Source: an uncultured Lachnospiraceae bacterium
GTDB lineage: Bacteria > Bacillota > Clostridia > Lachnospirales > Lachnospiraceae
NCBI GenBank assembly: GCA_946618155.1
Contig: CAMOKZ010000001.1
Location: forward strand, 1 to 47,169
DNA: 47,169 bases
Reading direction: 5' to 3'
The translations under genes and the position numbers were made by a program. Shown one piece after another: positions 1 through 47,169 of the stretch; within the stretch, counting starts at the first letter, position 1; every line of letters starts with the position of its first letter. The notes below the pieces were generated by a model. It did not search any database and was not told the origin of the DNA. It was given only the letters and a program-made list of their open reading frames with translations.

Positions 1-1220
1 AAGCCGATATGCTCTTCAATGAATTCCACGTAGCGGCGGCAGTTCTCCGGCAGGTCATCATAGTTTTTGATCCCGCGGATATCGCATTTCCAGCCGGGAA
101 GCGTCTCATAGACGGGCTTCGCATGGCGGAGCTTCACGGTCACCGGGAAGTTGTCCGTCACTTCACCGTCGATCTCATAGCCGACGCAGACCGGGATCTC
201 GTCCAGATAGCCCAGCACATCCAGCACCGTGAAGGCGACGTCCGTGGCGCCCTGCATGCGGCAGCCGTACTTGGACGCTACGCAGTCGAACCAGCCCATT
301 CTCCTGGGACGGCCCGTGGTCGCGCCGTACTCTCCGCCGTCTCCGCCGCGGTTTCTCAGCTCATCGGCCTCCTCGCCGAAGATCTCGCTGACGAACTCGC
401 CCGCGCCCACTGCGCTGGAATAGGCCTTGCAGACCGTGACGATCTTCTTGATCTCATAGGGCGGAACGCCTGCGCCGATGGCGCCGAAGCCCGCCAGCGT
501 GGAGGACGAGGTGACCATCGGATAAATGCCGTGGTCCGGATCCTTCATCGTGCCCAGCTGTCCCTCCAGCAGGATGGTCTTGCCCTCCTGCAGCGCATCA
601 TAGAGGAATGCGGAGGTATCGCAGACATGGCCCTCGAGCATATCCCGGTAGCTGTGGAGCGTTTCCACGATCTCATCCGGGTCAAGGGGCGGCTGATGAT
701 AGAGGTTCTCCAGCAGGACGTTCTTGAGCGTGCAGACGCGCTCCGCCTTCTCCCGCAGCACTTCCTCATCCCACAGTTCGCTCACCTGGAAGCCGATCTT
801 CGCGTATTTGTCCGAATAGAACGGCGCGATGCCCGATCTGGTGGAGCCGAAGGATTTGCCGGCAAGTCTTGCCTCCTCGCAGGTATCCAGCAGAACGTGA
901 TAGGGCATGACCATCTGCGCCCGGTCGGAGACCAGGAGCTTGGGCGCGGGTACGCCCCGCTCAATGATTCCGTTATACTCCTCGAACAGCTTCGGGACAG
1001 AAAGCGCCACGCCGCTGCCGATCACGCTCACCGTGTGCTGATAAAACACGCCGGAGGGCAGGGTGTGGAGGGCGAATTTTCCATACTGATTCACGATCGT
1101 ATGTCCGGCGTTCGCGCCGCCCTGGAAGCGGACGACGATGTCGGCCTGCTCGGCAAGCATGTCCGTGATCTTGCCCTTACCTTCATCACCCCAGTTTGCA
1201 CCAACTACAGCCTGTACCAT
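1..1220 (-). CDS. purA: adenylosuccinate synthetase; C-terminal end cut by window edge
   Basis: Absent from the ORF track because it runs off the window. Reverse translation from the ATG at 1220 reads MVQAVVGANWGDEGKGKITD..., the PurA N-terminal GDEGKGK phosphate-binding motif. GGAGG lies about 10 nt upstream. The listed + ORF 9..1325 is its antisense shadow. Confidence 0.9.
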   Translation of the reverse strand, partial: MVQAVVGANWGDEGKGKITDMLAEQADIVVRFQGGANAGHTIVNQYGKFALHTLPSGVFYQHTVSVIGSGVALSVPKLFEEYNGIIERGVPAPKLLVSDRAQMVMPYHVLLDTCEEARLAGKSFGSTRSGIAPFYSDKYAKIGFQVSELWDEEVLREKAERVCTLKNVLLENLYHQPPLDPDEIVETLHSYRDMLEGHVCDTSAFLYDALQEGKTILLEGQLGTMKDPDHGIYPMVTSSSTLAGFGAIGAGVPPYEIKKIVTVCKAYSSAVGAGEFVSEIFGEEADELRNRGGDGGEYGATTGRPRRMGWFDCVASKYGCRMQGATDVAFTVLDVLGYLDEIPVCVGYEIDGEVTDNFPVTVKLRHAKPVYETLPGWKCDIRGIKNYDDLPENCRRYVEFIEEHIG

Positions 1221-1251
1221 CTTTTCATTTCCTCCCATTCTATGCATGTCT

Positions 1252-2685
1252 TCAGACAAGGATCTCGGAACGGATCCCCAGCAGGCTCTTTCTTTCCTCC
1301 AGCATGGGACCGACGACGTCTCTGACGTATTCCTGGGTCTGCCGTCCGGCGCAGCCCGTAAACTTTGACGGTTCCATCGCCGCTTCCAGCTTCTCCGGCG
1401 TCATGCCGAAGGCCGGATCTTTGGCGATCCACTCAAGCAGCGGGTTTTCCCCGCCCTCTTCCTTGACGATGCGGCCCGCTTCCATGGAGAGGGAGCGGAT
1501 CTTCTCGTGCAGCTCCTGACGGTCGCCGCCGGCCTTCACCGCATCCATCATGATGTTCTCCGTCGCCATGAAGGGAAGCTCGGCGCGCAGGCGCTTTTCG
1601 ATCACCTTCGGGTAGACCTTCAGGCCGTCCGTCACGTTCAGGCACAGGTCCAGAATGCCGTCGGTCGCGAGGAAGGCCTCCGCGATGGAGAGGCGCTTGT
1701 TCGCGGAATCATCGAGGGTCCTCTCGAACCACTGCACCGACGAGGTGATGGCGGGATTGAGCGCGTCCGTTATCACATAGCGGGCAAGGGAGGCGATCCG
1801 CTCGCTCCGCATCGGGTTGCGCTTGTAGGCCATGGCGGAGGATCCGATCTGCGTCTTCTCGAAGGGCTCCTCCACTTCCTTGAGGTGCTGCAGCAGGCGG
1901 ATGTCGTTGGACATCTTGTGGGCCGAGGCGGCGATGCCCGCCAGCACGTTGCACACCCTGGTGTCCACCTTGCGGGAATAGGTCTGTCCGGAGACCGGAT
2001 AGCAGCCCTCAAATCCCATCTTCTGCGCGATCAGCGGATCCAGCCTGCGCACCTTTTCGTAGTCCTGGTCAAAGAGCTCCAGGAAGCTCGCCTGGGTCCC
2101 GGTGGTCCCCTTCGAGCCGAGCAGGCGCAGCGTGGACATCACATACTCCAGGTCCTGGAGGTCGATCATGAACTCCTGGATCCAGAGGGTGGCACGCTTG
2201 CCGACCGTGGTGGGCTGGGCCGGCTGGAAATGGGTGAAGGCGAGGGTCGGCAGATCCTTGTAGGTCTCCGCGAAGCGGGAAAGCTGCGCGATCACGTTCA
2301 CCAGCTTGGTCCGCACGAGGCCGAGGGCCTCCTTCATCACGATGATGTCCGTGTTGTCGCCCACGTAGCACGAGGTCGCGCCCAGGTGGATGATGGGCTT
2401 GGCCTTCGGGCACTGCAGGCCGTAGGCGTAGACGTGGGACATCACGTCGTGGCGCACGATGCGCTCCCTGGCCTTCGCCTCCTCATAGTTGATCTCGTCC
2501 CGGTGCTGGCGCATCTCCTCGATCTGCTCGTCGGTGATCGCAAGGCCGAGCTCCTGCTCCGCCTCCGCGAGGGCGATCCAGAGTCTCCTCCATGTCCTGA
2601 ATTTCATGTCCGGGGAAAAAATGTACTGCATTTCCCTGCTGGCGTAACGCTCGGAGAGCGGGCTCTGATATCTGTCTGTGCTCAT
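1252..2685 (-). CDS. purB: adenylosuccinate lyase
   Basis: 477 aa. It starts MSTDRYQSPLSERYASREMQYIFS and carries the fumarate-lyase signature GSSAMAYKRNP. It ends 31 nt upstream of purA, consistent with a purBA operon. Confidence 0.93.
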   Translation of the reverse strand: MSTDRYQSPLSERYASREMQYIFSPDMKFRTWRRLWIALAEAEQELGLAITDEQIEEMRQHRDEINYEEAKARERIVRHDVMSHVYAYGLQCPKAKPIIHLGATSCYVGDNTDIIVMKEALGLVRTKLVNVIAQLSRFAETYKDLPTLAFTHFQPAQPTTVGKRATLWIQEFMIDLQDLEYVMSTLRLLGSKGTTGTQASFLELFDQDYEKVRRLDPLIAQKMGFEGCYPVSGQTYSRKVDTRVCNVLAGIAASAHKMSNDIRLLQHLKEVEEPFEKTQIGSSAMAYKRNPMRSERIASLARYVITDALNPAITSSVQWFERTLDDSANKRLSIAEAFLATDGILDLCLNVTDGLKVYPKVIEKRLRAELPFMATENIMMDAVKAGGDRQELHEKIRSLSMEAGRIVKEEGGENPLLEWIAKDPAFGMTPEKLEAAMEPSKFTGCAGRQTQEYVRDVVGPMLEERKSLLGIRSEILV

Positions 2686-2750
2686 AGTCCTCCTTTATGG
2701 CCGCCGCCCGGGCTGAGGGCCCGTTTGCCGGATTGCTGGTTAAAGGGCGC

Positions 2751-3542
2751 TTAGCATTTCGCACCCCTGCGGTACTCTTCCTTCAGTTCGGCCAGAACGG
2801 CCGGGATGTCTTCCGGCGCCCCGCGGCCGCCGTACTTTTCCGTGTACTCCTCGCCCAGATGGGCATTGTATTTCTGGATGCGGGTGATCAGGTACGCGTC
2901 CGCGCCCAGGTCCCGCAGCTTTTCCCCGTACTCCTCCTCGGAGAGGAACAGGGGCAGCACGCTCACGTAGCGCCGCATGGTCTCCTTGGTGCGCACCAGC
3001 TTCCAGGCGCGCAGGAAGCAGTCCGCCGCGTCCCGGAACAGGAACATCCTCGCCCTCGCGCAGCCCAGGTTGTTCCACACCGAAGCATAGAACTGGGTGC
3101 CGAGGCTCCCGGGGGTCATCCGCTCGAGCACCTTCTGGTACTCATGCACGGCGCTGCTGTACATGCCGCACTTGACCAGATAGTCCGCCTTCAGCTTGGC
3201 CCTCGTATCCTCCGGCTGCACCTCCAGCTTGCCCAGCTCCTCCTGCACCAGCCGCATCTGCTCCGGGTCGAGGTACCCGACCTCGCGGAAGATCAGCATA
3301 ATGAACTGCGTGATCGACCCCGATTTCTCCAGCTGGTCGTAGAGCTGCCGGTAAAGTTTTTTCAGGCCCAGTTCATCCCGAATCCAGTCGCAGAGCACCT
3401 CGTTGACGATGGAGCGGTCGATCAGGTACAGGTTTTCCCGCAGATAGAAGCACAGCTCCTCGGCGGAAAAGATATTGGTGCGGATGCTCTCGATAAAGTA
3501 GGGCTTCTGGGCACGCTTGATCTGACACAGGTCAAAACTCAT
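2751..3542 (-). CDS. hypothetical protein, helical/TPR-like; last gene of a three-gene cluster of unknown function
   Basis: 263-aa ORF with coding-like composition. It starts 12 nt after the stop of the upstream ORF. I recognise no catalytic motif. The central region (YLVKCGMYSSAVHEYQKVL...NNLGCARARMFLFRDAADCFLRAW) looks like TPR-type helical repeats. Confidence 0.6.
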   Translation of the reverse strand: MSFDLCQIKRAQKPYFIESIRTNIFSAEELCFYLRENLYLIDRSIVNEVLCDWIRDELGLKKLYRQLYDQLEKSGSITQFIMLIFREVGYLDPEQMRLVQEELGKLEVQPEDTRAKLKADYLVKCGMYSSAVHEYQKVLERMTPGSLGTQFYASVWNNLGCARARMFLFRDAADCFLRAWKLVRTKETMRRYVSVLPLFLSEEEYGEKLRDLGADAYLITRIQKYNAHLGEEYTEKYGGRGAPEDIPAVLAELKEEYRRGAKC

Positions 3543-3553
3543 TCTAGTCTACC

Positions 3554-4732
3554 TCACTCACGGCGAAAGCGGATCTCCCTCTTCCAGGTCTTCCCCGACG
3601 GCTTGTAGAAGCCGCCGAACCCCAGGTCCTCCACCTCGGTCACGCAGCAGTCTGCGGAGGTGAAATACACGGTCAGCCGAAGCCTCGTCGCCCGGTTGGG
3701 CCGGTCCGGAAAGCCGGTCAGCCGCAGCACGTGCGAGACCTCGTCGCCCCCGGTCATGGGCTTGGTGATGAAGCTGATCCTCGTCTCCCCGTCCGGGATG
3801 AACTCGCAGCTGTGATGGGCCTCATACCAGTTGACGCCCGCGGAGACGACCGGATAATAGGTCTCCCGCCCGCGGATGCGCATCATGATGCCCATATTCT
3901 CCCGGATGATGTCCGCCCCGAGGAACAGAAGTCCCGGGAGCGAAAGCTGCCCCGCCCTCTCCATCGCGGCGTAGCAGGCGCCCCTGGTGAACAGGTTCCT
4001 GCCCTGGAAGGCGTGGCGGTGAAAGCACAGGTACTGGAACGACCGGGGCGCCCAGCTGCGGTCGAAGTAATCCCCGATCAGATAGCTCGTGGTGACATTG
4101 CGCCGTTCGAAGACCTTTCCGAGCAGTTCATAGAACAGCCTGTCGCGCTCGCTGTCCCACTCCCTGTCGTTGCGGTTGCCGCGGACCGACTGGTCCATCA
4201 CCTGGGTCGCGGCGGTCTTCACGGTGACCAGCGCCGGCGTCGTCGAGCGGTCGATATGCAGGACGGAGCCCGTGATCAGGCTCTCCTCCTCGCTGTACTC
4301 GAGCAGCGCCACATCCCCGCTCCACAGCTCCCGTTTCTGGTTGACGGCGTAATAGAAAAAGCTGCTGCGGTAATCCTGCACGTAGATGTTCTTGCGCGGA
4401 ACGCCGAGCTTCTCCATGGCGCGGGGAAGGCGTTCCCCGGCCGGCCCGGTCAGCTCCGGCACCGTCATCATGACCCTCGCCTGCTCCGGTGCCTGGAAGG
4501 GCTCGGCGCAGCGCAGGCAGTCGCGGAGAAAGCTGACCAGGGGACCGTCCTCCGCCTCCTCCCGGGTGATGGCGTCCCAGACGCCCTCCGGGAGCGGGAT
4601 CAGGCAGCTCTCGTCTCCCTCCTCCATGCCGGTCGTGACGGGTTCCTTTTCCCCCGCCGCGTACCAGGTCACCTGGGCCCCGCTCCTGCACAGCTGCAGG
4701 CCGTACATGATCTCTTTCTTTTCCTGGGCCAT
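3554..4732 (-). CDS. conserved hypothetical protein (resembles DUF5716-type proteins of Clostridia; name from memory, unverified)
   Basis: The track ORF starts at a TTG (4750). I prefer the ATG at 4732 (MAQEKKEIMYG...), which is preceded by GGAGG and lies 15 nt after the upstream stop. The N-terminal half (MMTVPELTGPAGERLPRAMEKLGVPRKNIYVQDYRSSFFYYA) is reminiscent of Hsp70/actin-fold proteins, but no nucleotide-binding motif is evident. Confidence 0.6.
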   Translation of the reverse strand: MAQEKKEIMYGLQLCRSGAQVTWYAAGEKEPVTTGMEEGDESCLIPLPEGVWDAITREEAEDGPLVSFLRDCLRCAEPFQAPEQARVMMTVPELTGPAGERLPRAMEKLGVPRKNIYVQDYRSSFFYYAVNQKRELWSGDVALLEYSEEESLITGSVLHIDRSTTPALVTVKTAATQVMDQSVRGNRNDREWDSERDRLFYELLGKVFERRNVTTSYLIGDYFDRSWAPRSFQYLCFHRHAFQGRNLFTRGACYAAMERAGQLSLPGLLFLGADIIRENMGIMMRIRGRETYYPVVSAGVNWYEAHHSCEFIPDGETRISFITKPMTGGDEVSHVLRLTGFPDRPNRATRLRLTVYFTSADCCVTEVEDLGFGGFYKPSGKTWKREIRFRRE

Positions 4733-4746
4733 AATTCCTCCAAGTG

Positions 4747-7700
4747 TCAAAGGAGCGTGAACAGATGCTCCGTCACATAATCGAGCTGGCGGTAGTTTTC
4801 GATCTGCCGCGCGGTCTCCTCGTCATCCCCGCCGTCATGGGCGCGGATCATCCGGTTGAGCAGGGCGTAGCGGCCCTCCTCCCCGTCTCCGGCGCTGTAG
4901 GTGACGCGCCGGCGGTCCGATACCTGCACGACTCTCTCGCCGTCCTTCTCCTCCGCCCAGCACTCCAGCTCATCCCCCTCAAACAGGATGAACTCCCGCA
5001 CGAAGATTCCCTCAAAGCGGTCCTGCATCACTTCCTGGGTCCACTCTTTGGAAACGCCGGTGAACCGGTAGTGCAGCACCATGGTGTGCGCGGGGTCGGC
5101 GGCGTACTCGAGGAAGGTCTTGTCCTCCAGCTGATAGGGAAGCCGCAGCTCCCGCGGGAATTTGGTAAAGAAGGCAAACCGCATGCCCCGGCCGGCAAAC
5201 TCGGAGAGCAGCATGGCCGCCCGCCGCGTCTGATCCGCGTCCAGGGTATCCTGCTTCGAATAGTACCGGAGAAGGGCAAGGCGGCAGACGTCCTCCGTCT
5301 CCTTCTTCTGCTCCAGCATGCTCTCCACGCACTCGAACAGGGCCCCGCTCACCGGCATATCCCGGACAAAATACTCGTAGCACTTCAGGTTCAGGTAGGC
5401 CCGGCAGAGCTTTCTCCGTCCCATCTTTTCCCGGTAGGAAAGGAAGATCTGCTCGGTGCCCGCGGAGCCGCTGCCCGTAAAGAGCATCATGGTGAGGATC
5501 TTCTCCTCCAGGACCATGGTGTCGAGCTCGAACCTCCTGGCCGTGTGCCACAGCCGCTTCATCTCCTCCACCGGCCCGTCGAAGTACATCAGCAGGTAGG
5601 TGAGGATGTTGTTGTCATATTTCCCGAACCGGTAGCACTGCGCGCAGTAGCTGAGCAGCACCCGGTTCTCTTCATATTCCATGCCCAGGACAGTCTGGCT
5701 GCAGATGCGCACCAGCGTCATCAGGGGCACCTTCTCGCTGCCGTAGGTCTCGATCAGGCCGAAGGCCTCCTCGTACATGCCCTCCTGGGTCAGCAGGACC
5801 AGCAGCGTCTTCTTGTCCGCCCGGACAAAGGTCGGATAATCGATCCCCCGCAGGTAGGAAAACAGATCGTCCCGGCCGGGATCATCCGCGTAAAAGCCCA
5901 GCACGCGCCTGCGGAAGTCATTCCGGTATTCCGGGGTGAACAGATCCATCCCGCACGCCCGGATAAAGAAGGGCAGCGTCTCCTTGGTGAGGGGCGCGTC
6001 GTCCGCCAGCGACCCGCACATAAAGACGGCAAGACCGGGATGCTCCGGCACGATCTCCAGGCACCAGCGCAGCAGCTTCGGCGTATCCAGCAGCCGCTCC
6101 GCCATGTAGAGATCCGTGGAGGCGTACCAGTTTCCGTTCTCGTCCTGCATCAGGATGCGCGCGTCCTCGGTGTAGATCTGCACCTGGGCGTGCCCGTCGG
6201 TGAGGGTCGTCACCTGCTCCCCCTCCGTCATGCGGTGGACCACTGCGATGGAACGGATGCTGGGATTGCGGCAGGTCACCTCGAAGGTAAACAGGATCTT
6301 CACCAGATGGCTGGCCAGCGCGGGCGTCAGCATGCGGCGGTCGAGGAAGCGCTCGTAGAGCACAGCGAGATTCTCGTCGATCCGCCCCAGCTCCAGCTGC
6401 TCCAGCAGGAACTGCTCGATGGCCCCGCGGTAATTGCGGTAGACCTGGGGCACATATTCCCGGTTATCCGAGATATCCCGGTAGATCCTGGCCCGCTTGC
6501 GCCAGTCCAGGGTCGTATTGTAGATGAAGTACATGCGGATGACCTGCGGCATCCGCTCGATCCCGCAGTCCTCCATCGCCTCCATATAATATTCGTAAAG
6601 TCCCGTGATCTTCAGATCCCGGTTCACGGCCAGGCTGTACCAGCGGAAGCACGAGGGATCTTTCCGGTCCCCGGCGATCAGCTGGGTGCAGATGGCGGTA
6701 AGGCAGCTGTCCGTCGGCGAATCGTTCCAGCAGAGGGTGAGGAGCCGGCAGACCAGGCTGTTGTATTTGCGCAGATGCAGAGCCAGCGAGCAGACCTGCT
6801 CGGTCAGCTCCGGCGTCATCAGCCGCCTGCGCGCGGCGAAGATCAGGATCTTCTGTTCAAAGCTGCCCAGCCGGTGCAGCAGATAGGGCGCGTCCCTGAA
6901 GACCAGGAAGGCCTCCAGATAGAGAATGGGACTCGCGCAGCCGAGGGCGGTCTGGCGCGACACGGCTTCGATGCGGGAGACCATGTCCCGCTCGAGGGAT
7001 TCGTCCAGCATCAGCAGGACCCATTCCAGGACCCAGCAGTCCGGATTTGCGGCGAGGGTCTGGCGGACCTTCTCCGTCACGCTCCGCACATAGTCGGGAT
7101 CATTCTGCGACAGCGCGCTCACGAACAGATAGATGCCGTAGCGCGCCGGGGTGTCGATCCGCTGGGGACGCCGCTCGATGTCCTGCAGCATCCTGCGGCC
7201 CGCAGTCCGCTTATCCTCCAGGAAAAGAAGGCCTGTCATGAACAGCTCCGCGATCACGTCGCGGCCGCCCGCGTGCCGGTAGCTTTCGATCAGGCTGCGG
7301 GTGCGGTCGATCCACACCTGCTGCTCGATTCTGCCGAGACGATAATCCAGATAGACCTCGGTGCACTTGCGCCGCACCATGACCTGTACCCGGGCCGCCT
7401 TCGCGCTCTCGCCGGCGGCTCTCTGCGTGACCAGAACCTCGATCTCGAATTTCTGGTAGCAGGTCGTGATGAAGATCCTGCCGTAATTCTTCCCCGCGTG
7501 GAGGAAGTTCGTGTCGATGATATAGTCCAGATCGAACTCGCTGCCGACGAACTCGTCAGTGGTGACGATCTTCTTCTCCGGCCGCAGGAAACGGGTATCC
7601 GTCTGGATATCCATGCGCAGGAACCCCCAGCCGCTCTTGCGGATGCGGATGGACTCGCGCACGGAGCGGCGCAGGTTGTCAAAGGACACCACCGTCACCG

Positions 7701-8289
7701 GCACCGTCAGCGCCACCGGATCCTTGCAGTGCGTGCCGATCAGGAATTCCTCCAGGCTCTGGTAGCTGAAGGAGTTCACCTTCAGCGCGCGGTAAAGCAC
7801 CTCGGCCTCCGTTCCCCAGGAAGCCGCGGTGCGCTCAAATTTTTCACTGACAAAAAGCGGGTAGGCGCTGAGGAAATCGGTCTGCGCCAGCTGGGCGAAG
7901 GCCTCCTTCGTCATCGGCTCGCCGCTGCCCTGGTCGTCCTCGTCCGCCTCCAGAATCTGGGCGCGCACGGGAAGGGCGAACTCGCCCACGTCCGTGCAGA
8001 CGGTCAGGGTACCCTCGCAGACATCCCCCTCCTCCAGGCCGTTGGTGTCGATCTGGTAGTGGATCTCCGCGTTGTTGCTGTTAAACTCGGGCGGGTCAAA
8101 GGTGATTCTCGGGTCGGAGGCGTAGAGGAAACCGTGCACGCGGCGGCCGTCGGCCCGCACAGCGCGCAGAGTGCCCCGGAGCACCTCGCCCCTGGCGGCT
8201 GCCCTGTCGATCCGGTCCGGCGTCAGTACGACCCCGGGCCTGCTGTATGTAAATTTTCCGTTCAGCAGCTGCTCCAACCGTTTCTTCAA
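4747..8289 (-). CDS. large conserved hypothetical protein, 1180 aa (resembles DUF5717-type proteins; unverified)
   Basis: Uninterrupted 3.5-kb ORF with a TTG start at 8289, preceded by GGAGGGG 6 nt upstream. There is no in-frame ATG for more than 120 codons. No signal peptide, transmembrane segment or catalytic motif is recognisable. The 1220-aa + ORF 4744..8406 is its antisense shadow. Confidence 0.65.
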   Translation of the reverse strand: MKKRLEQLLNGKFTYSRPGVVLTPDRIDRAAARGEVLRGTLRAVRADGRRVHGFLYASDPRITFDPPEFNSNNAEIHYQIDTNGLEEGDVCEGTLTVCTDVGEFALPVRAQILEADEDDQGSGEPMTKEAFAQLAQTDFLSAYPLFVSEKFERTAASWGTEAEVLYRALKVNSFSYQSLEEFLIGTHCKDPVALTVPVTVVSFDNLRRSVRESIRIRKSGWGFLRMDIQTDTRFLRPEKKIVTTDEFVGSEFDLDYIIDTNFLHAGKNYGRIFITTCYQKFEIEVLVTQRAAGESAKAARVQVMVRRKCTEVYLDYRLGRIEQQVWIDRTRSLIESYRHAGGRDVIAELFMTGLLFLEDKRTAGRRMLQDIERRPQRIDTPARYGIYLFVSALSQNDPDYVRSVTEKVRQTLAANPDCWVLEWVLLMLDESLERDMVSRIEAVSRQTALGCASPILYLEAFLVFRDAPYLLHRLGSFEQKILIFAARRRLMTPELTEQVCSLALHLRKYNSLVCRLLTLCWNDSPTDSCLTAICTQLIAGDRKDPSCFRWYSLAVNRDLKITGLYEYYMEAMEDCGIERMPQVIRMYFIYNTTLDWRKRARIYRDISDNREYVPQVYRNYRGAIEQFLLEQLELGRIDENLAVLYERFLDRRMLTPALASHLVKILFTFEVTCRNPSIRSIAVVHRMTEGEQVTTLTDGHAQVQIYTEDARILMQDENGNWYASTDLYMAERLLDTPKLLRWCLEIVPEHPGLAVFMCGSLADDAPLTKETLPFFIRACGMDLFTPEYRNDFRRRVLGFYADDPGRDDLFSYLRGIDYPTFVRADKKTLLVLLTQEGMYEEAFGLIETYGSEKVPLMTLVRICSQTVLGMEYEENRVLLSYCAQCYRFGKYDNNILTYLLMYFDGPVEEMKRLWHTARRFELDTMVLEEKILTMMLFTGSGSAGTEQIFLSYREKMGRRKLCRAYLNLKCYEYFVRDMPVSGALFECVESMLEQKKETEDVCRLALLRYYSKQDTLDADQTRRAAMLLSEFAGRGMRFAFFTKFPRELRLPYQLEDKTFLEYAADPAHTMVLHYRFTGVSKEWTQEVMQDRFEGIFVREFILFEGDELECWAEEKDGERVVQVSDRRRVTYSAGDGEEGRYALLNRMIRAHDGGDDEETARQIENYRQLDYVTEHLFTLL

Positions 8290-8340
8290 GTCAGTCCCCT
8301 CCGGCAGCGGACATCATCCCCGCGGCGCTTTTCCCCCGCC

Positions 8341-8388
8341 GGGATAAAAGAGGGCTGCGCAGCAACATTTGTGTGCATCCGCAGCCCG
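8341..8388 (-). terminator. Rho-independent terminator downstream of nrdR
   Basis: On the minus strand, GGGCTGCG (8387..8380) pairs with CGCAGCCC (8359..8352) around a 20-nt loop. The hairpin is followed by TCTTTTAT. Confidence 0.6.
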
Positions 8389-8397
8389 CCTCCTACT

Positions 8398-8847
8398 TTA
8401 CTTTAATATCTTTTTCAGTTCATCCATGAAGGTGTTGACATCCTTGAACTCCCGGTACACGGAAGCAAACCGGACATAAGCGACGGCATCCAGATCCTTG
8501 AGGCCCTGCATGACCTTCTCGCCGATCTCCTTGCTCTCGATCTCCCGTTCTTCCCGGTTAAAGATCTCCGCCTCCAGCGCGTCGACCAGCTGGTTGATCC
8601 GCTTGATCGGCACCGGACGTTTATAGCAGGCCCGCATGATGCCGGCTTCCAGCTTTCTGCGGTCGTACTGCTCACGGGTGCGGTCCTTTTTGATCACGAT
8701 CATGGGAATGGTCTCCACCTTTTCATAGGTGGTGAAGCGTTTTCCGCAGTTATCGCACACACGTCTCCTGCGGATGCTTGTCCCTTCATCTGAAGGTCTC
8801 GAATCGACGACTCTTGTCTCGTCGAGGCCGCAATACGGACATTTCAT
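8398..8847 (-). CDS. nrdR: transcriptional repressor NrdR (zinc ribbon plus ATP-cone)
   Basis: 149 aa. [42 protein letters not shown] is the canonical NrdR zinc ribbon, followed by an ATP-cone. Confidence 0.93.
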
Positions 8848-8957
8848 TCCTGTTTTCCTCCCCTGTCCGGTCTCCCTTTAACCCCTCACAGTCCGCGCAT
8901 TTATCAGGGAAAGCGCAGTCTGTGCCTTTATCAGTATAACGAACAAGGCCGCCTGTG

Positions 8958-11690
8958 TCAATCCAAATCGCCTGTCCGGCCAAGCCGCAGCGCCTGCAGG
9001 ATGCGGGCCAGCTCGCCGTCAGCCTGGTCAAACAGATAGACCTTTCCGCCCGGATTCTCCTTCAGGTATTCCCGGCGGATCTCCTCACAGGTGTCCTCGA
9101 TCTCCTTGAGCAGCTGCCCGGCCGAAAGGCGCCTGGCCCCGCTGCCCCAGATGATCATCTGCTCCGTGCGGTCCGAGGTGGCCACGGTCACGTCCGCTTT
9201 CCGGCCGATCCGGTGGACCGTCTTTTCAATATAGGAATCCGCGGTCTCGGCCTCCGCCGTATAGACCACGTAGATCCCGCTCTTCTGTGCGATATGCTCC
9301 TGCCCGCCCTCCACGCGGTAGGCGTCAAAGACCAGGATGAGGGTCATGCGCCGGTAGCCGCGGTAGTTGGAGAGGATCTCGGAAAGCCTCTCCCTGGCCG
9401 CCGAAAGATCGATCGCGGCAAGCTCCCGCAGCTCGTCCCAGGAGAAGATGATGTTGTAGCCGTCCACCAGGAGGAACTCCTCCACCGGCGGCTCTTCCCG
9501 CCGGGAGCCGGATGAAGCTGCCGTCTCCCCGAAGGTCCTCGTGCGGGGCGAACGCTCCCAGCCTTCCCTCCGCCTCTCCTGCCTGCCGTAGGTGCGGACA
9601 AAGATCTCCTCGAGCTCCTTTTCCCCGGCAAGACTCGCGGCGTATCCGCCGCCGGCACCTCCCGTCTGTTCCCGGGGCTGCGCAGTGCCGGGATCGGACG
9701 CGGCAAGGCGTCCGTCTTCTTCCGTGTGCATGTGGGCTTCGACCTCGTCCCAGGGGACATAGTAGCCCGCGCCGTGGGCGCAGAAGACCGATCCGCAGGG
9801 ATTTCTCACGTCGGCGTCCGGGTCATAGCCTGAGGCCTCGATCACGCTCTGCGCGTCCTGGCAGGGCGCGTAGCCGCCGGGCAGGCACAGCAGGTGCCCC
9901 TCGCCCTTGGTGTAGGCCGTGACCTCCTTCTGGTAATTGCGCATCTTCGCGACCGGCGCCGTGCCCGTCAGCACGGCAAGGCTGCCCTCCGTCTCCGGTC
10001 CCTGCACGGTGCCTCCCATGTTCCGGACGTCCGTCATGGCGCGGCCCACCGAAGCGGCCGGCACCTCCAGACGGTACTCATAGACCGGTTCGAGCAGGAT
10101 GCTCTCGGCGCGGCGAAGGCCCTGCCGCACGGCCCGGCGGGCCGCCTGGGCGAAATCGCCGCCCTCCGTGTGCTTGAGATGCGCTCTCCCGCCGGTCAGC
10201 GTGATCTTCATATCCGTCACCGGCGAGCCGGTCAGTACGCCCCGGTGCTGCCTGCTCTGCAGGGCGGACAGGATGAGCCGCTGCCAGTTTCTCGCGAGGA
10301 CGTCCGTGCTGACCGCGGAGGCAAAGGTAAGGCCGCTCCCCCTCGGCGCAGGCTCCAGGCGAAGGCGGACCTCCGCGTAGTGCCGCAGCGGTTCAAAATG
10401 CCCGGCTCCCTCCGCCGGCTCTGCGATCGTCTCCCGGTAGACCACCTTCGGATCTCCGAAAACAGCCTCCACGCCGAAGCGGTCATGGATGAGCCGCTGC
10501 AGGATCTGGATCTGCACCTCGCCCATCACCTGGGCCTGCAGGTCCTTCGTCTCCGTATCCCAGTCCAGGTTAAGCTCCGGGATCTCCTCCTCCAGGGCCC
10601 GCAGGGAAGGCAGGAGCCGGTGCACGTCCTCCCCGCCCGCAAAGCTCATCCGATAGGAAAGGACAGGTTCCAGGACAGGCCGGGTATCGCCGGACAGGGC
10701 GCCAAGCCCCTGCCCGCAGAAGGTCCGGGTAAGCCCGGTCACCGCGCACACGCAGCCCGCCTCGGCCGTCTGCACCGGGACAAAGTTTTTCCCGTCGTAT
10801 ATCCGGATCTGGTCGACCTTCTCGGTCCAGGTCTCCTGCTCGCTCTCCTCCTCGTCCCCGCCGGTGCGGGAGGCCGCGGTGCCGGTCACGGTCTGGCGGG
10901 CCGCCAGCTCTCCGCCCGTGATCTTGAGCCAGGTGAGCCTCGTCCCCTGGGCGTCCCGAGAGATCTTGTAGACCCGGGCGCCGAAGTCTTCCGGGTAGTC
11001 CGGCGTCCGCAGCAGGCGGGCAAGCCCGGAGAGGAATTCCTCCACCCCCGTCATCTTCAGCGCGGAGCCGTAGAAGCAGGGAAACAGCCGGCGCCGCCGG
11101 ACAAGGCCCGCGATCTGTTCGTCCTCAATGGTCCCGCTCTCCAGGTAGGACTCCAGGAGGGCCTCATCGCAGACCGCCGTCTCCTCGCAGAAGGCCCCGG
11201 TGCGCGCGTCATATTCCGTAAAATCCACCAGGGATCCGCTCAGCGACCCGGCAAGGGCAGCGCTTACAGCATCCTTGTCGGCGAGGGGCTGGTCCATCTT
11301 GTTCACGAACACGAAGGTGGGGATGTGATAGCGCTCCAGCAGCCGCCACAGGGTGCGCACGTGGCCCCCCGCCCCGTCCGCCGCGCTGATCACCAGCACC
11401 GCGTAGTCGAGGATCTGCAGGGCGCGCTCCATCTCGGCGGAGAAATCCTCATGCCCCGGCGTGTCCAGCAGCGTCACGTCGAAGGGGCCGATCTTCAGCT
11501 GCGCCTGCTTGGAGAAGATCGTGATTCCCCTCTCCCTCTCCATCTGGAAATGATCCAGAAAGGCGTCGCCGTGGTCGACGCGTCCCGCCCTGCGGATGCT
11601 GCCGGTCAGGTAGAGCATGGCCTCCGCCAGCGTCGTTTTGCCCGCATCCACATGGGCAAGGATACCGATATTGAGTCTGTTCGTGCGCAT
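8958..11690 (-). CDS. translational GTPase (TetM/TetO/EF-G-like) fused to a C-terminal Rae1/YacP-type NYN ribonuclease domain
   Basis: I prefer the ATG at 11690 (MRTNRLNIGILAHVDAGKTT), which has GAAGGTGG upstream; the track start 11795 adds 35 implausible residues. GTPase motifs are present: G1 AHVDAGKTT, G2 RERGITI, G3 DTPGH and G4 NKMD. EF-G-like domains run to about nt 9735. A charged linker spans 9477..9734. The NYN module from about 9476 (FLLVDGYNIIFSWDELRELA...VFDAY...TAEAETADSYIE...VATSDRTEQ) is collinear with B. subtilis YacP/Rae1. Confidence 0.8.
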   Translation of the reverse strand: MRTNRLNIGILAHVDAGKTTLAEAMLYLTGSIRRAGRVDHGDAFLDHFQMERERGITIFSKQAQLKIGPFDVTLLDTPGHEDFSAEMERALQILDYAVLVISAADGAGGHVRTLWRLLERYHIPTFVFVNKMDQPLADKDAVSAALAGSLSGSLVDFTEYDARTGAFCEETAVCDEALLESYLESGTIEDEQIAGLVRRRRLFPCFYGSALKMTGVEEFLSGLARLLRTPDYPEDFGARVYKISRDAQGTRLTWLKITGGELAARQTVTGTAASRTGGDEEESEQETWTEKVDQIRIYDGKNFVPVQTAEAGCVCAVTGLTRTFCGQGLGALSGDTRPVLEPVLSYRMSFAGGEDVHRLLPSLRALEEEIPELNLDWDTETKDLQAQVMGEVQIQILQRLIHDRFGVEAVFGDPKVVYRETIAEPAEGAGHFEPLRHYAEVRLRLEPAPRGSGLTFASAVSTDVLARNWQRLILSALQSRQHRGVLTGSPVTDMKITLTGGRAHLKHTEGGDFAQAARRAVRQGLRRAESILLEPVYEYRLEVPAASVGRAMTDVRNMGGTVQGPETEGSLAVLTGTAPVAKMRNYQKEVTAYTKGEGHLLCLPGGYAPCQDAQSVIEASGYDPDADVRNPCGSVFCAHGAGYYVPWDEVEAHMHTEEDGRLAASDPGTAQPREQTGGAGGGYAASLAGEKELEEIFVRTYGRQERRREGWERSPRTRTFGETAASSGSRREEPPVEEFLLVDGYNIIFSWDELRELAAIDLSAARERLSEILSNYRGYRRMTLILVFDAYRVEGGQEHIAQKSGIYVVYTAEAETADSYIEKTVHRIGRKADVTVATSDRTEQMIIWGSGARRLSAGQLLKEIEDTCEEIRREYLKENPGGKVYLFDQADGELARILQALRLGRTGDLD

Positions 11691-11801
11691 CTGACCACCT
11701 TCCCCGGGCGCCCCGGCGCCGCGGATAATTCTCCGGGAATGCCAGCATGCCCCTGCCGCAGGGGCAGGGGCATGGACATGGTTAACATACTGCAATCTGT
11801 T

Positions 11802-12440
11802 TTAAAGCTTGGAATACCCGTAGGCGTTGACGATGGCGTCGATCCTGATGTCTCTCTTGCAGAGCGGGCACTCGGTAAAGTCGTAGGTGCGGTAGCCGGC
11901 CAGATCCTCCTCACTGAAGAGGGAATGGATGGGATATCCGCCGATCTCCTTCTGTGCGGAGAAGATCGCAGCGATGCCTTCCATCATGCCGCCATAGTAA
12001 TTGACGCATTCGATCGCTCTCTCCACGGTATGGCCCGTGGTAGCCGTGGCCACCAGGAGCAGGCAGTGGCGGTCGCGCACCATGTTCTGCAGGTTGTCGC
12101 GGAAAAGCAGCTGGCCGCCCTGGTTTACCTCAGGCGACACGATATACATGCTCTTGTGCTGGTTCAGGGACAGGACGCCCGCTTTTGTGAGGTCCTCGGC
12201 CAGATAGGCCGCGATCACCTCGCACCCATCCATCGTAATGATCGTGTCGATGTAATGGGTCGCCGCAAATCTGGAGGCGAGCACCTCCGCGGCGGCGTGG
12301 GCTTCGCTCTGCCTGGATTTCATGATGGTCATGTCCACATAATAATTGATGTGGGAATGATTGGTGGCAAAATGTCCCGGTATCACGCGGATACTGGCGT
12401 CGGGGTTTTCCCTTGACGGGATCTTGACGATCTGTTTCAC
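11802..12440 (-). CDS. phosphoribosyltransferase-fold protein with atypical PRPP loop
   Basis: 212 aa. CLLLVATATTGHTVERAI occupies the position of the type-I PRTase PRPP motif (hydrophobic run, DD, xxTTGxT), but the acidic pair is replaced by AT. A C-terminal CPLC is present. Confidence 0.55.
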   Translation of the reverse strand: MKQIVKIPSRENPDASIRVIPGHFATNHSHINYYVDMTIMKSRQSEAHAAAEVLASRFAATHYIDTIITMDGCEVIAAYLAEDLTKAGVLSLNQHKSMYIVSPEVNQGGQLLFRDNLQNMVRDRHCLLLVATATTGHTVERAIECVNYYGGMMEGIAAIFSAQKEIGGYPIHSLFSEEDLAGYRTYDFTECPLCKRDIRIDAIVNAYGYSKL

Positions 12441-12504
12441 TTTTCGACACCTCCTTGCACTGCTTGCATTCTGCTTTTACCTTCTCCATCACAGCGGAAC
12501 GGTC

Positions 12505-13314
12505 TTAAACGGCCGCTCCGGTGTAAGTCTGTTTAACGATGATCTTGGCCGGGCACTTCTCCGCGCACTTGCCGCATCCGGTGCAGAGCGAGTAATCGAT
12601 GTGGGCGATGTTGTTCTCGACCTTGATCGCGCCGTTTTCGCACTGCTTCACGCAGAGTCCGCAGCCGCGGCATCCTGCGTCGCACTGGGTCTTCAGCACG
12701 ATGAATTTCTCCCGGTTGCTGCACTGCACCGTGTAGGCCGACCGCATCGGAATCAGCTCGATCAGGTGCTGCGGGCAGGCCGCCGCGCACCGGCCGCAGG
12801 CCACGCACTTCTTCCGGTCTACCTTCGCGATGCCGTCCACGATATGAATGGCGTCAAACTGGCAGGCCTCCACGCAGCTGCCGTAGCCGAAGCATCCCTG
12901 GGCGCAGAGCTTTCCGCTGACGCCGAGGGCAGCCGCCGCATTGCAGCTGTCGATGCCGACCAGGTTGCCCCTGGTCTTTGCCTTGCCGCAGGTTCCCGCG
13001 CACTTGACAAATGCGACCTTCTGCTCCTCCATCGAGGCGTCGCCGCCGACGATCGCGGAGATCTTCTCCGCCACCGGCTTGCCGCCGACCGGACAGATGC
13101 CCGCGTGGGCCTCGCCGGAAGCGATGGCCGCCGCCGCGGCGTCACAGCCCGCGTAGCCGCAGCCGCCGCAGTTGTTGCCGGGCAGGCATGCCCGGACTGC
13201 CACTTCTCTCTCATCCACCTCGACTGCAAATCTGCTGCCTGCGAAAACCAGCATGATGCCGATCACCAGGCCGATCAGGGCGAGGAGCGCTGCCGTAATC
13301 AGGATCAGTTTCAT
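12505..13314 (-). CDS. rnfB: Rnf complex subunit B (polyferredoxin)
   Basis: 269 aa. It has an N-terminal transmembrane helix and several CxxCxxCxxxCP 4Fe-4S motifs. It is the last gene of the rnf operon. Confidence 0.88.
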   Translation of the reverse strand: MKLILITAALLALIGLVIGIMLVFAGSRFAVEVDEREVAVRACLPGNNCGGCGYAGCDAAAAAIASGEAHAGICPVGGKPVAEKISAIVGGDASMEEQKVAFVKCAGTCGKAKTRGNLVGIDSCNAAAALGVSGKLCAQGCFGYGSCVEACQFDAIHIVDGIAKVDRKKCVACGRCAAACPQHLIELIPMRSAYTVQCSNREKFIVLKTQCDAGCRGCGLCVKQCENGAIKVENNIAHIDYSLCTGCGKCAEKCPAKIIVKQTYTGAAV

Positions 13315-13336
13315 CTGTTCTCCTCCTTTTCCGGTC

Positions 13337-13912
13337 TCAGCCGATGCTGCCGAAGCCGAAGAACGCCATTCCCATCAGGCAGGCGCAGAAAAGCACGATC
13401 GGGGCGCCGCGCAGCGGTTCGGGGATATCGTTCTCCGAGATGTGTTCACGGATGCTGGCCAGCAGCGTGATGGCGATCGTATAGCCCAGGGCTGTGCCGA
13501 AGCCGGAAGCCACGCTCTGGAAGAAATTGAAGCCGTCCGTTACGTTGTTGAGGGCCACGCCGAGCACGGCACAGTTCGTCGTGATCAGCGGAAGGTAGAT
13601 GCCCAGCGCCGTGTACAGGCCGGGCGAGGTCTTTTTCAGGAACATCTCGACCACCTGCACGAGGGCAGCGATCACGAGAATGAACACGATGGTCTGCAGA
13701 TAGCCGAGGCCCAGCGGATCCAGCACGAAATCATAGAGCAGGCTGGCCACGGCGGAGGCGATGGTCATGACGAAGATGACCGCGCCGCCGAGGCTGAGCG
13801 AGGTTTTGATCTTGTTGGAAACGCCGAGGAACGAGCAGATGCCGAGGAACTGGCTGAGCACGACGTTGTTCACGAAGGCCGCCGTCATGATGATAATGAT
13901 CAGGTTCAGCAT
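13337..13912 (-). CDS. rnfA: Rnf complex subunit A
   Basis: 191-aa polytopic membrane protein of the RnfA/RnfE family, in the conserved operon position. Confidence 0.88.
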   Translation of the reverse strand: MLNLIIIIMTAAFVNNVVLSQFLGICSFLGVSNKIKTSLSLGGAVIFVMTIASAVASLLYDFVLDPLGLGYLQTIVFILVIAALVQVVEMFLKKTSPGLYTALGIYLPLITTNCAVLGVALNNVTDGFNFFQSVASGFGTALGYTIAITLLASIREHISENDIPEPLRGAPIVLFCACLMGMAFFGFGSIG

Positions 13913-14583
13913 GCCGTTTCATCCTCCTTTCCGTCTTCGCCGCAGGCGCCGCAGGCTGCGCATCCGCCGCCCTCCACCATGTCGTTCGCCTTCGTCCGGA
14001 TGGACAGGGCGTTCATCGCCAGGGCGATGAGGCCGAGGATCAGGAAAGCGCCCGGTGCGCGCACGAGCATATCGATCGGCTTATAGAAGGAAGGCATCAC
14101 CTGCACGCCGCAGACGGTGCCGGCGCCGAGCAGCTCGCGGAAGAAGCTGATGGCCGTCAGGCTGATCGTAAAGCCGAGCCCCATGCCCAGCCCGTCGAAC
14201 AGGGACGGGACGGGCGGATTTTTGGAAGCGTACGCCTCCGCGCGCCCGAGGATGATGCAGTTGACGACGATCAGCGGGATAAACACGCCCAGCGAATTGT
14301 ACAGGCTGAGCAGATACGCCTTCATGAGAAGCTCCGTCACCGTAACGAAGGACGCCACGATGACGATGTAGGAAGGCAGTCTCACCTCATCCGGGATGAC
14401 CTTGCGCAGCAGGGAGATGACCAGGTTCGAGACGATCAGCACTGCCGTGGTGGACAGGCCCATGCCGATGCCGTTGATCACCGAGGTGGTCACGGCCAGC
14501 GTCGGGCACATGCCGAGCATCATGACGAAGGTGGGATTCTCTTTGATGATTCCGTTATAGATACGTTCCATACTCTGACTCAT
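13906..14583 (-). CDS. rnfE: Rnf complex subunit E, with a Cys-rich acidic C-terminal tail
   Basis: 225-aa membrane protein, paralogous to RnfA. The tail reads EGGGCAACGACGEDGKEDETAC. It overlaps the rnfA start by 7 nt. Confidence 0.85.
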   Translation of the reverse strand: MSQSMERIYNGIIKENPTFVMMLGMCPTLAVTTSVINGIGMGLSTTAVLIVSNLVISLLRKVIPDEVRLPSYIVIVASFVTVTELLMKAYLLSLYNSLGVFIPLIVVNCIILGRAEAYASKNPPVPSLFDGLGMGLGFTISLTAISFFRELLGAGTVCGVQVMPSFYKPIDMLVRAPGAFLILGLIALAMNALSIRTKANDMVEGGGCAACGACGEDGKEDETAC

Positions 14584-14598
14584 GATCTTCCCTCCTTC

Positions 14599-15216
14599 CT
14601 ACTGTGCAATCACGGTCTGATAGAAACTGATGGCCGCGTTCACCGCGTTCACCACTGCGCCGGAGGTCGTGGACGCGCCGGAGATCGAGTCGATCTCGTC
14701 TTCCGCCACGGAGCCGCCGCGCTTGTTTAACGTAAAGGAACTGGTATTGACGCCGGCGAACTGGCTCTTGAAGGAGTCCTCGTCGACGCGCATGCCCATG
14801 CCCGCGGTCTCGTTGAGGGTCGTAAAGGCGATGCCCTCCACGGTGCCGTCAGGCAGGAAGCCTACGGTCAGCGTGATCTCGCCATCAAAGCCTTCCATGC
14901 TGGTGGCGCTGATCGCCCAGCCGGCTTCCGCCCCGCCCGCGTCTGTTCCGCGGACAGCCTCATTGATGTAGCACTTGCCGAAGGCCCCGTCTCCGTATAC
15001 GGTGCCCTGCAGGTCTTCGATCTGCGAAGTGACCGCGTCGTCATAGGCAAACTCCGCGGCGTCCGGAAGGACGGTCTGGAAGGCCGCCAGGTTGGCCGCC
15101 ATCTGGTTGGCCGCGATCTGGTCCTTCGTCAGTTCATTGACGCCCGCCAGGGCGACGGCGGAGATCAGGCAGATGACCATCAGCACAAAGGCCGGTCTGA
15201 CATTCATCTTTTTCAT
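14599..15216 (-). CDS. rnfG: Rnf complex subunit G (FMN-binding)
   Basis: 205 aa. It has an N-terminal anchor and an FMN_bind domain with the flavinylation motif DSISGASTTS. Confidence 0.88.
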   Translation of the reverse strand: MKKMNVRPAFVLMVICLISAVALAGVNELTKDQIAANQMAANLAAFQTVLPDAAEFAYDDAVTSQIEDLQGTVYGDGAFGKCYINEAVRGTDAGGAEAGWAISATSMEGFDGEITLTVGFLPDGTVEGIAFTTLNETAGMGMRVDEDSFKSQFAGVNTSSFTLNKRGGSVAEDEIDSISGASTTSGAVVNAVNAAISFYQTVIAQ

Positions 15217-15219
15217 CGC

Positions 15220-16155
15220 TTACCTGCCTCCTTTCTTCCTGCCGATCCCGAAGGGAGTCCCCAGGATGTACCGGTCGATCAGCGGCACCAGGATGTTGCC
15301 GATCACGATCGCGTAGGAGGTGCCGTCCGTCATGTTGCTGTAGAAGCGGAAGATCGCGCCGAGGAAGCCGATAAAGATTCCGTAGACGATCTGCCCCTTC
15401 GCGGTGACGGGACAGGTGACCGGGTCGTTCGCCATAAAGAACGCGCCCAGCACGATGCCGCCGCCGACAAATTCCGTGATCAGGAACTGCGGATCAAAGC
15501 CGTGTCCGCCCAGGATGCCGCAGAACACCAGGAAGGAAACGCAGATGGAAAGCGGCACTTCAAGGGTGATGGTGCCGGTGACCAGCAGGTAGATGCCGCC
15601 GATCAGCAGCGCCGCGATGCTGACGCCGATGTGCCCGCTCACGAAGCCGAGGAACATCTTCAGCGTGCTGACGTGCTCTCCCGCGTTGAACGCGGCGAGG
15701 GGCGTCGCCGAGGAAACGCCGTCAACGGCGTAGTCGGTCATGGCGGTGCCGAAGGAGATCAGCAGAAAAATACGTCCCGCCAGGGCCGGGTTCACGAAGT
15801 TCTGTCCGAGTCCGCCGAAGAAGCATTTCACGACCATGATGGAGAACAGGCTCCCCAGGAAGGGAATGTAGAGCGGTACGGAGGGCGGCAGCATGAGGGC
15901 CAGGATAAGGCCCGTGACCATCGCCGAACAGTCGCGCAGGGAATTCGGCCTGTGGGTGACATAGCAGAACGCCCACTCCGTCAGCATGGCGGAAATGACG
16001 CTCATCAGGATGACCAGCAGCGTGTGGAAGCCGAACCGGTAGACGCCGAAGAAGGTGGCCGGCAGCAGCGCGCAGACCACGTTGAACATCTCGTGGCTCG
16101 TCGAATGGCTGGTTCTGACATGCGGAGAGGAAGACAGATTTCTAAGCGGTCCCAT
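15220..16155 (-). CDS. rnfD: Rnf complex subunit D
   Basis: 311-aa polytopic membrane protein of the NqrB/RnfD family. VDGVSSATPL contains the covalent-FMN threonine context. Confidence 0.88.
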   Translation of the reverse strand: MGPLRNLSSSPHVRTSHSTSHEMFNVVCALLPATFFGVYRFGFHTLLVILMSVISAMLTEWAFCYVTHRPNSLRDCSAMVTGLILALMLPPSVPLYIPFLGSLFSIMVVKCFFGGLGQNFVNPALAGRIFLLISFGTAMTDYAVDGVSSATPLAAFNAGEHVSTLKMFLGFVSGHIGVSIAALLIGGIYLLVTGTITLEVPLSICVSFLVFCGILGGHGFDPQFLITEFVGGGIVLGAFFMANDPVTCPVTAKGQIVYGIFIGFLGAIFRFYSNMTDGTSYAIVIGNILVPLIDRYILGTPFGIGRKKGGR

Positions 16156-17549
16156 TACTTCTTCTCCTCCTTTCCGTCGGCAGCCTTCGCCTTGGCGGCG
16201 GCAGCCTCTTTTTCAGCCTGCAGGGCTTTGCTCCAGGCCATCGCCAGCGGCTTGGCCTCCTTGAAGGTAAGGGTCAGCGGACGCTTTGCCGGGCAGGTAT
16301 AGGTGCAGCAGCCGCAGGAAATGCAGTCCAGACCATGCAGCCGGATGTACCGGTCATAATCCTTGCGCTGCGCGGCTTCCGCCATTGCCTGCGGAATAAG
16401 GCCGAGGGGACATACCCTCGTGCATCTTCCGCAGTGGATGCAGTTCGTCTGCATGGCCTCGGCCTCTTCGACCGGGTCCTCCATCATCAGGGTAAGGGCG
16501 TTGCTGGTCTTCACGATGGGAACGTCCAGGGTGGAAAGCGCGGTGCCCATCATGGGGCCGCCCATGATGATCTTCTTCGCGTCTTCGCTGACGCCGCCGG
16601 CGCCCTCTTCCAGCAGCTCCTTCACGGTGGTCCCGAGCCGGACCATGAAGTTGCCCTCGTTGCCCGCCGGTTCGCCGGTCACGGTCACGCCGCGCTCGAT
16701 CAGCGGGGTATTCTCACACACCGCGCGGTAGATGGCCGCGATGGTCGACACATTGTCCACGACGCAGCCCAGGGCCGCCGGCAGTTCGCCGGAACCCATA
16801 TAGCCGCCGGTCACGGCGTGCACGAGATTGCGCTCACCGCCCTGGGGGTACTTGACCTTCAGGGTGAGCATGCTCAGCCGGCTGTCGCCGGAGGCAGCCT
16901 TCTGCAGCGCGGCGATCGCCTCGGGTTTGTTCTTCTCCACGGCGATCACGCCGGAGGCGTTCGGAAACAGCTTCAGGACGATCTTCATGCCCTCCACGAT
17001 CTGTTCCGGGTATTCCCGCATCAGCCTGTCGTCGCAGGTGATTCCGGGCTCGCACTCCGCGCCGTTGGCGATAAAGTACTTAATGTCCTCCGGATTCTTC
17101 GGGGCCAGCTTGACGTGGGTCGGGAAACCCGCTCCGCCCATGCCGACGATTCCCGCTTCCTGGATCTTCGCAAGAATCTGCTCCTTGCTGAGCGTCTGCC
17201 AGTCCGTCTTTTCGCCCATGCCGGGCACCGGGGTGAAGGCACCGTCATTGTCGATGACGATGCAGTCCGCCATCGTGCCCGCGCCGACCGGGCGCCGCTC
17301 AATGGCCTTGACCTTGCCGGAGCAGGAGCTGTAGATGTTTGCCGAAACGAAGCCGTCCGCCTTCGCGATCAGCTGGCCGGCCAGCACCTCGTCCCCGCGC
17401 TTGACCACGGGCACCGCAGGCTTGCCGATGTGCTGCCCGAGCGGAAAGACCAGGTCTTCCTTCGGCAGGAACGGGCGCAGCGGTTTTTCCCTGGTCGGCT
17501 CTTTGTTTTCCCGGGGATGCACGCCGCCTCTGAATGAATAGATCCGCAT
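16155..17549 (-). CDS. rnfC: Rnf complex subunit C (NADH-binding, 2x[4Fe-4S])
   Basis: 464 aa. MRIYSFRGGVHP... is a typical RnfC N-terminus. It carries a GMGGAGFPTHVK nucleotide site and two CxxCxxCxxxCP motifs. Confidence 0.9.
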   Translation of the reverse strand: MRIYSFRGGVHPRENKEPTREKPLRPFLPKEDLVFPLGQHIGKPAVPVVKRGDEVLAGQLIAKADGFVSANIYSSCSGKVKAIERRPVGAGTMADCIVIDNDGAFTPVPGMGEKTDWQTLSKEQILAKIQEAGIVGMGGAGFPTHVKLAPKNPEDIKYFIANGAECEPGITCDDRLMREYPEQIVEGMKIVLKLFPNASGVIAVEKNKPEAIAALQKAASGDSRLSMLTLKVKYPQGGERNLVHAVTGGYMGSGELPAALGCVVDNVSTIAAIYRAVCENTPLIERGVTVTGEPAGNEGNFMVRLGTTVKELLEEGAGGVSEDAKKIIMGGPMMGTALSTLDVPIVKTSNALTLMMEDPVEEAEAMQTNCIHCGRCTRVCPLGLIPQAMAEAAQRKDYDRYIRLHGLDCISCGCCTYTCPAKRPLTLTFKEAKPLAMAWSKALQAEKEAAAAKAKAADGKEEKK

Positions 17550-17578
17550 ATGCTTTCCTCTTCCCTTCTCTAGGTTAT

Positions 17579-17947
17579 TTACTGATCCGCCTCAGCCTGC
17601 GCGATGCACGCGTCCAGGCAGGCCCTCGCAGCGTCCGTCGTCACTGTGGCGCCGGCCACGCCGTCAATATCACTGCTCTGCGCGGCGATCAGCTGCTCAA
17701 CGATCTGTTCCGCCGCGGCTCCGCCGATCTCGGGCGTCTCGTTGGAAACATCCAGGCTGATGTCCGTAAGCTCGCCGCCGTTGAAGGTCGCCGTCATCGT
17801 GACCTCTCCGATTCCGGCTGCCGAAGCGGTGTAGACCCGTTCATTGCCGGTCATGGCGTTCTCGATGCCCGCAAGCCCGGCGACAATGGCCGCGCTGACT
17901 GCGCAGGCACAGATTCCTTTCACGAGGAATCCACGCACCTCATTCAT
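17579..17947 (-). CDS. small membrane-anchored FMN-binding domain protein
   Basis: 122 aa. It has an N-terminal hydrophobic anchor and a single FMN_bind domain with the flavinylation motif DGVAGATVTT. It lies 29 nt upstream of rnfC. Confidence 0.75.
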   Translation of the reverse strand: MNEVRGFLVKGICACAVSAAIVAGLAGIENAMTGNERVYTASAAGIGEVTMTATFNGGELTDISLDVSNETPEIGGAAAEQIVEQLIAAQSSDIDGVAGATVTTDAARACLDACIAQAEADQ

Positions 17948-18046
17948 ATCTGGTTAACCTCCTTCACGTAAAAAAACCTCGAGCTGCAGGAGCAGAGCCT
18001 GGCGGCCCGGGGAGAACCTTTTATATATGAAATATTATCAAGCAAT

Positions 18047-18076
18047 TTGCATGGAATGTCAAGCTTATGCTATACT
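18047..18076 (+). promoter_or_regulatory. candidate sigma-A promoter for apbE
   Basis: TTGCAT (18047..18052), an 18-nt spacer, then TATACT (18071..18076) preceded by TGc (extended -10). It sits in the AT-rich divergent region between the FMN_bind gene and apbE. Confidence 0.45.
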
Positions 18077-18155
18077 ACATTCAGTGCCGCCGGCGCCCCC
18101 AAAAAACCAGATAGCGGGACATTCCGGGCGGCTGTTTTCCGGAAAGGAGAATTCT

Positions 18156-19184
18156 ATGCGAAGACTGTCTGCCGCTGCCGCGGCTGTTTTCCTGGCGCTC
18201 TCTGCGGTCCCCTGCACCGCCCCTGCCGCGCCGGCGGATAAAGAGAGCACCCGCTATATGTCCAGCATGGACACCCTGATCACGATCACCGCCTGGGGCG
18301 AAGGCGCCGAAAAGGCGCTGGACGCGGCCGAGGCCGAGATCATCCGCCTCAACGACCTGCTCAGCATCGGTCTTGAGGACAGCGAGATCTCCCGGCTGAA
18401 CGCTGCCGGGGAAGCCGTCCTGTCCGCCGATTCGCGGGCGCTGGTGGAGGAATCCCTCGCCCTCTATGAGAGCACGGAGGGGGCCTTCGACATCACCGTC
18501 TATCCCCTCATGGAGCTCTGGGGCTTTACCTCCGGCGATTACCGGGTCCCCTCCGATGAAGAGATCGCCGAAGTCCTCGAGACCGTGGACGCCGGGCGCC
18601 TCACCTTCGATTCCGAAACCGGCACCCTCGCCATGGATGAAGGCCAGACGGTGGATCTGGGCGGCATCGCGAAGGGCTACGCCTCCGCCCGCATCATGGA
18701 CATCTTCCGCGAGAACGGCCTGACCAGCGGTCTGGTCTCCCTCGGCGGAAACGTGCAGTGCCTGGGCAGCAAACCGGACGGGAGCCCCTACCGGCTGGGC
18801 ATCCGGGATCCCTTCGGCGGGGACGGCCTTGCCCTGATCATCACCGCCGAGGACTGCGCCGTCATCACTTCCGGCGGCTATGAGCGCTTCTTTGTGGATG
18901 AAGAAAGCGGGCACACCTACCAGCACATCATGGACCCGAAGACGGGCCGGCCGGCCGAGAGCGACCTGGCCTCCGTCTCCATCGTCACCAAAAACGGCAT
19001 GCTCGGCGACGGGCTCTCCACCTCCCTCTACATCATGGGGCTGGAAAAAAGCATCGAGTACTGGCGCGCCCACGCGGACGAGTTCGATTTTATCCTGATC
19101 GGGACCGACGGGAAGATCTACATTTCCGACGGACTCTCCGGCCGGATCGCCTCGGACACCAAAGTGCAGGTAATTGTCCGATGA
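18156..19184 (+). CDS. apbE: FAD:protein FMN transferase (ApbE/Ftp)
   Basis: I prefer the ATG at 18156 (MRRLSAAAAAVFLALSAVPC..., a signal peptide), which has GGAAAGGAGA upstream. The ApbE core motifs DLGGIAKGYA and GGYERFF are present. Confidence 0.88.
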   Translation: MRRLSAAAAAVFLALSAVPCTAPAAPADKESTRYMSSMDTLITITAWGEGAEKALDAAEAEIIRLNDLLSIGLEDSEISRLNAAGEAVLSADSRALVEESLALYESTEGAFDITVYPLMELWGFTSGDYRVPSDEEIAEVLETVDAGRLTFDSETGTLAMDEGQTVDLGGIAKGYASARIMDIFRENGLTSGLVSLGGNVQCLGSKPDGSPYRLGIRDPFGGDGLALIITAEDCAVITSGGYERFFVDEESGHTYQHIMDPKTGRPAESDLASVSIVTKNGMLGDGLSTSLYIMGLEKSIEYWRAHADEFDFILIGTDGKIYISDGLSGRIASDTKVQVIVR

Positions 19185-19305
19185 GCCGCGTTGCGCATTG
19201 ATTCGCGTTTTCGCGCGTGTTATAGTTGAACCATGCAAAATGTTCTGCCGGCTGGCGCCGGCATGGGCAATAGAAAGAAAAAGGAAGCACAAGGAGGACA
19301 TAGGA

Positions 19306-21321
19306 ATGGCCAAAAAGGAAATGACCACAAAAGATTTCCTGAAGGGAGTAGGTCTTGGCGTGGCGGCGCTCGCCATCGTTTTCGCCCTGGAGGGCGGCGA
19401 CCAGTACCTGCAGAATAAGAAAGCCGCTGCCGAGCAGGTGGCAGCCGCCGAGGCTGCTGCTGCGGCCGCAAAGGCGATGGGGGCCTCCGGCTCCTATACG
19501 GCCGGCACATACACGGCAAGCGCAAAGGGCATGGAGAGCGATGTCACCGTCACCATGACCTTCGATGAGACCAATATCACCAATGTAGAAGTTGACTCTT
19601 CCGGCGAGACGCCGGATATCGGCGCGGCTGCCGCCGACGACCTCGCTTCCGCCATCCTGACGGCGCAGAGCGACAAGTTCGACGGCGTATCCGGCGCGAC
19701 CGTCACCTCGGACGCTGCCCGTGCCGCCGCTGCCGCATGTATCGCCCAGGCCTCCGGCGAGGAAGTCCCCGCCGCGGAAACCGAAGCCGCTCCGGCCGAG
19801 GAAGCCGCCACGGAAGCGGTCGCCCCGGCTGCCGAAGCTGCCGGCGAAGAAGCTGCGACGGAAGCTGCCGCACCGGCCGCTGTCTCTGCAGGCGCCGCCT
19901 ACGTGCCCGGCACCTACACCGCCACCGCAAAGGGTCTGGAGAGCGACGTTACCGCTACCCTGACCTTCGACGAGACCTCCATCACGGACGTCGTCTTCGA
20001 TGTCTCCGGCGAGACCCAGGGCATCGGCACCGAGACCGGCGAGCCGCTGGCCGCCGCCATCCTGGAAGCCCAGAGCGCTGAGGTGGACGTCGTTGCCGGC
20101 GCCTCCATCACCTCCGGCGCTGCCCTCGAGGCTGCCGCCGACTGCATCGCCCAGGCCTCCGGCTCCGCTGCCGGCGAGGCTGTGGAAGCGGCCACCGAGG
20201 CCGTCGAAGCGGTCGCGGAAGCTGCAGAAGCAGTTACGGAAGCTGCCGAAGAAGTCCTGATCAGCGAGACCGAGATCATGGAAGTCGCGGAAGATCCCGT
20301 CGGCGCCGCTGCCTATGTGCCCGGCACCTACACTGCCGCTGCCAAGGGTCTGGAGAGCGACGTCACCGCTACCCTGACCTTCGACGAAAGCTCCATCACC
20401 GATGTCGTCTTCGATGTCTCCGGCGAGACCAAGGGCATCGGCACCGAGACCGGCGAACCGCTGGCCGCCGCCATCCTGGATGCCCAGAGCGCTGAGGTGG
20501 ACGTCATTGCCGGCGCCTCCATCACCTCCGGCGCCGCCCTCGAGGCTGCCGCCGACTGCATCGCCCAGGCCTCCGGCTCCGCTGCCGGCGAAGCTGTAGA
20601 AGCTGCCACCGAAGCGATCGAGGCTGCCCAAGCCGTTGAAGCTGCGACCGAGGCTGTCGAGGCCGTTGAAGCGGCCACTGAGGCTGTCGAAGCTGTTGAA
20701 GCGGCCACCGAGGCTGCTGCCGGCGCGCTCTACGTGCCCGGCACCTACACGGCCACCGCAAAGGGTCTGGAAAGCGATGTCACCGCTACCCTGACCTTTG
20801 ATGAAAGCGCCATCACCGATGTCTCCTTCGATGTATCCGGCGAGACCAAGGGCATCGGCACCGAGACCGGCGAGCCGCTGGCCGCCGCCATCCTGGAAGC
20901 CCAGAACGCTGAGGTAGACGTCATTGCCGGCGCCTCCATCACCTCCGGCGCTGCCCTCGAGGCTGCCGCCGACTGCATCGCCCAGGCCCTGACCGCCGGC
21001 GAAGATGCCGGTGAGGAAGCTGTAACGGAAGCCGCTGCTGCAGGCGCTGCGGGCTATACGCCGGGCACCTACACTGCCACCGCAAAGGGTCTGGAGAGCG
21101 ACGTCACCGCCACCCTGACCTTCGACGAGACCTCCATCACCGATGTCTCCTTCGACGTCTCCGGCGAGACCAAGGGCATCGGCACGGAAACGGGCGAGCC
21201 CCTGGCCGCCGCCATCCTGGATGCCCAGAGCGCCCAGGTGGACGTCATTGCAGGCGCTTCCATCACCTCCGGCGCCGCCCTTGAGGCTGCTGCAGACTGC
21301 ATCGCCCAGGCCGCGAAGTAA
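19306..21321 (+). CDS. membrane-anchored protein with five tandem FMN-binding domains
   Basis: I prefer the ATG at 19306 (MAKKEMTTKDFLKGVGLGVAALAIVFAL), with AAGGAGGA upstream. Each of the five modules starts Y(T/V)PGTYTA.AKG.ESDVT and carries a flavinylation-type motif: DGVSGATVTS once and DV(V/I)AGASITS four times. The modules are separated by Ala/Glu-rich linkers. Confidence 0.85.
   Translation: MAKKEMTTKDFLKGVGLGVAALAIVFALEGGDQYLQNKKAAAEQVAAAEAAAAAAKAMGASGSYTAGTYTASAKGMESDVTVTMTFDETNITNVEVDSSGETPDIGAAAADDLASAILTAQSDKFDGVSGATVTSDAARAAAAACIAQASGEEVPAAETEAAPAEEAATEAVAPAAEAAGEEAATEAAAPAAVSAGAAYVPGTYTATAKGLESDVTATLTFDETSITDVVFDVSGETQGIGTETGEPLAAAILEAQSAEVDVVAGASITSGAALEAAADCIAQASGSAAGEAVEAATEAVEAVAEAAEAVTEAAEEVLISETEIMEVAEDPVGAAAYVPGTYTAAAKGLESDVTATLTFDESSITDVVFDVSGETKGIGTETGEPLAAAILDAQSAEVDVIAGASITSGAALEAAADCIAQASGSAAGEAVEAATEAIEAAQAVEAATEAVEAVEAATEAVEAVEAATEAAAGALYVPGTYTATAKGLESDVTATLTFDESAITDVSFDVSGETKGIGTETGEPLAAAILEAQNAEVDVIAGASITSGAALEAAADCIAQALTAGEDAGEEAVTEAAAAGAAGYTPGTYTATAKGLESDVTATLTFDETSITDVSFDVSGETKGIGTETGEPLAAAILDAQSAQVDVIAGASITSGAALEAAADCIAQAAK
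19897..21318 (+). repeat. four near-identical tandem coding repeats (FMN-binding modules 2-5)
   Basis: Copies start at 19897, 20311, 20728 and 21052, giving periods of 414, 417 and 324 nt. The core of about 270 nt differs only at scattered, mostly third-codon positions. A more divergent first module lies at about 19491..19760. Confidence 0.85.
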
Positions 21322-21382
21322 GACGCGCCTCCGGTGTCCAACCTGCACAAAGGCTTTTTCGGTTTTTCGTTCACGCGGGACA

Positions 21383-21411
21383 TTGTTTCCTCTTCCCGCT
21401 GCGCGTATACT
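21383..21411 (+). promoter_or_regulatory. candidate sigma-A promoter for the sugar ABC ATPase gene
   Basis: TTGTTT (21383..21388), a 17-nt spacer, then TATACT (21406..21411). It lies about 50 nt upstream of the RBS GGGAGGG. Confidence 0.4.
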
Positions 21412-21462
21412 AAAGCCAGTTGAAAAAGGCGCATGCCGCGCCGCCACCAGGGAGGGTTAAAA

Positions 21463-22572
21463 ATGGCAAGTTTATCTCTGAAGCACATCGAAAAAGTGTA
21501 TTCCAACGGTTTCCACGCGGTTAAGGATTTCAACCTTGAGATCGCCGACAAGGAATTCATCATCTTCGTCGGTCCGTCCGGCTGCGGTAAGTCCACCACG
21601 CTGCGTATGATCGCCGGCCTTGAAGATATCTCCGGCGGCGAGCTGATCATCGACGGCAAGCTGGTCAACGATGTTGAGCCCAAGGACCGCGATATCGCGA
21701 TGGTTTTCCAGAACTACGCTCTGTATCCGCATATGACGGTTTATGATAACATGGCGTTCTCCCTTAAGCTCCGCAAGGTGCCGAAGGACGAGATCGACCG
21801 CAAGGTCCGCGAAGCAGCCCGCATCCTGAACCTGGACGGCCTGCTTGACCGTAAGCCGAAGGCTCTTTCCGGCGGCCAGAGACAGCGTGTTGCCATGGGC
21901 CGTGCTATCGTCCGTAACCCGAAGGTCTTCCTCATGGATGAGCCGCTGTCCAACCTGGATGCGAAGCTGAGAGTCCAGATGCGTCTGGAGATCTCCAAGC
22001 TGCATCAGAGCCTGGGCACCACGTTCATCTATGTTACCCATGACCAGACCGAGGCTATGACGCTTGGTACCCGTATCGTCGTCATGAAGGACGGCGTCGT
22101 GCAGCAGGTCGGTTCCCCGGATGAGCTGTATTCCCGTCCCTGCAACCTCTTCGTTGCAGGCTTCATCGGATCTCCGCAGATGAACTTCCTTGAAGCCGAG
22201 ATCCTTGAACAGGGCGGCAAGGTCTGCGCCAAGGTCGGCGATGCCATGCTCAACGTTCCGGCTGCAAAGGCCAGCGCACTCAAGGCCGGCGGCTATGTAG
22301 GCAAGAAGGTCACCCTTGGTATCCGTCCGGAGAACCTGAGCAACCTTCCGGCTGATGTCGCTGCTTCCTCTGATGTTATCTCCGCTGACATCCGTGTCGT
22401 GGAGCCGCTCGGCGCAGAAGTCTTCCTGTACTTCGATTATGCCGGCACCGCTATGACGGCCCGCGTCGATCCGAGCAGCACCTCCAAGGTCAACGATACC
22501 GTTAAGTTCGCACTGAACATGGAGAAGGCTCACTTCTTCGACAAGGACAGCGAGGTCACGATCACCAACTGA
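21463..22572 (+). CDS. sugar ABC transporter ATP-binding protein (MsmX/MsmK/MalK/UgpC type), orphan
   Basis: I prefer the ATG at 21463 ([13 protein letters not shown]...). It has Walker [10 protein letters not shown], the signature LSGGQRQR, Walker B FLMDEPLS and a C-terminal TOBE-like regulatory domain. No permease or binding-protein gene is adjacent. Confidence 0.9.
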
Positions 22573-22602
22573 TCCGAAGTCCATCACTGATGAGCATTTC
22601 GT

Positions 22603-22650
22603 CCCGCCGGTCCGCCGCCCATGCGGCGGACCGGCGGGAATACTTTTTTA
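22603..22650 (+). terminator. strong Rho-independent terminator
   Basis: A perfect 16-bp GC-rich stem, CCCGCCGGTCCGCCGC (22603..22618) with GCGGCGGACCGGCGGG (22623..22638), around the loop CCAT. It is followed by a T-run. Confidence 0.85.
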
Positions 22651-22663
22651 AGGGAGCACTGCG

Positions 22664-23578
22664 ATGAACGCTTCAAAAAAACTAGACAGCGCGTTGGCGG
22701 AGCTCGGACGGCTGACCGGCCTCTCCGTCTCTCCCACGGCCCAGGTCCGTTCTCCGGAGGAAGAGGAAGCCCTTCTCGCCGGGGTGCGCATGCTTACCCA
22801 GACCTGGCGCGCTTCCCATGACCGTGCCCGTTTCTGGCAGGATCTGCTTGACGGGACCTTAACGGATGAGGCCCGGATCCTTTCGCTGGCCATGGCCCAT
22901 CACATCGCGGCGGACCGCGAGCGGCTGGTCCTGCTCTGCGACTGCCCGCCGGGCGCTGCGGAAACCGTCGCTCCCATCCTGCAGGGACTGTTTCCCTCCT
23001 CTTCCTCCGCCGACACGGTGATGATGAAGGAGGGCCGGTTTGCCGTCGTGTACGCCCCGTCCCGTCCCGGGGAGGAGATCTTCTCCTTCCTGCACAGCAC
23101 CTTCGATACCCTCAGCGCCGAGGCCATGGTGCCCGTGCGCGTCTCCTGCAGCGGTCCCGCGCCCCTCGGGCAGCTTGCCGGAACATGGCAGGAGTGCATT
23201 CTCGCCATGGAGATCGGCACCCTCTTTATGCCCGGCGAGAACGTCTATCCCTTCCGGGGCCTGGGGATCGGAAAGCTGATCTGGCGCACTCCGCCGGAGG
23301 CGTCCAGGGAGTTTATCGAGGAGAACCTTCTGCCCTTTGACCCCGAAGAGCTTACCGATGAGCTCATCGAGACCGCCCAGTGCTTTTTCAGCTGCGACCT
23401 GGTCATCACGGCGGCCGCCAGGCAGATGCATATGCATCGGAACACGCTCCTCTACCGGCTGGAACAGATCCGCAGGATCACCGGTCTTGACATCCGCCGC
23501 TTTGACGAGGCGGCAAAGCTCTCCCTCGCAATTAATATTCTGCAGTATCTGCAGTACAGAAAAAAGGATCCATCCTGA
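22664..23578 (+). CDS. PucR/CdaR-family transcriptional regulator
   Basis: 304 aa. The C-terminal HTH AARQMHMHRNTLLYRLEQIRRITGLDIRRFDEAAKLSLAINIL is typical of the PucR C-terminal domain. Confidence 0.75.
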   Translation: MNASKKLDSALAELGRLTGLSVSPTAQVRSPEEEEALLAGVRMLTQTWRASHDRARFWQDLLDGTLTDEARILSLAMAHHIAADRERLVLLCDCPPGAAETVAPILQGLFPSSSSADTVMMKEGRFAVVYAPSRPGEEIFSFLHSTFDTLSAEAMVPVRVSCSGPAPLGQLAGTWQECILAMEIGTLFMPGENVYPFRGLGIGKLIWRTPPEASREFIEENLLPFDPEELTDELIETAQCFFSCDLVITAAARQMHMHRNTLLYRLEQIRRITGLDIRRFDEAAKLSLAINILQYLQYRKKDPS

Positions 23579-23595
23579 AGGACAGATCCTTTTTT
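23560..23595. terminator. candidate bidirectional terminator between convergent genes
   Basis: AAAAAAGGATC (23560..23570) pairs with GATCCTTTTTT (23585..23595) around a 14-nt loop that contains the regulator stop codon. The GC core is only 5 bp, so it is weak. Confidence 0.35.
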
Positions 23596-23617
23596 CATTC
23601 AGTTCAGTTCTTTTCGC

Positions 23618-24082
23618 TCAGCCGAAAAACTCCGGGTTTTCCTTCTCGAATTTGTTCAGGCTCTCGATGATCTCCGCTTTCTCTTCTTCACTGAAGATCG
23701 ACATCGTCTCCCCGATCATCTTCACATGCCCGATGATCACGCGGGTGATCAGTTCCTCCCCCGCCTCCGACAGGGTGATCTTATAGCTTCTCCTGTCTTT
23801 CGGATTCTTCTCTCTGCGGATGTAACCGTCGCGCTCCATATTGTGGATGACGACCGTCATATTGCCTGGCGTGGCGTACACTGCATCGATCAGCTGCTGT
23901 ACGCTCATCGATCCTCTGTGATGAAGGACTTCCATCACGCAGTACTGCATGGATGTCAGATTATAGTCGCGCAGGAAACGGTTCTCCCTGCCCTTGACTA
24001 TTCTCTCTGCTTTGCGGAACATAAGAGCCAGTTTGATCGAGCTGCTGTTGTCTTTTACGATGTGCTGTTCATTTTCGTTCAT
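23618..24082 (-). CDS. MarR-family transcriptional regulator
   Basis: 154 aa with a winged-HTH core (LTSMQYCVMEVLHHRGSMSVQQLIDAV...GYIRREKNPKDRRSYKITLSEAG). Confidence 0.85.
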   Translation of the reverse strand: MNENEQHIVKDNSSSIKLALMFRKAERIVKGRENRFLRDYNLTSMQYCVMEVLHHRGSMSVQQLIDAVYATPGNMTVVIHNMERDGYIRREKNPKDRRSYKITLSEAGEELITRVIIGHVKMIGETMSIFSEEEKAEIIESLNKFEKENPEFFG

Positions 24083-24152
24083 ACACCTGCTCCTTTGGTT
24101 TTAATAACAAGGACCCCCCTCCGTCGAAACGGAATACTCTATCTTTCTATCC

Positions 24153-24917
24153 TCACAGCGCAATCTTGTGCTCTGCCAGCCATGCACTGGCAAGCCACGC
24201 GCCGACTGCGCAAAGGGATTCAAAGATCATGCGCGGAATCTGTTCCGCAAGAAGAAACTGCAGTTCTTTCCCGCTGTAGATGTCAGAACCGGGCAGCTTC
24301 GTGCTGATCCAGGACATCACGCCGGTCAGGACAAGGAAAAGGATGACGCTGATCACCGTCCTCCCCTTGTTCCGGTGCAGCAGGGTCGCGCTGAGCGAGA
24401 CGGCCAGAATGGCAAAGGAAGCCGTCACGACACAGGAGATCAGGATCTCAATGATCACGTAGGCCGTATAGGAAACCAGTCCGGACACGGAAAGATTCAG
24501 GCTCTGCAGCACGTAATCCAGCAGGGAGGACATCGTATCCAGCGCGAACTTTCTGCGGATGGGCTCGTAATTGGCCATCTGCAGCAGGCCGGCCCCGGCG
24601 CCGATAATGGAGGCGCCCGACAGCGCGGTCAGAACCTTGGCCCCGATGATGCGGTAGGCGGAATTCGGCGTCATGAAAACAAGATATCCGCTCTTGCTGC
24701 CCAGCTCCCTGGCAAAATTCACCGGCTGCGCGAAAAGCATGTAGAGCACTGCGGCAAAGGCCGCAGCGAAAATAAGGGCAAAGGCGATCACGATCAGTTC
24801 TTCGCGGTTCATGGCGAAACCGATGCCCAGCATAGCCTCAAGGATAAGGAAGCTCAGCAGGATGATTCCAAGGGCAAAGCCGATCTTGCGATACTCATGT
24901 TTGATCAGTTTAAGCAT
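24153..24917 (-). CDS. ABC-2-type transporter permease (multi-pass membrane protein)
   Basis: 254-aa ORF, hydrophobic throughout (about six predicted helices). Its start overlaps the stop of the upstream ABC ATPase gene. Confidence 0.7.
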   Translation of the reverse strand: MLKLIKHEYRKIGFALGIILLSFLILEAMLGIGFAMNREELIVIAFALIFAAAFAAVLYMLFAQPVNFARELGSKSGYLVFMTPNSAYRIIGAKVLTALSGASIIGAGAGLLQMANYEPIRRKFALDTMSSLLDYVLQSLNLSVSGLVSYTAYVIIEILISCVVTASFAILAVSLSATLLHRNKGRTVISVILFLVLTGVMSWISTKLPGSDIYSGKELQFLLAEQIPRMIFESLCAVGAWLASAWLAEHKIAL

Positions 24918-25630
24918 TATTTATCCTCCCCGGCATCTTCCATGTGCCCGGCAAAAATATCCCGGTACAGATCAGACAGGCTCTTTCCGTCCTGTTCAAG
25001 TTCCTGCACGCTTCCGGAAAGGACATTTTTCCCTTTGCGAATATACACTGCATGATCGGCGAGTTTTTCCAGCTCGTCGACGAGATGGCTGGACATCAGG
25101 ATGGTCTGGGACGCATCCGTCTGGTCCGCGATCAGGTCCATCACCTGATCTCTCGCGATCAGGTCGATGCCGTTGAGCGGCTCGTCCAGCATCAGGACGG
25201 CGGCGCCGCGGGAAAGGGTCGCCGCGATCTTCAGCTTGGCCATCATACCGGAGGAGAGTTCCTTCGCCTTCGCCTTCGGGTCAAGGTCCATCCGCCTGAT
25301 GGTCAGCATGTATTTCTCCATGTTGAAGTCCTTGAAGAAATCGGCGTAATACCTGCCGAAGGACTCACAGGTCATATAGTTGAAATAAAACGGTTCGGTG
25401 GGCATATAGGCGATCTTCGCCTTTGCGCGCCAGGTCAGGGGCTCTCCGTCCAGGAGAATTCTCCCGCCGTCCGGCATGGTCAGGCCGGCGATCATTTTCA
25501 TCATGGTGGATTTTCCGCTGCCGTTCGGGCCGAGCAGGGCGTAGCGCCCTCCGGTCTCGAAGGTAATGCTCAGATCATCCAGTGCCGTGACCTGACTGTA
25601 CTTCTTGGTCAGATGTTCACATGTCACCAT
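24917..25630 (-). CDS. ABC transporter ATP-binding protein
   Basis: 237 aa. It has Walker A GPNGSGKST, an SSGMMAK-type signature, Walker B LMLDEPLNG and an H-loop SSH. Confidence 0.88.
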   Translation of the reverse strand: MVTCEHLTKKYSQVTALDDLSITFETGGRYALLGPNGSGKSTMMKMIAGLTMPDGGRILLDGEPLTWRAKAKIAYMPTEPFYFNYMTCESFGRYYADFFKDFNMEKYMLTIRRMDLDPKAKAKELSSGMMAKLKIAATLSRGAAVLMLDEPLNGIDLIARDQVMDLIADQTDASQTILMSSHLVDELEKLADHAVYIRKGKNVLSGSVQELEQDGKSLSDLYRDIFAGHMEDAGEDK

Positions 25631-25782
25631 TTCTTTTTCCTCCCCCCGGTCTGCTCCCGGGGAAATCTAATAAGTATTATATAACAGAAACCGGCTGATA
25701 GCAACCGCTGATGTGCCGCGGCCGTCCGGCGGATGCCGTCCCCGCTGAAGATCGTCAGGTTGTCAGAATGTCATGTTTCGGA

Positions 25783-27504
25783 TCAGACGAAGCGCTGCCG
25801 GCGGATGCGGCTGACGAGCTCGCGGTTGTCCTTGGTGCGCACGAACATGTTCAGGATATTCTCCACCGCTTCCTCGCCCTTGAGGCCGTTGAGGGCCTTG
25901 CGCATGATATAGACCGCCTCCAGCTCGTCCTTGTCCAGGAGCAGGTCTTCTCTGCGGGTCCCGGACTTCTGGATATCGATGGCCGGGAAAACGCGCCGCT
26001 CGGAGAGCTTCCGGTCAAGGACAAGCTCCATATTGCCCGTCCCCTTGAACTCTTCGTAGACCACGTCGTCCATCTTGCTGCCGGTGTCCACCAGCGCAGT
26101 GGCCAGGACCGTCAGGCTGCCGCCCTCGCGCATGTTGCGCGCCGCGCCGAAAAACCGCTTGGGCATATAGAGGGCCGCCGGGTCAAGACCGCCGGAAAGC
26201 GTTCTTCCGCTGGGCGGGACCGTGAGGTTGTACGCCCTGGCGAGCCTGGTGATGGAGTCCAGCAGGATCGTGACGTCCCTGTTGTGCTCGACCAGACGCT
26301 TCGCTCTCTCTATTCCCATCTCGGAGACCCGCTTGTGATGATCGGGCAGCTCGTCGAAGGTCGAATAGAGCACCTCCACGTTCGGCCCGGTGATGGCCTC
26401 CTTGATATCCGTGACCTCCTCCGGGCGCTCGTCGATGAGCATGATGATCACGGTCATCTCCGGATTGTTGCGCAGGATAGACCGCGCGATATCCTTGAGC
26501 AGGGTCGTCTTGCCGGCCTTGGGCGGGGAGACGATCATGCCCCTCTGCCCCTTGCCGATCGGCGAGATCAGGTCGACGATCCGCATGGCGACGTCATTTC
26601 CGCCGCGCTCCATGCGCAGCCGCTCATTCGGGAATACGGGCGTCATGTCCTCGAAGACATACCGCTTCTGCGCCTCGGAGGGCAGCATCCCGTTAATGCT
26701 CTTGACATAGAGAAGGGCGCCGAATTTCTCTCCCTGTCCGCGCACGCGCATGTTCCCGGTGATGTGGTCGCCGGTCTTCAGGCCGAACTTGCGGATCTGG
26801 GACGGGGAAACGTAGACGTCGTTCTCGCCGGACAGGTAGTTGTCGCAGCGGATGAAGCCGTACCCGTCGGCCATGACCTCCAGGATGCCGGCTGCCTGCT
26901 GTCCGCTGTCCAGCTCGGTCAGCTCTGAGGGCAGATGTTCCGCTCTCCCCTCCGGGCGCGGTGCCGGGCGCATGCCCTCTCCGCTCCGTACCGGGGCTCC
27001 TTCAGGCCGCTGGGCAGCGGGGCGCATCCCCTCGCCGCCCCGTACCGGGGCTCCTTCCGGGCGCTGGGCTGCAGGGCGCATCCCCTCGCCGCTCCTTGCC
27101 GGACCGGCCTGCCGCATGGGGGCTCTGCCTCTCTCCTGCCCGGGCTGCTGCGGACGCTGCCGCATGATGGGCCCTCTTCTTACGGGCGCGCCCTCTTTTC
27201 TTGCCTCTGCGGGAGCAGCCTCTTCCCGGGCCGCTGTGGCGCCCTTTGCGCGCTCACCTGCGGGAGAGCCCTCTTCCCGGACCGCTGCGGCACGCTTACC
27301 GCTTTCCGCAGACACACTGCCGCCCTCTGCGCCCCCTGCAGACGCCTGGGCCGCCGGCGCTTCCTGCCCGCGGCGCTGCTCGTCCTCCGCGCAGAGAAGG
27401 TCGATGAGATCGCCCTTTTTCATCGCGGACAGACCTTTGTGCCCGCGCAGTTTTGCCATTTCCTTAAGCGCTATGACAGACATAGCCAGATACTTTTCTC
27501 TCAT
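25783..27504 (-). CDS. rho: transcription termination factor Rho with a long low-complexity N-terminal insertion
   Basis: 573 aa. The order is a Rho_N helical domain ([26 protein letters not shown]), an Ala/Gly/Pro/Arg-rich insertion of about 160 aa, a cold-shock-like RNA-binding domain ([15 protein letters not shown]), then the RecA-type ATPase ([10 protein letters not shown]). GAGG RBS lies 6 nt upstream. Confidence 0.93.
26968..27100 (-). repeat. 54-nt tandem coding repeat inside the Rho insertion
   Basis: Copies start at 26968, 27022 and 27076 (plus-strand coordinates; the third is partial). They encode [17 protein letters not shown](G/S), about 2.4 times. Confidence 0.8.
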
Positions 27505-27652
27505 TGATTACCTCATTGCCTGAAAAAAAACAGATTCACACAGCCGGGATTCATTCCGGACATGCAGGCTAAAAAAAAGATACACGGGGATAAAAAAAGA
27601 ATTGAACTAATTCACGTGATCAGCAATCAGTATCAACAGCATAGCACAGCCG

Positions 27653-27686
27653 GCAAAAAAAGAAAAGCCCCCAAACCGGGGGCTTT
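27653..27686 (-). terminator. Rho-independent terminator of the sugar ABC/hexokinase operon
   Basis: Minus strand: AAAGCCCCC, loop GGTTT, GGGGGCTTT, followed by TCTTTTTTTG. It lies 17 nt after the hexokinase-family stop codon. Confidence 0.8.
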
Positions 27687-27702
27687 CTGCCTGTCGTTTC
27701 TG

Positions 27703-28959
27703 TCATTCGGAAAAGCAGGATGCGGCGATTCCGCGAAAGACCGCGCGGTCCACGCTCCGGATCGCCCAGGCAAGTCCGAACTCCCTGCCGGCAAACCCGG
27801 CAAGCTCCTCATCGAGAAATGCGGCAAAATCCTTCTGTTTGTGGTAGGTCGAACCCTCCGCGGTGATCCTTGCTGCCGTCCCTTTCCCTGCGCCGGACCT
27901 GAGCATGGCGGCGGTCAGCGTGACCGCGCACAGGCGCGCGCTGCGCCTGGTCAGCAGGGCAAAGAGGTCCTCCAGGAACCGCCGGGACGAGGCGTCGGGA
28001 AAAGCTGACGCGATCCGCCCGTCTCCCCGGGGCGCGAAGGAAAAGGCGCTGATATCCTTTGCGGTGAGCGGTCCCCCTGCCTTCAGGGCCGTGAGGGATG
28101 CCCCCGGAAGGATGCCTTCCCCGGCCGCGGTCTCCAGGACCACGCCGGCAAGACCGCCCTGATACCCGCCGGACACCATCTTCTCAAAGCGGTCCTGTCC
28201 GGTATCGATGAGGCCGCTGTCGTAGAGGTCATCGATATCCCCGGTGGGAAAGCCGGTGTAGGCGCCGGATTCCACATTGATGAGCTCTCCGGTAGGCTCC
28301 CGGTAGCACAGGTTCGTGCCGGTCCCGTAGATAAAGCCGATCTCCGGTCCGGCACCGGGCCCTTCGCCCGCGGCGCCGCCGAGGGCTGCCGCCACGGTAT
28401 CGTTGGTGACCGTGATCGTCCCGGGGTCCGGCGCGCCAAGCGCTGCAGCCGCTGCCCGGAAGCTGGCGCCCACCTTTTTGCCCAGCATATCGGTGACGCG
28501 GATCTGCTTGCCCCCCGCCACCATCACGGCGTCACGGTCTTTTCCCGGCACCGTGGCCAGGGAAAAGCAGAGGCCCGTCCCGGCCGTGCCCAGGGTATCC
28601 CGGCAGCCACGCACGATCTCGGCAAAAAAGCCCGCCGTGTCCGTCTCCTCCTCCACGCCGGGCGTGAGGTATGCGGTGACCGGGCCGAAGCGGATCTCCC
28701 CCTCCGGCGTGACGGCTGCCCTTGCCGCGCGCACGTTGGTCCCCCCGATGTCGATGACCGTCACGGTCTCCTCCCGCCCGGGCGCCCTGAAGGGGCCGAT
28801 GTAGGCGGGGATCATCTTGACGGAGCCTGATGCGCCGCCCCGGACACTGTCCATCTCCGCGAGCAGCCTGTCCAGTTCCCTTTTCCTGTCAATGTCAGCA
28901 AAGAGCATGCCGTGCCGCGCAAGGAAATCCCGGGCGCGTCTTTCTTCATGCAGGCTCAT
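27703..28959 (-). CDS. hexokinase-family sugar kinase
   Basis: 418 aa. The motif context VIDIGGTNVRAA and the two-lobe length are typical of eukaryotic-type hexokinase family members found in some Clostridia. It starts 2 nt after the upstream permease stop. Confidence 0.7.
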   Translation of the reverse strand: MSLHEERRARDFLARHGMLFADIDRKRELDRLLAEMDSVRGGASGSVKMIPAYIGPFRAPGREETVTVIDIGGTNVRAARAAVTPEGEIRFGPVTAYLTPGVEEETDTAGFFAEIVRGCRDTLGTAGTGLCFSLATVPGKDRDAVMVAGGKQIRVTDMLGKKVGASFRAAAAALGAPDPGTITVTNDTVAAALGGAAGEGPGAGPEIGFIYGTGTNLCYREPTGELINVESGAYTGFPTGDIDDLYDSGLIDTGQDRFEKMVSGGYQGGLAGVVLETAAGEGILPGASLTALKAGGPLTAKDISAFSFAPRGDGRIASAFPDASSRRFLEDLFALLTRRSARLCAVTLTAAMLRSGAGKGTAARITAEGSTYHKQKDFAAFLDEELAGFAGREFGLAWAIRSVDRAVFRGIAASCFSE

Positions 28960-28961
28960 GG

Positions 28962-29867
28962 TTATTCTTTCACGCCTCCCGCGGTCATGCCCATCACAAT
29001 ATATTTCTGGAAGATCACCGTGATCAGGACCGGGATCAGCGAGCCCAGGATGCCGGCGGTGCTGATCATGCCGTAGTCGATGGTAAACTTGCCGTTGAAC
29101 TCCTCGATCGCGATGGTCATCGTCTTCGAATTCAGGCTGGAGGTAAAGATAAGGGCGTAGAAGAACTCATCCCAGCTCATCAGGAAGGCAAGGATCCCGG
29201 TCGCGATGGCGCCCGGCCGCGCGATGGGCAGAAAAATGTGGATGAGGGTCTGGAGCCTCGTCGCCCCGTCCACCTGCGCCGCCTCCTCAAAGGTGCGCGA
29301 GATGGAGCCGAAGAAGTCCTGCATCACCCAGATGATGAAGGGGATGATAAAGGACAGATACAGGATGATCAGCGGTGCCTTCCTGTCCAGCCAGTGCAGC
29401 GAGGTGAAGATCCGGTAGAGGGGGATGATCAGGGCTGCGGGCGGGAGCATGTAGGTGAACAGGATGACCATCATCAGCGGGCCCTTGCCGCGGAAGCGGA
29501 CATGGGCGAAGGCGTAGGCTGCCATCGTGCCCGTCACGAGGCTGAGCAGGGTAACGCAGACCGCGACGATCAGGCTGTTCCCCAGAGCCATCCTGAACAC
29601 GTAGGCCGGGTCGGAGGAGGTCTCGCTGCGGAAGATCTGCGCGTAGCGCTCAAAGGTCAGCGTATCCGGGATGAATTTGAGAGGCTTCGCGGTCAGGTCG
29701 ACCGGCAGCATCACGCTCGAGAGCAGCATCCAGACGACGGGCGCGAGGACGATCACGGCAAGGATGAGGCCGAGGAACATCTCCAGGGCGCGCATCCGCT
29801 TTGCCCGGGCGGACAGCCGCGGCTTGTAGACGGGGCCGGCAGTGGCATTCGATGCGGCGCGCTTCAT
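28962..29867 (-). CDS. carbohydrate ABC transporter permease (MalG-like)
   Basis: 301 aa with six predicted helices and an EAA-loop region (EEAAQVDGATRLQTLIHIFLPIARPG). Confidence 0.88.
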   Translation of the reverse strand: MKRAASNATAGPVYKPRLSARAKRMRALEMFLGLILAVIVLAPVVWMLLSSVMLPVDLTAKPLKFIPDTLTFERYAQIFRSETSSDPAYVFRMALGNSLIVAVCVTLLSLVTGTMAAYAFAHVRFRGKGPLMMVILFTYMLPPAALIIPLYRIFTSLHWLDRKAPLIILYLSFIIPFIIWVMQDFFGSISRTFEEAAQVDGATRLQTLIHIFLPIARPGAIATGILAFLMSWDEFFYALIFTSSLNSKTMTIAIEEFNGKFTIDYGMISTAGILGSLIPVLITVIFQKYIVMGMTAGGVKE

Positions 29868-30748
29868 GCGTTCTCCTCCCTTCTCATCAGACGGATATAC
29901 ACCAGGGTCAGCAGGGCGACGGCCAGCGCGATCAGATAGGCGAGGGTGGCCGCTTCAGAGAAATTCAGGTTCGTGAAGGCCTGCAGATAGGTGTCGTACA
30001 TCAGGGTCTTTGTGCTGTTGGCGGGGCCTCCCCGCGTCATCAGGTAGAAAATATCGAAGGCCTTGAACTTCTCGACCGTGCGCATCACGATGATCACCAT
30101 CATGGTGGGGCGCACCGCGGGAAAGGTGATGGAGAAGAAGCTCTTTAAGGCGCCTGCCCCGTCCACTCTCGCCGCCTCGTAGATGCTCTGGTCGATGCCC
30201 TGGAGCGCCGCGAGGAAGAAGATCACGGCCAGGGGCGTCATCTTCCAGGTATCCGCCAGGATGATGCACCACATGGCGGTCTTCGGGTTCCCCAGCCAGG
30301 ACTGGTAGCTGCTGATCAGGTGCAGTTTTTCCAGGACGGCGTTGATCACCCCGTACTCGCCGTTGAGCATCAGCTTCCACAGGCTGCCGTTGACCACGGT
30401 CGGGATGGCCCAGGGGATAATGATGATGGAGCGCAGGATGGCGACACCGGGGAACTTCTGGTTGAGCAGAACGGCGATCAGCAGGCCCAGGATGGTCTCC
30501 AGGGCCGTCGACGCGATCGTAAAGTGCAGCGTCCTGCCCAGATCCGCCCAGAACTCGGATGAGCGCAGGGTGCGGATATAGAAAGAAAGGCCGGCGAACT
30601 CGCCCTGATGCGAGGACAGGGGATCGATATTCACCAGTGTGTAAATAAAGGTCGTAATGATCGGGATGATGATCACGCCGAAAACGATCAGCATGGCCGG
30701 CGTCAGCAGACCGGCTGCGTAACGCTCCTCTCCTTTTCTCAGACGCAC
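29864..30748 (-). CDS. carbohydrate ABC transporter permease (MalF-like)
   Basis: The track start (30919) would overlap the binding-protein gene. I prefer the GTG at 30748 (VRLRKGEERYAAGLLTPAML...), preceded by AGGAG 7 nt upstream. EAA loop: YEAARVDGAGALKSFFSITFPAVRP. Confidence 0.82.
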   Translation of the reverse strand: MRLRKGEERYAAGLLTPAMLIVFGVIIIPIITTFIYTLVNIDPLSSHQGEFAGLSFYIRTLRSSEFWADLGRTLHFTIASTALETILGLLIAVLLNQKFPGVAILRSIIIIPWAIPTVVNGSLWKLMLNGEYGVINAVLEKLHLISSYQSWLGNPKTAMWCIILADTWKMTPLAVIFFLAALQGIDQSIYEAARVDGAGALKSFFSITFPAVRPTMMVIIVMRTVEKFKAFDIFYLMTRGGPANSTKTLMYDTYLQAFTNLNFSEAATLAYLIALAVALLTLVYIRLMRREENA

Positions 30749-30848
30749 GACAGGGCTCCTTTTTCTTTTGCGGCAAGACCCTGCCCGTAGGGGCAGGGTC
30801 CTGCGATCGTTATCATTGGTTTTTGTCTGTACCGGTTTAAAGAACGGC

Positions 30849-32096
30849 TTACTTGCCGGCCAGCTCCTCGGCCGTCGCCTGAAGTCCGTCGAGGGCTTCC
30901 TGCGCCGTCTTTTCGCCAAGAAGTACCTTCTGGATCTCGGACTGCATGGAGACGGAAAGCTCGTTGTAGTACGGGACCATCGGGCGGTTCACGATGTAAT
31001 CGAACTGGACCTGGGACGCTGCCACGACCTCTTCGCCGGCGGTGGCGATCACGTCTTCGTCCGTGTACAGGCTCTTCCAGATCGGAAGGGCGTTCGCGCA
31101 GTACTTCGCCTGCATCTCTTTGGAAGCCAGGAACAGCATGTACTCCCACGCCTCGTCCGGATGCTGGCTGCCCGCGGTGATCATCAGCGGCATACCGCCG
31201 TTGACCGTAGCGCTCGCTGCCTGGTCGGTGCCCGGGATGGGGGTGATCACGCCCTGCCCCGCAACGGAGGACTGGCTCTCATCGTTCATGGCCGCGTACT
31301 GGTAGGTCCAGTTGATCGCGAACACGGCATTGCCGGCCGCGAAGGTGGACAGCACGTCGTCCTCGATCATCTCAAGGCTCTTCGGGTTGCACAGGCCGTT
31401 GGCGAGGTTCTGCGCCATAAAGTCAAGCGCCGCCACGTTCTCCGGGCTGTTCAGGGTCGGCTGGTTGTTCTCGTCGACAAACGCGCCGCCGAAGGAACCT
31501 GCGATGCAGGTATAATCGCAGATCAGGCACTCCGCCTGGGCGTAGCAGCCCACGATCGGATATTCGCAGATGCCCTGCTCTTTGACCGCCTGGGCGTCGG
31601 CAACCAGCTCGTCCCAGGTCGCCGGGACTTCCTCGATGCCCGCCTGGGCGAGGAGCTCGGTGTTGACGAACATGTACTTCACGTCGTTGAGCCACGGCAT
31701 GCCGTAGTACCTGCCTTCGTACTTCGTCGCATCCAGGGCGCCCTGGTAGATATCATCCAGGTCGAGCGCTTCCACGCGGTCCGTCACATCCAGGACAAGA
31801 CCCGCCTTCGCGAACTGTGCCGGCCAGATGCAGTCGCCGAGAATGACGTCGTACCCGCCGGTCGCGGCCGAAGTAAGGATCTTCGGAGAGAGCTCCTCGT
31901 ACGCGACGAAGGTCGGCTCCACCTTGATGCCGGTGCTCTCCGTGAAGGCCGCCGTCATGGCGTTCACATCGTCCTCGCTGTAGCCCGCCTGCTTCATGAA
32001 CAGGGCGGTCAGCGTAACATCCTCCGCCATCACGGGCGCTGCGCACATTGCTGCAGCCAGAAGGCCGCTGCAGATCATCAGGATACTTTTTTTCAT
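30849..32096 (-). CDS. ABC transporter extracellular sugar-binding protein (family 1)
   Basis: 415 aa with an N-terminal signal peptide (MKKSILMICSGLLAAAMCAAPVMA). It is the first gene of the operon. Confidence 0.85.
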   Translation of the reverse strand: MKKSILMICSGLLAAAMCAAPVMAEDVTLTALFMKQAGYSEDDVNAMTAAFTESTGIKVEPTFVAYEELSPKILTSAATGGYDVILGDCIWPAQFAKAGLVLDVTDRVEALDLDDIYQGALDATKYEGRYYGMPWLNDVKYMFVNTELLAQAGIEEVPATWDELVADAQAVKEQGICEYPIVGCYAQAECLICDYTCIAGSFGGAFVDENNQPTLNSPENVAALDFMAQNLANGLCNPKSLEMIEDDVLSTFAAGNAVFAINWTYQYAAMNDESQSSVAGQGVITPIPGTDQAASATVNGGMPLMITAGSQHPDEAWEYMLFLASKEMQAKYCANALPIWKSLYTDEDVIATAGEEVVAASQVQFDYIVNRPMVPYYNELSVSMQSEIQKVLLGEKTAQEALDGLQATAEELAGK

Positions 32097-32142
32097 AATT
32101 CTCGCCTCCCTACCAAATAATTATGGTGAAAATCGCCAAAAA

Positions 32143-32171
32143 TATTATAATATGAGACGCAAAATTATGCA
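32143..32171 (-). promoter_or_regulatory. near-consensus sigma-A promoter of the sugar ABC operon
   Basis: Minus strand: TTGCAT (32171..32166), a 17-nt spacer, then TATAAT (32148..32143). It lies about 45 nt upstream of the binding-protein ATG. Confidence 0.65.
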
Positions 32172-32178
32172 AGTCTTT

Positions 32179-33108
32179 CTACTGCAGGAAGCCGTGAATG
32201 ATCATGTCTTCGGCTTCTTTTTCCGTCAGGCCCATGGTCATCAGCTTAGTCAGCTGCTCCCCGGCGATCTTGCCGATCGCCGCCTCATGGATGAGGGCCG
32301 CTTCCACATTGGTGGCCGTCAGCTTCGGCGTCGCGACGATCACGCCCTTGTCCATGATGATGGAGTCGCACTCCGCGTGACCGCTGCAGGCCGCGTTTCC
32401 GTCGATGGAGATCTCCACCTCCTGCCGGCTCTCCCCCTTGGCCACGCCGCGGCTGATCATATCGCAGGAGGATCCGTCGCCGTTGAGTTCGACGCTCAGC
32501 ACCGCTTTCGCGGTCTGGGTCCCCTCCGTCAGGATCTTGTCGTGTACGATCAGGGCGCTGCCCGCCGCCGCTTTGGCGCGGGTCACCCGAAGGGTATCGT
32601 TGATGCCGCCGATCTGGGAGGTCTCCAGCTCCATGCGGGAACCCTCCTCCAGTTCGATCACGGTGGTCGGGTTCATCAGGCGCTTTCCTGTCCCGGTCCC
32701 CTCGCCGTAATGCCGCTCAATGTATTTGACCCGGCTGTTCTTCCCCACATAAAAGGTATGGATGCCGTCGTGGCGGGAATCCTCGCCGCCGCAGTTGGAG
32801 ATGCCGCAGCCCGCGACGATGGTCACATCGCAGTCCTCGCCGATGAAAAAGTCATTGTAGACCATCTCCTTCAGGCCGCTCTGGCTGATGATCACTGGGA
32901 TGTGCACGCTCTGGTTCTTCGTGCCCGGCTTGATGATAATGTCGATGCCCGGCTTGTCCTGTTTCGTCACGATATCGATGGAAGCCGTCGTATTGCGCGC
33001 GGCGCTCTGCCCGTTGGCCCGGATATTGTAGGCCCCGACCGGCAGCGCGTCCAGCTCGGCTACTTCCTTCAGCAGGCTCTTCTGAATCGCATCCATCATT
33101 TCCGCCAT
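32179..33108 (-). CDS. SufB/SufD-family Fe-S cluster assembly protein (short form)
   Basis: I prefer the ATG at 33108 (MAEMMDAIQKS...), 1 nt after the sufC stop. The C-terminal signature is EAALIHEAAIGKIAGEQLTKLMTMGLTEKEAEDMIIHGF. Confidence 0.8.
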   Translation of the reverse strand: MAEMMDAIQKSLLKEVAELDALPVGAYNIRANGQSAARNTTASIDIVTKQDKPGIDIIIKPGTKNQSVHIPVIISQSGLKEMVYNDFFIGEDCDVTIVAGCGISNCGGEDSRHDGIHTFYVGKNSRVKYIERHYGEGTGTGKRLMNPTTVIELEEGSRMELETSQIGGINDTLRVTRAKAAAGSALIVHDKILTEGTQTAKAVLSVELNGDGSSCDMISRGVAKGESRQEVEISIDGNAACSGHAECDSIIMDKGVIVATPKLTATNVEAALIHEAAIGKIAGEQLTKLMTMGLTEKEAEDMIIHGFLQ

Positions 33109-33109
33109 C

Positions 33110-33862
33110 TTATCTGTCCTCCTTTTCCTGCGCGCCCTTCTGCAGCTGCGCACAGGCGCCTGCCGTCAGATCAATGGGCAGATGGGCCATGACCTTGCTG
33201 CCCTCGTCGTATTCGGCGATCCGGCCGTCCTTGAGATAAATGATCTTGTCCGCGATATCCAGGATGCGCTCCTGATGCGAAATGATCATGATCGTGCCGG
33301 ACGTCTCCCGGTAAAGGTTTTCAAATACGCGGATCAGGCTCTGGAAGCTCCACAGATCGATGCCCGCCTCCGGCTCGTCGAAGAGGGTCATCTTGGTCCC
33401 CCTTGCCGCCGCCATGGCGATCTCGATGCGCTTCATCTCGCCGCCGGAAAGGGTGTCGTCCAGTTCGCGGCCGATGTAATCCTTCGCGCACAGGCCCACT
33501 TCGCTGAGCACGTCGCAGGCGTGGCGGAAGCTCTCCTGCCCTTTCTTATCCTTGCCGCCGGCAAGCTCAAGCAGGTCGCGGACGCGCAGGCCCTTAAAGC
33601 GGACCGGCTGCTGGAAGGCGAAGCTGATGCCCCGGTTCGCCCTCTCCGTGATGGAAAGGTCCGTGATATCCTCCCCGTCCAGGTAGATTCTCCCCGTGGT
33701 CGGCTTAATGATGCCCATGATCACCTTGAGCAGCGTGGATTTGCCGCTGCCGTTCGGCCCGGTGACGGCGACAAAGCGGTCGTCCACGGTGAGGTTGATG
33801 TCTCTTAAGATCTCTTTGTCTTTCTCATCGGTAATAAACGATATATTTTCCAGTTTCAGCAT
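33110..33862 (-). CDS. sufC: Fe-S cluster assembly ATPase SufC
   Basis: I prefer the ATG at 33862 (MLKLENISF...), with AGGAG 5 nt upstream. It has Walker A GPNGSGKST, the signature LSGGEMKR and Walker B TLFDEPEAG. Confidence 0.88.
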   Translation of the reverse strand: MLKLENISFITDEKDKEILRDINLTVDDRFVAVTGPNGSGKSTLLKVIMGIIKPTTGRIYLDGEDITDLSITERANRGISFAFQQPVRFKGLRVRDLLELAGGKDKKGQESFRHACDVLSEVGLCAKDYIGRELDDTLSGGEMKRIEIAMAAARGTKMTLFDEPEAGIDLWSFQSLIRVFENLYRETSGTIMIISHQERILDIADKIIYLKDGRIAEYDEGSKVMAHLPIDLTAGACAQLQKGAQEKEDR

Positions 33863-33949
33863 GATATCTCCTGTTTCCAAGTTCGCAGACGATTTAACAG
33901 CAAAGGAAATCTTACCATTTTTCCCGCCGTTTGTACAGTCTGATTCCCG

Positions 33950-34465
33950 TCAGGCCTCGGCCCCCGGTCCGGGCGTCTCCTCCTCCGGGGTCTCTCCGGC
34001 TGCGGTCTCTTCCTCCGTTACGGTCGTTTCCGACACGGTCTCTTCCGCCGGTGCCTCACCTGTCGTTGCCGTGCGTTTGCCTTCCTTCCAGGCGGCGTAG
34101 GCTTCCAGCTCCGGTCCGCACAGCTTCAGCGCGCCCACCAGGACGGCGATGTCGTCAAGCCTGCCCAGGATGGGGACATTATCCGCGATCAGGTCTTTTT
34201 TCTTCACAAAATACAACACGGCGCTCACCATGCTGGCGATCACCTTCGGCGATACCTCGGTGTACTCGCGGGTAACGTAGTCCCTGATCATGGAGACCAT
34301 CAGCTTGACGTCCCTGAGGATATCCGCCACGCCGGGAACCTCGTTCACCTTCTCCTCCATCTGTCCGAGCAGATCCTTGATCTTCGAGGGATTCTGCAGC
34401 ATCTCCTGCGCTTCCCCGATGCTTTCATTGATCATCGCTTTTGCCTTGTCCAGTCCGATTTCCAT
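33950..34465 (-). CDS. DUF1232 (YkvA-like) protein with an acidic Thr/Glu-rich tail
   Basis: 171 aa. The core VLYFVKKKDLIADNVPILGRLDDIAVLVGAL matches the DUF1232 pattern (Y-F-x-P-x-D-L-I-P-D...G-x-x-D-D). It starts 64 nt after the RT stop, on the same strand. Confidence 0.7.
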   Translation of the reverse strand: MEIGLDKAKAMINESIGEAQEMLQNPSKIKDLLGQMEEKVNEVPGVADILRDVKLMVSMIRDYVTREYTEVSPKVIASMVSAVLYFVKKKDLIADNVPILGRLDDIAVLVGALKLCGPELEAYAAWKEGKRTATTGEAPAEETVSETTVTEEETAAGETPEEETPGPGAEA

Positions 34466-34529
34466 GGTTTTCCCTCCTTAAATTATGATAGATGGTAAAG
34501 TACAGATAATGATTAAAATGAACATGCTG

Positions 34530-35726
34530 TCATTCTGCTTCCGCATAGTATTCGTGCACCAGGCTCCTGTACCCCAGTGCCCTGATGTCCGCGTATCTGG
34601 CGTCAAACCGCCCCTTTGTCCGCTTCCCGGTCAGCAGATAACGGATGCAGTCCTGGGCGTAATGGTCGATCCGCCGCAGGCTTTCGTCTGTCGTGATCAT
34701 CGGGAAATACCAGCGCGACCAGGTAAGGTCCCTCTCCCCCGCGTTTTCCAGGAGCTTGCGGTTAAACACGCGGATAAAGGCCGTCGCGGCGTGCCTGCCC
34801 TCAAGGCCGTTCCTCTTCCTCCACCGCTCCAGCGCCCTTGTTTTCCTGCGCATCTTGCCCATGATCTTCCGGACGGAAGCGGGGGCGATGTCCACCTCGC
34901 CCTCCCTGTACCGATAGCCGAGGAAAACAAAGCCTTCCTGCGGCGGGGCCAGCACTTCCTTATCCGGGTTGACCTTCAGGCCCTTTCCGGCAAGGTGCGC
35001 CCTGACCTCCCGGGCCAGCTCCTCCGTCTCCCCGCGGGAGGGGGCAAAGAGGATGATGTCGTCGGAATAGCGGGCGTAGGGGATGTCCGTCCCGGCAAAT
35101 TTAAGATCCAGGTCCCGCAGGTAAAGGTTCGCGTAAAAGCAGGCCTGGGGCGTCCCCGCCATGATTCCCTTCTGCTCGGTGATCCGCTCTCCCCCGTCCA
35201 GCACCCGGGGCTCCCGCAGAAGTCCGCCCAGAAAGCCGAGCAGGGCGGGATCATCCGAAAGCGTCCGGGCAAGAAGAGGATAAAACGCATCGATATCGAT
35301 GGAATTGAAATAGTTGCTCACATCCGTTTTGTAGGACCAGAGCGCGCCGATCCCCGGCCTGCCGGACAGGGCGCGGAAGGCCTGCTGGGCACTGTGCCCC
35401 GGCCTGAAGGAGTGCAGGTTTTCCGGAAAAAGATGGTCGTACCGGCGAAGGAGAAGGTAGGTCAGGAGCTTCAGCACCATGGTGTGCGCCCGGGGATAGA
35501 CGTACACCGTCCGCTTCTTCTGGGTGCTCCGCTTGCTGATCGCGGCCTTCCGGGGAAGCGGAAACGGCTCCCCGGCCATGATTCCCGCGCAGACCGGAAG
35601 ATATTCTTCTTTGTCGATAAACGCGCGGAGCTCCTCCAGACGGCCGGACGGGCCGCCCAGGGAAGCCTTGTAGGCGTAATACCTCTCCCACTCTTCCCGG
35701 ACCGAAAGCAGATCAAGCAGAGACAT
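34530..35726 (-). CDS. free-standing reverse transcriptase (group-II-intron-like RT fold with thumb/X-like C-terminus, no intron RNA)
   Basis: 398 aa, with all seven RT blocks: KKRTVYVYP (1), HSFRPGHSAQQAF (2a), YKTDVSNYFNSID (3), GIMAGTPQACFYANLYL (4), YARYSDDIILF (5; YSDD codons at 35061..35072), LKVNPDKE (6) and FVFLGYRY (7). The roughly 100-aa C-terminus is helical and basic (RKIMGKMRRKTRALERW...WSRWYFPM...IDHYAQDCIRYL), like a thumb/maturase-X domain. AGGAG RBS lies 9 nt upstream. Confidence 0.85.
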   Translation of the reverse strand: MSLLDLLSVREEWERYYAYKASLGGPSGRLEELRAFIDKEEYLPVCAGIMAGEPFPLPRKAAISKRSTQKKRTVYVYPRAHTMVLKLLTYLLLRRYDHLFPENLHSFRPGHSAQQAFRALSGRPGIGALWSYKTDVSNYFNSIDIDAFYPLLARTLSDDPALLGFLGGLLREPRVLDGGERITEQKGIMAGTPQACFYANLYLRDLDLKFAGTDIPYARYSDDIILFAPSRGETEELAREVRAHLAGKGLKVNPDKEVLAPPQEGFVFLGYRYREGEVDIAPASVRKIMGKMRRKTRALERWRKRNGLEGRHAATAFIRVFNRKLLENAGERDLTWSRWYFPMITTDESLRRIDHYAQDCIRYLLTGKRTKGRFDARYADIRALGYRSLVHEYYAEAE

Positions 35727-35784
35727 TTACGGGTTCTCCTCTGTCAGTAAAGGGCCGATGCATACCTGCACCGGCCCGGTTGAA

Positions 35785-35829
35785 AAAGCGAAAAGAGAAA
35801 TCTTTAAATCCGGAGAAATTCTCCGGATT
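35785..35829 (-). terminator. terminator-like hairpin between the 145-aa ORF / structured segment and the RT gene
   Basis: Minus strand: AATCCGGAG, loop AATTT, CTCCGGATT (35829..35807). It is followed by the T-rich TAAAGATTTCTCTTTTCGCTTTTTC. It could be a true terminator, an attenuator or the 3' end of an ncRNA. Confidence 0.5.
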
Positions 35830-35996
35830 ACACGGGATCGTACACGGTCCGGCTGCCTGCGAAGCCTTCCGTCATGCAAAGGGGATACTCCCCTCTGCAC
35901 GCGGACCGTGCCGGACCCGCCGCAGGCGCAGCGCGTTCTCTTCCCGGTTTTTCCTGTTTCGGGAACGCAGGGCGTTCCGGGTAAGACAGGTCTTTC
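35830..35996 (-). ncRNA. candidate structured non-coding RNA or 3'UTR immediately upstream of the RT gene
   Basis: There is no credible ORF here. Hairpin 35962..35978 has a 7-bp stem. Hairpin 35876..35898 has a 10-bp stem whose single non-Watson-Crick pair is G-U on the minus strand but A-C on the plus strand. A 9-bp long-range helix joins 35843..35851 and 35902..35910. A crossing 7-bp complementarity joins 35855..35861 and 35921..35927. Confidence 0.35.
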
Positions 35997-36434
35997 TCAG
36001 AACGGAAATTTGTCCGGGGCGCTGTCGATTGCCTTGCGGATCCGTTCTCTCACATAAGAACGGGTATTCCACCAGCCGTGATGGTCATAATAGAAGCGAA
36101 GGTAGGGAATGCCCGCCTTTTCGCAGTTCCTGCGCATCCTCTGCGCTTCCGACGACTCGTTCATCAGCTCGATGATGACCGCTGCTTTGCCGTCCCGGGC
36201 CAGCGCATAGACCACGCCTCTCCCTTTTCTGATCTCGTCGCTCTCCACCTGATATTCCGGGAAATCCTCCCGGAAGATGTGCTCGAAATATTCCCGGTAG
36301 GTCCCGGGATAATTAAACTGGTTTTCCTCCTTCGGCATGTCCGGTCCCCAGGAAACGCCGGAAGGCGTATCCGGCTTGCCTCCTCCGCCGCCTTTGCCGG
36401 AGCCGCCGCCAAAAAGACCCGATAAAAATCCCAT
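35997..36434 (-). CDS. hypothetical 145-aa protein: Gly-rich N-terminus plus a possible endonuclease-fold core (DUF2726/DUF559-like, weak)
   Basis: I prefer the ATG at 36434 (MGFLSGLFGGGSGKGGGGGK...), with AAGGAG 7 nt upstream. The segment AAVIIELMNESSEAQRMRRNCEKAGIPYLRFYY resembles the (I/V)E(L/V)D...H...D...L...GxxxxRF core of Vsr-like endonuclease-fold domains, but the usual acidic and His residues are not all present. Confidence 0.5.
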   Translation of the reverse strand: MGFLSGLFGGGSGKGGGGGKPDTPSGVSWGPDMPKEENQFNYPGTYREYFEHIFREDFPEYQVESDEIRKGRGVVYALARDGKAAVIIELMNESSEAQRMRRNCEKAGIPYLRFYYDHHGWWNTRSYVRERIRKAIDSAPDKFPF

Positions 36435-36505
36435 CACTCTTCTCCTTAAAATCATAACTGTCTGGCTGCTCAGCGAAGACGGATCGCTCCGTCATGCCAA
36501 ATCCC

Positions 36506-36534
36506 AGTATACCACAAACCTCCCCTGCTGTCAT
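36506..36534 (-). promoter_or_regulatory. sigma-A promoter driving the 145-aa ORF and the downstream structured segment
   Basis: Minus strand: ATGACA (36534..36529, overlapping the upstream stop codon), a 17-nt spacer, then TGgTATACT (extended -10; TATACT at 36511..36506). Confidence 0.6.
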
Positions 36535-37886
36535 CCCGCGCCGACCTTTGCCCGGACAAACCGGTAATTGTCCCCGCCGGCGTTTTTCTCATACCACATG
36601 ATGTAGGGATACCCGGCATCGTATTCCTTCGAAGCCTCATTGTACTGCTGCACCGTACCGTAGAGGATGAGGGTATTCTCCTCCACATCATAGGAATAGG
36701 GCATCTCATAGTAGTGCCCGGCAAAGCTGCCGGCATTGTCCAGGGTGGAGAGATAATAATTCTCCCCTGTCCGCTGCGGGACAAGCTGCGTGTCCGCGGC
36801 CAGCGCGTTCAGCGCCGCCTCGTCTGCGCTTCCCGCGATCTCCGCCAGGATATCCTGCAGGTCGCTTCGCGTGACCAGGTTATAGTCCGTCCCGCCGGAG
36901 GAGGTGCTGACGATCCTGCTATCCTGGTCATGCCAGAGATAGGCATACAGGAAAAGCAGGTAGGCGCGGTCCTTCGCGGAGAGATCCTCCGCGGAAAAGT
37001 CCATCTCCTGCGCCGGCGCGTAATTCGTCCTGTACTTGCAGAGCATGGCGCCCATGGAGGCCAGTCGCGCGATATCCTCCTGCGACGGGGTAAAATAAGC
37101 CGTGTGGGTAATGTCAGGATCGATCCCGTGGCCAAAGCCGGTCTCCCCGCTTGCCGCATAGCCGTCCGCAGCGGCGCTGCTGCCCGTCTCCGTCTCCTCC
37201 CCCGGCTCTCTGCCGTCATCCAGGAGGCCGCCTGCGCTGAAGGTCACGCCGCCGGAATACCCGGTCTCGTCCGGCGCCAGCCCGTCATCGGCAATGCCGC
37301 CGATCCCGGCGCTCGTCCCGTCGTCAAACAGATAGAGCTCGCTGATGCAGGTATCGTCATATTTCGATCCCTTGCGTACGCCGTCTATCCGCACGCTAAC
37401 CACGCCGTCGCTGATGAGGGGTGCGGGAAACCAGACGGAATACCCGTTCTGCGCATCCGTAAAGCTGTTAGCCGTCAGGGAAAGATCCACCGTGAACGAC
37501 TGCCCGCCCGTGGAGAAGACAAGAGAGCTTGGCGCGTTGTTCTCGTAAAACAGCTTCTCGGATTTCAGGAAGCCGTTCCAGATCCTGGCGCCGGTGACGA
37601 CCGTCCCGGCCGGAATAAACAGCTGGACGGACTCGCCCGTCCCGACGCCCGGGGCGCCCTCGGTCCAGCAGGAGGACATGCTGTAATCCTGCAGGTTGGA
37701 CGGGCTGTGGTCATAGCCTTCTTCCCACAGCTGTGAGCTCGCCGTAAACTCCGTGGCGAAAAGATAATTTTCATAGGCCTGCGCCTGCATCGCCGAAGGC
37801 CCCGCCGCAAAAGCCGCCGCGGCAAAGGCCGCGGCAGCGGCAAGTGCCGCTTTTCTCTTCCCTGCACTATTCCTGTTCCTGCTCAT
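36531..37886 (-). CDS. secreted protein with an N-terminal discoidin/NADase-type glycan-binding-like domain
   Basis: 451 aa with a signal peptide (KRKAALAAAAAFAAAAFAAGPSAMQA). The domain pattern SSCWTEGAPGVGTGESVQL...IWNGFLKSEKLFYENNAPS...GSKYDDTCISELYLF matches the F5/8-type-C-like modules common in Firmicutes exoproteins. Confidence 0.6.
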   Translation of the reverse strand: MSRNRNSAGKRKAALAAAAAFAAAAFAAGPSAMQAQAYENYLFATEFTASSQLWEEGYDHSPSNLQDYSMSSCWTEGAPGVGTGESVQLFIPAGTVVTGARIWNGFLKSEKLFYENNAPSSLVFSTGGQSFTVDLSLTANSFTDAQNGYSVWFPAPLISDGVVSVRIDGVRKGSKYDDTCISELYLFDDGTSAGIGGIADDGLAPDETGYSGGVTFSAGGLLDDGREPGEETETGSSAAADGYAASGETGFGHGIDPDITHTAYFTPSQEDIARLASMGAMLCKYRTNYAPAQEMDFSAEDLSAKDRAYLLFLYAYLWHDQDSRIVSTSSGGTDYNLVTRSDLQDILAEIAGSADEAALNALAADTQLVPQRTGENYYLSTLDNAGSFAGHYYEMPYSYDVEENTLILYGTVQQYNEASKEYDAGYPYIMWYEKNAGGDNYRFVRAKVGAG

Positions 37887-38000
37887 CTTCCGGCTCCCCC
37901 TTTCTCTTTTTTCATTTTGTGCCGTGCCGGCCCGCGCCGGCTCCTGTCCCTTTCATTTTACTATGCCGGCACTGTCTTTTCCACCAGATCCTGCGGTTTG

Positions 38001-38030
38001 TTGACAAAAGCAGCGCTGTCATACTACAAT
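38001..38030 (+). promoter_or_regulatory. candidate sigma-A promoter for the DUF3048 gene
   Basis: TTGACA (38001..38006), an 18-nt spacer, then TACAAT (38025..38030). It lies about 100 nt upstream of the start codon. Confidence 0.5.
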
Positions 38031-38130
38031 AAAAGTCCGGGGAAGTGCCATGCTTATCAGGTGCTGCCCCGCCAAATACCCGACAGCACCGCCGCCCAAG
38101 GGCGGACGGTACCCGGAAAGGAGAACGTGT

Positions 38131-39267
38131 ATGAAGAAGATTCTACTTGCGGCAGCGGCTGCTGCCCTCATGTCTGTTTCCCTGCTGGGCGTTTCCGCTT
38201 CTGCTGAGGAAATGTGCGCCAGCTACCTGACCGGCAAACAGGTTCCCGTGTCCATCGGCCGTCAGCGTCCCTTCGGCCTGATGATCGAGAACGACGCCGA
38301 CGCGGTACAGTGGCAGCACGGCACCAGCTACGCCGACATCATGTACGAAGCCATGGTCGAGGGCGGCATCACGAGACTGGAAGGCATCTTTGAGGATTAC
38401 GAAGGCGCCGACATGATCATGCCCATCCGTTCCTGCAGACCCTACTACATCTATTTTGCCCGCGAGTTCAACGCCTATTACGGCCACTTCGGGCAGGTCA
38501 TCTACGCAGTGCCGATCCTGCAGCTGTCCGACGACATGGCAGGTCTTCCCTTCGGTGAGGACGGTCAGAACTATACGCTCCACGACGGCAGCGCAGCCTA
38601 CATCCGCCACCATGATGGCGTGACCGGCATCTACACCAACCATCAGCTGCTTTCGGACGCCATCGACAATGCAGGCTGGAGCCGCGACTATGCTTCCGGT
38701 TATACCGGGCATTACAACTTCGCGCAGGACGGCGAGACCGTTGACCTCGCGAACGGCCAGACCGCAAACGTCGTCATCCCGGGCTTTGTCAACAACCACG
38801 CGCGCTTCGACTACAACCAGGACGACGGTCTCTACTACCGCTCCGAGTTCGGTTCTCCGCAGATCGACCAGCTCAACGGACAGCAGCTGGCCTACCGGAA
38901 CATCATCATCCAGGAATGCCCCTCCACGATGTTCGACGATCACTATCTGTGGACCGATCCGGCCATCAGCGGCGGCGTAGGCACCGGCTGGTTCATCACC
39001 AACGGCAAAGCCGAGCGCATCACCTGGCAGAAGGAATTCTGGAGTGCGGATGATCCCATCCTCACCACCATCAGCTCCGCCTATGTTTCCTTCGACGTCC
39101 GCCTCTGCGACTTCAACGTCACGCGCTACTACGACGAGAGCGGCAACGAGATCGTCCTGAACCAGGGCAAGACCTTCGTCGAGGTCGTCCGCGAGCAGGA
39201 CGCCGGCATGGTCGTCATCTCCGATGACTACGGCATCGACACCTACGTGATCGACAGCATGGGCTGA
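38131..39267 (+). CDS. DUF3048 (YerB-like) exported protein
   Basis: I prefer the ATG at 38131 (MKKILLAAAAAALMSVSLLGVSASA, a signal peptide), with GGAAAGGAGA upstream. RPFGLMIENDADAVQWQHGTSYADIMYEAMVEGGITRLEGIF is typical of DUF3048. Confidence 0.75.
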   Translation: MKKILLAAAAAALMSVSLLGVSASAEEMCASYLTGKQVPVSIGRQRPFGLMIENDADAVQWQHGTSYADIMYEAMVEGGITRLEGIFEDYEGADMIMPIRSCRPYYIYFAREFNAYYGHFGQVIYAVPILQLSDDMAGLPFGEDGQNYTLHDGSAAYIRHHDGVTGIYTNHQLLSDAIDNAGWSRDYASGYTGHYNFAQDGETVDLANGQTANVVIPGFVNNHARFDYNQDDGLYYRSEFGSPQIDQLNGQQLAYRNIIIQECPSTMFDDHYLWTDPAISGGVGTGWFITNGKAERITWQKEFWSADDPILTTISSAYVSFDVRLCDFNVTRYYDESGNEIVLNQGKTFVEVVREQDAGMVVISDDYGIDTYVIDSMG

Positions 39268-39308
39268 TAATCGGCGGAACGGAACAATCGAATTTCTGCA
39301 TAACGCAA

Positions 39309-39346
39309 GAGGCTGCCACAGCAAAATGTGGCAGCCTCGTTTTTTG
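39309..39346 (+). terminator. Rho-independent terminator
   Basis: GAGGCTGCCACA (39309..39320), loop GCAAAA, TGTGGCAGCCTC (39327..39338), followed by GTTTTTTG. Confidence 0.85.
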
Positions 39347-39552
39347 CACATACGAAGTATACAGTATGACGGAAGCCTCCTCGCAAACCAGTTCGCCTGC
39401 CTTCACCTGTCTGCGATGCCATCTGCGACGCGCTCCCGCCTCCTATAAAAGCGTGGTCGGCTCCGCGCGCGCAGGCATCTTGACAGGCTCAGTCGGCTTC
39501 TATGGTTTGCTTCGGATGGCTTCCGCCATTTTTATTATCTACTTCTACTACT

Positions 39553-40497
39553 TTACTCCTGCCCGCCTTTAACGGACGCGAGGATATTCTCCGCAGCCCC
39601 TTCATCCAGCTGGGAACTGCACCGGATGTTCAGGGCGTAGAAACGGCCGTCCTCCAGCAGGATCAGCGAGGTGATGTCGCTCTCCGGGATCTCGCAGAGG
39701 AGCGCCTCCATCTCCCCGGCCCGGACCTTGGTGATCGTCCAGTCTGTCTTGATCCGGGAGTAGGCCTCCGCGTAGTCGTCCAGGGTCTGCAGATCCACGG
39801 GATCCGGCTCGGCGGGATCGATCACGCGGCTGCCGGCGGCGCTTACGCTGACGATGAGGCAGGGCGCTGCGGGCTCCGCCGTGTCATATTCCTTCATGCC
39901 CTCGATCATCGCCCTGTCCTGTTCGGACACGTAAAACAGTGAGCCGTACTGACGCAGGATGCAGTTCTCGTCGGCAGGGACCGCCTGGGTCCATTCCTCT
40001 GGCAGGCAGATCTGAAAGGCCGTGTCCACCGGTTCCCAGCTGCTCCCGTTATAAATGCTGTCCCAGGAGATGGTCGCCCACTGTCCGGCATAGGCGGTCT
40101 CATCGAAGGGCCCGAGCACCGGGAGCTCCTCGGCGGGCTCCGTCTCTGTTTCTGTCTCGGCCTCTGTTCCGATCTCTTCCTGGGCTTCCGGCTCCGCCGG
40201 CTCATCGATCCCGATCAGGATCAGTTCATCTTCCCCGTAGAGCAGTCTGCTGATCAGTTCCTCATCGATCTCGCCGTCCGCGGGCAGGCCGTTTGCCTCC
40301 TCATAGGCGCGGATGGCGGCCGCTGTCATCTCCCCCGCGATTCCGTCCGGCGTGCCGCAGTCAAACCCTGCGTCATTGAGGGCCTGCTGCACCTGCTCCA
40401 CCGTGGCCGCGTCATACTCGGCGTACGCCGCCGGCGCTGTCCCCAGACACCCGGCCATCACCGCCGCCGCGATCGCGATCGTTTTTCTCTTCATCAT
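39553..40497 (-). CDS. lipoprotein with a peptidoglycan-binding (PG_binding_1) domain, an acidic linker and an uncharacterised C-terminal domain
   Basis: 314 aa with a signal peptide and lipobox-like AVMAGC. VEQVQQALNDAGFDCGTPDGIAGEMTAAAIRAYEEANGLPADGEID is a PG_binding_1 motif. Its start overlaps the stop of the upstream 782-aa gene (ATGATGA). Confidence 0.7.
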   Translation of the reverse strand: MMKRKTIAIAAAVMAGCLGTAPAAYAEYDAATVEQVQQALNDAGFDCGTPDGIAGEMTAAAIRAYEEANGLPADGEIDEELISRLLYGEDELILIGIDEPAEPEAQEEIGTEAETETETEPAEELPVLGPFDETAYAGQWATISWDSIYNGSSWEPVDTAFQICLPEEWTQAVPADENCILRQYGSLFYVSEQDRAMIEGMKEYDTAEPAAPCLIVSVSAAGSRVIDPAEPDPVDLQTLDDYAEAYSRIKTDWTITKVRAGEMEALLCEIPESDITSLILLEDGRFYALNIRCSSQLDEGAAENILASVKGGQE

Positions 40498-42842
40498 ACT
40501 CTCCCTCCGTTCTTCGGTCTTACCAGCGTATCCCTGGCGTCCTTGAAGCCCTGGTCAAAGGCAATGCTGTCCCACTGCTTGTATTCGCTGTCCTTCAACT
40601 CCGCCAGGTCTATGCCGTATTTTGCGGCCAGTTTCCGGCCTGTCTCAAATACCAGCTTTTCCCGGTCATGGAAATACTGCAGGTCCTCCGGATCCATCTT
40701 CTTGTCCTTAAGTATCTTAGTGAGCAGGAAATCATAGACGGAGCAGACGTCCAGCATGTCATAGCGTGCGGTATCCTCCGCGGAAAGGCCATCCTGCGGG
40801 CACACGAAGGGATCGGGCCCGGCCTCGACAAGACAGGGATGGAGTTTCAGCGGGACATCCTTCATCGTGAGGGTGCCTGCCGCGTAACCCGCCTGCTGCG
40901 CGGCCGACGGGCAGGTAAAGCCCTGGGTGCGCAGATAGGCGTTCCACCGCCTGTGCTCCATCCAGGCCTGCACCAGATCCGTCTCATCGCCGGGCCGGAA
41001 GGCGGGCGCCTCGCCCTCATACCTTCTCGCGCGCGGCTCCCTGAGCCATACCCTGCTGATGCCCCCGAGGGCGAACAGCTTATAGGGCGCATGGACGGTG
41101 CGCGCGATATTGGCCCAGTATTTATACTCATCCTTGACGCGGGCTTCCTGCTTGCTCATGCTGTAGAGCTCGCTGGAACCGAAGGCCGCATCGGTAAGGT
41201 CGGCCATAAAGACGTTCCGGCAGCTGAACCTTTCCCTCAGCATGCCGGCAGGAAGGATGTACGCATTGCCGGCCTGCGGCTCTGCCTTCCTGACCGACTC
41301 CGCCAGCTGGTCGTCAAAGATGACCGGCACGATCACGGGGCAGCGTTCCTGCCCGGTGTGCAGCATCCGGCGCCTCAGGGCGCGGGACAGTTCCGAAGTG
41401 GTATAGATGTTCTTCTCATCCGAACCCAGGGCGACCACGTAGTAATCCGTCTTCTTCAGGAGCTCCTCCGGATAGTCCGTGATGCGCTCGGCGTCCACAT
41501 CATCGATAAAATCATCGCACACCGCGTAGGGCGGGGAAAACTCCGTGCGCCCGCTGCCGGGAAAGACCTTCAGGATATCCGATCCGCTCTCACAGCCGGC
41601 GAGCATCTCCGGACAGCTGTTCTCCAGCCTTTCCTTAAGCTCCGCGGCTGTCCTGGCCACGACATGGATAAAGAGCTGGATGCCGGCCATCTGGCCGCAC
41701 CAGTAGACCGTCTTGAAAACCTCCTCCGCGATGGAGCCGGCGCCGAGGATCGTCACATGGAGTTCGCGCACGGGCGTGACCGTATAGCGCGCGCCGTTCT
41801 GTCTCTGCGGCACCTTCACCGGCTCCTGCACCTCCCCGGTCAGCGGGAGGAACAGCGGCACGTCGACCATCAGGTTAAAGGCCATGTTCGCGTAGTCGCG
41901 GATGGGCCGAACCAGGACTTCCTTTACCGTCTCCGCCCGCGTGGTCGTGACATTGTTGATCATCGTCATGCCGTAGTCGCTCTGGCAGAACACGTAGATC
42001 CGGGTCCTGGGGATCCGCACGGTCTCCGTCTTTTTCTCCTTTTCCACGGACCGGTCTTCGGGATCCGGCCAGAGGATGCGGCAGCCCGGCTCGTTGAGCA
42101 GGCTGTTGGCCGACTCGATGTTCTGGTGTTCATCCTGGTCCATCAGGAAATAGTAGACCAGCTTTGACCGCTTAAGGGAAATATGCTTGAGATCCGTCTT
42201 CAGGCAGATCGCCCCGATCGCCGCCGCCCGGTCAAAAAGCTCCGTTCTCTGCTCCGACCCGGTATCGGGATAGGCGTCCGTAAAGATGATCAGCGGGCGA
42301 AGCCGCAGAAACTGCTTCGCGTCTCTGGTCAGCACCGCGTAATTCCTGTCCGCGGCAATGTCCTCCGCCAGCGTGACCGCGGATTCGTTCAGCTCGGAGA
42401 ACACGAATTTGCAGCGCCAGGGCCGCAGGGCAACGCGCATCCGCGGGAAAAAGCCCATGAGGATATCCAGCAATACAGCCCCGCCCAGGATAGGCGCGCA
42501 GATATTGAGCAGGGAGGAGACCACGCCGTACACGGCGGCCAGGACGGAGGCTTCTCCGCCGAATACCTTGATGCCCTTGATCAGATAATCGGTATAGTCT
42601 TCATCCAGGCTGAAGGACTGCAGCGTGTGCAGGAAGGCGTCGCAGAAATTCTCGATAAAACCGAAATCGGGATGCATCTCCCTGAAATTGACCACGAACC
42701 TGAGCAGGAAGATCAGGCCGAATACATAGAGCAGCAGAAACAGGAATGCGCTGCTGCGCCTGTGCTTGAAGATGAGATACGCGATATAGACGAGCACGCC
42801 GATCACGATCAGGCAAAGCAGGGATGTCTGCAGATAATACAT
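40494..42842 (-). CDS. 782-aa membrane protein: N-terminal TM bundle, Rossmann-like module(s), C-terminal RyR-like domain (tentative)
   Basis: It has 3-4 N-terminal hydrophobic helices and the dinucleotide-fold-like motif VTILGAGSIAEEV. The C-terminal segment AWMEHRRWNAYLRTQGF...LKLHPCLVE resembles the bacterial RyR domain pattern (HExW...GW...HPxLVP). No enzymatic motif is recognised. Confidence 0.6.
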   Translation of the reverse strand: MYYLQTSLLCLIVIGVLVYIAYLIFKHRRSSAFLFLLLYVFGLIFLLRFVVNFREMHPDFGFIENFCDAFLHTLQSFSLDEDYTDYLIKGIKVFGGEASVLAAVYGVVSSLLNICAPILGGAVLLDILMGFFPRMRVALRPWRCKFVFSELNESAVTLAEDIAADRNYAVLTRDAKQFLRLRPLIIFTDAYPDTGSEQRTELFDRAAAIGAICLKTDLKHISLKRSKLVYYFLMDQDEHQNIESANSLLNEPGCRILWPDPEDRSVEKEKKTETVRIPRTRIYVFCQSDYGMTMINNVTTTRAETVKEVLVRPIRDYANMAFNLMVDVPLFLPLTGEVQEPVKVPQRQNGARYTVTPVRELHVTILGAGSIAEEVFKTVYWCGQMAGIQLFIHVVARTAAELKERLENSCPEMLAGCESGSDILKVFPGSGRTEFSPPYAVCDDFIDDVDAERITDYPEELLKKTDYYVVALGSDEKNIYTTSELSRALRRRMLHTGQERCPVIVPVIFDDQLAESVRKAEPQAGNAYILPAGMLRERFSCRNVFMADLTDAAFGSSELYSMSKQEARVKDEYKYWANIARTVHAPYKLFALGGISRVWLREPRARRYEGEAPAFRPGDETDLVQAWMEHRRWNAYLRTQGFTCPSAAQQAGYAAGTLTMKDVPLKLHPCLVEAGPDPFVCPQDGLSAEDTARYDMLDVCSVYDFLLTKILKDKKMDPEDLQYFHDREKLVFETGRKLAAKYGIDLAELKDSEYKQWDSIAFDQGFKDARDTLVRPKNGGRV

Positions 42843-42912
42843 AGGTCATTCCCCTCCGAACATTCTTCCGGTTCATGCCCGGCCGGCGCCGGGCAATGCG
42901 TTTTCTCCTGCC

Positions 42913-42941
42913 ATTATACAAAATGTCGGCCTTTTCTTCAA
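42913..42941 (-). promoter_or_regulatory. near-consensus sigma-A promoter for the 782-aa membrane protein gene
   Basis: Minus strand: TTGAAG (42941..42936), a 17-nt spacer, then TGTATAAT (extended -10; TATAAT at 42918..42913). A GC hairpin TGCCCGGC/GCCGGGCA follows in the leader. Confidence 0.65.
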
Positions 42942-42956
42942 TCGCAAGGGCAGGTT

Positions 42957-45758
42957 TCATTCTTCCGCGTCAAGTTCTTTCAGCCGCTTTGCCGCCGCCC
43001 TGCGGATCCAGGGCTCCCTGTCCTCGGCCGCGATCCGTCCGAGCAGCTCCCTGTCCTCCAGGCGGGCGCATGCCGCCTCCCGGATCAGGGTATAGGGATC
43101 CTCCAGCGCCATCCGGGCAAGGAGAGCTTGGGTCTGCACTCTCCTGATCAGAGCCAGGCGTTTTGCACCCTCCGGCATACCCGCCAGAAGCTCCCGGAAA
43201 ACATCCGCGTCGCCAAGCTGTTCCAGTGCGGCCAGCCGCACGCCCTCACGCGGATCGCGTTTCGAGATATCCAGCAGCAGCTCCCTGTCAGCGCCGCTCT
43301 CCAGACGCCTGACCGCTTCGATCCGCACATCAGCGTCTTCATCCCCGCGCGCGGTCTGCCGGAGGATGTCCCGGCTTTCCAGCCGGCGCACAGCCGCCAT
43401 CCGCACATACGGATCCATATGCTGCTGCGCGATCCGGCCGAGGTCTTCCTGAGAGGTAAGCTGCCCGACAACGGCGATCTGCACGTCCAGATACCGGGTA
43501 TTGTTCAGGATGTGGCGAAGCAGCGCCTGGCTGCGGATCCTGCCGACCGCCGCTTTTTTCTCCTCTCCGGTCCACCGGCCCTTCTTGTCGAGGGCGATGG
43601 CGGCAAGACGCAGCGGGTTGATGATCTTTCCAATGTCAGACCCCGGTTTATCTCCCTGCTGTTCCTGCTGCTTCTGCTCTCTTTGCCGGTCCTGCCGGCT
43701 CTGCTCTTCCTGCTTCCATCCTGTAACCAGAAATTCTTCCGGGATAACGGGCACTTTCAGCGAGCTGCAGCCCGCAAAGGCGCCGTCCGGACAGACGGTC
43801 ACGCTCTGCGGGATCTGCACGTACTCAAGGTTCCGGGAATCAAAGAACGCCGATTCCTCGATCTCCTTTACCCCTTCCTGCAGGACGACCTTCCTGAGTC
43901 CCCGGCAGTGCGACAGGGTCATGCGGCCGATCTTCTCCACAGTGCCCGGTACGGTGAGTTCATACAGACCGGTACAGCCCTGCAGCATGCACACGCCCAG
44001 CTCGCGCAGCCCCTCATGGAGGGTGAGGGAGCGCAGGCCGGTGCAGCCGTCAAAGGCGTTATTGCCGATGGTGCGGACGCCTGCCGGCACATCGATGGCG
44101 GCCAGGCTCCTGCACGCGTCAAACACGGAGTAATGCAGCGCCTCCACGTGTTCAGGCAGACGGACGGCGGTGAGGGATGAGCACTCTTTAAACGCCCGCG
44201 GACCGATCTTCGTGATGCTGTCCGGCAGATAGACCGTGTCCAGACCGGAGCAGCCAAGGAAAGCCTCGTCTCCGATCTCCTCCACGCCCTCCGGGATCTC
44301 AATCGTCAGCAGATCCCTGCGGCCTTTGAATGCTCCGGGAAAAATGACCGTCACCGGGAGCCCGCCGTACTCCGGCTCGATCACGGCATGCGGTCCCCCG
44401 TGATACCGGGTGAGGTATATTCCCCCGTTTTCCACGATGTATTCAAAACCCGGAATCTGAGACAGTTCCCTGCAGCTGTTCGCGGAAAGCCAGTTGGCCA
44501 GCCGGACGGCCCTCTCCTCTTCGGTTCCCGCGTCATATTTCAGGCTGTGCTGCTCGCTGAGCTCTGCAAGATCCTCCGGCAGCACGCTGTCATCCAGATA
44601 GTAGAGCGAGATCCTCTTCTCCAGGGCAAAGGCAAGGCGAAGCTCCTCCACGCCTTTCCCTGCAAGGTATCCGCGGTCCACAAAGGCGATAAAACAGGCG
44701 CAGCCCCGGATGAGGCGCTGCGCATCGCCGGACGCGTCCCCGGCGCTGTCCATCACGACGCTGCCCTTTTCTCTCAGGTCATCGGCAAGCGCCCTTCCCC
44801 TCTCCCCGGTATAGCTTGCGCAGGCGTAGGTCTTTGCAGCGGTCTCAGACATCTCCCGGACCGCCATGGAATCATCGCGGATGATGGTGACGAAGCTGCA
44901 TCTGCTTCCCACGGAATAAGCGGCAGAGCCCGGCGCACAGTGAAGGGTCAGGCGCTTCTGCACCGGATTGATGGAGAGCTTTGCGCACCAGTTCTCATCA
45001 AACTGCGTGACAGAGGACGGAACATAGACATCTGTGACGGCTCCGGGGTCATAGACACAGCCGAAGGTCGCCATGCCGATCCTTTGCAGCGTCGGCGGGA
45101 AATGCACCTCGGTGACCTGCGTCTGGTCGAAGAAGGTCATGGACGTCTCCAGGACCTTAAGGCCGCTTCCGGCCGGATATTCCTCCGGGACATGGACGAC
45201 GCTGTCCCCGCCGCGATAGCGGAGGAGACGGACTCCGCCCACACACCGGCCGAACTCATATTCCGCGTCCTTTGCCGCCACGGCGGGTGAGAGCAGAATA
45301 CGGCGGGGTCTTGCTTCTCTCTCTTCGCCTTTTGCGGCGCATCCGGCACTTTCCAGCAGCTGTTCGATCCCATCCTCCCCTGCCCGGGGACAGGCAGAGA
45401 GATCAAAGTCCGCGAACTGCGCCCCGTCGTCCAGCTGGCAGACCAGAATGGTCTTCCCGAATTCCAGCGCCTGCGGCAGCTCATACCGGTTGATATAGCA
45501 GCTGTCAACGGACTGGCTCGTCACAAAAAGCAGAAAAAGCGCACAGTTCTCCTCGTGGGCGCGCAGGACCTCATCGTACGCATCGCCGATCTCCAGCCCC
45601 TCATCGTACCAGAACCGCCAGCCCTTCTCATACAGCCTTCTGAGTATGGGAAAGATTCTCTTCCTGTCCCGGTGCGAATAGCTGACAAAGATATACGGCT
45701 GTTCCTCATCCGCCGGAAACGGTGCGGTAATGCTTTCGTATGCCTGATGTTCCTTCAT
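42957..45758 (-). CDS. cytoplasmic multidomain TIR - LRR(BspA-type) - TIR-like - LRR(BspA-type) - HEAT-repeat protein
   Basis: I prefer the ATG at 45758 (MKEHQAYES..., 933 aa), with AGGGGGG upstream. TIR1 is aa 21-115 (nt 45414..45698): YIFVSYSHRDRKRIFPILRRLYEKGWRFWYDE...SCYINRYELPQAL, with the conserved Glu. TIR-like 2 is aa 309-392 (nt 44583..44834). The LRR_5-type repeats are at aa 165-290 and aa 440-670 (IGDEAFLGCSGLDTVYLPDSITKIGPRAFKECSSL...). A Gln/Glu/Arg linker follows. The HEAT/PBS-lyase-like repeats are aa 740-930 (DPYVRMAAVRRL, DADVRIEAVRRL, REGVRLAALEQL, EPWIRRAAAKRL). There is no signal peptide. Confidence 0.8.
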   Translation of the reverse strand: MKEHQAYESITAPFPADEEQPYIFVSYSHRDRKRIFPILRRLYEKGWRFWYDEGLEIGDAYDEVLRAHEENCALFLLFVTSQSVDSCYINRYELPQALEFGKTILVCQLDDGAQFADFDLSACPRAGEDGIEQLLESAGCAAKGEEREARPRRILLSPAVAAKDAEYEFGRCVGGVRLLRYRGGDSVVHVPEEYPAGSGLKVLETSMTFFDQTQVTEVHFPPTLQRIGMATFGCVYDPGAVTDVYVPSSVTQFDENWCAKLSINPVQKRLTLHCAPGSAAYSVGSRCSFVTIIRDDSMAVREMSETAAKTYACASYTGERGRALADDLREKGSVVMDSAGDASGDAQRLIRGCACFIAFVDRGYLAGKGVEELRLAFALEKRISLYYLDDSVLPEDLAELSEQHSLKYDAGTEEERAVRLANWLSANSCRELSQIPGFEYIVENGGIYLTRYHGGPHAVIEPEYGGLPVTVIFPGAFKGRRDLLTIEIPEGVEEIGDEAFLGCSGLDTVYLPDSITKIGPRAFKECSSLTAVRLPEHVEALHYSVFDACRSLAAIDVPAGVRTIGNNAFDGCTGLRSLTLHEGLRELGVCMLQGCTGLYELTVPGTVEKIGRMTLSHCRGLRKVVLQEGVKEIEESAFFDSRNLEYVQIPQSVTVCPDGAFAGCSSLKVPVIPEEFLVTGWKQEEQSRQDRQREQKQQEQQGDKPGSDIGKIINPLRLAAIALDKKGRWTGEEKKAAVGRIRSQALLRHILNNTRYLDVQIAVVGQLTSQEDLGRIAQQHMDPYVRMAAVRRLESRDILRQTARGDEDADVRIEAVRRLESGADRELLLDISKRDPREGVRLAALEQLGDADVFRELLAGMPEGAKRLALIRRVQTQALLARMALEDPYTLIREAACARLEDRELLGRIAAEDREPWIRRAAAKRLKELDAEE

Positions 45759-45787
45759 CGCGCAGCCCCCCTCTGCAGGAAAACACA

Positions 45788-45823
45788 TGAAGGCGCCTCC
45801 GGATCCCCATCCGATGACGCCTT
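45788..45823 (-). terminator. weak terminator-like hairpin between the histidine kinase and the TIR gene
   Basis: Minus strand: GAAGGCG (45823..45817) pairs with CGCCTTC (45794..45788) around a 22-nt loop, followed by ATGTGTTTTCC. The U-tract is poor. Confidence 0.25.
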
Positions 45824-45833
45824 CCTCAGCAGG

Positions 45834-47169
45834 TCACTTCGTATTGTCTGTTCTCTTTTCATTATACAGGATTTTGGGGAGCCGGACTACAAAAGTATTG
45901 CGGTATCTGCCGCCCTCCGCCGGCCTGCTGCTGACCGTGATCTTTCCGCCGTGCAGGTCCGCGATATTCTTCGCGATGGCAAGCCCCAGCCCGTGCCCTT
46001 CCACGGTCCTGCTGTGGGAAGGCTCCGCCCGGTAGAAGCGGTCAAAGATGCGCTCCCTGTCCGCCTGGCTGATCTCCTCCCCGATGTTTTCCACGGCAAG
46101 GAACGCGCTGCGTCCTTTCCCGGTCACGCTGACGGTGATCTCACTTCCCGGATCGGCGTATTTGATCGCATTGTTCAGCAGGATGACCGTCAGCTGACGG
46201 AGCATATCCCCGTTTCCCCTGCACAGGACATGCTCATCGATGCAGGTCCCGATGGTCTTGCCGGCGTCGAAGGCCGCGCTCTCAAGCGGCAGGATCGCGC
46301 CCAGCACCGCGTCCCCGAGATCCGTTTCTTCCAGGGGCACCGATGTTCCCGCCCTGTCCATGCGGGCGAGGGTCAGCAGGTTCTGGATCATCCTGCCGGT
46401 CCGCCGCACTTCGTCCGTGATCGCGGTGAGGGATTCGTTTTCCCCGATCTCCCCCTCAAGCGCCTGGGCGTTCGCGCTGATCACGGCCAGGGGCGTCTTC
46501 AGCTCGTGACTGGCGTCCGAGACGAACTGCCGCTGCCGGTCAAAGGCGTCCTGCACCGGCCTGATCAGGGCCCGGATAAGAATCGCCGCCCCGATGCAGA
46601 GGAGCAGGCAGGCGATGGCCGCGATCAGGGCGCTGGCTCTGAGCACCCTTCCGGCAGCCAGCAGCTCCAGCCGCTCGTCCAGCACGATCAGGAGCTGTTT
46701 TCCCTCCCGGCTGGTAAGGGAATAAAACTGGGTGCCGATATGCCCCTCGCTTTTTCCGCTCTCCAGGACAAGGGCCGTCATGTCGGCGACCTGTTCGTCG
46801 GAGTACAGGTAGGACCGGTCACTGGTCCAGGACTCCACCGCGCCGTCATCTCCTATGGTCACCACATAATAGTTGCCCAGAGCCGCCAGGGCGTTCCCGT
46901 TCCCCAGCCTGGGCGGCTGGCCTTTCTCTTCCGGGGCGCTCTTCCTGCCGGTCCTGCCCTGCCCGCGGCCCCTGTTCCCCTCCGGCAGGTCCGTGCCCGC
47001 CGCATCCGGCTCCGGCACATCCGTATCCGGCTCCGGCACACGCTCCCCGCTGTTCTCCGCCAGGATGGCCAGGGTACTTTTCGCCTGGGCGGAAATGTTC
47101 ATCCGGTTCATATAATTGATGAAAAAGACGATCCCCGCCGTGACCATAACCAGCACGGCGCATACCAGG
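45834..47169 (-). CDS. sensor histidine kinase; N-terminus probably beyond window edge
   Basis: It has the H-box FVSDASHELKTPLAVI and the HATPase_c motifs N (LLNNAIKYA), G1 (ENIGEEI) and G2 (GHGLGLAIAKNI). The reading frame stays open upstream of the GTG at 47156 to the window end. Confidence 0.85.
   Translation of the reverse strand, partial: LVCAVLVMVTAGIVFFINYMNRMNISAQAKSTLAILAENSGERVPEPDTDVPEPDAAGTDLPEGNRGRGQGRTGRKSAPEEKGQPPRLGNGNALAALGNYYVVTIGDDGAVESWTSDRSYLYSDEQVADMTALVLESGKSEGHIGTQFYSLTSREGKQLLIVLDERLELLAAGRVLRASALIAAIACLLLCIGAAILIRALIRPVQDAFDRQRQFVSDASHELKTPLAVISANAQALEGEIGENESLTAITDEVRRTGRMIQNLLTLARMDRAGTSVPLEETDLGDAVLGAILPLESAAFDAGKTIGTCIDEHVLCRGNGDMLRQLTVILLNNAIKYADPGSEITVSVTGKGRSAFLAVENIGEEISQADRERIFDRFYRAEPSHSRTVEGHGLGLAIAKNIADLHGGKITVSSRPAEGGRYRNTFVVRLPKILYNEKRTDNTK

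Follow-up and report, generated by a model that had tools for sequence, protein, structure and literature searches.

A Tet(M)/EF-G-like translational GTPase fused to a Rae1-type nuclease domain across Clostridia, a candidate factor for stalled ribosomes

Proteins in which a translational GTPase (trGTPase) of the Tet subfamily carries a C-terminal YacP-like NYN domain have been reported twice from Clostridia: as a TetM-like-NYN_YacP architecture in ten Clostridiales species (Atkinson 2015, BMC Genomics, PMC4342817), and again by Matelska et al. (2017, NAR, PMC5499597). The described relative of the nuclease half is Rae1 (YacP) of B. subtilis, which makes tmRNA substrates upon ribosome collisions (PMC13622287). 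A preprint on Rae1 describes its association with the ribosome as only transient and considers it analogous to SmrB and Cue2, the SMR domain of MutS2 being without the nuclease residues. MutS2/RqcU (an ATPase plus SMR), SmrB and Cue2 are like the fusion in concept, in that each links a sensor of ribosome state, or a motor, to a module for mRNA cleavage or ribosome rescue, but they use SMR rather than NYN domains and ABC/MutS ATPases rather than trGTPases, and are unrelated to it in sequence and fold. Dom34–Hbs1, in which an A-site factor works together with a translational GTPase, is a further conceptual parallel. On the GTPase side, the elements of Tet(M) reported as most critical for function are loop III of domain IV (residues 505–510, LYYSPV) and the C-terminal helix (PMC4750697).

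Here we analyse a fusion gene in a 47,169-nt stretch of DNA from an uncultured Lachnospiraceae bacterium, hereafter the window. Its architecture is exactly that of the fusions reported by Atkinson and by Matelska et al., none of which differs from it in kind, so that its novelty is limited; the statement in a preliminary description of this DNA that its author knew of no functional characterisation agrees with our finding no functional study of a trGTPase–NYN fusion in the literature searched. What is added here is the scale of the family (ten species were known in 2015, whereas it now extends to hundreds, with over 150 clusters at 50% identity), its position as a sister clade outside the proven Tet proteins with the Tet determinants replaced, a conserved C-terminal extension, a minimum tether length and a tie to the 2025–2026 collision model of Rae1.

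One gene encodes both halves

The minus strand of the window, a strand that the preliminary description had left unnamed, carries an open reading frame (ORF) of 910 amino acids plus a stop codon. The maximal ORF begins with a TTG at 11795; the ATG at 11690 is preceded by a Shine-Dalgarno sequence, GGAAGGTGG, and the N termini of homologs agree with this ATG. The gene and the sites at its two ends are as follows.

8958..11690, minus strand: whole gene for the trGTPase–Rae1 fusion protein, stop codon at 8958–8960 (Pfam domains; homologs)
11694..11704, minus strand: Shine-Dalgarno-like GGGGAAGGTGG, 4–14 nt upstream of ATG 11690 (direct sequence reading)
8933..8961, minus strand: promoter-like site TTGACA-17-TATACT, an 11/12 match overlapping the stop codon of the fusion gene (consensus scan only)

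The downstream gene is nrdR (Pfam), probably driven by the promoter-like site, whose position at the stop codon suggests that the fusion gene and nrdR are not co-transcribed by necessity. The neighbours within the window are Rnf, a 212-aa ORF, NrdR and DUF5717.

Pfam places GTP_EFTU, EFG_III, EFG_IV, EFG_C and NYN_YacP in this one protein, and the motifs quoted for both halves in the preliminary description are all present in the translated ORF, so that its reading of a TetM/EF-G-like GTPase joined to a Rae1/YacP NYN domain stands. Several lines of evidence bear on whether a frameshift, a misassembly or a gene-calling error merged two neighbouring genes. One small contig, from run X1, skips 288 nt in frame (9475 to 9764), with 22 nt on one side of the skip. 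Against this, the ORF is single and uninterrupted, and contigs from independent studies cross the junction without gaps, a single one from a 2014 gut metagenome spanning 8700–10181 and a single one from a 2025 sheep gut metagenome spanning 9206–10206. Further, the fusion is a single ORF in 85 of 85 family loci, drawn from independent assemblies that include isolate genomes and one complete chromosome; clustering at 50% identity gives more than 150 clusters of fused length; and the same architecture appears in both published surveys (PMC4342817, PMC5499597). The gap-free contigs and the 85 fused loci rule out the joining of two genes by frameshift or assembly error, and we give an artefact of any of these kinds practically no credence.

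A protein database search returned a cluster (P0001) identical to the window protein and more than 120 full-length homologs, the nearest database members having 55–60% identity. A genome scan confirmed at least 598 relatives, and the best 80 of these loci, which are species representatives, are fused without exception (80/80) and cover Lachnospiraceae, Oscillospiraceae, Ruminococcus, Desulfosporosinus, Fusibacter and Anaerovorax. The fusion is present in hundreds of gut Clostridia species, it is old and stable, and its inheritance is apparently vertical. Short contigs from gut metatranscriptomes match both halves.

The GTPase half is a sister of the Tet proteins

The N-terminal part of the protein has the G1–G5 motifs and domains II–V that define five-domain EF-G-like trGTPases.

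11010..11678, minus strand: G domain, residues 5–227 (Pfam GTP_EFTU, E 3.7e-48)
10701..10982, minus strand: domain II β-barrel, approximately residues 237–330, boundaries approximate (PF22042 EF-G_D2 in close homologs; β-strands in the model)
10455..10670, minus strand: EF-G domain III, residues 341–412 (Pfam EFG_III, E 2.7e-08; score 34.2 bits, cut-off 27)
10107..10451, minus strand: EF-G domain IV, residues 414–528, A-site-reaching (Pfam EFG_IV, E 4.1e-22)
10152..10187, minus strand: loop III of domain IV, RAHLKHTEGGDF, residues 502–513 (alignment against Tet(M) and EF-G)
9855..10097, minus strand: EF-G domain V, residues 532–612 (Pfam EFG_C, E 5.4e-16)

In the window protein itself, PF22042 gives no above-threshold Pfam match. 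The G motifs are intact (G1 AHVDAGKTT, G2 RGITI, G3 DTPGH with the catalytic His80, G4 NKMD and G5 GSALK), and K18, H80, N130, K131 and D133 are each at least 97% conserved in 225 family members. In domain IV, tip loop I reads GHFEPLRHYAE in an alignment with the Tet and EF-G loops, with H431, E433, P434, H437 and Y438 at least 99% conserved in the same 225 members; loop I of Tet(M/O/W/B(P)) is of comparable length and shares the H.E..P..aromatic-A pattern. Loop III, RAHLKHTEGGDF, stands in place of YYSPVSTPADF in Tet(M) and SYHDVDSSELAF in EF-G, and is again strongly conserved (H507 and D512 100%, T508 96%, K506 95%; 225 members), its His aligning with the tip His of EF-G (SYH and RAH, respectively). 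Because the tip loops are invariant within the family and unlike those of Tet and EF-G, the contact made by domain IV is likely to be specific and conserved rather than a mere anchor. From these features, the N-terminal 656 residues represent a lineage of their own and are predicted to be active as a translational GTPase.

How this lineage relates to tetracycline resistance requires closer weighing, as Atkinson suggested such a role (PMC4342817) and the annotation pipeline PGAP calls homologs 'TetM/TetW/TetO/TetS family'. The protein could be a genuine tetracycline ribosomal-protection protein with an extra RNase domain, its GTPase part dislodging tetracycline in the manner of Tet(M)/Tet(O) and the nuclease adding a novel mechanism of resistance. 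Tet(M), like the fusion protein, is an EF-G-like trGTPase of five domains whose G′ region is shortened, and its residues 4–606 are collinear with the fusion protein in one stretch. EF-G has the same fold (phmmer 251 bits; Foldseek E 1e-48 on a poor model, the top hits all being EF-G) and approximately 28% identity, but it aligns in two stretches, because the fusion protein, whose G′ insertion is shorter than that of EF-G, is without most of it. The best NCBIfam model is likewise tet_protect (NF012153). Its score of 406.8 bits, however, is far under the cut-off of 775, and the other curated tet models fall further short of theirs (NF000120, 320 against 900; NF033148, 251 against 1100; NF012154, 233 against 1425; NF012155, 207 against 1420). 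The EF-G cut-offs are also unmet (NF009381, 336 against 583; TIGR00484, 273 against 659), and identity to Tet(M/O/W/B(P)) is only 27–31%, about the level seen with EF-G.

The phylogeny separates the two groups. In a neighbour-joining tree (a distance method; 591 columns, 200 bootstraps) in which the Tet proteins are represented by four classes, Tet(Q) and Otr(A) not being among them, the fusion family and Tet(M/O/W/B(P)) are sisters relative to EF-G, BipA, LepA and RF3 in 169 of 200 bootstraps, which favours a Tet affinity; all 200 bootstraps recover the fusion family as monophyletic, and 194 of 200 recover the Tet proteins as a clade without it. Both function-critical elements of Tet(M) are swapped for family-invariant sequences: loop III (YYSPVS) is replaced as described above, and the Tet tail PNSRIDKVRYMF is absent from the alignment of the fusion protein, with a conserved block, residues 606–656, in its place. 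The fusion family thus has its own loop III and no Tet C-terminal helix, and differs from Tet in having that conserved block, a tether and a nuclease.

Genomic context and spread argue in the same direction. Around the gene we found no mobile element or transposon, no tet regulator and no leader peptide; unlike tet(M), which has a mobile context, it is chromosomal and lies among variable housekeeping genes, with no rpsG or tuf nearby as in a str operon. In PLSDB tables, AMRFinderPlus flags tet(M/O/W/B(P)), whereas the fused gene of A. rectalis and the unfused gene of L. salivarius are not flagged. The presence of the family in hundreds of gut Clostridia species, apparently by vertical descent, also speaks against a resistance role. 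On these sequence grounds it is very unlikely that the fusion gene is a tetracycline-resistance gene, as the preliminary description had anticipated in setting classical resistance aside, and a genuine protection protein that has gained a nuclease seems quite improbable.

A conserved extension and a long tether

Between domain V and the nuclease lie four segments.

9723..9854, minus strand: lineage-specific conserved C-terminal extension of the GTPase, residues 613–656 (conservation; motif from G606)
9627..9722, minus strand: linker segment 1, variable and gapped, residues 657–688 (low conservation; low pLDDT)
9585..9626, minus strand: short conserved helix motif EKELEEIFVRTYG within the tether, residues 689–702 (conservation; both models)
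9474..9584, minus strand: linker segment 2, variable and Arg/Glu-rich, residues 703–739 (conservation, alignments)

The extension follows the pattern GY.PC..(V)I...YDP..D..NP.GSVFC.HGAG..V.W..V..MH at approximately residues 605–656 throughout the family, and no relative of the block was found in PDB or Pfam. Unfused GTPase relatives terminate in the same conserved block; their existence implies a function for the GTPase apart from the nuclease. The Arg/Glu/Gly-rich linker of about 85 aa proposed earlier needs revision, as the span from domain V to the NYN domain is 127 aa and only residues ~657–688 and 703–739 are variable. Between these two stretches, residues 689–702 keep the pattern LE.IF.RTYG across the family, with I696 at 93%, L693 at 66% (97% as L, I or V) and R699, T700 and G702 at 66–76% in 225 members. 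Two AlphaFold runs, both of low confidence (mean pLDDT 59 and 41), model this motif as a helix.

Measured from H655 to L740, the tether is 62–193 aa long, with a median of 87, in 220 fused members, and is rich in Glu, Lys and Arg. Its length in every member, together with the helix motif and this composition, fits a tether that reaches a distant site.

A complete Rae1-type nuclease

The C-terminal domain spans nearly the whole of its Pfam profile.

8988..9473, minus strand: complete Rae1/YacP-type NYN nuclease, residues 740–901 (Pfam NYN_YacP)
9462–9464, 9324–9326, 9237–9239 and 9171–9173, minus strand: codons of the catalytic Asp residues D743, D789, D818 and D840, respectively

NYN_YacP (PF05991) matches at 158.7 bits against a gathering score of 24.6 (E 1.6e-46), over profile positions 1–164 of 166, and the crystal-structure sequence of B. 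subtilis YacP/Rae1 (5MQ8/5MQ9) aligns at E 2e-26 with 40% identity over 156 positions. In this alignment D743 and D818 correspond to Rae1 D7 and D81, the two residues exchanged in the published catalytic mutant D7N D81N; two further acidic motifs and the C-terminal helices are also common to both proteins. The acidic residues are not degenerate, as D743, D789, D818 and D840 (the D7 and D81 equivalents and the VFD and TSD aspartates) are each 98% conserved in 225 members. The GTPase half and the nuclease half are both intact and, judging from this conservation, under selection, and we predict the NYN domain to be a catalytically competent nuclease of the Rae1 type. Its setting differs from the canonical Firmicutes form, in which Rae1 is a stand-alone single domain of ~170 aa encoded in the gltX-cysS-mrnC-yacO-yacP operon; here the domain is tethered to a 656-aa GTPase and lies in unrelated, variable context.

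The substrate could be rRNA or tRNA instead of mRNA. YacP-type NYN domains were first predicted to act in rRNA or tRNA maturation (PMC4342817, PMC5499597) because their operon includes Mini-III and an rRNA methyltransferase; several EF-G-related GTPases, BipA and LepA among them, carry E. coli K-12 annotations as factors of subunit assembly; and an rpsN paralog adjoins the unfused relative in L. salivarius. The protein may then be a factor of ribosome biogenesis or turnover, its GTPase acting on late precursor, idle or damaged ribosomes and its NYN domain trimming or cleaving rRNA (or tRNA), by analogy with a PIN-domain nuclease in a GTPase-checked, translation-like quality-control step. On the other side, B. 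subtilis Rae1, the only nuclease of this family to have been characterised, depends on translation and on reading frame for its cleavage of mRNA, the NYN domain here is its close full-length homolog (the 40% identity includes the C-terminal helices), and rRNA-processing or assembly genes are not conserved beside the fusion in the loci examined. We regard a role in biogenesis or turnover as unlikely.

A toxin-like or defence effector that shuts off translation under stress or phage attack, its GTPase taking the nuclease to ribosomes for global destruction of mRNA or rRNA, is very improbable. Nucleases of the PIN/NYN superfamily are frequent among toxins and defence effectors (PMC5499597), and the Rae1 preprint speculates on an anti-phage role of collision nucleases. 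A BrnT/CopG toxin–antitoxin pair adjoins the A. rectalis gene, and the window holds a retron-like reverse transcriptase (RT) element and a TIR-LRR protein, but the RT and TIR genes lie more than 20 kb from the fusion gene. No PADLOC-DB 2.0 HMM family matches at E ≤ 0.01, there is no conserved immunity or antitoxin partner and the neighbours vary among all loci examined, and the broad, vertical-looking spread is unlike that of patchy defence islands.

Discussion

The reading that we prefer is that of a two-activity ribosome-associated factor, in which a GTP-gated docking module would bring the Rae1 nuclease on its tether to ribosomes that have stalled or collided. The protein would then represent the Rae1 collision, or no-go, pathway with recruitment built in, and most likely it would cut mRNA on stalled ribosomes. 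We place the probability of this explanation as a whole, including an active GTPase and a competent nuclease, at roughly 0.55.

Its homology with EF-G and Tet(M) suggests that the factor docks at the GTPase-associated centre of the ribosome, where domain IV would lie in the A site or close to it. A stalled or collided ribosome would be recognised by the GTP-bound factor, whose binding would raise the local concentration of the nuclease. One point counts against this: Tet(M)-like factors bind ribosomes that are non-rotated and have a vacant A site, whereas the trailing ribosome of a collision should be rotated and in the pre-translocation state. With domain IV of an EF-G/Tet-like factor filling the A site, the tethered NYN domain could cut the mRNA of that ribosome only at another position, so that the geometry must differ from that of the preliminary description, and GTPase-guided delivery is plausible on this condition. 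The tethered nuclease would cut mRNA outside the A site, most plausibly on the side where mRNA enters the ribosome carrying the factor; when ribosomes collide, this side faces the 5′ edge of the leading stalled ribosome, the place at which free Rae1 is reported to cut. GTP hydrolysis may then release the factor, a coupling that we infer, and the cut mRNA would enter tmRNA-mediated rescue.

More tentatively, a dedicated and hitherto unrecognised trGTPase lineage, related to Tet by descent but with a domain IV tip and a C-terminal extension peculiar to it, may act as the sensor for ribosome stalling and collision across much of the class Clostridia, with GTP-gated docking licensing a single mRNA cut. 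If this is true, the fusion would be a 'Rosetta stone' for how Rae1-type nucleases reach problem ribosomes, and the bacterial equivalent, in one polypeptide, of no-go decay coupled to a GTPase. Free Rae1 in Bacilli may, by the same reasoning, also need a factor bound at the GTPase centre.

Domain architecture and catalytic residues

The fusion gene lies on the minus strand (8958..11690) as a single uninterrupted ORF of 910 codons plus stop, as seen in the ORF listing and the translation. The sequence GGAAGGTGG precedes the ATG at 11690, and the N terminus read from that ATG agrees with those of homologues. The preliminary description, a TetM/EF-G-like GTPase followed by a linker and a YacP-type NYN nuclease domain, was correct in its architecture; it did not state the strand, and 'linker' oversimplifies a region with conserved elements inside it.

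Pfam domains of the fusion protein
Residues 5–227, GTP_EFTU
Residues 341–412, EFG_III
Residues 414–528, EFG_IV
Residues 532–612, EFG_C
Residues 740–901, NYN_YacP, full-length (158.7 bits, cut-off 24.6)

The NYN part aligns with the sequence of the Bacillus subtilis YacP/Rae1 crystal structures (5MQ8/5MQ9) at 40% identity (E 2e-26), and the C-terminal helices of Rae1 are retained. Counting through this alignment, the two positions changed in the published catalytic mutant of Rae1, D7N D81N, correspond to D743 (LLVDGYN) and D818 (ETAD) of the fusion. These residues, together with D789 (VFD) and D840 (TSD), are each 98% conserved among 225 aligned diverse members of the fusion family, so that the catalytic residues, whose degeneracy had been raised as a concern, are intact. 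Judged by its sequence, the nuclease half looks like a complete, competent Rae1.

The architecture itself is already published (Atkinson 2015, PMC4342817; Matelska et al. 2017, PMC5499597), the latter study reporting TetM–NYN_YacP fusions in some Clostridia and leaving their role open, and the protein described here is a further member of that family. In line with the preliminary description, no functional characterisation of the fusion turned up in the literature searched, and the fused form is absent from the two most recent Rae1 papers.

Reality and spread of the fusion

Several lines of evidence show that the fusion is real; its two halves have been kept together across a large, old clade. 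First, a protein search returned more than 120 clusters at 90% identity, all of 897–935 aa with the identical domain set and only 55–60% identity to the query, and an exhaustive search gave at least 150 representatives at 50% identity, all of the fusion family (625–1035 bits) and nearly all 830–1000 aa long. Second, a genome scan with two family-specific motifs, DFSAEMER and EPLRHYAE, confirmed at least 598 relatives in species-representative genomes; among the best 80 of these, the NYN domain is in the same ORF at every locus (80/80). Third, the junction is covered without gaps by independent public contigs, spanning 8700–10181 in a 2014 gut metagenome and 9206–10206 in a 2025 sheep gut metagenome. 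Finally, short metatranscriptome contigs match both halves at ≥99% identity, these being assembled contigs in which DNA carry-over is possible. A frameshift or assembly error joining two separate genes, suspected at the outset, is ruled out by the gap-free independent contigs and the independent fused loci, and we regard an artefactual fusion as vanishingly improbable.

Strain-level variants were seen in public sequencing runs. In run X1, one small contig passes directly from 9475 to 9764; this skip of 288 nt, in frame, would delete almost the whole tether (H655 to the start of NYN) and is backed on one side by 22 nt only. Runs X9 and X23 both have one extra base at each of positions 10839, 10841 and 10844, a net gain of 3 nt that keeps the frame.

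A Tet-like GTPase outside the Tet clade

One alternative is that the protein is a true tetracycline-resistance protein with an extra domain. Its NCBIfam scores fall below every curated cut-off (tet_protect 406.8 versus 775; Tet(M) 207 versus 1420; EF-G 336 versus 583), and its identity to Tet(M), Tet(O), Tet(W) and TetB(P), at 27–31%, is roughly equal to its identity to EF-G. In a neighbour-joining tree of 39 sequences and 591 columns, with references taken from annotated records, the fusion family was monophyletic in all 200 bootstraps, the four Tet classes formed a clade of their own in 194, and the two groups were sisters relative to EF-G, BipA, LepA and RF3 in 169. We grade this sister placement as likely and not as settled because it comes from a distance method with limited Tet sampling (the four classes).

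The elements reported to be most important in Tet(M) are domain IV loop III and the C-terminal helix (PMC4750697). In the alignment, loop III changes from YYSPVSTPADF in Tet(M) to RAH(L/V)KHTEGGDF in the fusion family, loop I of the same domain changes from PPNPFWAS to GHFEPLRHYAE, and the Tet tail PNSRIDKVRYMF is missing. The replacement motifs are near-invariant, with H431, P434, H437, H507 and D512 at 100% in the 225 diverse members, and domain IV of the fusion therefore presumably makes its own specific, conserved contact. Motifs G1–G5 are intact, the catalytic His of DTPGH included, and ≥97% conserved in the same set. The GTPase half thus appears to be an active translational GTPase with a conserved A-site-reaching domain, probably Tet-like by descent and very probably not a Tet protein. 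The earlier view that this is not classical tetracycline resistance is borne out by the sub-cut-off scores, the placement outside the Tet clade and the replaced Tet(M) determinants; with the gene context added, these results make a resistance protein with an extra domain distinctly unlikely.

From domain V to the nuclease

Residues 606–656 are conserved in the family alignment (GY.PC...YDP..D..NP.GSVFC.HGAG..V.W..V..MH). This block is the very C terminus of unfused relatives, namely a 644-aa protein encoded on megaplasmid pR1 of Ligilactobacillus salivarius and three representatives of 680–708 aa, and therefore belongs to the GTPase lineage. A profile search with the block (598–660) against PDB sequences gave chance matches only (E ≥ 0.42), and residues 598–739 had no Pfam match at E ≤ 10. 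A Zn-binding Cys/His site in the block was considered and rejected: C602 is conserved in close relatives only, and C610, C637 and H639 are 81–91% conserved, not invariant.

The tether that follows is 62–193 residues long (median 87), never short, enriched in Glu, Lys and Arg, and contains a second short conserved motif, LE.IF.RTYG (residues 689–702). In every case, then, a long tether joins the translational GTPase to the Rae1 nuclease. Full-length structure prediction from a 20-sequence alignment reached a mean pLDDT of 59, with residues 624–864 below 50; the C-terminal third, predicted from 36 sequences, reached 41; and Foldseek on the low-confidence model returned generic EF-G matches only (rmsd 20–25 Å). 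The models being of such low confidence, we make no claim on the placement of the NYN domain or the fold of the conserved block.

In P0258 (873 aa), one of the at least 150 representatives, the GTPase and the conserved C-terminal block are followed by Aminotran_4 in place of NYN; this is a different C-terminal fusion, or else an artefact of gene calling or assembly. On L. salivarius plasmid pR1 (locus L085, 3385–5902), the gene for the unfused 644-aa relative adjoins an rpsN (S14) paralogue and a 'putative metal homeostasis protein', a neighbourhood of the type usual for zinc-responsive ribosomal paralogues; no NYN remnant was found downstream of it.

Genomic context

The fusion gene is preceded by an Rnf operon and a 212-aa ORF that matches no Pfam family, and is followed by genes for NrdR, DUF5717 and DUF5716 proteins; a strong promoter-like site, probably serving nrdR, lies across its stop codon.

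Features around the fusion gene
3557–8289, minus strand, NrdR, then a DUF5717 protein of very large size (1180 aa) and a DUF5716 protein
11746–11774, minus strand, perfect 12-bp GC-rich hairpin CATGCCCCTGCC-CCTGC-GGCAGGGGCATG within the 111 nt that separate the fusion gene from the upstream ORF
11805–12440, minus strand, 212-aa ORF directly upstream, also without a PADLOC match; by eye, a phosphoribosyltransferase-like motif LLLVATATTGHT and a C-terminal CPLC

The hairpin has no U-tract, the structure of its region is not significant against shuffles (z = −1.75), and a search for an upstream leader or regulatory RNA gave no Rfam match near the fusion gene. No conserved neighbourhood was found around four diverse homologues, L. 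salivarius and Agathobacter rectalis; the neighbours of the four homologues and of A. rectalis are unrelated housekeeping genes, with no transposon, tet regulator or leader peptide among them. Tet(M), in contrast, has a leader peptide. In PLSDB tables, AMRFinderPlus flags tet(M/O/W/B(P)) and flags neither the fused A. rectalis gene nor the unfused L. salivarius gene. No second YacP or translational GTPase was found within the window or the flanks of 96 loci. The fusion protein also has no PADLOC match, and a defence or toxin function seems to us highly improbable.

The only partial synteny among the loci examined is in a related Lachnospiraceae MAG (L002, 13282–16781), where the fused gene has NrdR, split by a frameshift, and DUF5717 at a distance of ~3.5 kb. 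In A. rectalis (L092, 3325–3833), the fused gene has a BrnT/CopG toxin–antitoxin pair directly upstream, encoded on the other strand, an adjacency that is probably coincidental because it is absent at the other loci.

Other features were observed elsewhere in the window.

34533–35726, minus strand, 398-aa ORF with the reverse-transcriptase domain RVT_1 (E 5.8e-17); a DUF1232 protein comes next
35795–35931, minus strand, Rfam RT-5 RNA (RF03026; 78.8 bits, cut-off 45.7), directly upstream of the 398-aa ORF
36534–37886, minus strand, protein with a NADase_transloc domain
42960–45788, minus strand, 943-aa protein with N-terminal TIR, BspA-type leucine-rich repeats and HEAT repeats

The RT-5, RVT_1 and DUF1232 set resembles a retron-like cassette or an RT-associated non-coding RNA cassette, and the 943-aa protein may be an NAD-consuming sensor or defence protein.

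A proposed role for the tethered nuclease on stalled ribosomes

Rae1 is newly central to a Gram-positive collision-rescue pathway, and there is no ribosome-bound structure of it because its binding is transient (PMC13622287). It was initially modelled into the A site, a view that has since changed. Fused to a GTPase, such a nuclease could serve rRNA or tRNA processing, or ribosome turnover, a role that we find rather doubtful; Rae1 itself is reported to cleave mRNA upstream of the stall, on ribosomes that are stalled or have collided.

We favour, at a probability of roughly 55%, a two-activity factor in which the GTPase docks and the tethered Rae1 nuclease cuts mRNA on stalled or collided ribosomes. 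The GTPase would dock at the GTPase-associated centre, like its relatives, and its own domain IV would fill the A site, so the tethered nuclease would have to cut elsewhere; GTPase-guided delivery, as proposed earlier, stays plausible, with a different geometry. The nearest mRNA would be the stretch at the bound ribosome's entry channel, and if that ribosome were the trailing one in a collision, its entry channel would face the 5′ edge of the stalled leader, the reported Rae1 site. By our own polymer-scaling estimate, a coil of ~87 residues would typically reach ~70 Å, enough for the entry side, and GTP hydrolysis would limit the duration of the encounter.

Implications

In hundreds of gut and rumen Clostridia, including A. 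rectalis, this gene bears the name 'TetM/TetW/TetO/TetS family tetracycline resistance ribosomal protection protein', a public annotation that on sequence grounds is very probably wrong and that affects resistome surveys counting such annotations. With the fusion family, the ribosomal-protection proteins gain a well-populated lineage that is probably their sister and may lie closer to their non-resistance ancestor. As a natural covalent joining of GTPase and nuclease, it is a promising handle on how Rae1 engages ribosomes: a non-hydrolysable GTP analogue could probably trap it on the ribosome, which would open Rae1–ribosome recognition to cryo-EM and biochemistry.

Follow-up and report, generated by a model that had tools for sequence, protein, structure and literature searches.

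A 47,169-nt stretch of DNA from an uncultured Lachnospiraceae bacterium (GCA_946618155.1, contig CAMOKZ010000001.1; hereafter the window) almost certainly holds a tripartite UG26/RT-5 locus, and I consider it reasonably likely that this locus is a three-component UG26 system, consisting of a small restriction-endonuclease-fold protein, the RT-5 non-coding RNA (ncRNA) and a reverse transcriptase (RT), arranged as one minus-strand operon. The three parts have clear identities, are linked near-obligately and in a fixed order, and the RNA has a defined fold. All three are already catalogued, as the UG26 RT class, the "COG2852" partner (cluster 1531) and the Rfam RT-5 RNA, and the words 'orphan' and 'undescribed variant' used for the locus in an earlier note have to be given up; the layout that the same note had described, small protein followed by structured RNA followed by RT, is real, and the three are probably co-transcribed in this order. 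No published test of UG26, a class 2 UG/Abi RT group, was found in the literature, and no paper was found that links RT-5 to UG26. The features discussed below are, in the direction of transcription:

36506..36534 (-): promoter-like site upstream of the small ORF (ATGACA, 17-nt spacer, TG-TATACT), from a consensus scan
35997..36434 (-): small partner protein, 145 aa (PADLOC RTasCOG2852, linkage, AF2 model)
35787..35948 (-): structured ncRNA of 162 nt, bounded by the two strands of P1 (RF03026, own covariance model)
35936..35948 (-): P1 5' strand ACCGGGAAGAGAA, half of the closing stem, pairing with 35787..35799 and outside the Rfam model
35921..35927 (-): pseudoknot 5' strand GCCUGCG, whose complement is in the apical loop (35855..35861)
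35867..35903 (-): variable linker within P2, treated by Rfam as an insertion and differing between loci in both length and sequence
35855..35862 (-): apical loop of hairpin P2d, UCGCAGGC, pseudoknot 3' strand (covariation)
35809..35828 (-): hairpin P3, directly 5' of the invariant UUUAA, with all 7 pairs covarying
35800..35808 (-): single-stranded junction J3/1, UUUAAAGAU, candidate template (column conservation, framing by P3 and P1)
35787..35799 (-): P1 3' strand UUCUCUUUUCGCU, then a U-rich tail (covariation)
35752..35777 (-): GC-rich hairpin, downstream of the RNA and ahead of the ribosome-binding site of the RT (sequence; specific to this window)
34530..35726 (-): UG26-class RT, 398 aa, YSDD active site (PADLOC RT_UG26, Pfam RVT_1, AF2 model)

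The two proteins

By profile match the RT belongs over its full length to the UG26 class of UG/Abi RTs, since PADLOC RT_UG26 aligns residues 1-396 with profile positions 1-395 of 398 (E 1.8e-161, 535 bits) and the second-best PADLOC model reaches 99 bits. Pfam returns RVT_1 alone (E 5.8e-17) with no other known domain fused, which is the class 2 criterion, and the assignment to class 2 is drawn from the published phylogeny (Mestre et al., 2022, PMC9226505) taken together with the PADLOC profile. The ORF, preceded by the ribosome-binding site GAGGAG at 35741..35736, carries its intact YSDD at residues 220-223, invariant in 22 homologues, and the AF2 model (pLDDT 89) contains RT fingers/palm, a thumb and a helical C-terminus. 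Profile searches of the PDB and fold searches both place it nearest to group II RTs. In sequence and in fold it is matched best by group II intron RTs (GsI-IIC) and the free-standing G2L4 (E 1.6e-27; TM 0.75 and 0.73, respectively), over the whole protein with its N-terminal extension and thumb/C-terminal region, and less well by DRT9 (TM 0.66) and DRT2 (TM 0.59); G2L4, for its part, has neither a dedicated ncRNA nor a partner gene. The earlier reading of a 398-aa RT frame with a complete catalytic box is borne out, and its label 'group-II-like' holds structurally.

The ORF directly upstream of the RT matches PADLOC RTasCOG2852 (E 8e-53, 177 bits), and both proteins match full length the family profiles of UG26 and of cluster 1531 ('COG2852', YcjD/Vsr-like). 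If read from the ATG at 36455, as in the ORF listing, the small protein would have 152 aa, but an AGGAG site lies inside the first codons of that version and public gene calls put the start at ATG 36434, and therefore I take it to be 145 aa, the length given in the earlier note. It begins with an N-terminal MGFLSGLFG motif followed by a Gly-rich disordered linker, also as noted before, and a conserved core of ~115 aa, for which the AF2 model (pLDDT 83) predicts an alpha-beta-beta-beta-alpha-beta-alpha order of restriction-endonuclease-like topology, in agreement with the endonuclease-like core suspected earlier. The best Foldseek matches are restriction endonucleases, albeit weak ones (EcoT38I, E 0.029, TM 0.32). 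No Pfam domain and no significant PDB sequence match were found, DUF559 and Vsr were absent from all 30 members searched, and the canonical D...(D/E)xK motif is absent; the invariant residues are E36, Q39, E89, R113 and WWNT.

Linkage, context and fold of the RT-5 RNA

In 70 of 75 informative loci (~93%) the gene immediately upstream of the RT, in the same orientation, is a homologue of the small ORF, and the RNA lies between the two genes in 73 of 75 (~97%). When the search is begun from the RNA, the small ORF is present in 28/28 loci and the RT in 26/26 testable ones. Median distances are 18 nt from the stop codon of the small ORF to the RNA and 27 nt from the end of the RNA to the RT ATG, the latter distance usually being 10-30 nt. 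Exceptions occur: the small protein is missing in three loci (L044, L061, L065) and both it and the RNA in two (L008, L027), while gaps of 130-581 nt between RNA and RT occur, one locus (L002) has an inserted ORF, and in another (L067) the RNA is on the opposite strand. With gaps of up to 581 nt, an inserted ORF and a reversed RNA on record, the RNA evidently need not adjoin the RT start codon to function. In the survey by Mestre et al. (2022, NAR, PMC9226505), UG26 was placed in class 2 with an 'inconclusive' defence prediction, and the partner was seen in only 9/35 members with no ncRNA reported; the RT here likewise has no fused domain and has the small partner gene adjacent, but the partner and the conserved RNA are now found in nearly every locus, and the family is far larger, at 2587 proteins (E<=1e-10) and 542 of 185,579 species genomes.

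The UG26 family is confined to rumen and gut Clostridia, where its members keep 55-65% identity and an intact active site. A defence role draws no support from genomic context: no defence enrichment was seen among 141 immediate neighbours in 80 loci, which are heterogeneous housekeeping genes with only sporadic PADLOC matches; no relatives were found in the 2.9 million viral contigs searched; and the GC content of the locus matches that of its flanks. No tRNA genes were found. As for the immediate surroundings, the extended -10 promoter reported for the small ORF does exist as a site with a TG that matches 10/12 positions, but two such sites were found where 1.0 +/- 1.1 are expected, and 36506..36534 is at most a weak candidate for the operon promoter. 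The 'terminator-like hairpin' likewise exists at 35752..35777 but fails a terminator scan and is not conserved in the 72-sequence alignment, and its reading as a regulatory terminator is not supported. A DUF1232 gene does follow on the same strand, but it is present in 0/80 related loci and has its own promoter-like site, and it too was set aside as a component.

The structured non-coding segment described in the earlier note is real and far beyond chance, with a match to Rfam RT-5 (RF03026) at 35795..35931 (-) that spans model positions 1-104 of 104 (78.8 bits against a gathering score of 45.7; E 6e-14 for the whole window) and a single-sequence fold z-score of -6.2; my own covariance model gives 118.6 bits on this RNA, and RT-5 is above threshold in 12/12 other UG26 loci tested, at 75-93 bits. 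On 72 sequences, 93.9% of cells are paired and 35/44 pairs have double changes, values that 0/500 shuffles reach in the whole-structure test. In the fold of the RNA, a 13-bp stem (P1) closes a three-way junction from which a long helix (P2) and a hairpin (P3) emerge, and the P2 apical loop pairs with the 5' junction as a 7-bp pseudoknot. P1 has compensatory changes in 11/13 pairs across loci and is recovered by the single-sequence fold; all 7 pseudoknot positions are paired in 72/72 sequences, with compensatory changes at 3 of them; and P2, P2d and P3 each have such changes in most of their pairs. The GAACGC after the P1 5' strand is nearly invariant, and in this window the P2 linker is enlarged by 29 inserted nt that include a small hairpin. 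Neither the closing stem P1 nor the pseudoknot pairs are present in the RF03026 structure line. The RT-5 motif was described by Weinberg et al. (2017, NAR, PMC5737381), who offered for RT-1 to RT-19 only the generic guess of a retron or diversity-generating retroelement (DGR); the RNA here, too, adjoins an RT gene.

A candidate template and the competing readings

Because every characterised class 2 UG/Abi RT (DRT2, Drt3a, DRT9, DRT10) copies a template in its RNA, the UG26 RT would be expected to bind the RT-5 RNA and to copy a short single-stranded template within it into cDNA; on this analogy it is fairly probable that the RNA is both scaffold and template of the RT, and the cDNA synthesis that it templates would probably be repetitive. 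Class 2 DRTs use a short single-stranded template with two anchored stem-loops and an A-B-A' pattern (10.1101/2025.10.16.682844; 10.64898/2026.06.29.735271), and a framing by two helices like that of J3/1 has been reported for their templates (10.64898/2026.06.29.735271), a layout which the template regions of DRT2, DRT3a, DRT9 and DRT10 share with the invariant UUUAA between two helices in RT-5. This UUUAA is identical in 72/72 sequences and the UU that follows is likewise invariant, within a pattern UUUAAnGnn between P3 and P1, and UU(U) recurs 8 nt downstream with both copies invariant. A candidate A-B-A' can be read here as A = UUU, B = AAAGA and A' = UUU at 35798..35800, though the position of this A' inside helix P1 speaks against it. 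The choice of template is also made ambiguous by another candidate of A-B-A' type, GUAC-GAUCCC-GU at 35831..35843 (GUAC...GUAC). The most likely template would be the invariant P3-P1 junction 5'-UUUAAAGA-3' at 35801..35808, for which P3 is the candidate template-boundary helix, the UU(U) that opens P1 would be the realignment site, and the predicted product would consist of 8-nt tandem repeats of the unit 5'-TCTTTAAA-3'. The small protein may act on or respond to this product as an effector nuclease or DNA binder. That J3/1 is the template and its product repetitive is a tentative proposal, which I hold to be somewhat unlikely, while protection against phages or other mobile DNA as the role of the system seems to me evenly balanced between true and false.

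Among the closest known systems is DRT10 (UG17), with its telomerase-like, protein-primed synthesis of tandem repeats (10.1101/2025.10.16.682844; 10.64898/2026.04.29.721553; 10.64898/2026.06.29.735271). DRT10 and the UG26 locus each have three parts, namely an ncRNA, a small protein other than the RT and a class 2 RT about 400-450 aa long; the ncRNAs of both have a size of about 140 nt, a basal closing stem and a short single-stranded segment framed by two helices in an A-B-A'-like pattern; and the invariant hydroxyl residues near the C-terminus of the UG26 RT (LVHEYY, Y393/Y394) sit where DRT10 has its priming Ser or Tyr. They differ in the partner, a SLATT membrane protein there and a soluble alpha/beta nuclease-fold protein here; in gene order (ncRNA-SLATT-RT versus protein-ncRNA-RT); in the template region, a poorly conserved loop in DRT10 and an invariant UUUAA in the UG26 RNA; and in context, which is defence islands of Proteobacteria for DRT10 and housekeeping surroundings in Clostridia for UG26. 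Membership in DRT10 itself was rejected, as the SLATT gene is absent and the RT_UG17 profile gives only E 4e-25. DRT9 (UG28) and DRT2 (UG2) also belong to class 2, and in both an ncRNA upstream of the RT serves as scaffold and template for the cDNA; the ncRNA sequence of DRT9 is highly conserved as well, but these are two-component systems with no obligatory partner protein, and their products are poly-dA in DRT9 and a concatemer of roughly 120 nt in DRT2.

Rather than a template, the RNA could be a cis-acting leader. The RT would then regulate its translation or stability by binding its own 5' UTR, in the way that group II intron proteins bind DIVa, and would itself work on other substrates, e.g. 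in DNA repair as for the free-standing, group-II-like RT G2L4; the nuclease-fold protein would be its repair partner, and the system as a whole would be housekeeping and not defence. The usual closeness of the RNA end to the RT start codon speaks for this, as do the group II intron RTs and G2L4 as best sequence and fold matches, the housekeeping neighbours, the unremarkable GC content and the lack of viral copies. However, 130-581 nt of unrelated DNA, or an entire ORF, can separate the RNA from the RT start, and in one locus the RNA is even on the opposite strand; the RNA is tied at least as tightly to the stop codon of the small ORF; known translational operators need less than a three-way junction of ~130 nt that has a pseudoknot and single-stranded bases with 100% invariance; and a core repair function fits poorly with so patchy a distribution (542 of 185,579 species genomes). 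I regard the leader as unlikely. Still less probable, in my judgement, is that UG26/RT-5 would be a non-defence, chromosomal and non-mobile RT-RNA machine of rumen and gut Clostridia which, telomerase-like, makes short tandem-repeat DNA from the invariant UUUAA junction and, together with its nuclease-fold partner, serves housekeeping or the stress response, for instance through DNA repair or chromosome maintenance.

A shade more doubtful again is a retron-like reading, by which P1 would correspond to the a1/a2 inverted repeats, a conserved G beside P1 would prime from its 2'-OH, and the small protein would be restrained by a single-copy branched msDNA made by the RT. Like retrons, the locus has an ncRNA just upstream of the RT in one transcript, a long closing stem that joins the RNA ends and an accessory protein gene adjacent; the near-invariant GAACGC after the P1 5' strand fits as well, and many RT motifs have been speculated to be retron RNAs (Weinberg et al., 2017, PMC5737381). 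The RT, in contrast, fails the retron profiles (NCBIfam retron_St85_RT, NF038233, 39.7 bits against a cut-off of 235; PADLOC retron RT models at about E 1e-8) and lacks the NAxxH and VTG signatures, and the three-way junction with its pseudoknot differs from msr/msd, the conserved pseudoknot and the invariant junction being without counterpart in retrons. Least in favour, and only a very slight possibility, is that the locus is what remains of a mobile group II intron, decayed or reduced to its ORF, or that it encodes a DGR RT with its repeats elsewhere. Homologues are named 'group II intron reverse transcriptase domain-containing protein' at NCBI and the fold is group-II-like, but TIGR04416 scores 90 bits against a maturase cut-off of 300, the search for group II intron RNA domains gave nothing at E<=1 within 33000..38000 and nothing at gathering score over the entire window, and only 270 nt (35727..35996) and 64 nt (34466..34529) flank the RT ORF upstream and downstream, as had been stated; the sustained identity, intact active site, dedicated RNA and partner across hundreds of species argue against decay. 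For a DGR, no TR/VR pair or other repeat pair involving the locus was found in the 47 kb, there is no Avd-like neighbour, and DGR RT structures match worse (TM about 0.6). The earlier arguments against a retron RT, a mobile group II intron and, within the window, a DGR are upheld.

Implications for UG26

What is new here is that an orphan Rfam motif, RT-5, is tied to UG26; that the operon of small protein, RNA and RT is near-obligate; that the RNA has a covariation-supported structure reaching past the Rfam model; and that a specific invariant segment is named as candidate template with its product predicted, four additions which make UG26 experimentally approachable. The class 2 relatives studied so far (DRT2, DRT3, DRT9 and DRT10) have each revealed an unusual mechanism of DNA synthesis. 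The absence of a defence-island or phage context in hundreds of Clostridia genomes is compatible with an RT that works outside immunity, which would be the more interesting outcome if true.

Layout and identity of the cassette

The anatomy of the minus-strand cassette is real and had been described well in the earlier note: the ORF map and the sequence both agree with the layout given there, with a 398-aa reverse transcriptase (RT) whose ORF has 270 nt of non-coding DNA above and 64 nt below, a small ORF upstream and a DUF1232 gene downstream. The features on which the following discussion rests are these:

34530..35726, minus strand: RT ORF, 398 aa; ribosome-binding site GAGGAG 9 nt before it
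35948..35787, minus strand: RT-5 RNA, bounded by the two strands of P1
35997..36434, minus strand: small ORF, 145 aa, with its stop side at 35997 and its ATG at 36434
33950..34465, minus strand: DUF1232 gene (Pfam DUF1232)
36534..36506, minus strand: promoter-like site
35752..35777, minus strand: GC hairpin

A mechanical ORF list extends the small ORF to 152 aa from 36455, but the AGGAG site falls within those first codons and public gene calls begin at the ATG at 36434, so that the length of 145 aa stands. The promoter proposed for the small ORF matches the consensus well but is statistically weak, and the hairpin, while present in the sequence, loses the terminator-like role assigned to it, as the terminator scan does not call it and it is not conserved elsewhere; a conserved terminator or attenuator at this position is ruled out on the same grounds. 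A second promoter-like site lies across the RT stop codon, ahead of the DUF1232 gene (34506..34533, minus strand; ATGACA, 16-nt spacer, CATTAT), and suggests that this gene is a separate transcription unit.

What did not survive is the proposal of an undescribed RT system, since standard tools already name the family. Along its full length the RT fits the PADLOC model RT_UG26 (E 1.8e-161, 535 bits; next best model 99 bits), the small ORF matches RTasCOG2852, the PADLOC profile of the partner (E 8e-53), and the non-coding segment at 35795..35931 (minus strand) is Rfam RF03026 "RT-5 RNA", scoring 78.8 bits where the gathering score is 45.7, with an E-value of 6e-14 over the whole window. The cassette is thus a typical member of a family known to PADLOC (UG26 with a COG2852 partner) and to Rfam (RT-5). 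Pfam RVT_1 is also found in the RT (E 5.8e-17), YSDD is invariant among 22 RT homologues, and so is LVHEYY close to the RT C-terminus. UG26 was placed among the class 2 UG/Abi RTs by Mestre et al. (2022; PMC9226505), who noted that 9 of 35 members have a COG2852/YcjD-like partner, reported no ncRNA for the group and considered its defence prediction inconclusive, and RT-5 was described as one of 19 motifs beside RT genes, with its function only guessed at (Weinberg et al., 2017; PMC5737381). In the literature we found neither functional work on UG26 nor the link between UG26 and RT-5.

An operon of protein, RNA and RT

The RT family is a large and closely knit one of 2587 proteins at E<=1e-10, the best 120 of which are 59-65% identical to the query. 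Of 185,579 species genomes, 542 contain a relative, a patchy distribution that marks the cassette as accessory. We fetched 80 loci, nearly all from rumen or gut Clostridia (Oscillospiraceae, Lachnospiraceae, Ruminococcus), with the cultured Ruminococcus flavefaciens MA2007 and YL228 (L004, L029) among the carriers, and counted linkage in the 75 with enough upstream DNA: in 70 of them the small ORF directly precedes the RT on the same strand, in 73 the RNA sits between the two, and Rfam called RT-5 in all 12 loci tested. The median distance is 18 nt from the small-ORF stop to the start of the RNA and 27 nt from the end of the RNA to the RT ATG, and because this spacing leaves most loci no room for a separate RT promoter, we read the three parts as one operon. 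The same picture emerges from the RNA side, where metagenomes were scanned for a short RNA pattern and the matches filtered with nhmmer, giving 28 true RNAs (of 126 matches to the pattern, most were GC-rich chance ones), with the small ORF present at 28/28 and the RT at 26/26 with enough contig. The expectation that homologues keep the same neighbours therefore holds for the small ORF and the RNA but fails for DUF1232, which is beside none of the 80 RTs and is rejected as a part of the system.

Exceptions are few but informative. Three loci (L044, L061, L065) carry the RNA and the RT without the small ORF, and a search for substitute partner proteins there found none; L008 and L027 hold solitary RTs; in L002 (2073..2653) an extra ORF of about 190 aa is inserted between RNA and RT; and in L067 (7771..8288) the small ORF and RNA lie downstream of the RT on the opposite strand. 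Rfam also called a Gut-1 RNA beside a tRNA in L028 (3272..3348) and a T-box leader in L067 (1832..2061), both unrelated to the RT system.

An alignment of 72 sequences shows that the RNA structure reaches past the Rfam model. It adds a 13-bp closing stem, P1, whose 5' strand is rich in purines (consensus AACAGAAAGAGAA) and whose 3' strand is rich in pyrimidines (UUCUCUUUCUGUU), and a pseudoknot in which GCCUGCG of the 5' junction (35921..35927) is complementary to the apical loop CGCAGGC of hairpin P2d (35855..35861), with compensatory changes that include U-A to C-G (4 sequences) and C-G to U-A.

Helices of the RT-5 RNA in the 72-sequence alignment
P1, closing stem: 13 pairs, 11 changed on both sides, 93% of cells paired
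P2, long helix: 13 pairs, 10 changed on both sides, 93.6% of cells paired
P2d, apical hairpin: 4 pairs, 4 changed on both sides, 90.6% of cells paired
P3, hairpin 5' of UUUAA: 7 pairs, 7 changed on both sides, 91.4% of cells paired
Pseudoknot: 7 pairs, 3 changed on both sides, 100% of cells paired

Taken together, 93.9% of cells pair, a value that none of 500 shuffles attains (84% in shuffles), and a control in which the 3' partners were slid by 1-3 columns leaves only 37-48% paired. Folded as a single sequence, the window RNA reaches a z-score of -6.2, and both P1 and P3 reappear in that fold. Several bases are invariant without being paired: GC following P1, AC within P2, GUA between P2 and P3 and, most notably, UUUAA between P3 and P1, which is the same in 72/72 sequences and is followed by four variable bases and then an invariant UU.

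The small partner protein

The small protein opens with the motif MG[LF][LF]SKL[FL]G, which a disordered stretch of 10-90 aa links to a core of about 115 aa; E36, Q39, Y49, F50, E89, Y111, R113, Y115 and GWWNT are invariant. This N-terminal motif (36408..36434 in the window) is kept throughout the family (alignment A3), with a linker of very variable length after it, and resembles a peptide for tethered docking or membrane binding. An AlphaFold2 model (pLDDT 83) gives the core an alpha-beta-beta-beta-alpha-beta-alpha order, a restriction-endonuclease-like topology. Foldseek returned nothing below E 1e-3 (best match EcoT38I endonuclease, E 0.029), Pfam searches of 30 members gave no DUF559/Vsr or other match, PDB sequence and profile searches gave none, and an exhaustive profile search of 1.84 billion representatives recovered only 241 proteins, one narrow family throughout. 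These searches, which were to confirm the COG2852/Vsr label, all failed to reach DUF559/Vsr; the fold assignment is thus tentative, and the nuclease label is plausible but unproven. Some homologues have a variant domain build (P0241-P0245, P0346, P0352, P0333 and P0329); 2-4 tandem copies of the conserved domain occur in some, and in others a zinc ribbon or a bacterial PH-like (bPH) region precedes it at the N-terminus, joined by a long low-complexity linker; these fusions and copies offered no functional clue.

Proposed mechanism and genomic context

In all class 2 UG/Abi RTs studied so far, repetitive DNA is made from a short template that lies in a dedicated ncRNA, whether by rolling-circle synthesis in DRT2, as poly-dA in DRT9, as poly-(dTdG) by Drt3a, or as tandem repeats of 7-9 nt in DRT10, where the template has an A-B-A' pattern and a C-terminal Ser or Tyr serves as primer (10.1101/2025.10.16.682844, 10.64898/2026.04.29.721553, 10.64898/2026.06.29.735271). 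The P3-P1 junction of RT-5 (J3/1) is a candidate for the same kind of template layout, with P3, then UUUAAnGnn, then a P1 that begins with UU, and we consider it probable, by some distance short of certain, that RT-5 is scaffold and template of the UG26 RT. Whether J3/1 itself would be the template is a more doubtful matter: in the window it could be read as A = UUU, B = AAAGA and A' = UUU, and the predicted cDNA would be an 8-nt repeat unit, TCTTTAAA. Our commitment to either step goes no further because both are inferred, the candidate A' falls within P1, and a second A-B-A'-like site, GUAC-GAUCCC-GU..., lies at 35831..35843 and, if it were the template, would give repeats of GGGATCGTAC. The small protein is likely an effector or a product-binding partner.

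An AlphaFold2 model of the RT (pLDDT 89) matches the GsI-IIC group II intron RT (TM 0.75) and G2L4 (TM 0.73) over the whole length, whereas the DRT9 and DRT2 RTs match the fold more weakly (TM 0.66 and 0.59), and a PDB profile search is in line with this ranking, with group II RT/G2L4 ahead. A cis-regulatory leader RNA serving a G2L4-like repair RT is, in our judgment, unlikely. The readings of the RT as that of a group II intron, a retron or a DGR were rejected on profile cut-offs, Rfam scans and the repeat search. A retron-like msDNA mechanism is improbable, as the RT fails the profile cut-offs, and an intron remnant or DGR is more improbable by far: Rfam found no group II intron RNA at E<=1 near the locus and none at gathering score window-wide, and the repeat search found no pair in the window involving the locus.

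The cassette, for which we prefer the scaffold-and-template reading, is set in ordinary surroundings. Neighbours in the window are Suf proteins, sugar ABC transport genes, hexokinase and Rho, those of other loci include HD-domain, beta-lactamase-fold and sigma-factor genes, biotin ligase and aminotransferase, and they differ so much between loci that no family occurs more than 4 times among 141 immediate neighbours. PADLOC matches among neighbours are sporadic, no RT relatives were found among 2.9 million viral contigs (IMG/VR), and the GC content of the cassette is in line with that of its flanks; with all of these ordinary, we see no contextual evidence for defence or mobility. A viral association via the RNA pattern was also rejected, its 6 viral matches being chance.

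Some neighbouring genes deserve description in their own right. The gene upstream of the operon (36531..37886, minus strand; 451 aa) carries a NADase-translocation / F5/8 type C glycan-binding domain (Pfam PF25302, E 3e-22; NCBIfam NF047619), is not conserved beside other UG26 loci (0/80) and is rejected as a part of the system. The ORF at 25783..27504 (minus strand, 573 aa), publicly called as transcription terminator Rho (Rho_RNA_bind and ATP-synt_ab), has three 54-nt and two 51-nt tandem repeats in its 5' part (26963..27124 and 27188..27289), a repetitive N-terminal insertion. At 19488..21347 a 300-nt unit recurs five times within a long ORF, at a spacing of about 324-417 nt and with 69-94% identity between copies, surrounded by shorter GC-rich 49-nt repeats; the ORF probably encodes a repeat-domain surface protein.

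The novelty lies in four points: RT-5 is tied to UG26, the three parts are shown to make up a near-obligate operon, the RNA structure is extended by P1 and the pseudoknot, and a concrete prediction is made for the template. The cassette will not surprise specialists, yet it is a well-defined class 2 RT system in an unusually non-defence-like context.

Follow-up and report, generated by a model that had tools for sequence, protein, structure and literature searches.

A Lachnospiraceae gene for a predicted cytoplasmic TIR-LRR-TIR-LRR-HEAT protein that resembles one-protein immune sensors

The TIR-II TIR-TPR systems of E. coli fuse an N-terminal TIR domain with a catalytic Glu to solenoid repeats in a single cytoplasmic polypeptide that does not require an ATPase, and these single-protein antiphage systems need the TIR active site (PMC11350192). 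A TIR joined directly to a repeat sensor, with no NTPase, is an already recognized class of architecture (PMC9153377). Abortive infection through NAD+ depletion by a single protein that directly engages a phage protein is also known from SpbK, a TIR NADase of B. subtilis with the SPbeta phage protein YonE as its interaction partner (PMC12847820), and from DSR2, a SIR2 NADase whose C-terminal domain is an alpha-solenoid (PMC11850899). According to a survey of TIR defense in E. coli, features of Toll-like receptors (TLRs) such as leucine-rich repeats (LRRs) seem to be absent from bacterial TIR systems (PMC11350192), and our literature search found no description of a bacterial protein that combines a TIR with BspA-type LRRs.

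The gene described here lies in a window of 47,169 nucleotides, the whole stretch of DNA that was analyzed, from an uncultured Lachnospiraceae bacterium. To judge from the comparisons below, its product looks like a stand-alone cytoplasmic member of a small, uncharacterized gut/rumen family and resembles a one-protein immune sensor. From its first ATG, the ORF spans 42957..45788 on the minus strand (943 aa), the alternative start at 45788 adding 10 residues. Homolog N-termini agree with the 933-aa form that starts at the ATG at 45758, and a Shine-Dalgarno-like GAGGGG is found 9 nt 5' of this ATG. The database protein P0001 is also 933 aa long and differs from the query at 3 residues. A previous reading of the sequence alone had proposed the order TIR1, short BspA-type LRR block (LRRa), TIR2, about nine BspA LRRs (LRRb), Q/E/R-rich linker, and HEAT-like repeats. 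Pfam profiles run on the whole protein and on isolated segments, an AlphaFold model, and fold comparison all confirmed this order (Table 1). The full-length model has a pTM of 0.42, which makes the interdomain arrangement unreliable; the model is therefore silent on autoinhibition and on contacts between TIR1 and TIR2. A fold search with it returned LRR structures alone.

Table 1. Positions in the window of the gene, its predicted domains, and its key codons
Feature	Residues	Position	Strand	Basis
Whole gene (933 aa plus stop codon)		42957..45758	minus	ORF list and homolog N-termini
Pre-TIR motif (ESITAPFPADEEQ)	8-20	45699..45737	minus	Invariant columns in 44-sequence family alignment
TIR1, probable NADase-type catalytic domain	21-140	45339..45698	minus	Pfam TIR_2, PDB profile matches, model
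Codon for E93 (YELPQA), putative catalytic Glu	93	45480..45482	minus	Codon verified in sequence
LRRa, short irregular BspA-type block, ~4-5 repeats, beta-hairpin cap	164-300	44859..45269	minus	Clade profile, model
TIR2, divergent TIR-like domain	306-435	44454..44843	minus	Weak TIR_2 match, model, Foldseek
Codon for E372 (GVEELRLAF), TIR2 counterpart of E93	372	44643..44645	minus	Codon verified in sequence
LRRb, N-terminal hairpin cap and ~9 regular 23-aa BspA-type LRRs	437-680	43719..44450	minus	LRR_5, model
Q/E/K/R-rich flexible linker	681-715	43614..43718	minus	Composition, low pLDDT
HEAT-like alpha-solenoid	716-933	42960..43613	minus	HEAT_2/HEAT, model helices

TIR1 is probably a TIR of the NAD-cleaving enzyme type. 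Pfam TIR_2 matched residues 23 to 134 (cut-off, 28 bits), scoring 53 bits when the whole protein was searched and 42.5 bits for the segment alone, and the pLDDT of the domain mostly exceeds 90. By profile matching, the PDB proteins closest to TIR1 of this family are NADases, namely, SARM1/TIR-1, Cat1, and AbTIR. The residue singled out earlier as a catalytic-type Glu, E93, is conserved in 44 of 44 family sequences. In profile alignments it falls opposite the HKE Glu of C. elegans TIR-1/SARM1, the YEL Glu of a bacterial TIR, and a Glu of TIR-SAVED 7qqk, all of which we take to be the catalytic residues. This invariance points to TIR1 being used as an enzyme and not as an adaptor; some TIR domains that retain the Glu are not NADases. 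Immediately before TIR1, the pre-TIR motif has four residues (P13, F14, D17, and E18) that are invariant in the 44-sequence alignment, and it precedes TIR1 in relatives with an N-terminal TIR1 and in those with an internal one.

TIR2 is more divergent. Its match to TIR_2 (19 bits, E = 0.0018) is under the cut-off, and in the AlphaFold model (pLDDT 82) it has a five-strand beta/alpha, TIR-like fold. The top Foldseek match of this model in the PDB was the TIR of SARM1 (E = 1.4e-4), followed by DNPH1, SPARTA TIR-APAZ, and the TIRs of SpbK and TRIF, with TM scores of about 0.5 to 0.66; DNPH1/NDT-fold proteins score similarly to TIR structures. The TIR2 profile also picks up ordinary tandem-TIR proteins, and against PDB sequences its matches were a weak one to Cat1 and spurious ones to Leu-rich LRRs, so that the TIR2 assignment needed the comparison of folds. 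The suggestion of a second TIR-like module with a retained Glu holds for the fold and for the presence of E371/E372, but the E372 column varies across the family, with Glu in P0001 to P0003 and P0026 alone and K, D, G, T, or other residues in 39 of 43 sequences. Because E372 is confined to the nearest relatives, it is no sign of activity, and TIR2 is probably a degenerate, noncatalytic TIR.

Both LRR blocks and the tail are solenoids, and all are inside the cell. LRRb matched Pfam LRR_5 with 182 to 188 bits, and its model (pLDDT 96 to 98) has a strand every 23 aa, giving about nine full repeats plus caps, the number counted previously. Its best structural matches in the PDB were the BspA/TpLRR-type crystal structures 4fs7, 6mlx (TpLRR), 4gt6, and 4h09. 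LRRa by itself reached 15 bits against LRR_5. A profile built from its clade (20 members) matched 61/61 canonical BspA-LRR proteins and 0/61 shuffled controls, which bears out the BspA-type assignment of the block between the TIRs, and its strands form a beta-solenoid in the model. The linker, described before as rich in Gln, Glu, and Arg, is Q/E/K/R-rich, has a pLDDT of 39 to 52 and is just 26 to 32% identical to the closest orthologs. The isolated tail matched HEAT_2 with 33.2 bits (cut-off, 27.7) and HEAT with 28.1 bits (cut-off, 23.5), and no PDB sequence matched it. About five HEAT/PBS-lyase-like repeats had been proposed; the tail is indeed HEAT-like, but the model helices (about 16, of about 10 residues each) and the repeat register give about 7 to 8 repeats of about 26 aa. 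Among the relatives analyzed, the HEAT tail is limited to P0001 to P0003. As far as the family sequences indicate, the C-terminal module is exchangeable, being absent, a membrane tail-anchor helix (found at the end of some relatives), or HEAT repeats.

The absence of a signal peptide and of an NTPase distinguishes this protein from several better-known classes. Hydropathy analysis of the query detected neither a signal peptide nor a transmembrane segment (maximum 19-aa value, 1.15), and the longest possible N-terminal extension would add 10 nonhydrophobic residues. A signal-peptide-like N terminus occurs in 1 of 54 TIR-LRR relatives versus 33 of 66 non-TIR BspA-LRR matches. The intracellular placement of the LRRs proposed by the sequence-only reading therefore stands, and its homologs are not uniformly secreted. 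The query also has none of the features of exported BspA-like surface adhesins (signal peptide, lipobox, or wall anchor). Likewise, the reported lack of a STAND/NB-ARC P-loop was upheld by motif search, profiles, and model: the Walker A motif GxxxxGK[ST] is absent from the query sequence, no NTPase family matched the query in Pfam, NCBIfam, or PADLOC, and every structured residue of the model belongs to TIR, LRR, or HEAT, leaving no unassigned globular region. Without a central NTPase with Walker A, the protein falls outside the NLR/STAND class. Its memberships are in the TIR superfamily (TIR1), the TIR-like fold (TIR2), the BspA/TpLRR repeats, and the HEAT-like alpha-solenoids.

Comparison with described systems gave partial likenesses. 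A search of PADLOC-DB v2.0.0 returned no full-length system match, the best being SAVED_TIR with 27 bits over residues 20 to 99 alone. Thoeris has a TIR protein encoded beside a ThsA-type effector; the ThsB models scored 12 to 13 bits, and no ThsA-type family (SIR2/TM-SLOG or Macro) is among the recurrent neighbor families. The closest parallel is to the TIR-TPR systems, which share the N-terminal TIR with a catalytic Glu, the fused solenoid, and the single cytoplasmic chain. Unlike them, the query has BspA-type LRRs and HEAT-like repeats rather than TPRs, as well as a degenerate TIR2 that an inserted LRR block separates from TIR1; its sequence relationship to the solved TIR-TPR protein PDB 9m0n does not extend beyond the TIR (19 bits). 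The idea of a TIR effector wired directly to repeat sensors is thus correct as to architecture, but the TIR-TPR examples and the class already recognized show that it is not new as a class. With SpbK and DSR2 the likeness is one of organization, extending for DSR2 to the alpha-solenoid tail; no sequence relationship beyond the TIR is detectable, the sensor domains differ, and the effector of DSR2 is SIR2. Plant TNLs and bacterial Avs STAND receptors follow the same logic of an intracellular TIR effector with a C-terminal repeat sensor. The query differs from them in its LRR class (BspA/TpLRR) and in having no NB-ARC, NACHT, or STAND NTPase, and therefore misses the oligomerization switch that defines those receptors. 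TLRs, too, have LRRs and a TIR in one polypeptide, and most relatives of the query have the order LRR-TIR. In contrast to TLRs, the family is cytoplasmic, with neither a signal peptide nor a membrane span between LRR and TIR, its LRRs are of a different class, and its TIR appears from sequence to be an enzyme-type and not an adaptor-type domain; the likeness to TLRs is convergent. Surface BspA/TpLRR proteins of gut and oral bacteria (4fs7, 6mlx, and 4gt6) have the same repeats, but those proteins are exported or at the cell surface, whereas the query family lacks an export signal and carries TIRs.

The core of TIR1, TIR2, and LRRs marks a rare family, with 34 loci among about 185,000 species genomes and with 59 representative clusters. 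The family is confined to ruminant/gut Clostridia and Eggerthellaceae, a patchy distribution over two phyla in one habitat, and the closest relatives of the query come from rumen-type MAGs. It is often multicopy, with 2 to 3 paralogs per MAG, and the genes stand alone in every case. In 8 of 8 pairs of same-genome paralogs, identity decreased from TIR1 to TIR2 to the LRR flanks, and identity to the closest orthologs is 55% for LRRb and HEAT versus 65 to 68% for the TIRs; in nearly all repeat proteins, the repeats can be expected to diverge faster than a catalytic domain. No carriage by phages or plasmids was seen: IMG/VR contained no family member, and phage and plasmid records gave generic TIR-only matches and nothing more.

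No partner gene accompanies the family. When 348 ORFs of the 34 loci were clustered all against all, nothing was common to more than 3 loci, so a conserved partner was rejected. The 782-aa membrane protein pointed out earlier as a neighbor does adjoin the gene in the window, but it is not a conserved partner. A tblastn search found its homolog at 0 of the 34 related loci, a short-chain dehydrogenase gene takes its place in the closest ortholog, P0003, and the membrane gene has a promoter-like site and RBS of its own upstream; on these grounds a two-gene system was rejected. The membrane protein had no match in Pfam or PADLOC. Members of the family are frequently near other TIR+TPR/Sel1/DUF6273 genes, and TIR-TPR and TIR-Sel1 genes adjoin several of them.

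We give a probability of roughly one-half to the reading that the protein is a single-chain sensor-effector, a putative NADase whose TIR1 is switched on when the solenoids bind a ligand. This reading draws on the hallmarks of TIR1, the TIR2 fold, the cytoplasmic location, the self-contained gene, conflict-system-like evolution, and the precedents above. Signs of such evolution are the rarity, patchiness, and multiple copies of the family, its divergent repeats, the TIR-repeat genes nearby, the TraG/VirD4-type coupling-protein genes of two loci, and a UG26 RT pair 7 kb away in the window. Points against the reading are that PADLOC gave weak generic TIR hits and no more, that the neighbors are mostly housekeeping genes, that the window around the gene looks like ordinary chromosome, that repeats are expected to diverge fast, and that some TIRs with the Glu are not NADases. 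At rest, TIR1 would be held inactive by the solenoids and/or TIR2. The LRR/HEAT surfaces would bind a foreign protein, with a phage or other mobile element as its most plausible source, and this would let TIR domains come together in the composite active site required by TIR NADases, whether the domains belong to different molecules or are TIR1 and TIR2 of the same one. Active TIR1 would then consume NAD+ and the growth of the infected cell would stop, as in abortive infection. Since no downstream effector gene is conserved, TIR1 would more likely deplete NAD+ than make a signal for a partner. TIR2 might serve as a pseudo-enzyme partner or as a brake, and a swapped C-terminal module would change localization or specificity. 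A bolder version, which we consider decidedly unlikely, is that the active and the degenerate TIR form a built-in asymmetric TIR dimer, so that an LRR/HEAT ligand would switch the NADase within one chain or small oligomer with no NTPase-driven assembly. If so, the family would amount to an LRR-to-TIR pattern-recognition receptor of bacteria, arisen by convergence and activated on a new principle; its exchangeable C-terminal modules (tail anchor or HEAT solenoid) would determine what it senses and in which place.

Alternatively, the protein might have a housekeeping or physiological role and none in immunity. Its TIRs would then be mainly protein-protein adaptors or a regulated enzyme that processes nucleotides (in NAD+/nucleotide homeostasis, sporulation, or stress signaling), and its solenoids would bind endogenous partners. 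Flanking genes are mostly housekeeping, one member has an amylase gene on one side and the spoIIIA operon on the other, a histidine kinase adjoins the gene both in this window and at locus L028, and TIR2 also resembles the DNPH1/nucleoside deoxyribosyltransferase fold. We nevertheless judge this role unlikely: a family so rare and patchy is far from what a core function would require, no partner gene is conserved, the genes are multicopy with divergent repeats and cluster with other TIR-repeat genes, and the invariant catalytic-type Glu favors enzymatic over adaptor use.

Two further alternatives would have the protein act outside the cell that makes it. Freed by lysis or a nonclassical route, it could act on eukaryotes (the animal host or rumen protozoa), interfering with host TIR signaling as pathogen TIRs do, with BspA LRRs that bind host molecules. 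As a rule, BspA LRRs serve at the surface or bind the host, signal peptides occur in about half of the non-TIR matches, and the family occurs in gut and rumen bacteria alone; known bacterial TIR virulence factors likewise lack classical signal peptides. Yet 53 of the 54 members have no export signal, neither conserved secretion-system genes nor targeting domains are nearby, the tail-anchor helix of some relatives would keep the bulk of the protein cytoplasmic, and the carriers are commensal anaerobes rather than pathogens, making such an effector highly unlikely. An interbacterial toxin of the polymorphic type, with TIR1 as an NAD+-depleting warhead, is more improbable still. It would suit the NADase-type active site predicted for TIR1, an accessory, multicopy, and variable gene, and the conjugation-type genes at two loci (both with a TraG/VirD4-type coupling-protein gene and one also with ParA), but the absence of a conserved immunity gene beside it weighs strongly against a toxin. 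A Pfam search gave no delivery domain of the LXG, WXG, Rhs, or PT type, no export signal is present, and the domain that would be the toxin is placed at the N terminus or in the middle of the protein, not at the C terminus.

LRRs and a TIR in one bacterial protein are a rare combination. If the protein is a sensor-effector, LRR- and HEAT-based sensors would join the NTPase-free TIR systems, and the family would supply a natural active-plus-pseudo tandem TIR that bears on how TIR enzymes are turned on and off without a STAND module. It would also show expanded, clustered repertoires of TIR-solenoid proteins (LRR, TPR, Sel1, and HEAT) in rumen/gut Clostridia, which have been poorly sampled by defense screens centered so far on E. 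coli and Bacillus. If it does not act in defense, it is an uncharacterized accessory protein of modest importance.

Association of the family with defense islands, which the sequence-only reading had raised as a check, is weak: the 149 neighbors at about 30 loci are mostly housekeeping genes, and matches to defense models are single and scattered, these being family counts with neither per-locus mapping nor a background control. Around the gene in the window, no mobile-element markers were present among the genes scanned, and the region looks like ordinary chromosome. The reverse transcriptase (RT) noted earlier at about 7 kb is indeed 7.2 kb from the gene, but it is not an orphan, because it is a UG26 RT paired with its known COG2852-like accessory gene; this pair is itself a defense candidate.

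Scanned whole against Pfam, the protein encoded at 42957..45758 matched LRR_5 (182 bits), TIR_2 (53 bits, in two stretches), HEAT_2, and HEAT. When segments were scanned in isolation, the first TIR domain (TIR1, residues 23 to 134) reached 42.5 bits against TIR_2 (cut-off, 28), the long LRR block (LRRb, 437 to 680) reached 188 bits against LRR_5, and the C-terminal tail (716 to 933) matched HEAT_2 (33 bits) and HEAT (28 bits), each over its cut-off. The shorter LRR block (LRRa, 164 to 300) scored only 15 bits against LRR_5. A profile of the equivalent block from 20 clade members detected every one of 61 canonical BspA-LRR proteins and not a single shuffled control (0 of 61); judged by this profile, LRRa is a genuine, if short and irregular, BspA-type LRR. 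The second TIR segment (TIR2, 306 to 435) remained under the TIR_2 cut-off at 19 bits (E 0.0018). An AlphaFold model of TIR2 built from a 34-sequence alignment (pLDDT 82) has a five-strand beta/alpha alternation, and its top match among PDB structures was the SARM1 TIR (E 1.4e-4), followed at TM 0.5-0.66 by the SPARTA TIR-APAZ, SpbK, and TRIF TIRs and by the related DNPH1/nucleoside deoxyribosyltransferase fold. The TIR2 profile, searched against 1.84 billion representatives, also matched regions scored as TIR by the TIR1 profile in proteins with two to four tandem TIRs. The fold and profile matches together indicate that TIR2 is a divergent TIR-like domain. Of the two TIR folds proposed in the sequence-only reading, one is thus recovered by its Pfam score and the other through its modeled fold, not its score. 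Weak TIR2-profile matches were also seen in P0159, P0173, P0180, and P0190, database proteins with three or four tandem TIRs and little else; P0159 has four in 610 residues.

The full-length model (mean pLDDT 86, pTM 0.42) is reliable for single domains and unreliable for their mutual arrangement. In it, LRRb forms about nine regular 23-residue LRRs plus caps, residues 681 to 715 are a disordered Q/E/K/R-rich linker, and the tail comprises 16 short helices, or about seven to eight repeats of about 26 residues rather than the five or so read by eye. The top matches of the whole model were crystal structures of the BspA/TpLRR type. Segment scans and models agree with the TIR-LRR-TIR-LRR-linker-HEAT order first read from the sequence, and the absence of a STAND/NB-ARC P-loop was upheld: we found no Walker A motif in the sequence and no match to an NTPase family in Pfam and further profile scans, PADLOC included, and every structured region was assigned to a known domain. 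Because this defining NTPase was sought and is absent, we rejected assignment to the NLR/STAND proteins. Thoeris was likewise rejected for want of a ThsA-type partner, and a surface BspA adhesin for want of an export signal.

E93 of TIR1 was invariant in a 44-sequence family alignment, as were about 25 further TIR1 positions. A short motif before TIR1 is kept irrespective of whether the domain is N-terminal or mid-protein. Among PDB entries, the TIR1 profile matched the NADase TIRs SARM1/TIR-1, Cat1, and AbTIR, plus a bacterial TIR protein, and aligned E93 on the Glu of their HKE and YEL motifs and on a Glu of TIR-SAVED; we take these residues to be the catalytic ones (SARM1 E642 and equivalents). 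At the E372 position of TIR2, Glu occurs only in the near-identical P0001, the closest full-length relatives P0002 and P0003, and P0026, with K, D, G, T, and others elsewhere. The invariance of E93 and the variability of E372 suggest that TIR1 is a candidate NADase-type enzyme and that TIR2 is most likely a pseudo-enzyme; a reading of both TIRs as catalytic is therefore not upheld.

In a survey of E. coli, single-protein TIR systems including TIR-TPR protected against phage and needed the TIR active site; its authors remark that leucine-rich repeats, among other features of TLRs, seem to be missing from bacterial TIR systems (PMC11350192). YonE, a protein of phage SPbeta, is an interaction partner of the TIR NADase SpbK (PMC12847820). 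SpbK and TIR-TPR are precedents for NADase effectors without a STAND NTPase; a solved 824-residue TIR-TPR protein (9m0n) was among the PDB matches of the TIR1 profile. PADLOC matched our protein to no system, and our literature search found no description of a bacterial TIR protein with BspA LRRs. The concept of a TIR-solenoid sensor-effector is already established; a tandem core of one putatively active and one degenerate TIR with BspA LRRs is unusual, and to this core the protein adds a predicted HEAT-like tail.

A search of 5.8 billion proteins recovered about 50 with the TIR1, TIR2, and LRR core, a small, clean family tractable for experiments. P0002 and P0003 (921 residues) are 60% identical to our protein over their full length. 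The commonest layout is LRR-TIR1-TIR2-LRR, and that of our protein's clade is TIR1-LRRa-TIR2-LRRb. The HEAT tail was found in P0001 to P0003 only. At least nine clade representatives end instead in a conserved hydrophobic KKSH...ILLA..AAAAGVQ..GLFDILGWL, a hydrophobic helix plus amphipathic motif that takes the place of the linker and HEAT repeats and is a probable tail-anchor; other family members terminate at the LRR cap. Simpler relatives form a 550-residue TIR-LRR family without TIR2, and the TIR2-type module was confined to 59 representative clusters (E <= 1e-10). In one genome for each of 185,579 species, we found 34 family loci, all in Eggerthellaceae or Clostridia (Lachnospiraceae, Oscillospiraceae, Ruminococcus, Acutalibacteraceae, Faecalibacterium, and Blautia). 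Most came from ruminant gut MAGs, several of which carry two or three copies, and NCBI records name the proteins only "leucine-rich repeat protein." A signal-peptide-like N-terminus was present in 1 of 54 TIR-bearing relatives versus 33 of 66 non-TIR BspA-LRR matches. The homologs are thus not uniformly secreted, and the family LRRs are, by this prediction, intracellular, as had been proposed.

The 933-residue form of the protein is favored over the 943-residue form because it aligns with the N-termini of the closest homologs, equals P0001 in length (three residue differences), and has a GAGGGG motif 9 nt 5' of its ATG. GGAGG also precedes the first ATG, so 10 additional N-terminal residues (MCFPAEGGCA) could be present. 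Neither form has a hydrophobic N-terminus.

Coordinates of features in the window and at related loci (L, genome loci carrying relatives; P, database proteins)
Feature	Location	Strand	Remarks
ORF of the TIR protein	42957..45788	minus	943 aa from first ATG; 933 aa from ATG at 45758
Pre-TIR motif PF.ADEE.PY (invariant core PF..DE)	45699..45737, aa 8-20	minus	P13, F14, D17, E18 invariant
Histidine kinase (HisKA + HATPase_c)	45834..47156	minus	precedes the TIR gene by 45-75 bp on the same strand
782-aa membrane protein	40494..42842	minus	N-terminal hydrophobic helices
451-aa protein	36531..37886	minus	NADase_transloc PF25302, 80 bits; between RT pair and TIR gene
UG26 RT and accessory ORF	34530..35726 and 35997..36455	minus	PADLOC
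Tail-bearing relatives P0009, P0140, P0141, P0143, P0144, P0153, P0162, P0166, P0185	C-termini		TIR1-LRR-TIR2-LRR layout
TIR-Sel1, 713 aa	L002 7419..9557
TIR-DUF6273	L034
Run of small TIR genes + TPR gene	L005 6895..13619
Small TIR proteins	L024 and L026
TIR-solenoid clusters	L005 6895..13619, L002 7419..9557, L042 12599..18310, L043 15319..18484, L041 1..1029, L036 2547..4518
Acetyltransf_CG cassette	L042 1934..2851 and 6080..7216		two copies
ORF pair beside family member	L028 12594..14847		second ORF 13267..14847

The window is ordinary chromosomal DNA: it carries Suf, Rho, hexokinase, MarR, and sugar ABC transporter genes, and neither a tRNA nor another TIR gene was seen. Homologs of the window neighbors, including the 782-residue membrane protein, a PG-binding protein, a 402-residue ORF, the F5/8-type protein, and the RT, were absent from the 34 loci save for one generic histidine kinase match. 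The closest ortholog is followed by a short-chain dehydrogenase gene, unlike the window. The membrane protein, without a Pfam or PADLOC match, had been linked to the TIR protein by adjacency; no homolog was found beside any relative. Its gene has a promoter-like TTGAAG-17-TATAAT at 42941..42913 and its own RBS, so the two genes are likely transcribed separately. At L028, an ORF pair lies directly downstream of the family member; its second ORF is a kinase 32% identical to the window kinase, and we presume that the first may be the response regulator of that kinase. Two-component systems are common, so this adjacency could be chance.

The RT noticed earlier does lie 7.2 kb away and is full-length (RT_UG26, 535 bits, positions 1-396 of 398). 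It is not an orphan, since an adjoining 152-residue ORF matches RTasCOG2852, a DRT accessory model (177 bits); the two are a candidate two-gene defense-associated RT pair. PF25302 of the 451-residue protein, an F5/8 type C-like domain, takes its name from a streptococcal NAD glycohydrolase, whose translocation domain it resembles in title. It is probably no more than a discoidin-like module for binding, but the coincidence of its name with NAD biology deserves attention.

Clustering of 348 ORFs from the 34 loci revealed no conserved partner gene, no family being common to more than three loci. Among 149 neighbors within 4.5 kb, recurrent Pfam families were housekeeping (hydrolases, FeoB, GTPases, radical SAM, and sugar biosynthesis) apart from TIR_2 (4), Sel1 (3), and LRR_5 (2). 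Raw PADLOC matches were isolated ones, scattered over the neighbors; they comprised dGTPase, MzaA, CARF-PDDEXK, AriA, mad genes, and a UG29 RT accompanied by a DnaG-like gene. A coupling-protein gene of the TraG/VirD4 type is present at two loci, at one of them together with ParA and DUF2800; the family was not found in IMG/VR viral contigs or phage/plasmid records. Other TIR-solenoid genes are recurrently adjacent to family members, forming clusters of diverse types in gut and rumen Clostridia. Cultured Ruminococcoides intestinale CLA-JM-H38 (L005) has four TIR genes inside 7 kb, two TIR-TPR genes lie near P0025, a 1903-residue TIR-TPR/Sel1-TIR gene is next to P0004, and near P0013 is another TIR-TPR gene, whose product matches NB-ARC faintly. 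The TIR-TPR proteins of these clusters have 736, 772, and 811 residues, and small TIR-only genes occur in runs. Within 5 kb upstream of P0004, a cassette of Acetyltransf_CG, a 100-residue ORF, and an 82-residue Smr-domain ORF occurs twice.

We infer, with a probability of about 0.5, that the protein is a self-contained cytoplasmic sensor-effector. A ligand on the LRR/HEAT solenoids would relieve inhibition and let TIR domains associate, whereupon NAD+ would be consumed and the infected cell would stop growing; TIR2 could serve as an internal partner or as a brake. These steps are modeled on TIR-TPR and SpbK and on the need of TIR enzymes to form their active site through TIR-TIR association. 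NAD+ depletion would be more likely than signaling because no effector gene is conserved. Evidence for a defense role is circumstantial, and with housekeeping families recurring nearby, a role in physiological signaling or nucleotide processing is a less probable account. That the protein is aimed at eukaryotes is doubtful, even for a family found mostly in ruminant guts, and we consider an inter-bacterial toxin very improbable; some probability is assigned to none of these readings.

Between our protein and its 60% orthologs, identity is 65% in TIR1, 72% in LRRa, 65-68% in TIR2, 55% in LRRb, 26-32% in the linker, and 55% in the HEAT tail. In all eight same-genome paralog pairs, TIR1 is more conserved than TIR2, and TIR2 more than the flanking LRRs (73/59/44-50% in one pair). 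These gradients are consistent with sensors that diversify around a conserved effector. Since repeats generally evolve faster than other regions, the gradients are supportive, not decisive. Copies from Eggerthellaceae (Actinomycetota) and Clostridia are 52-56% identical across 600-775 residues, which is consistent with horizontal transfer within the habitat.
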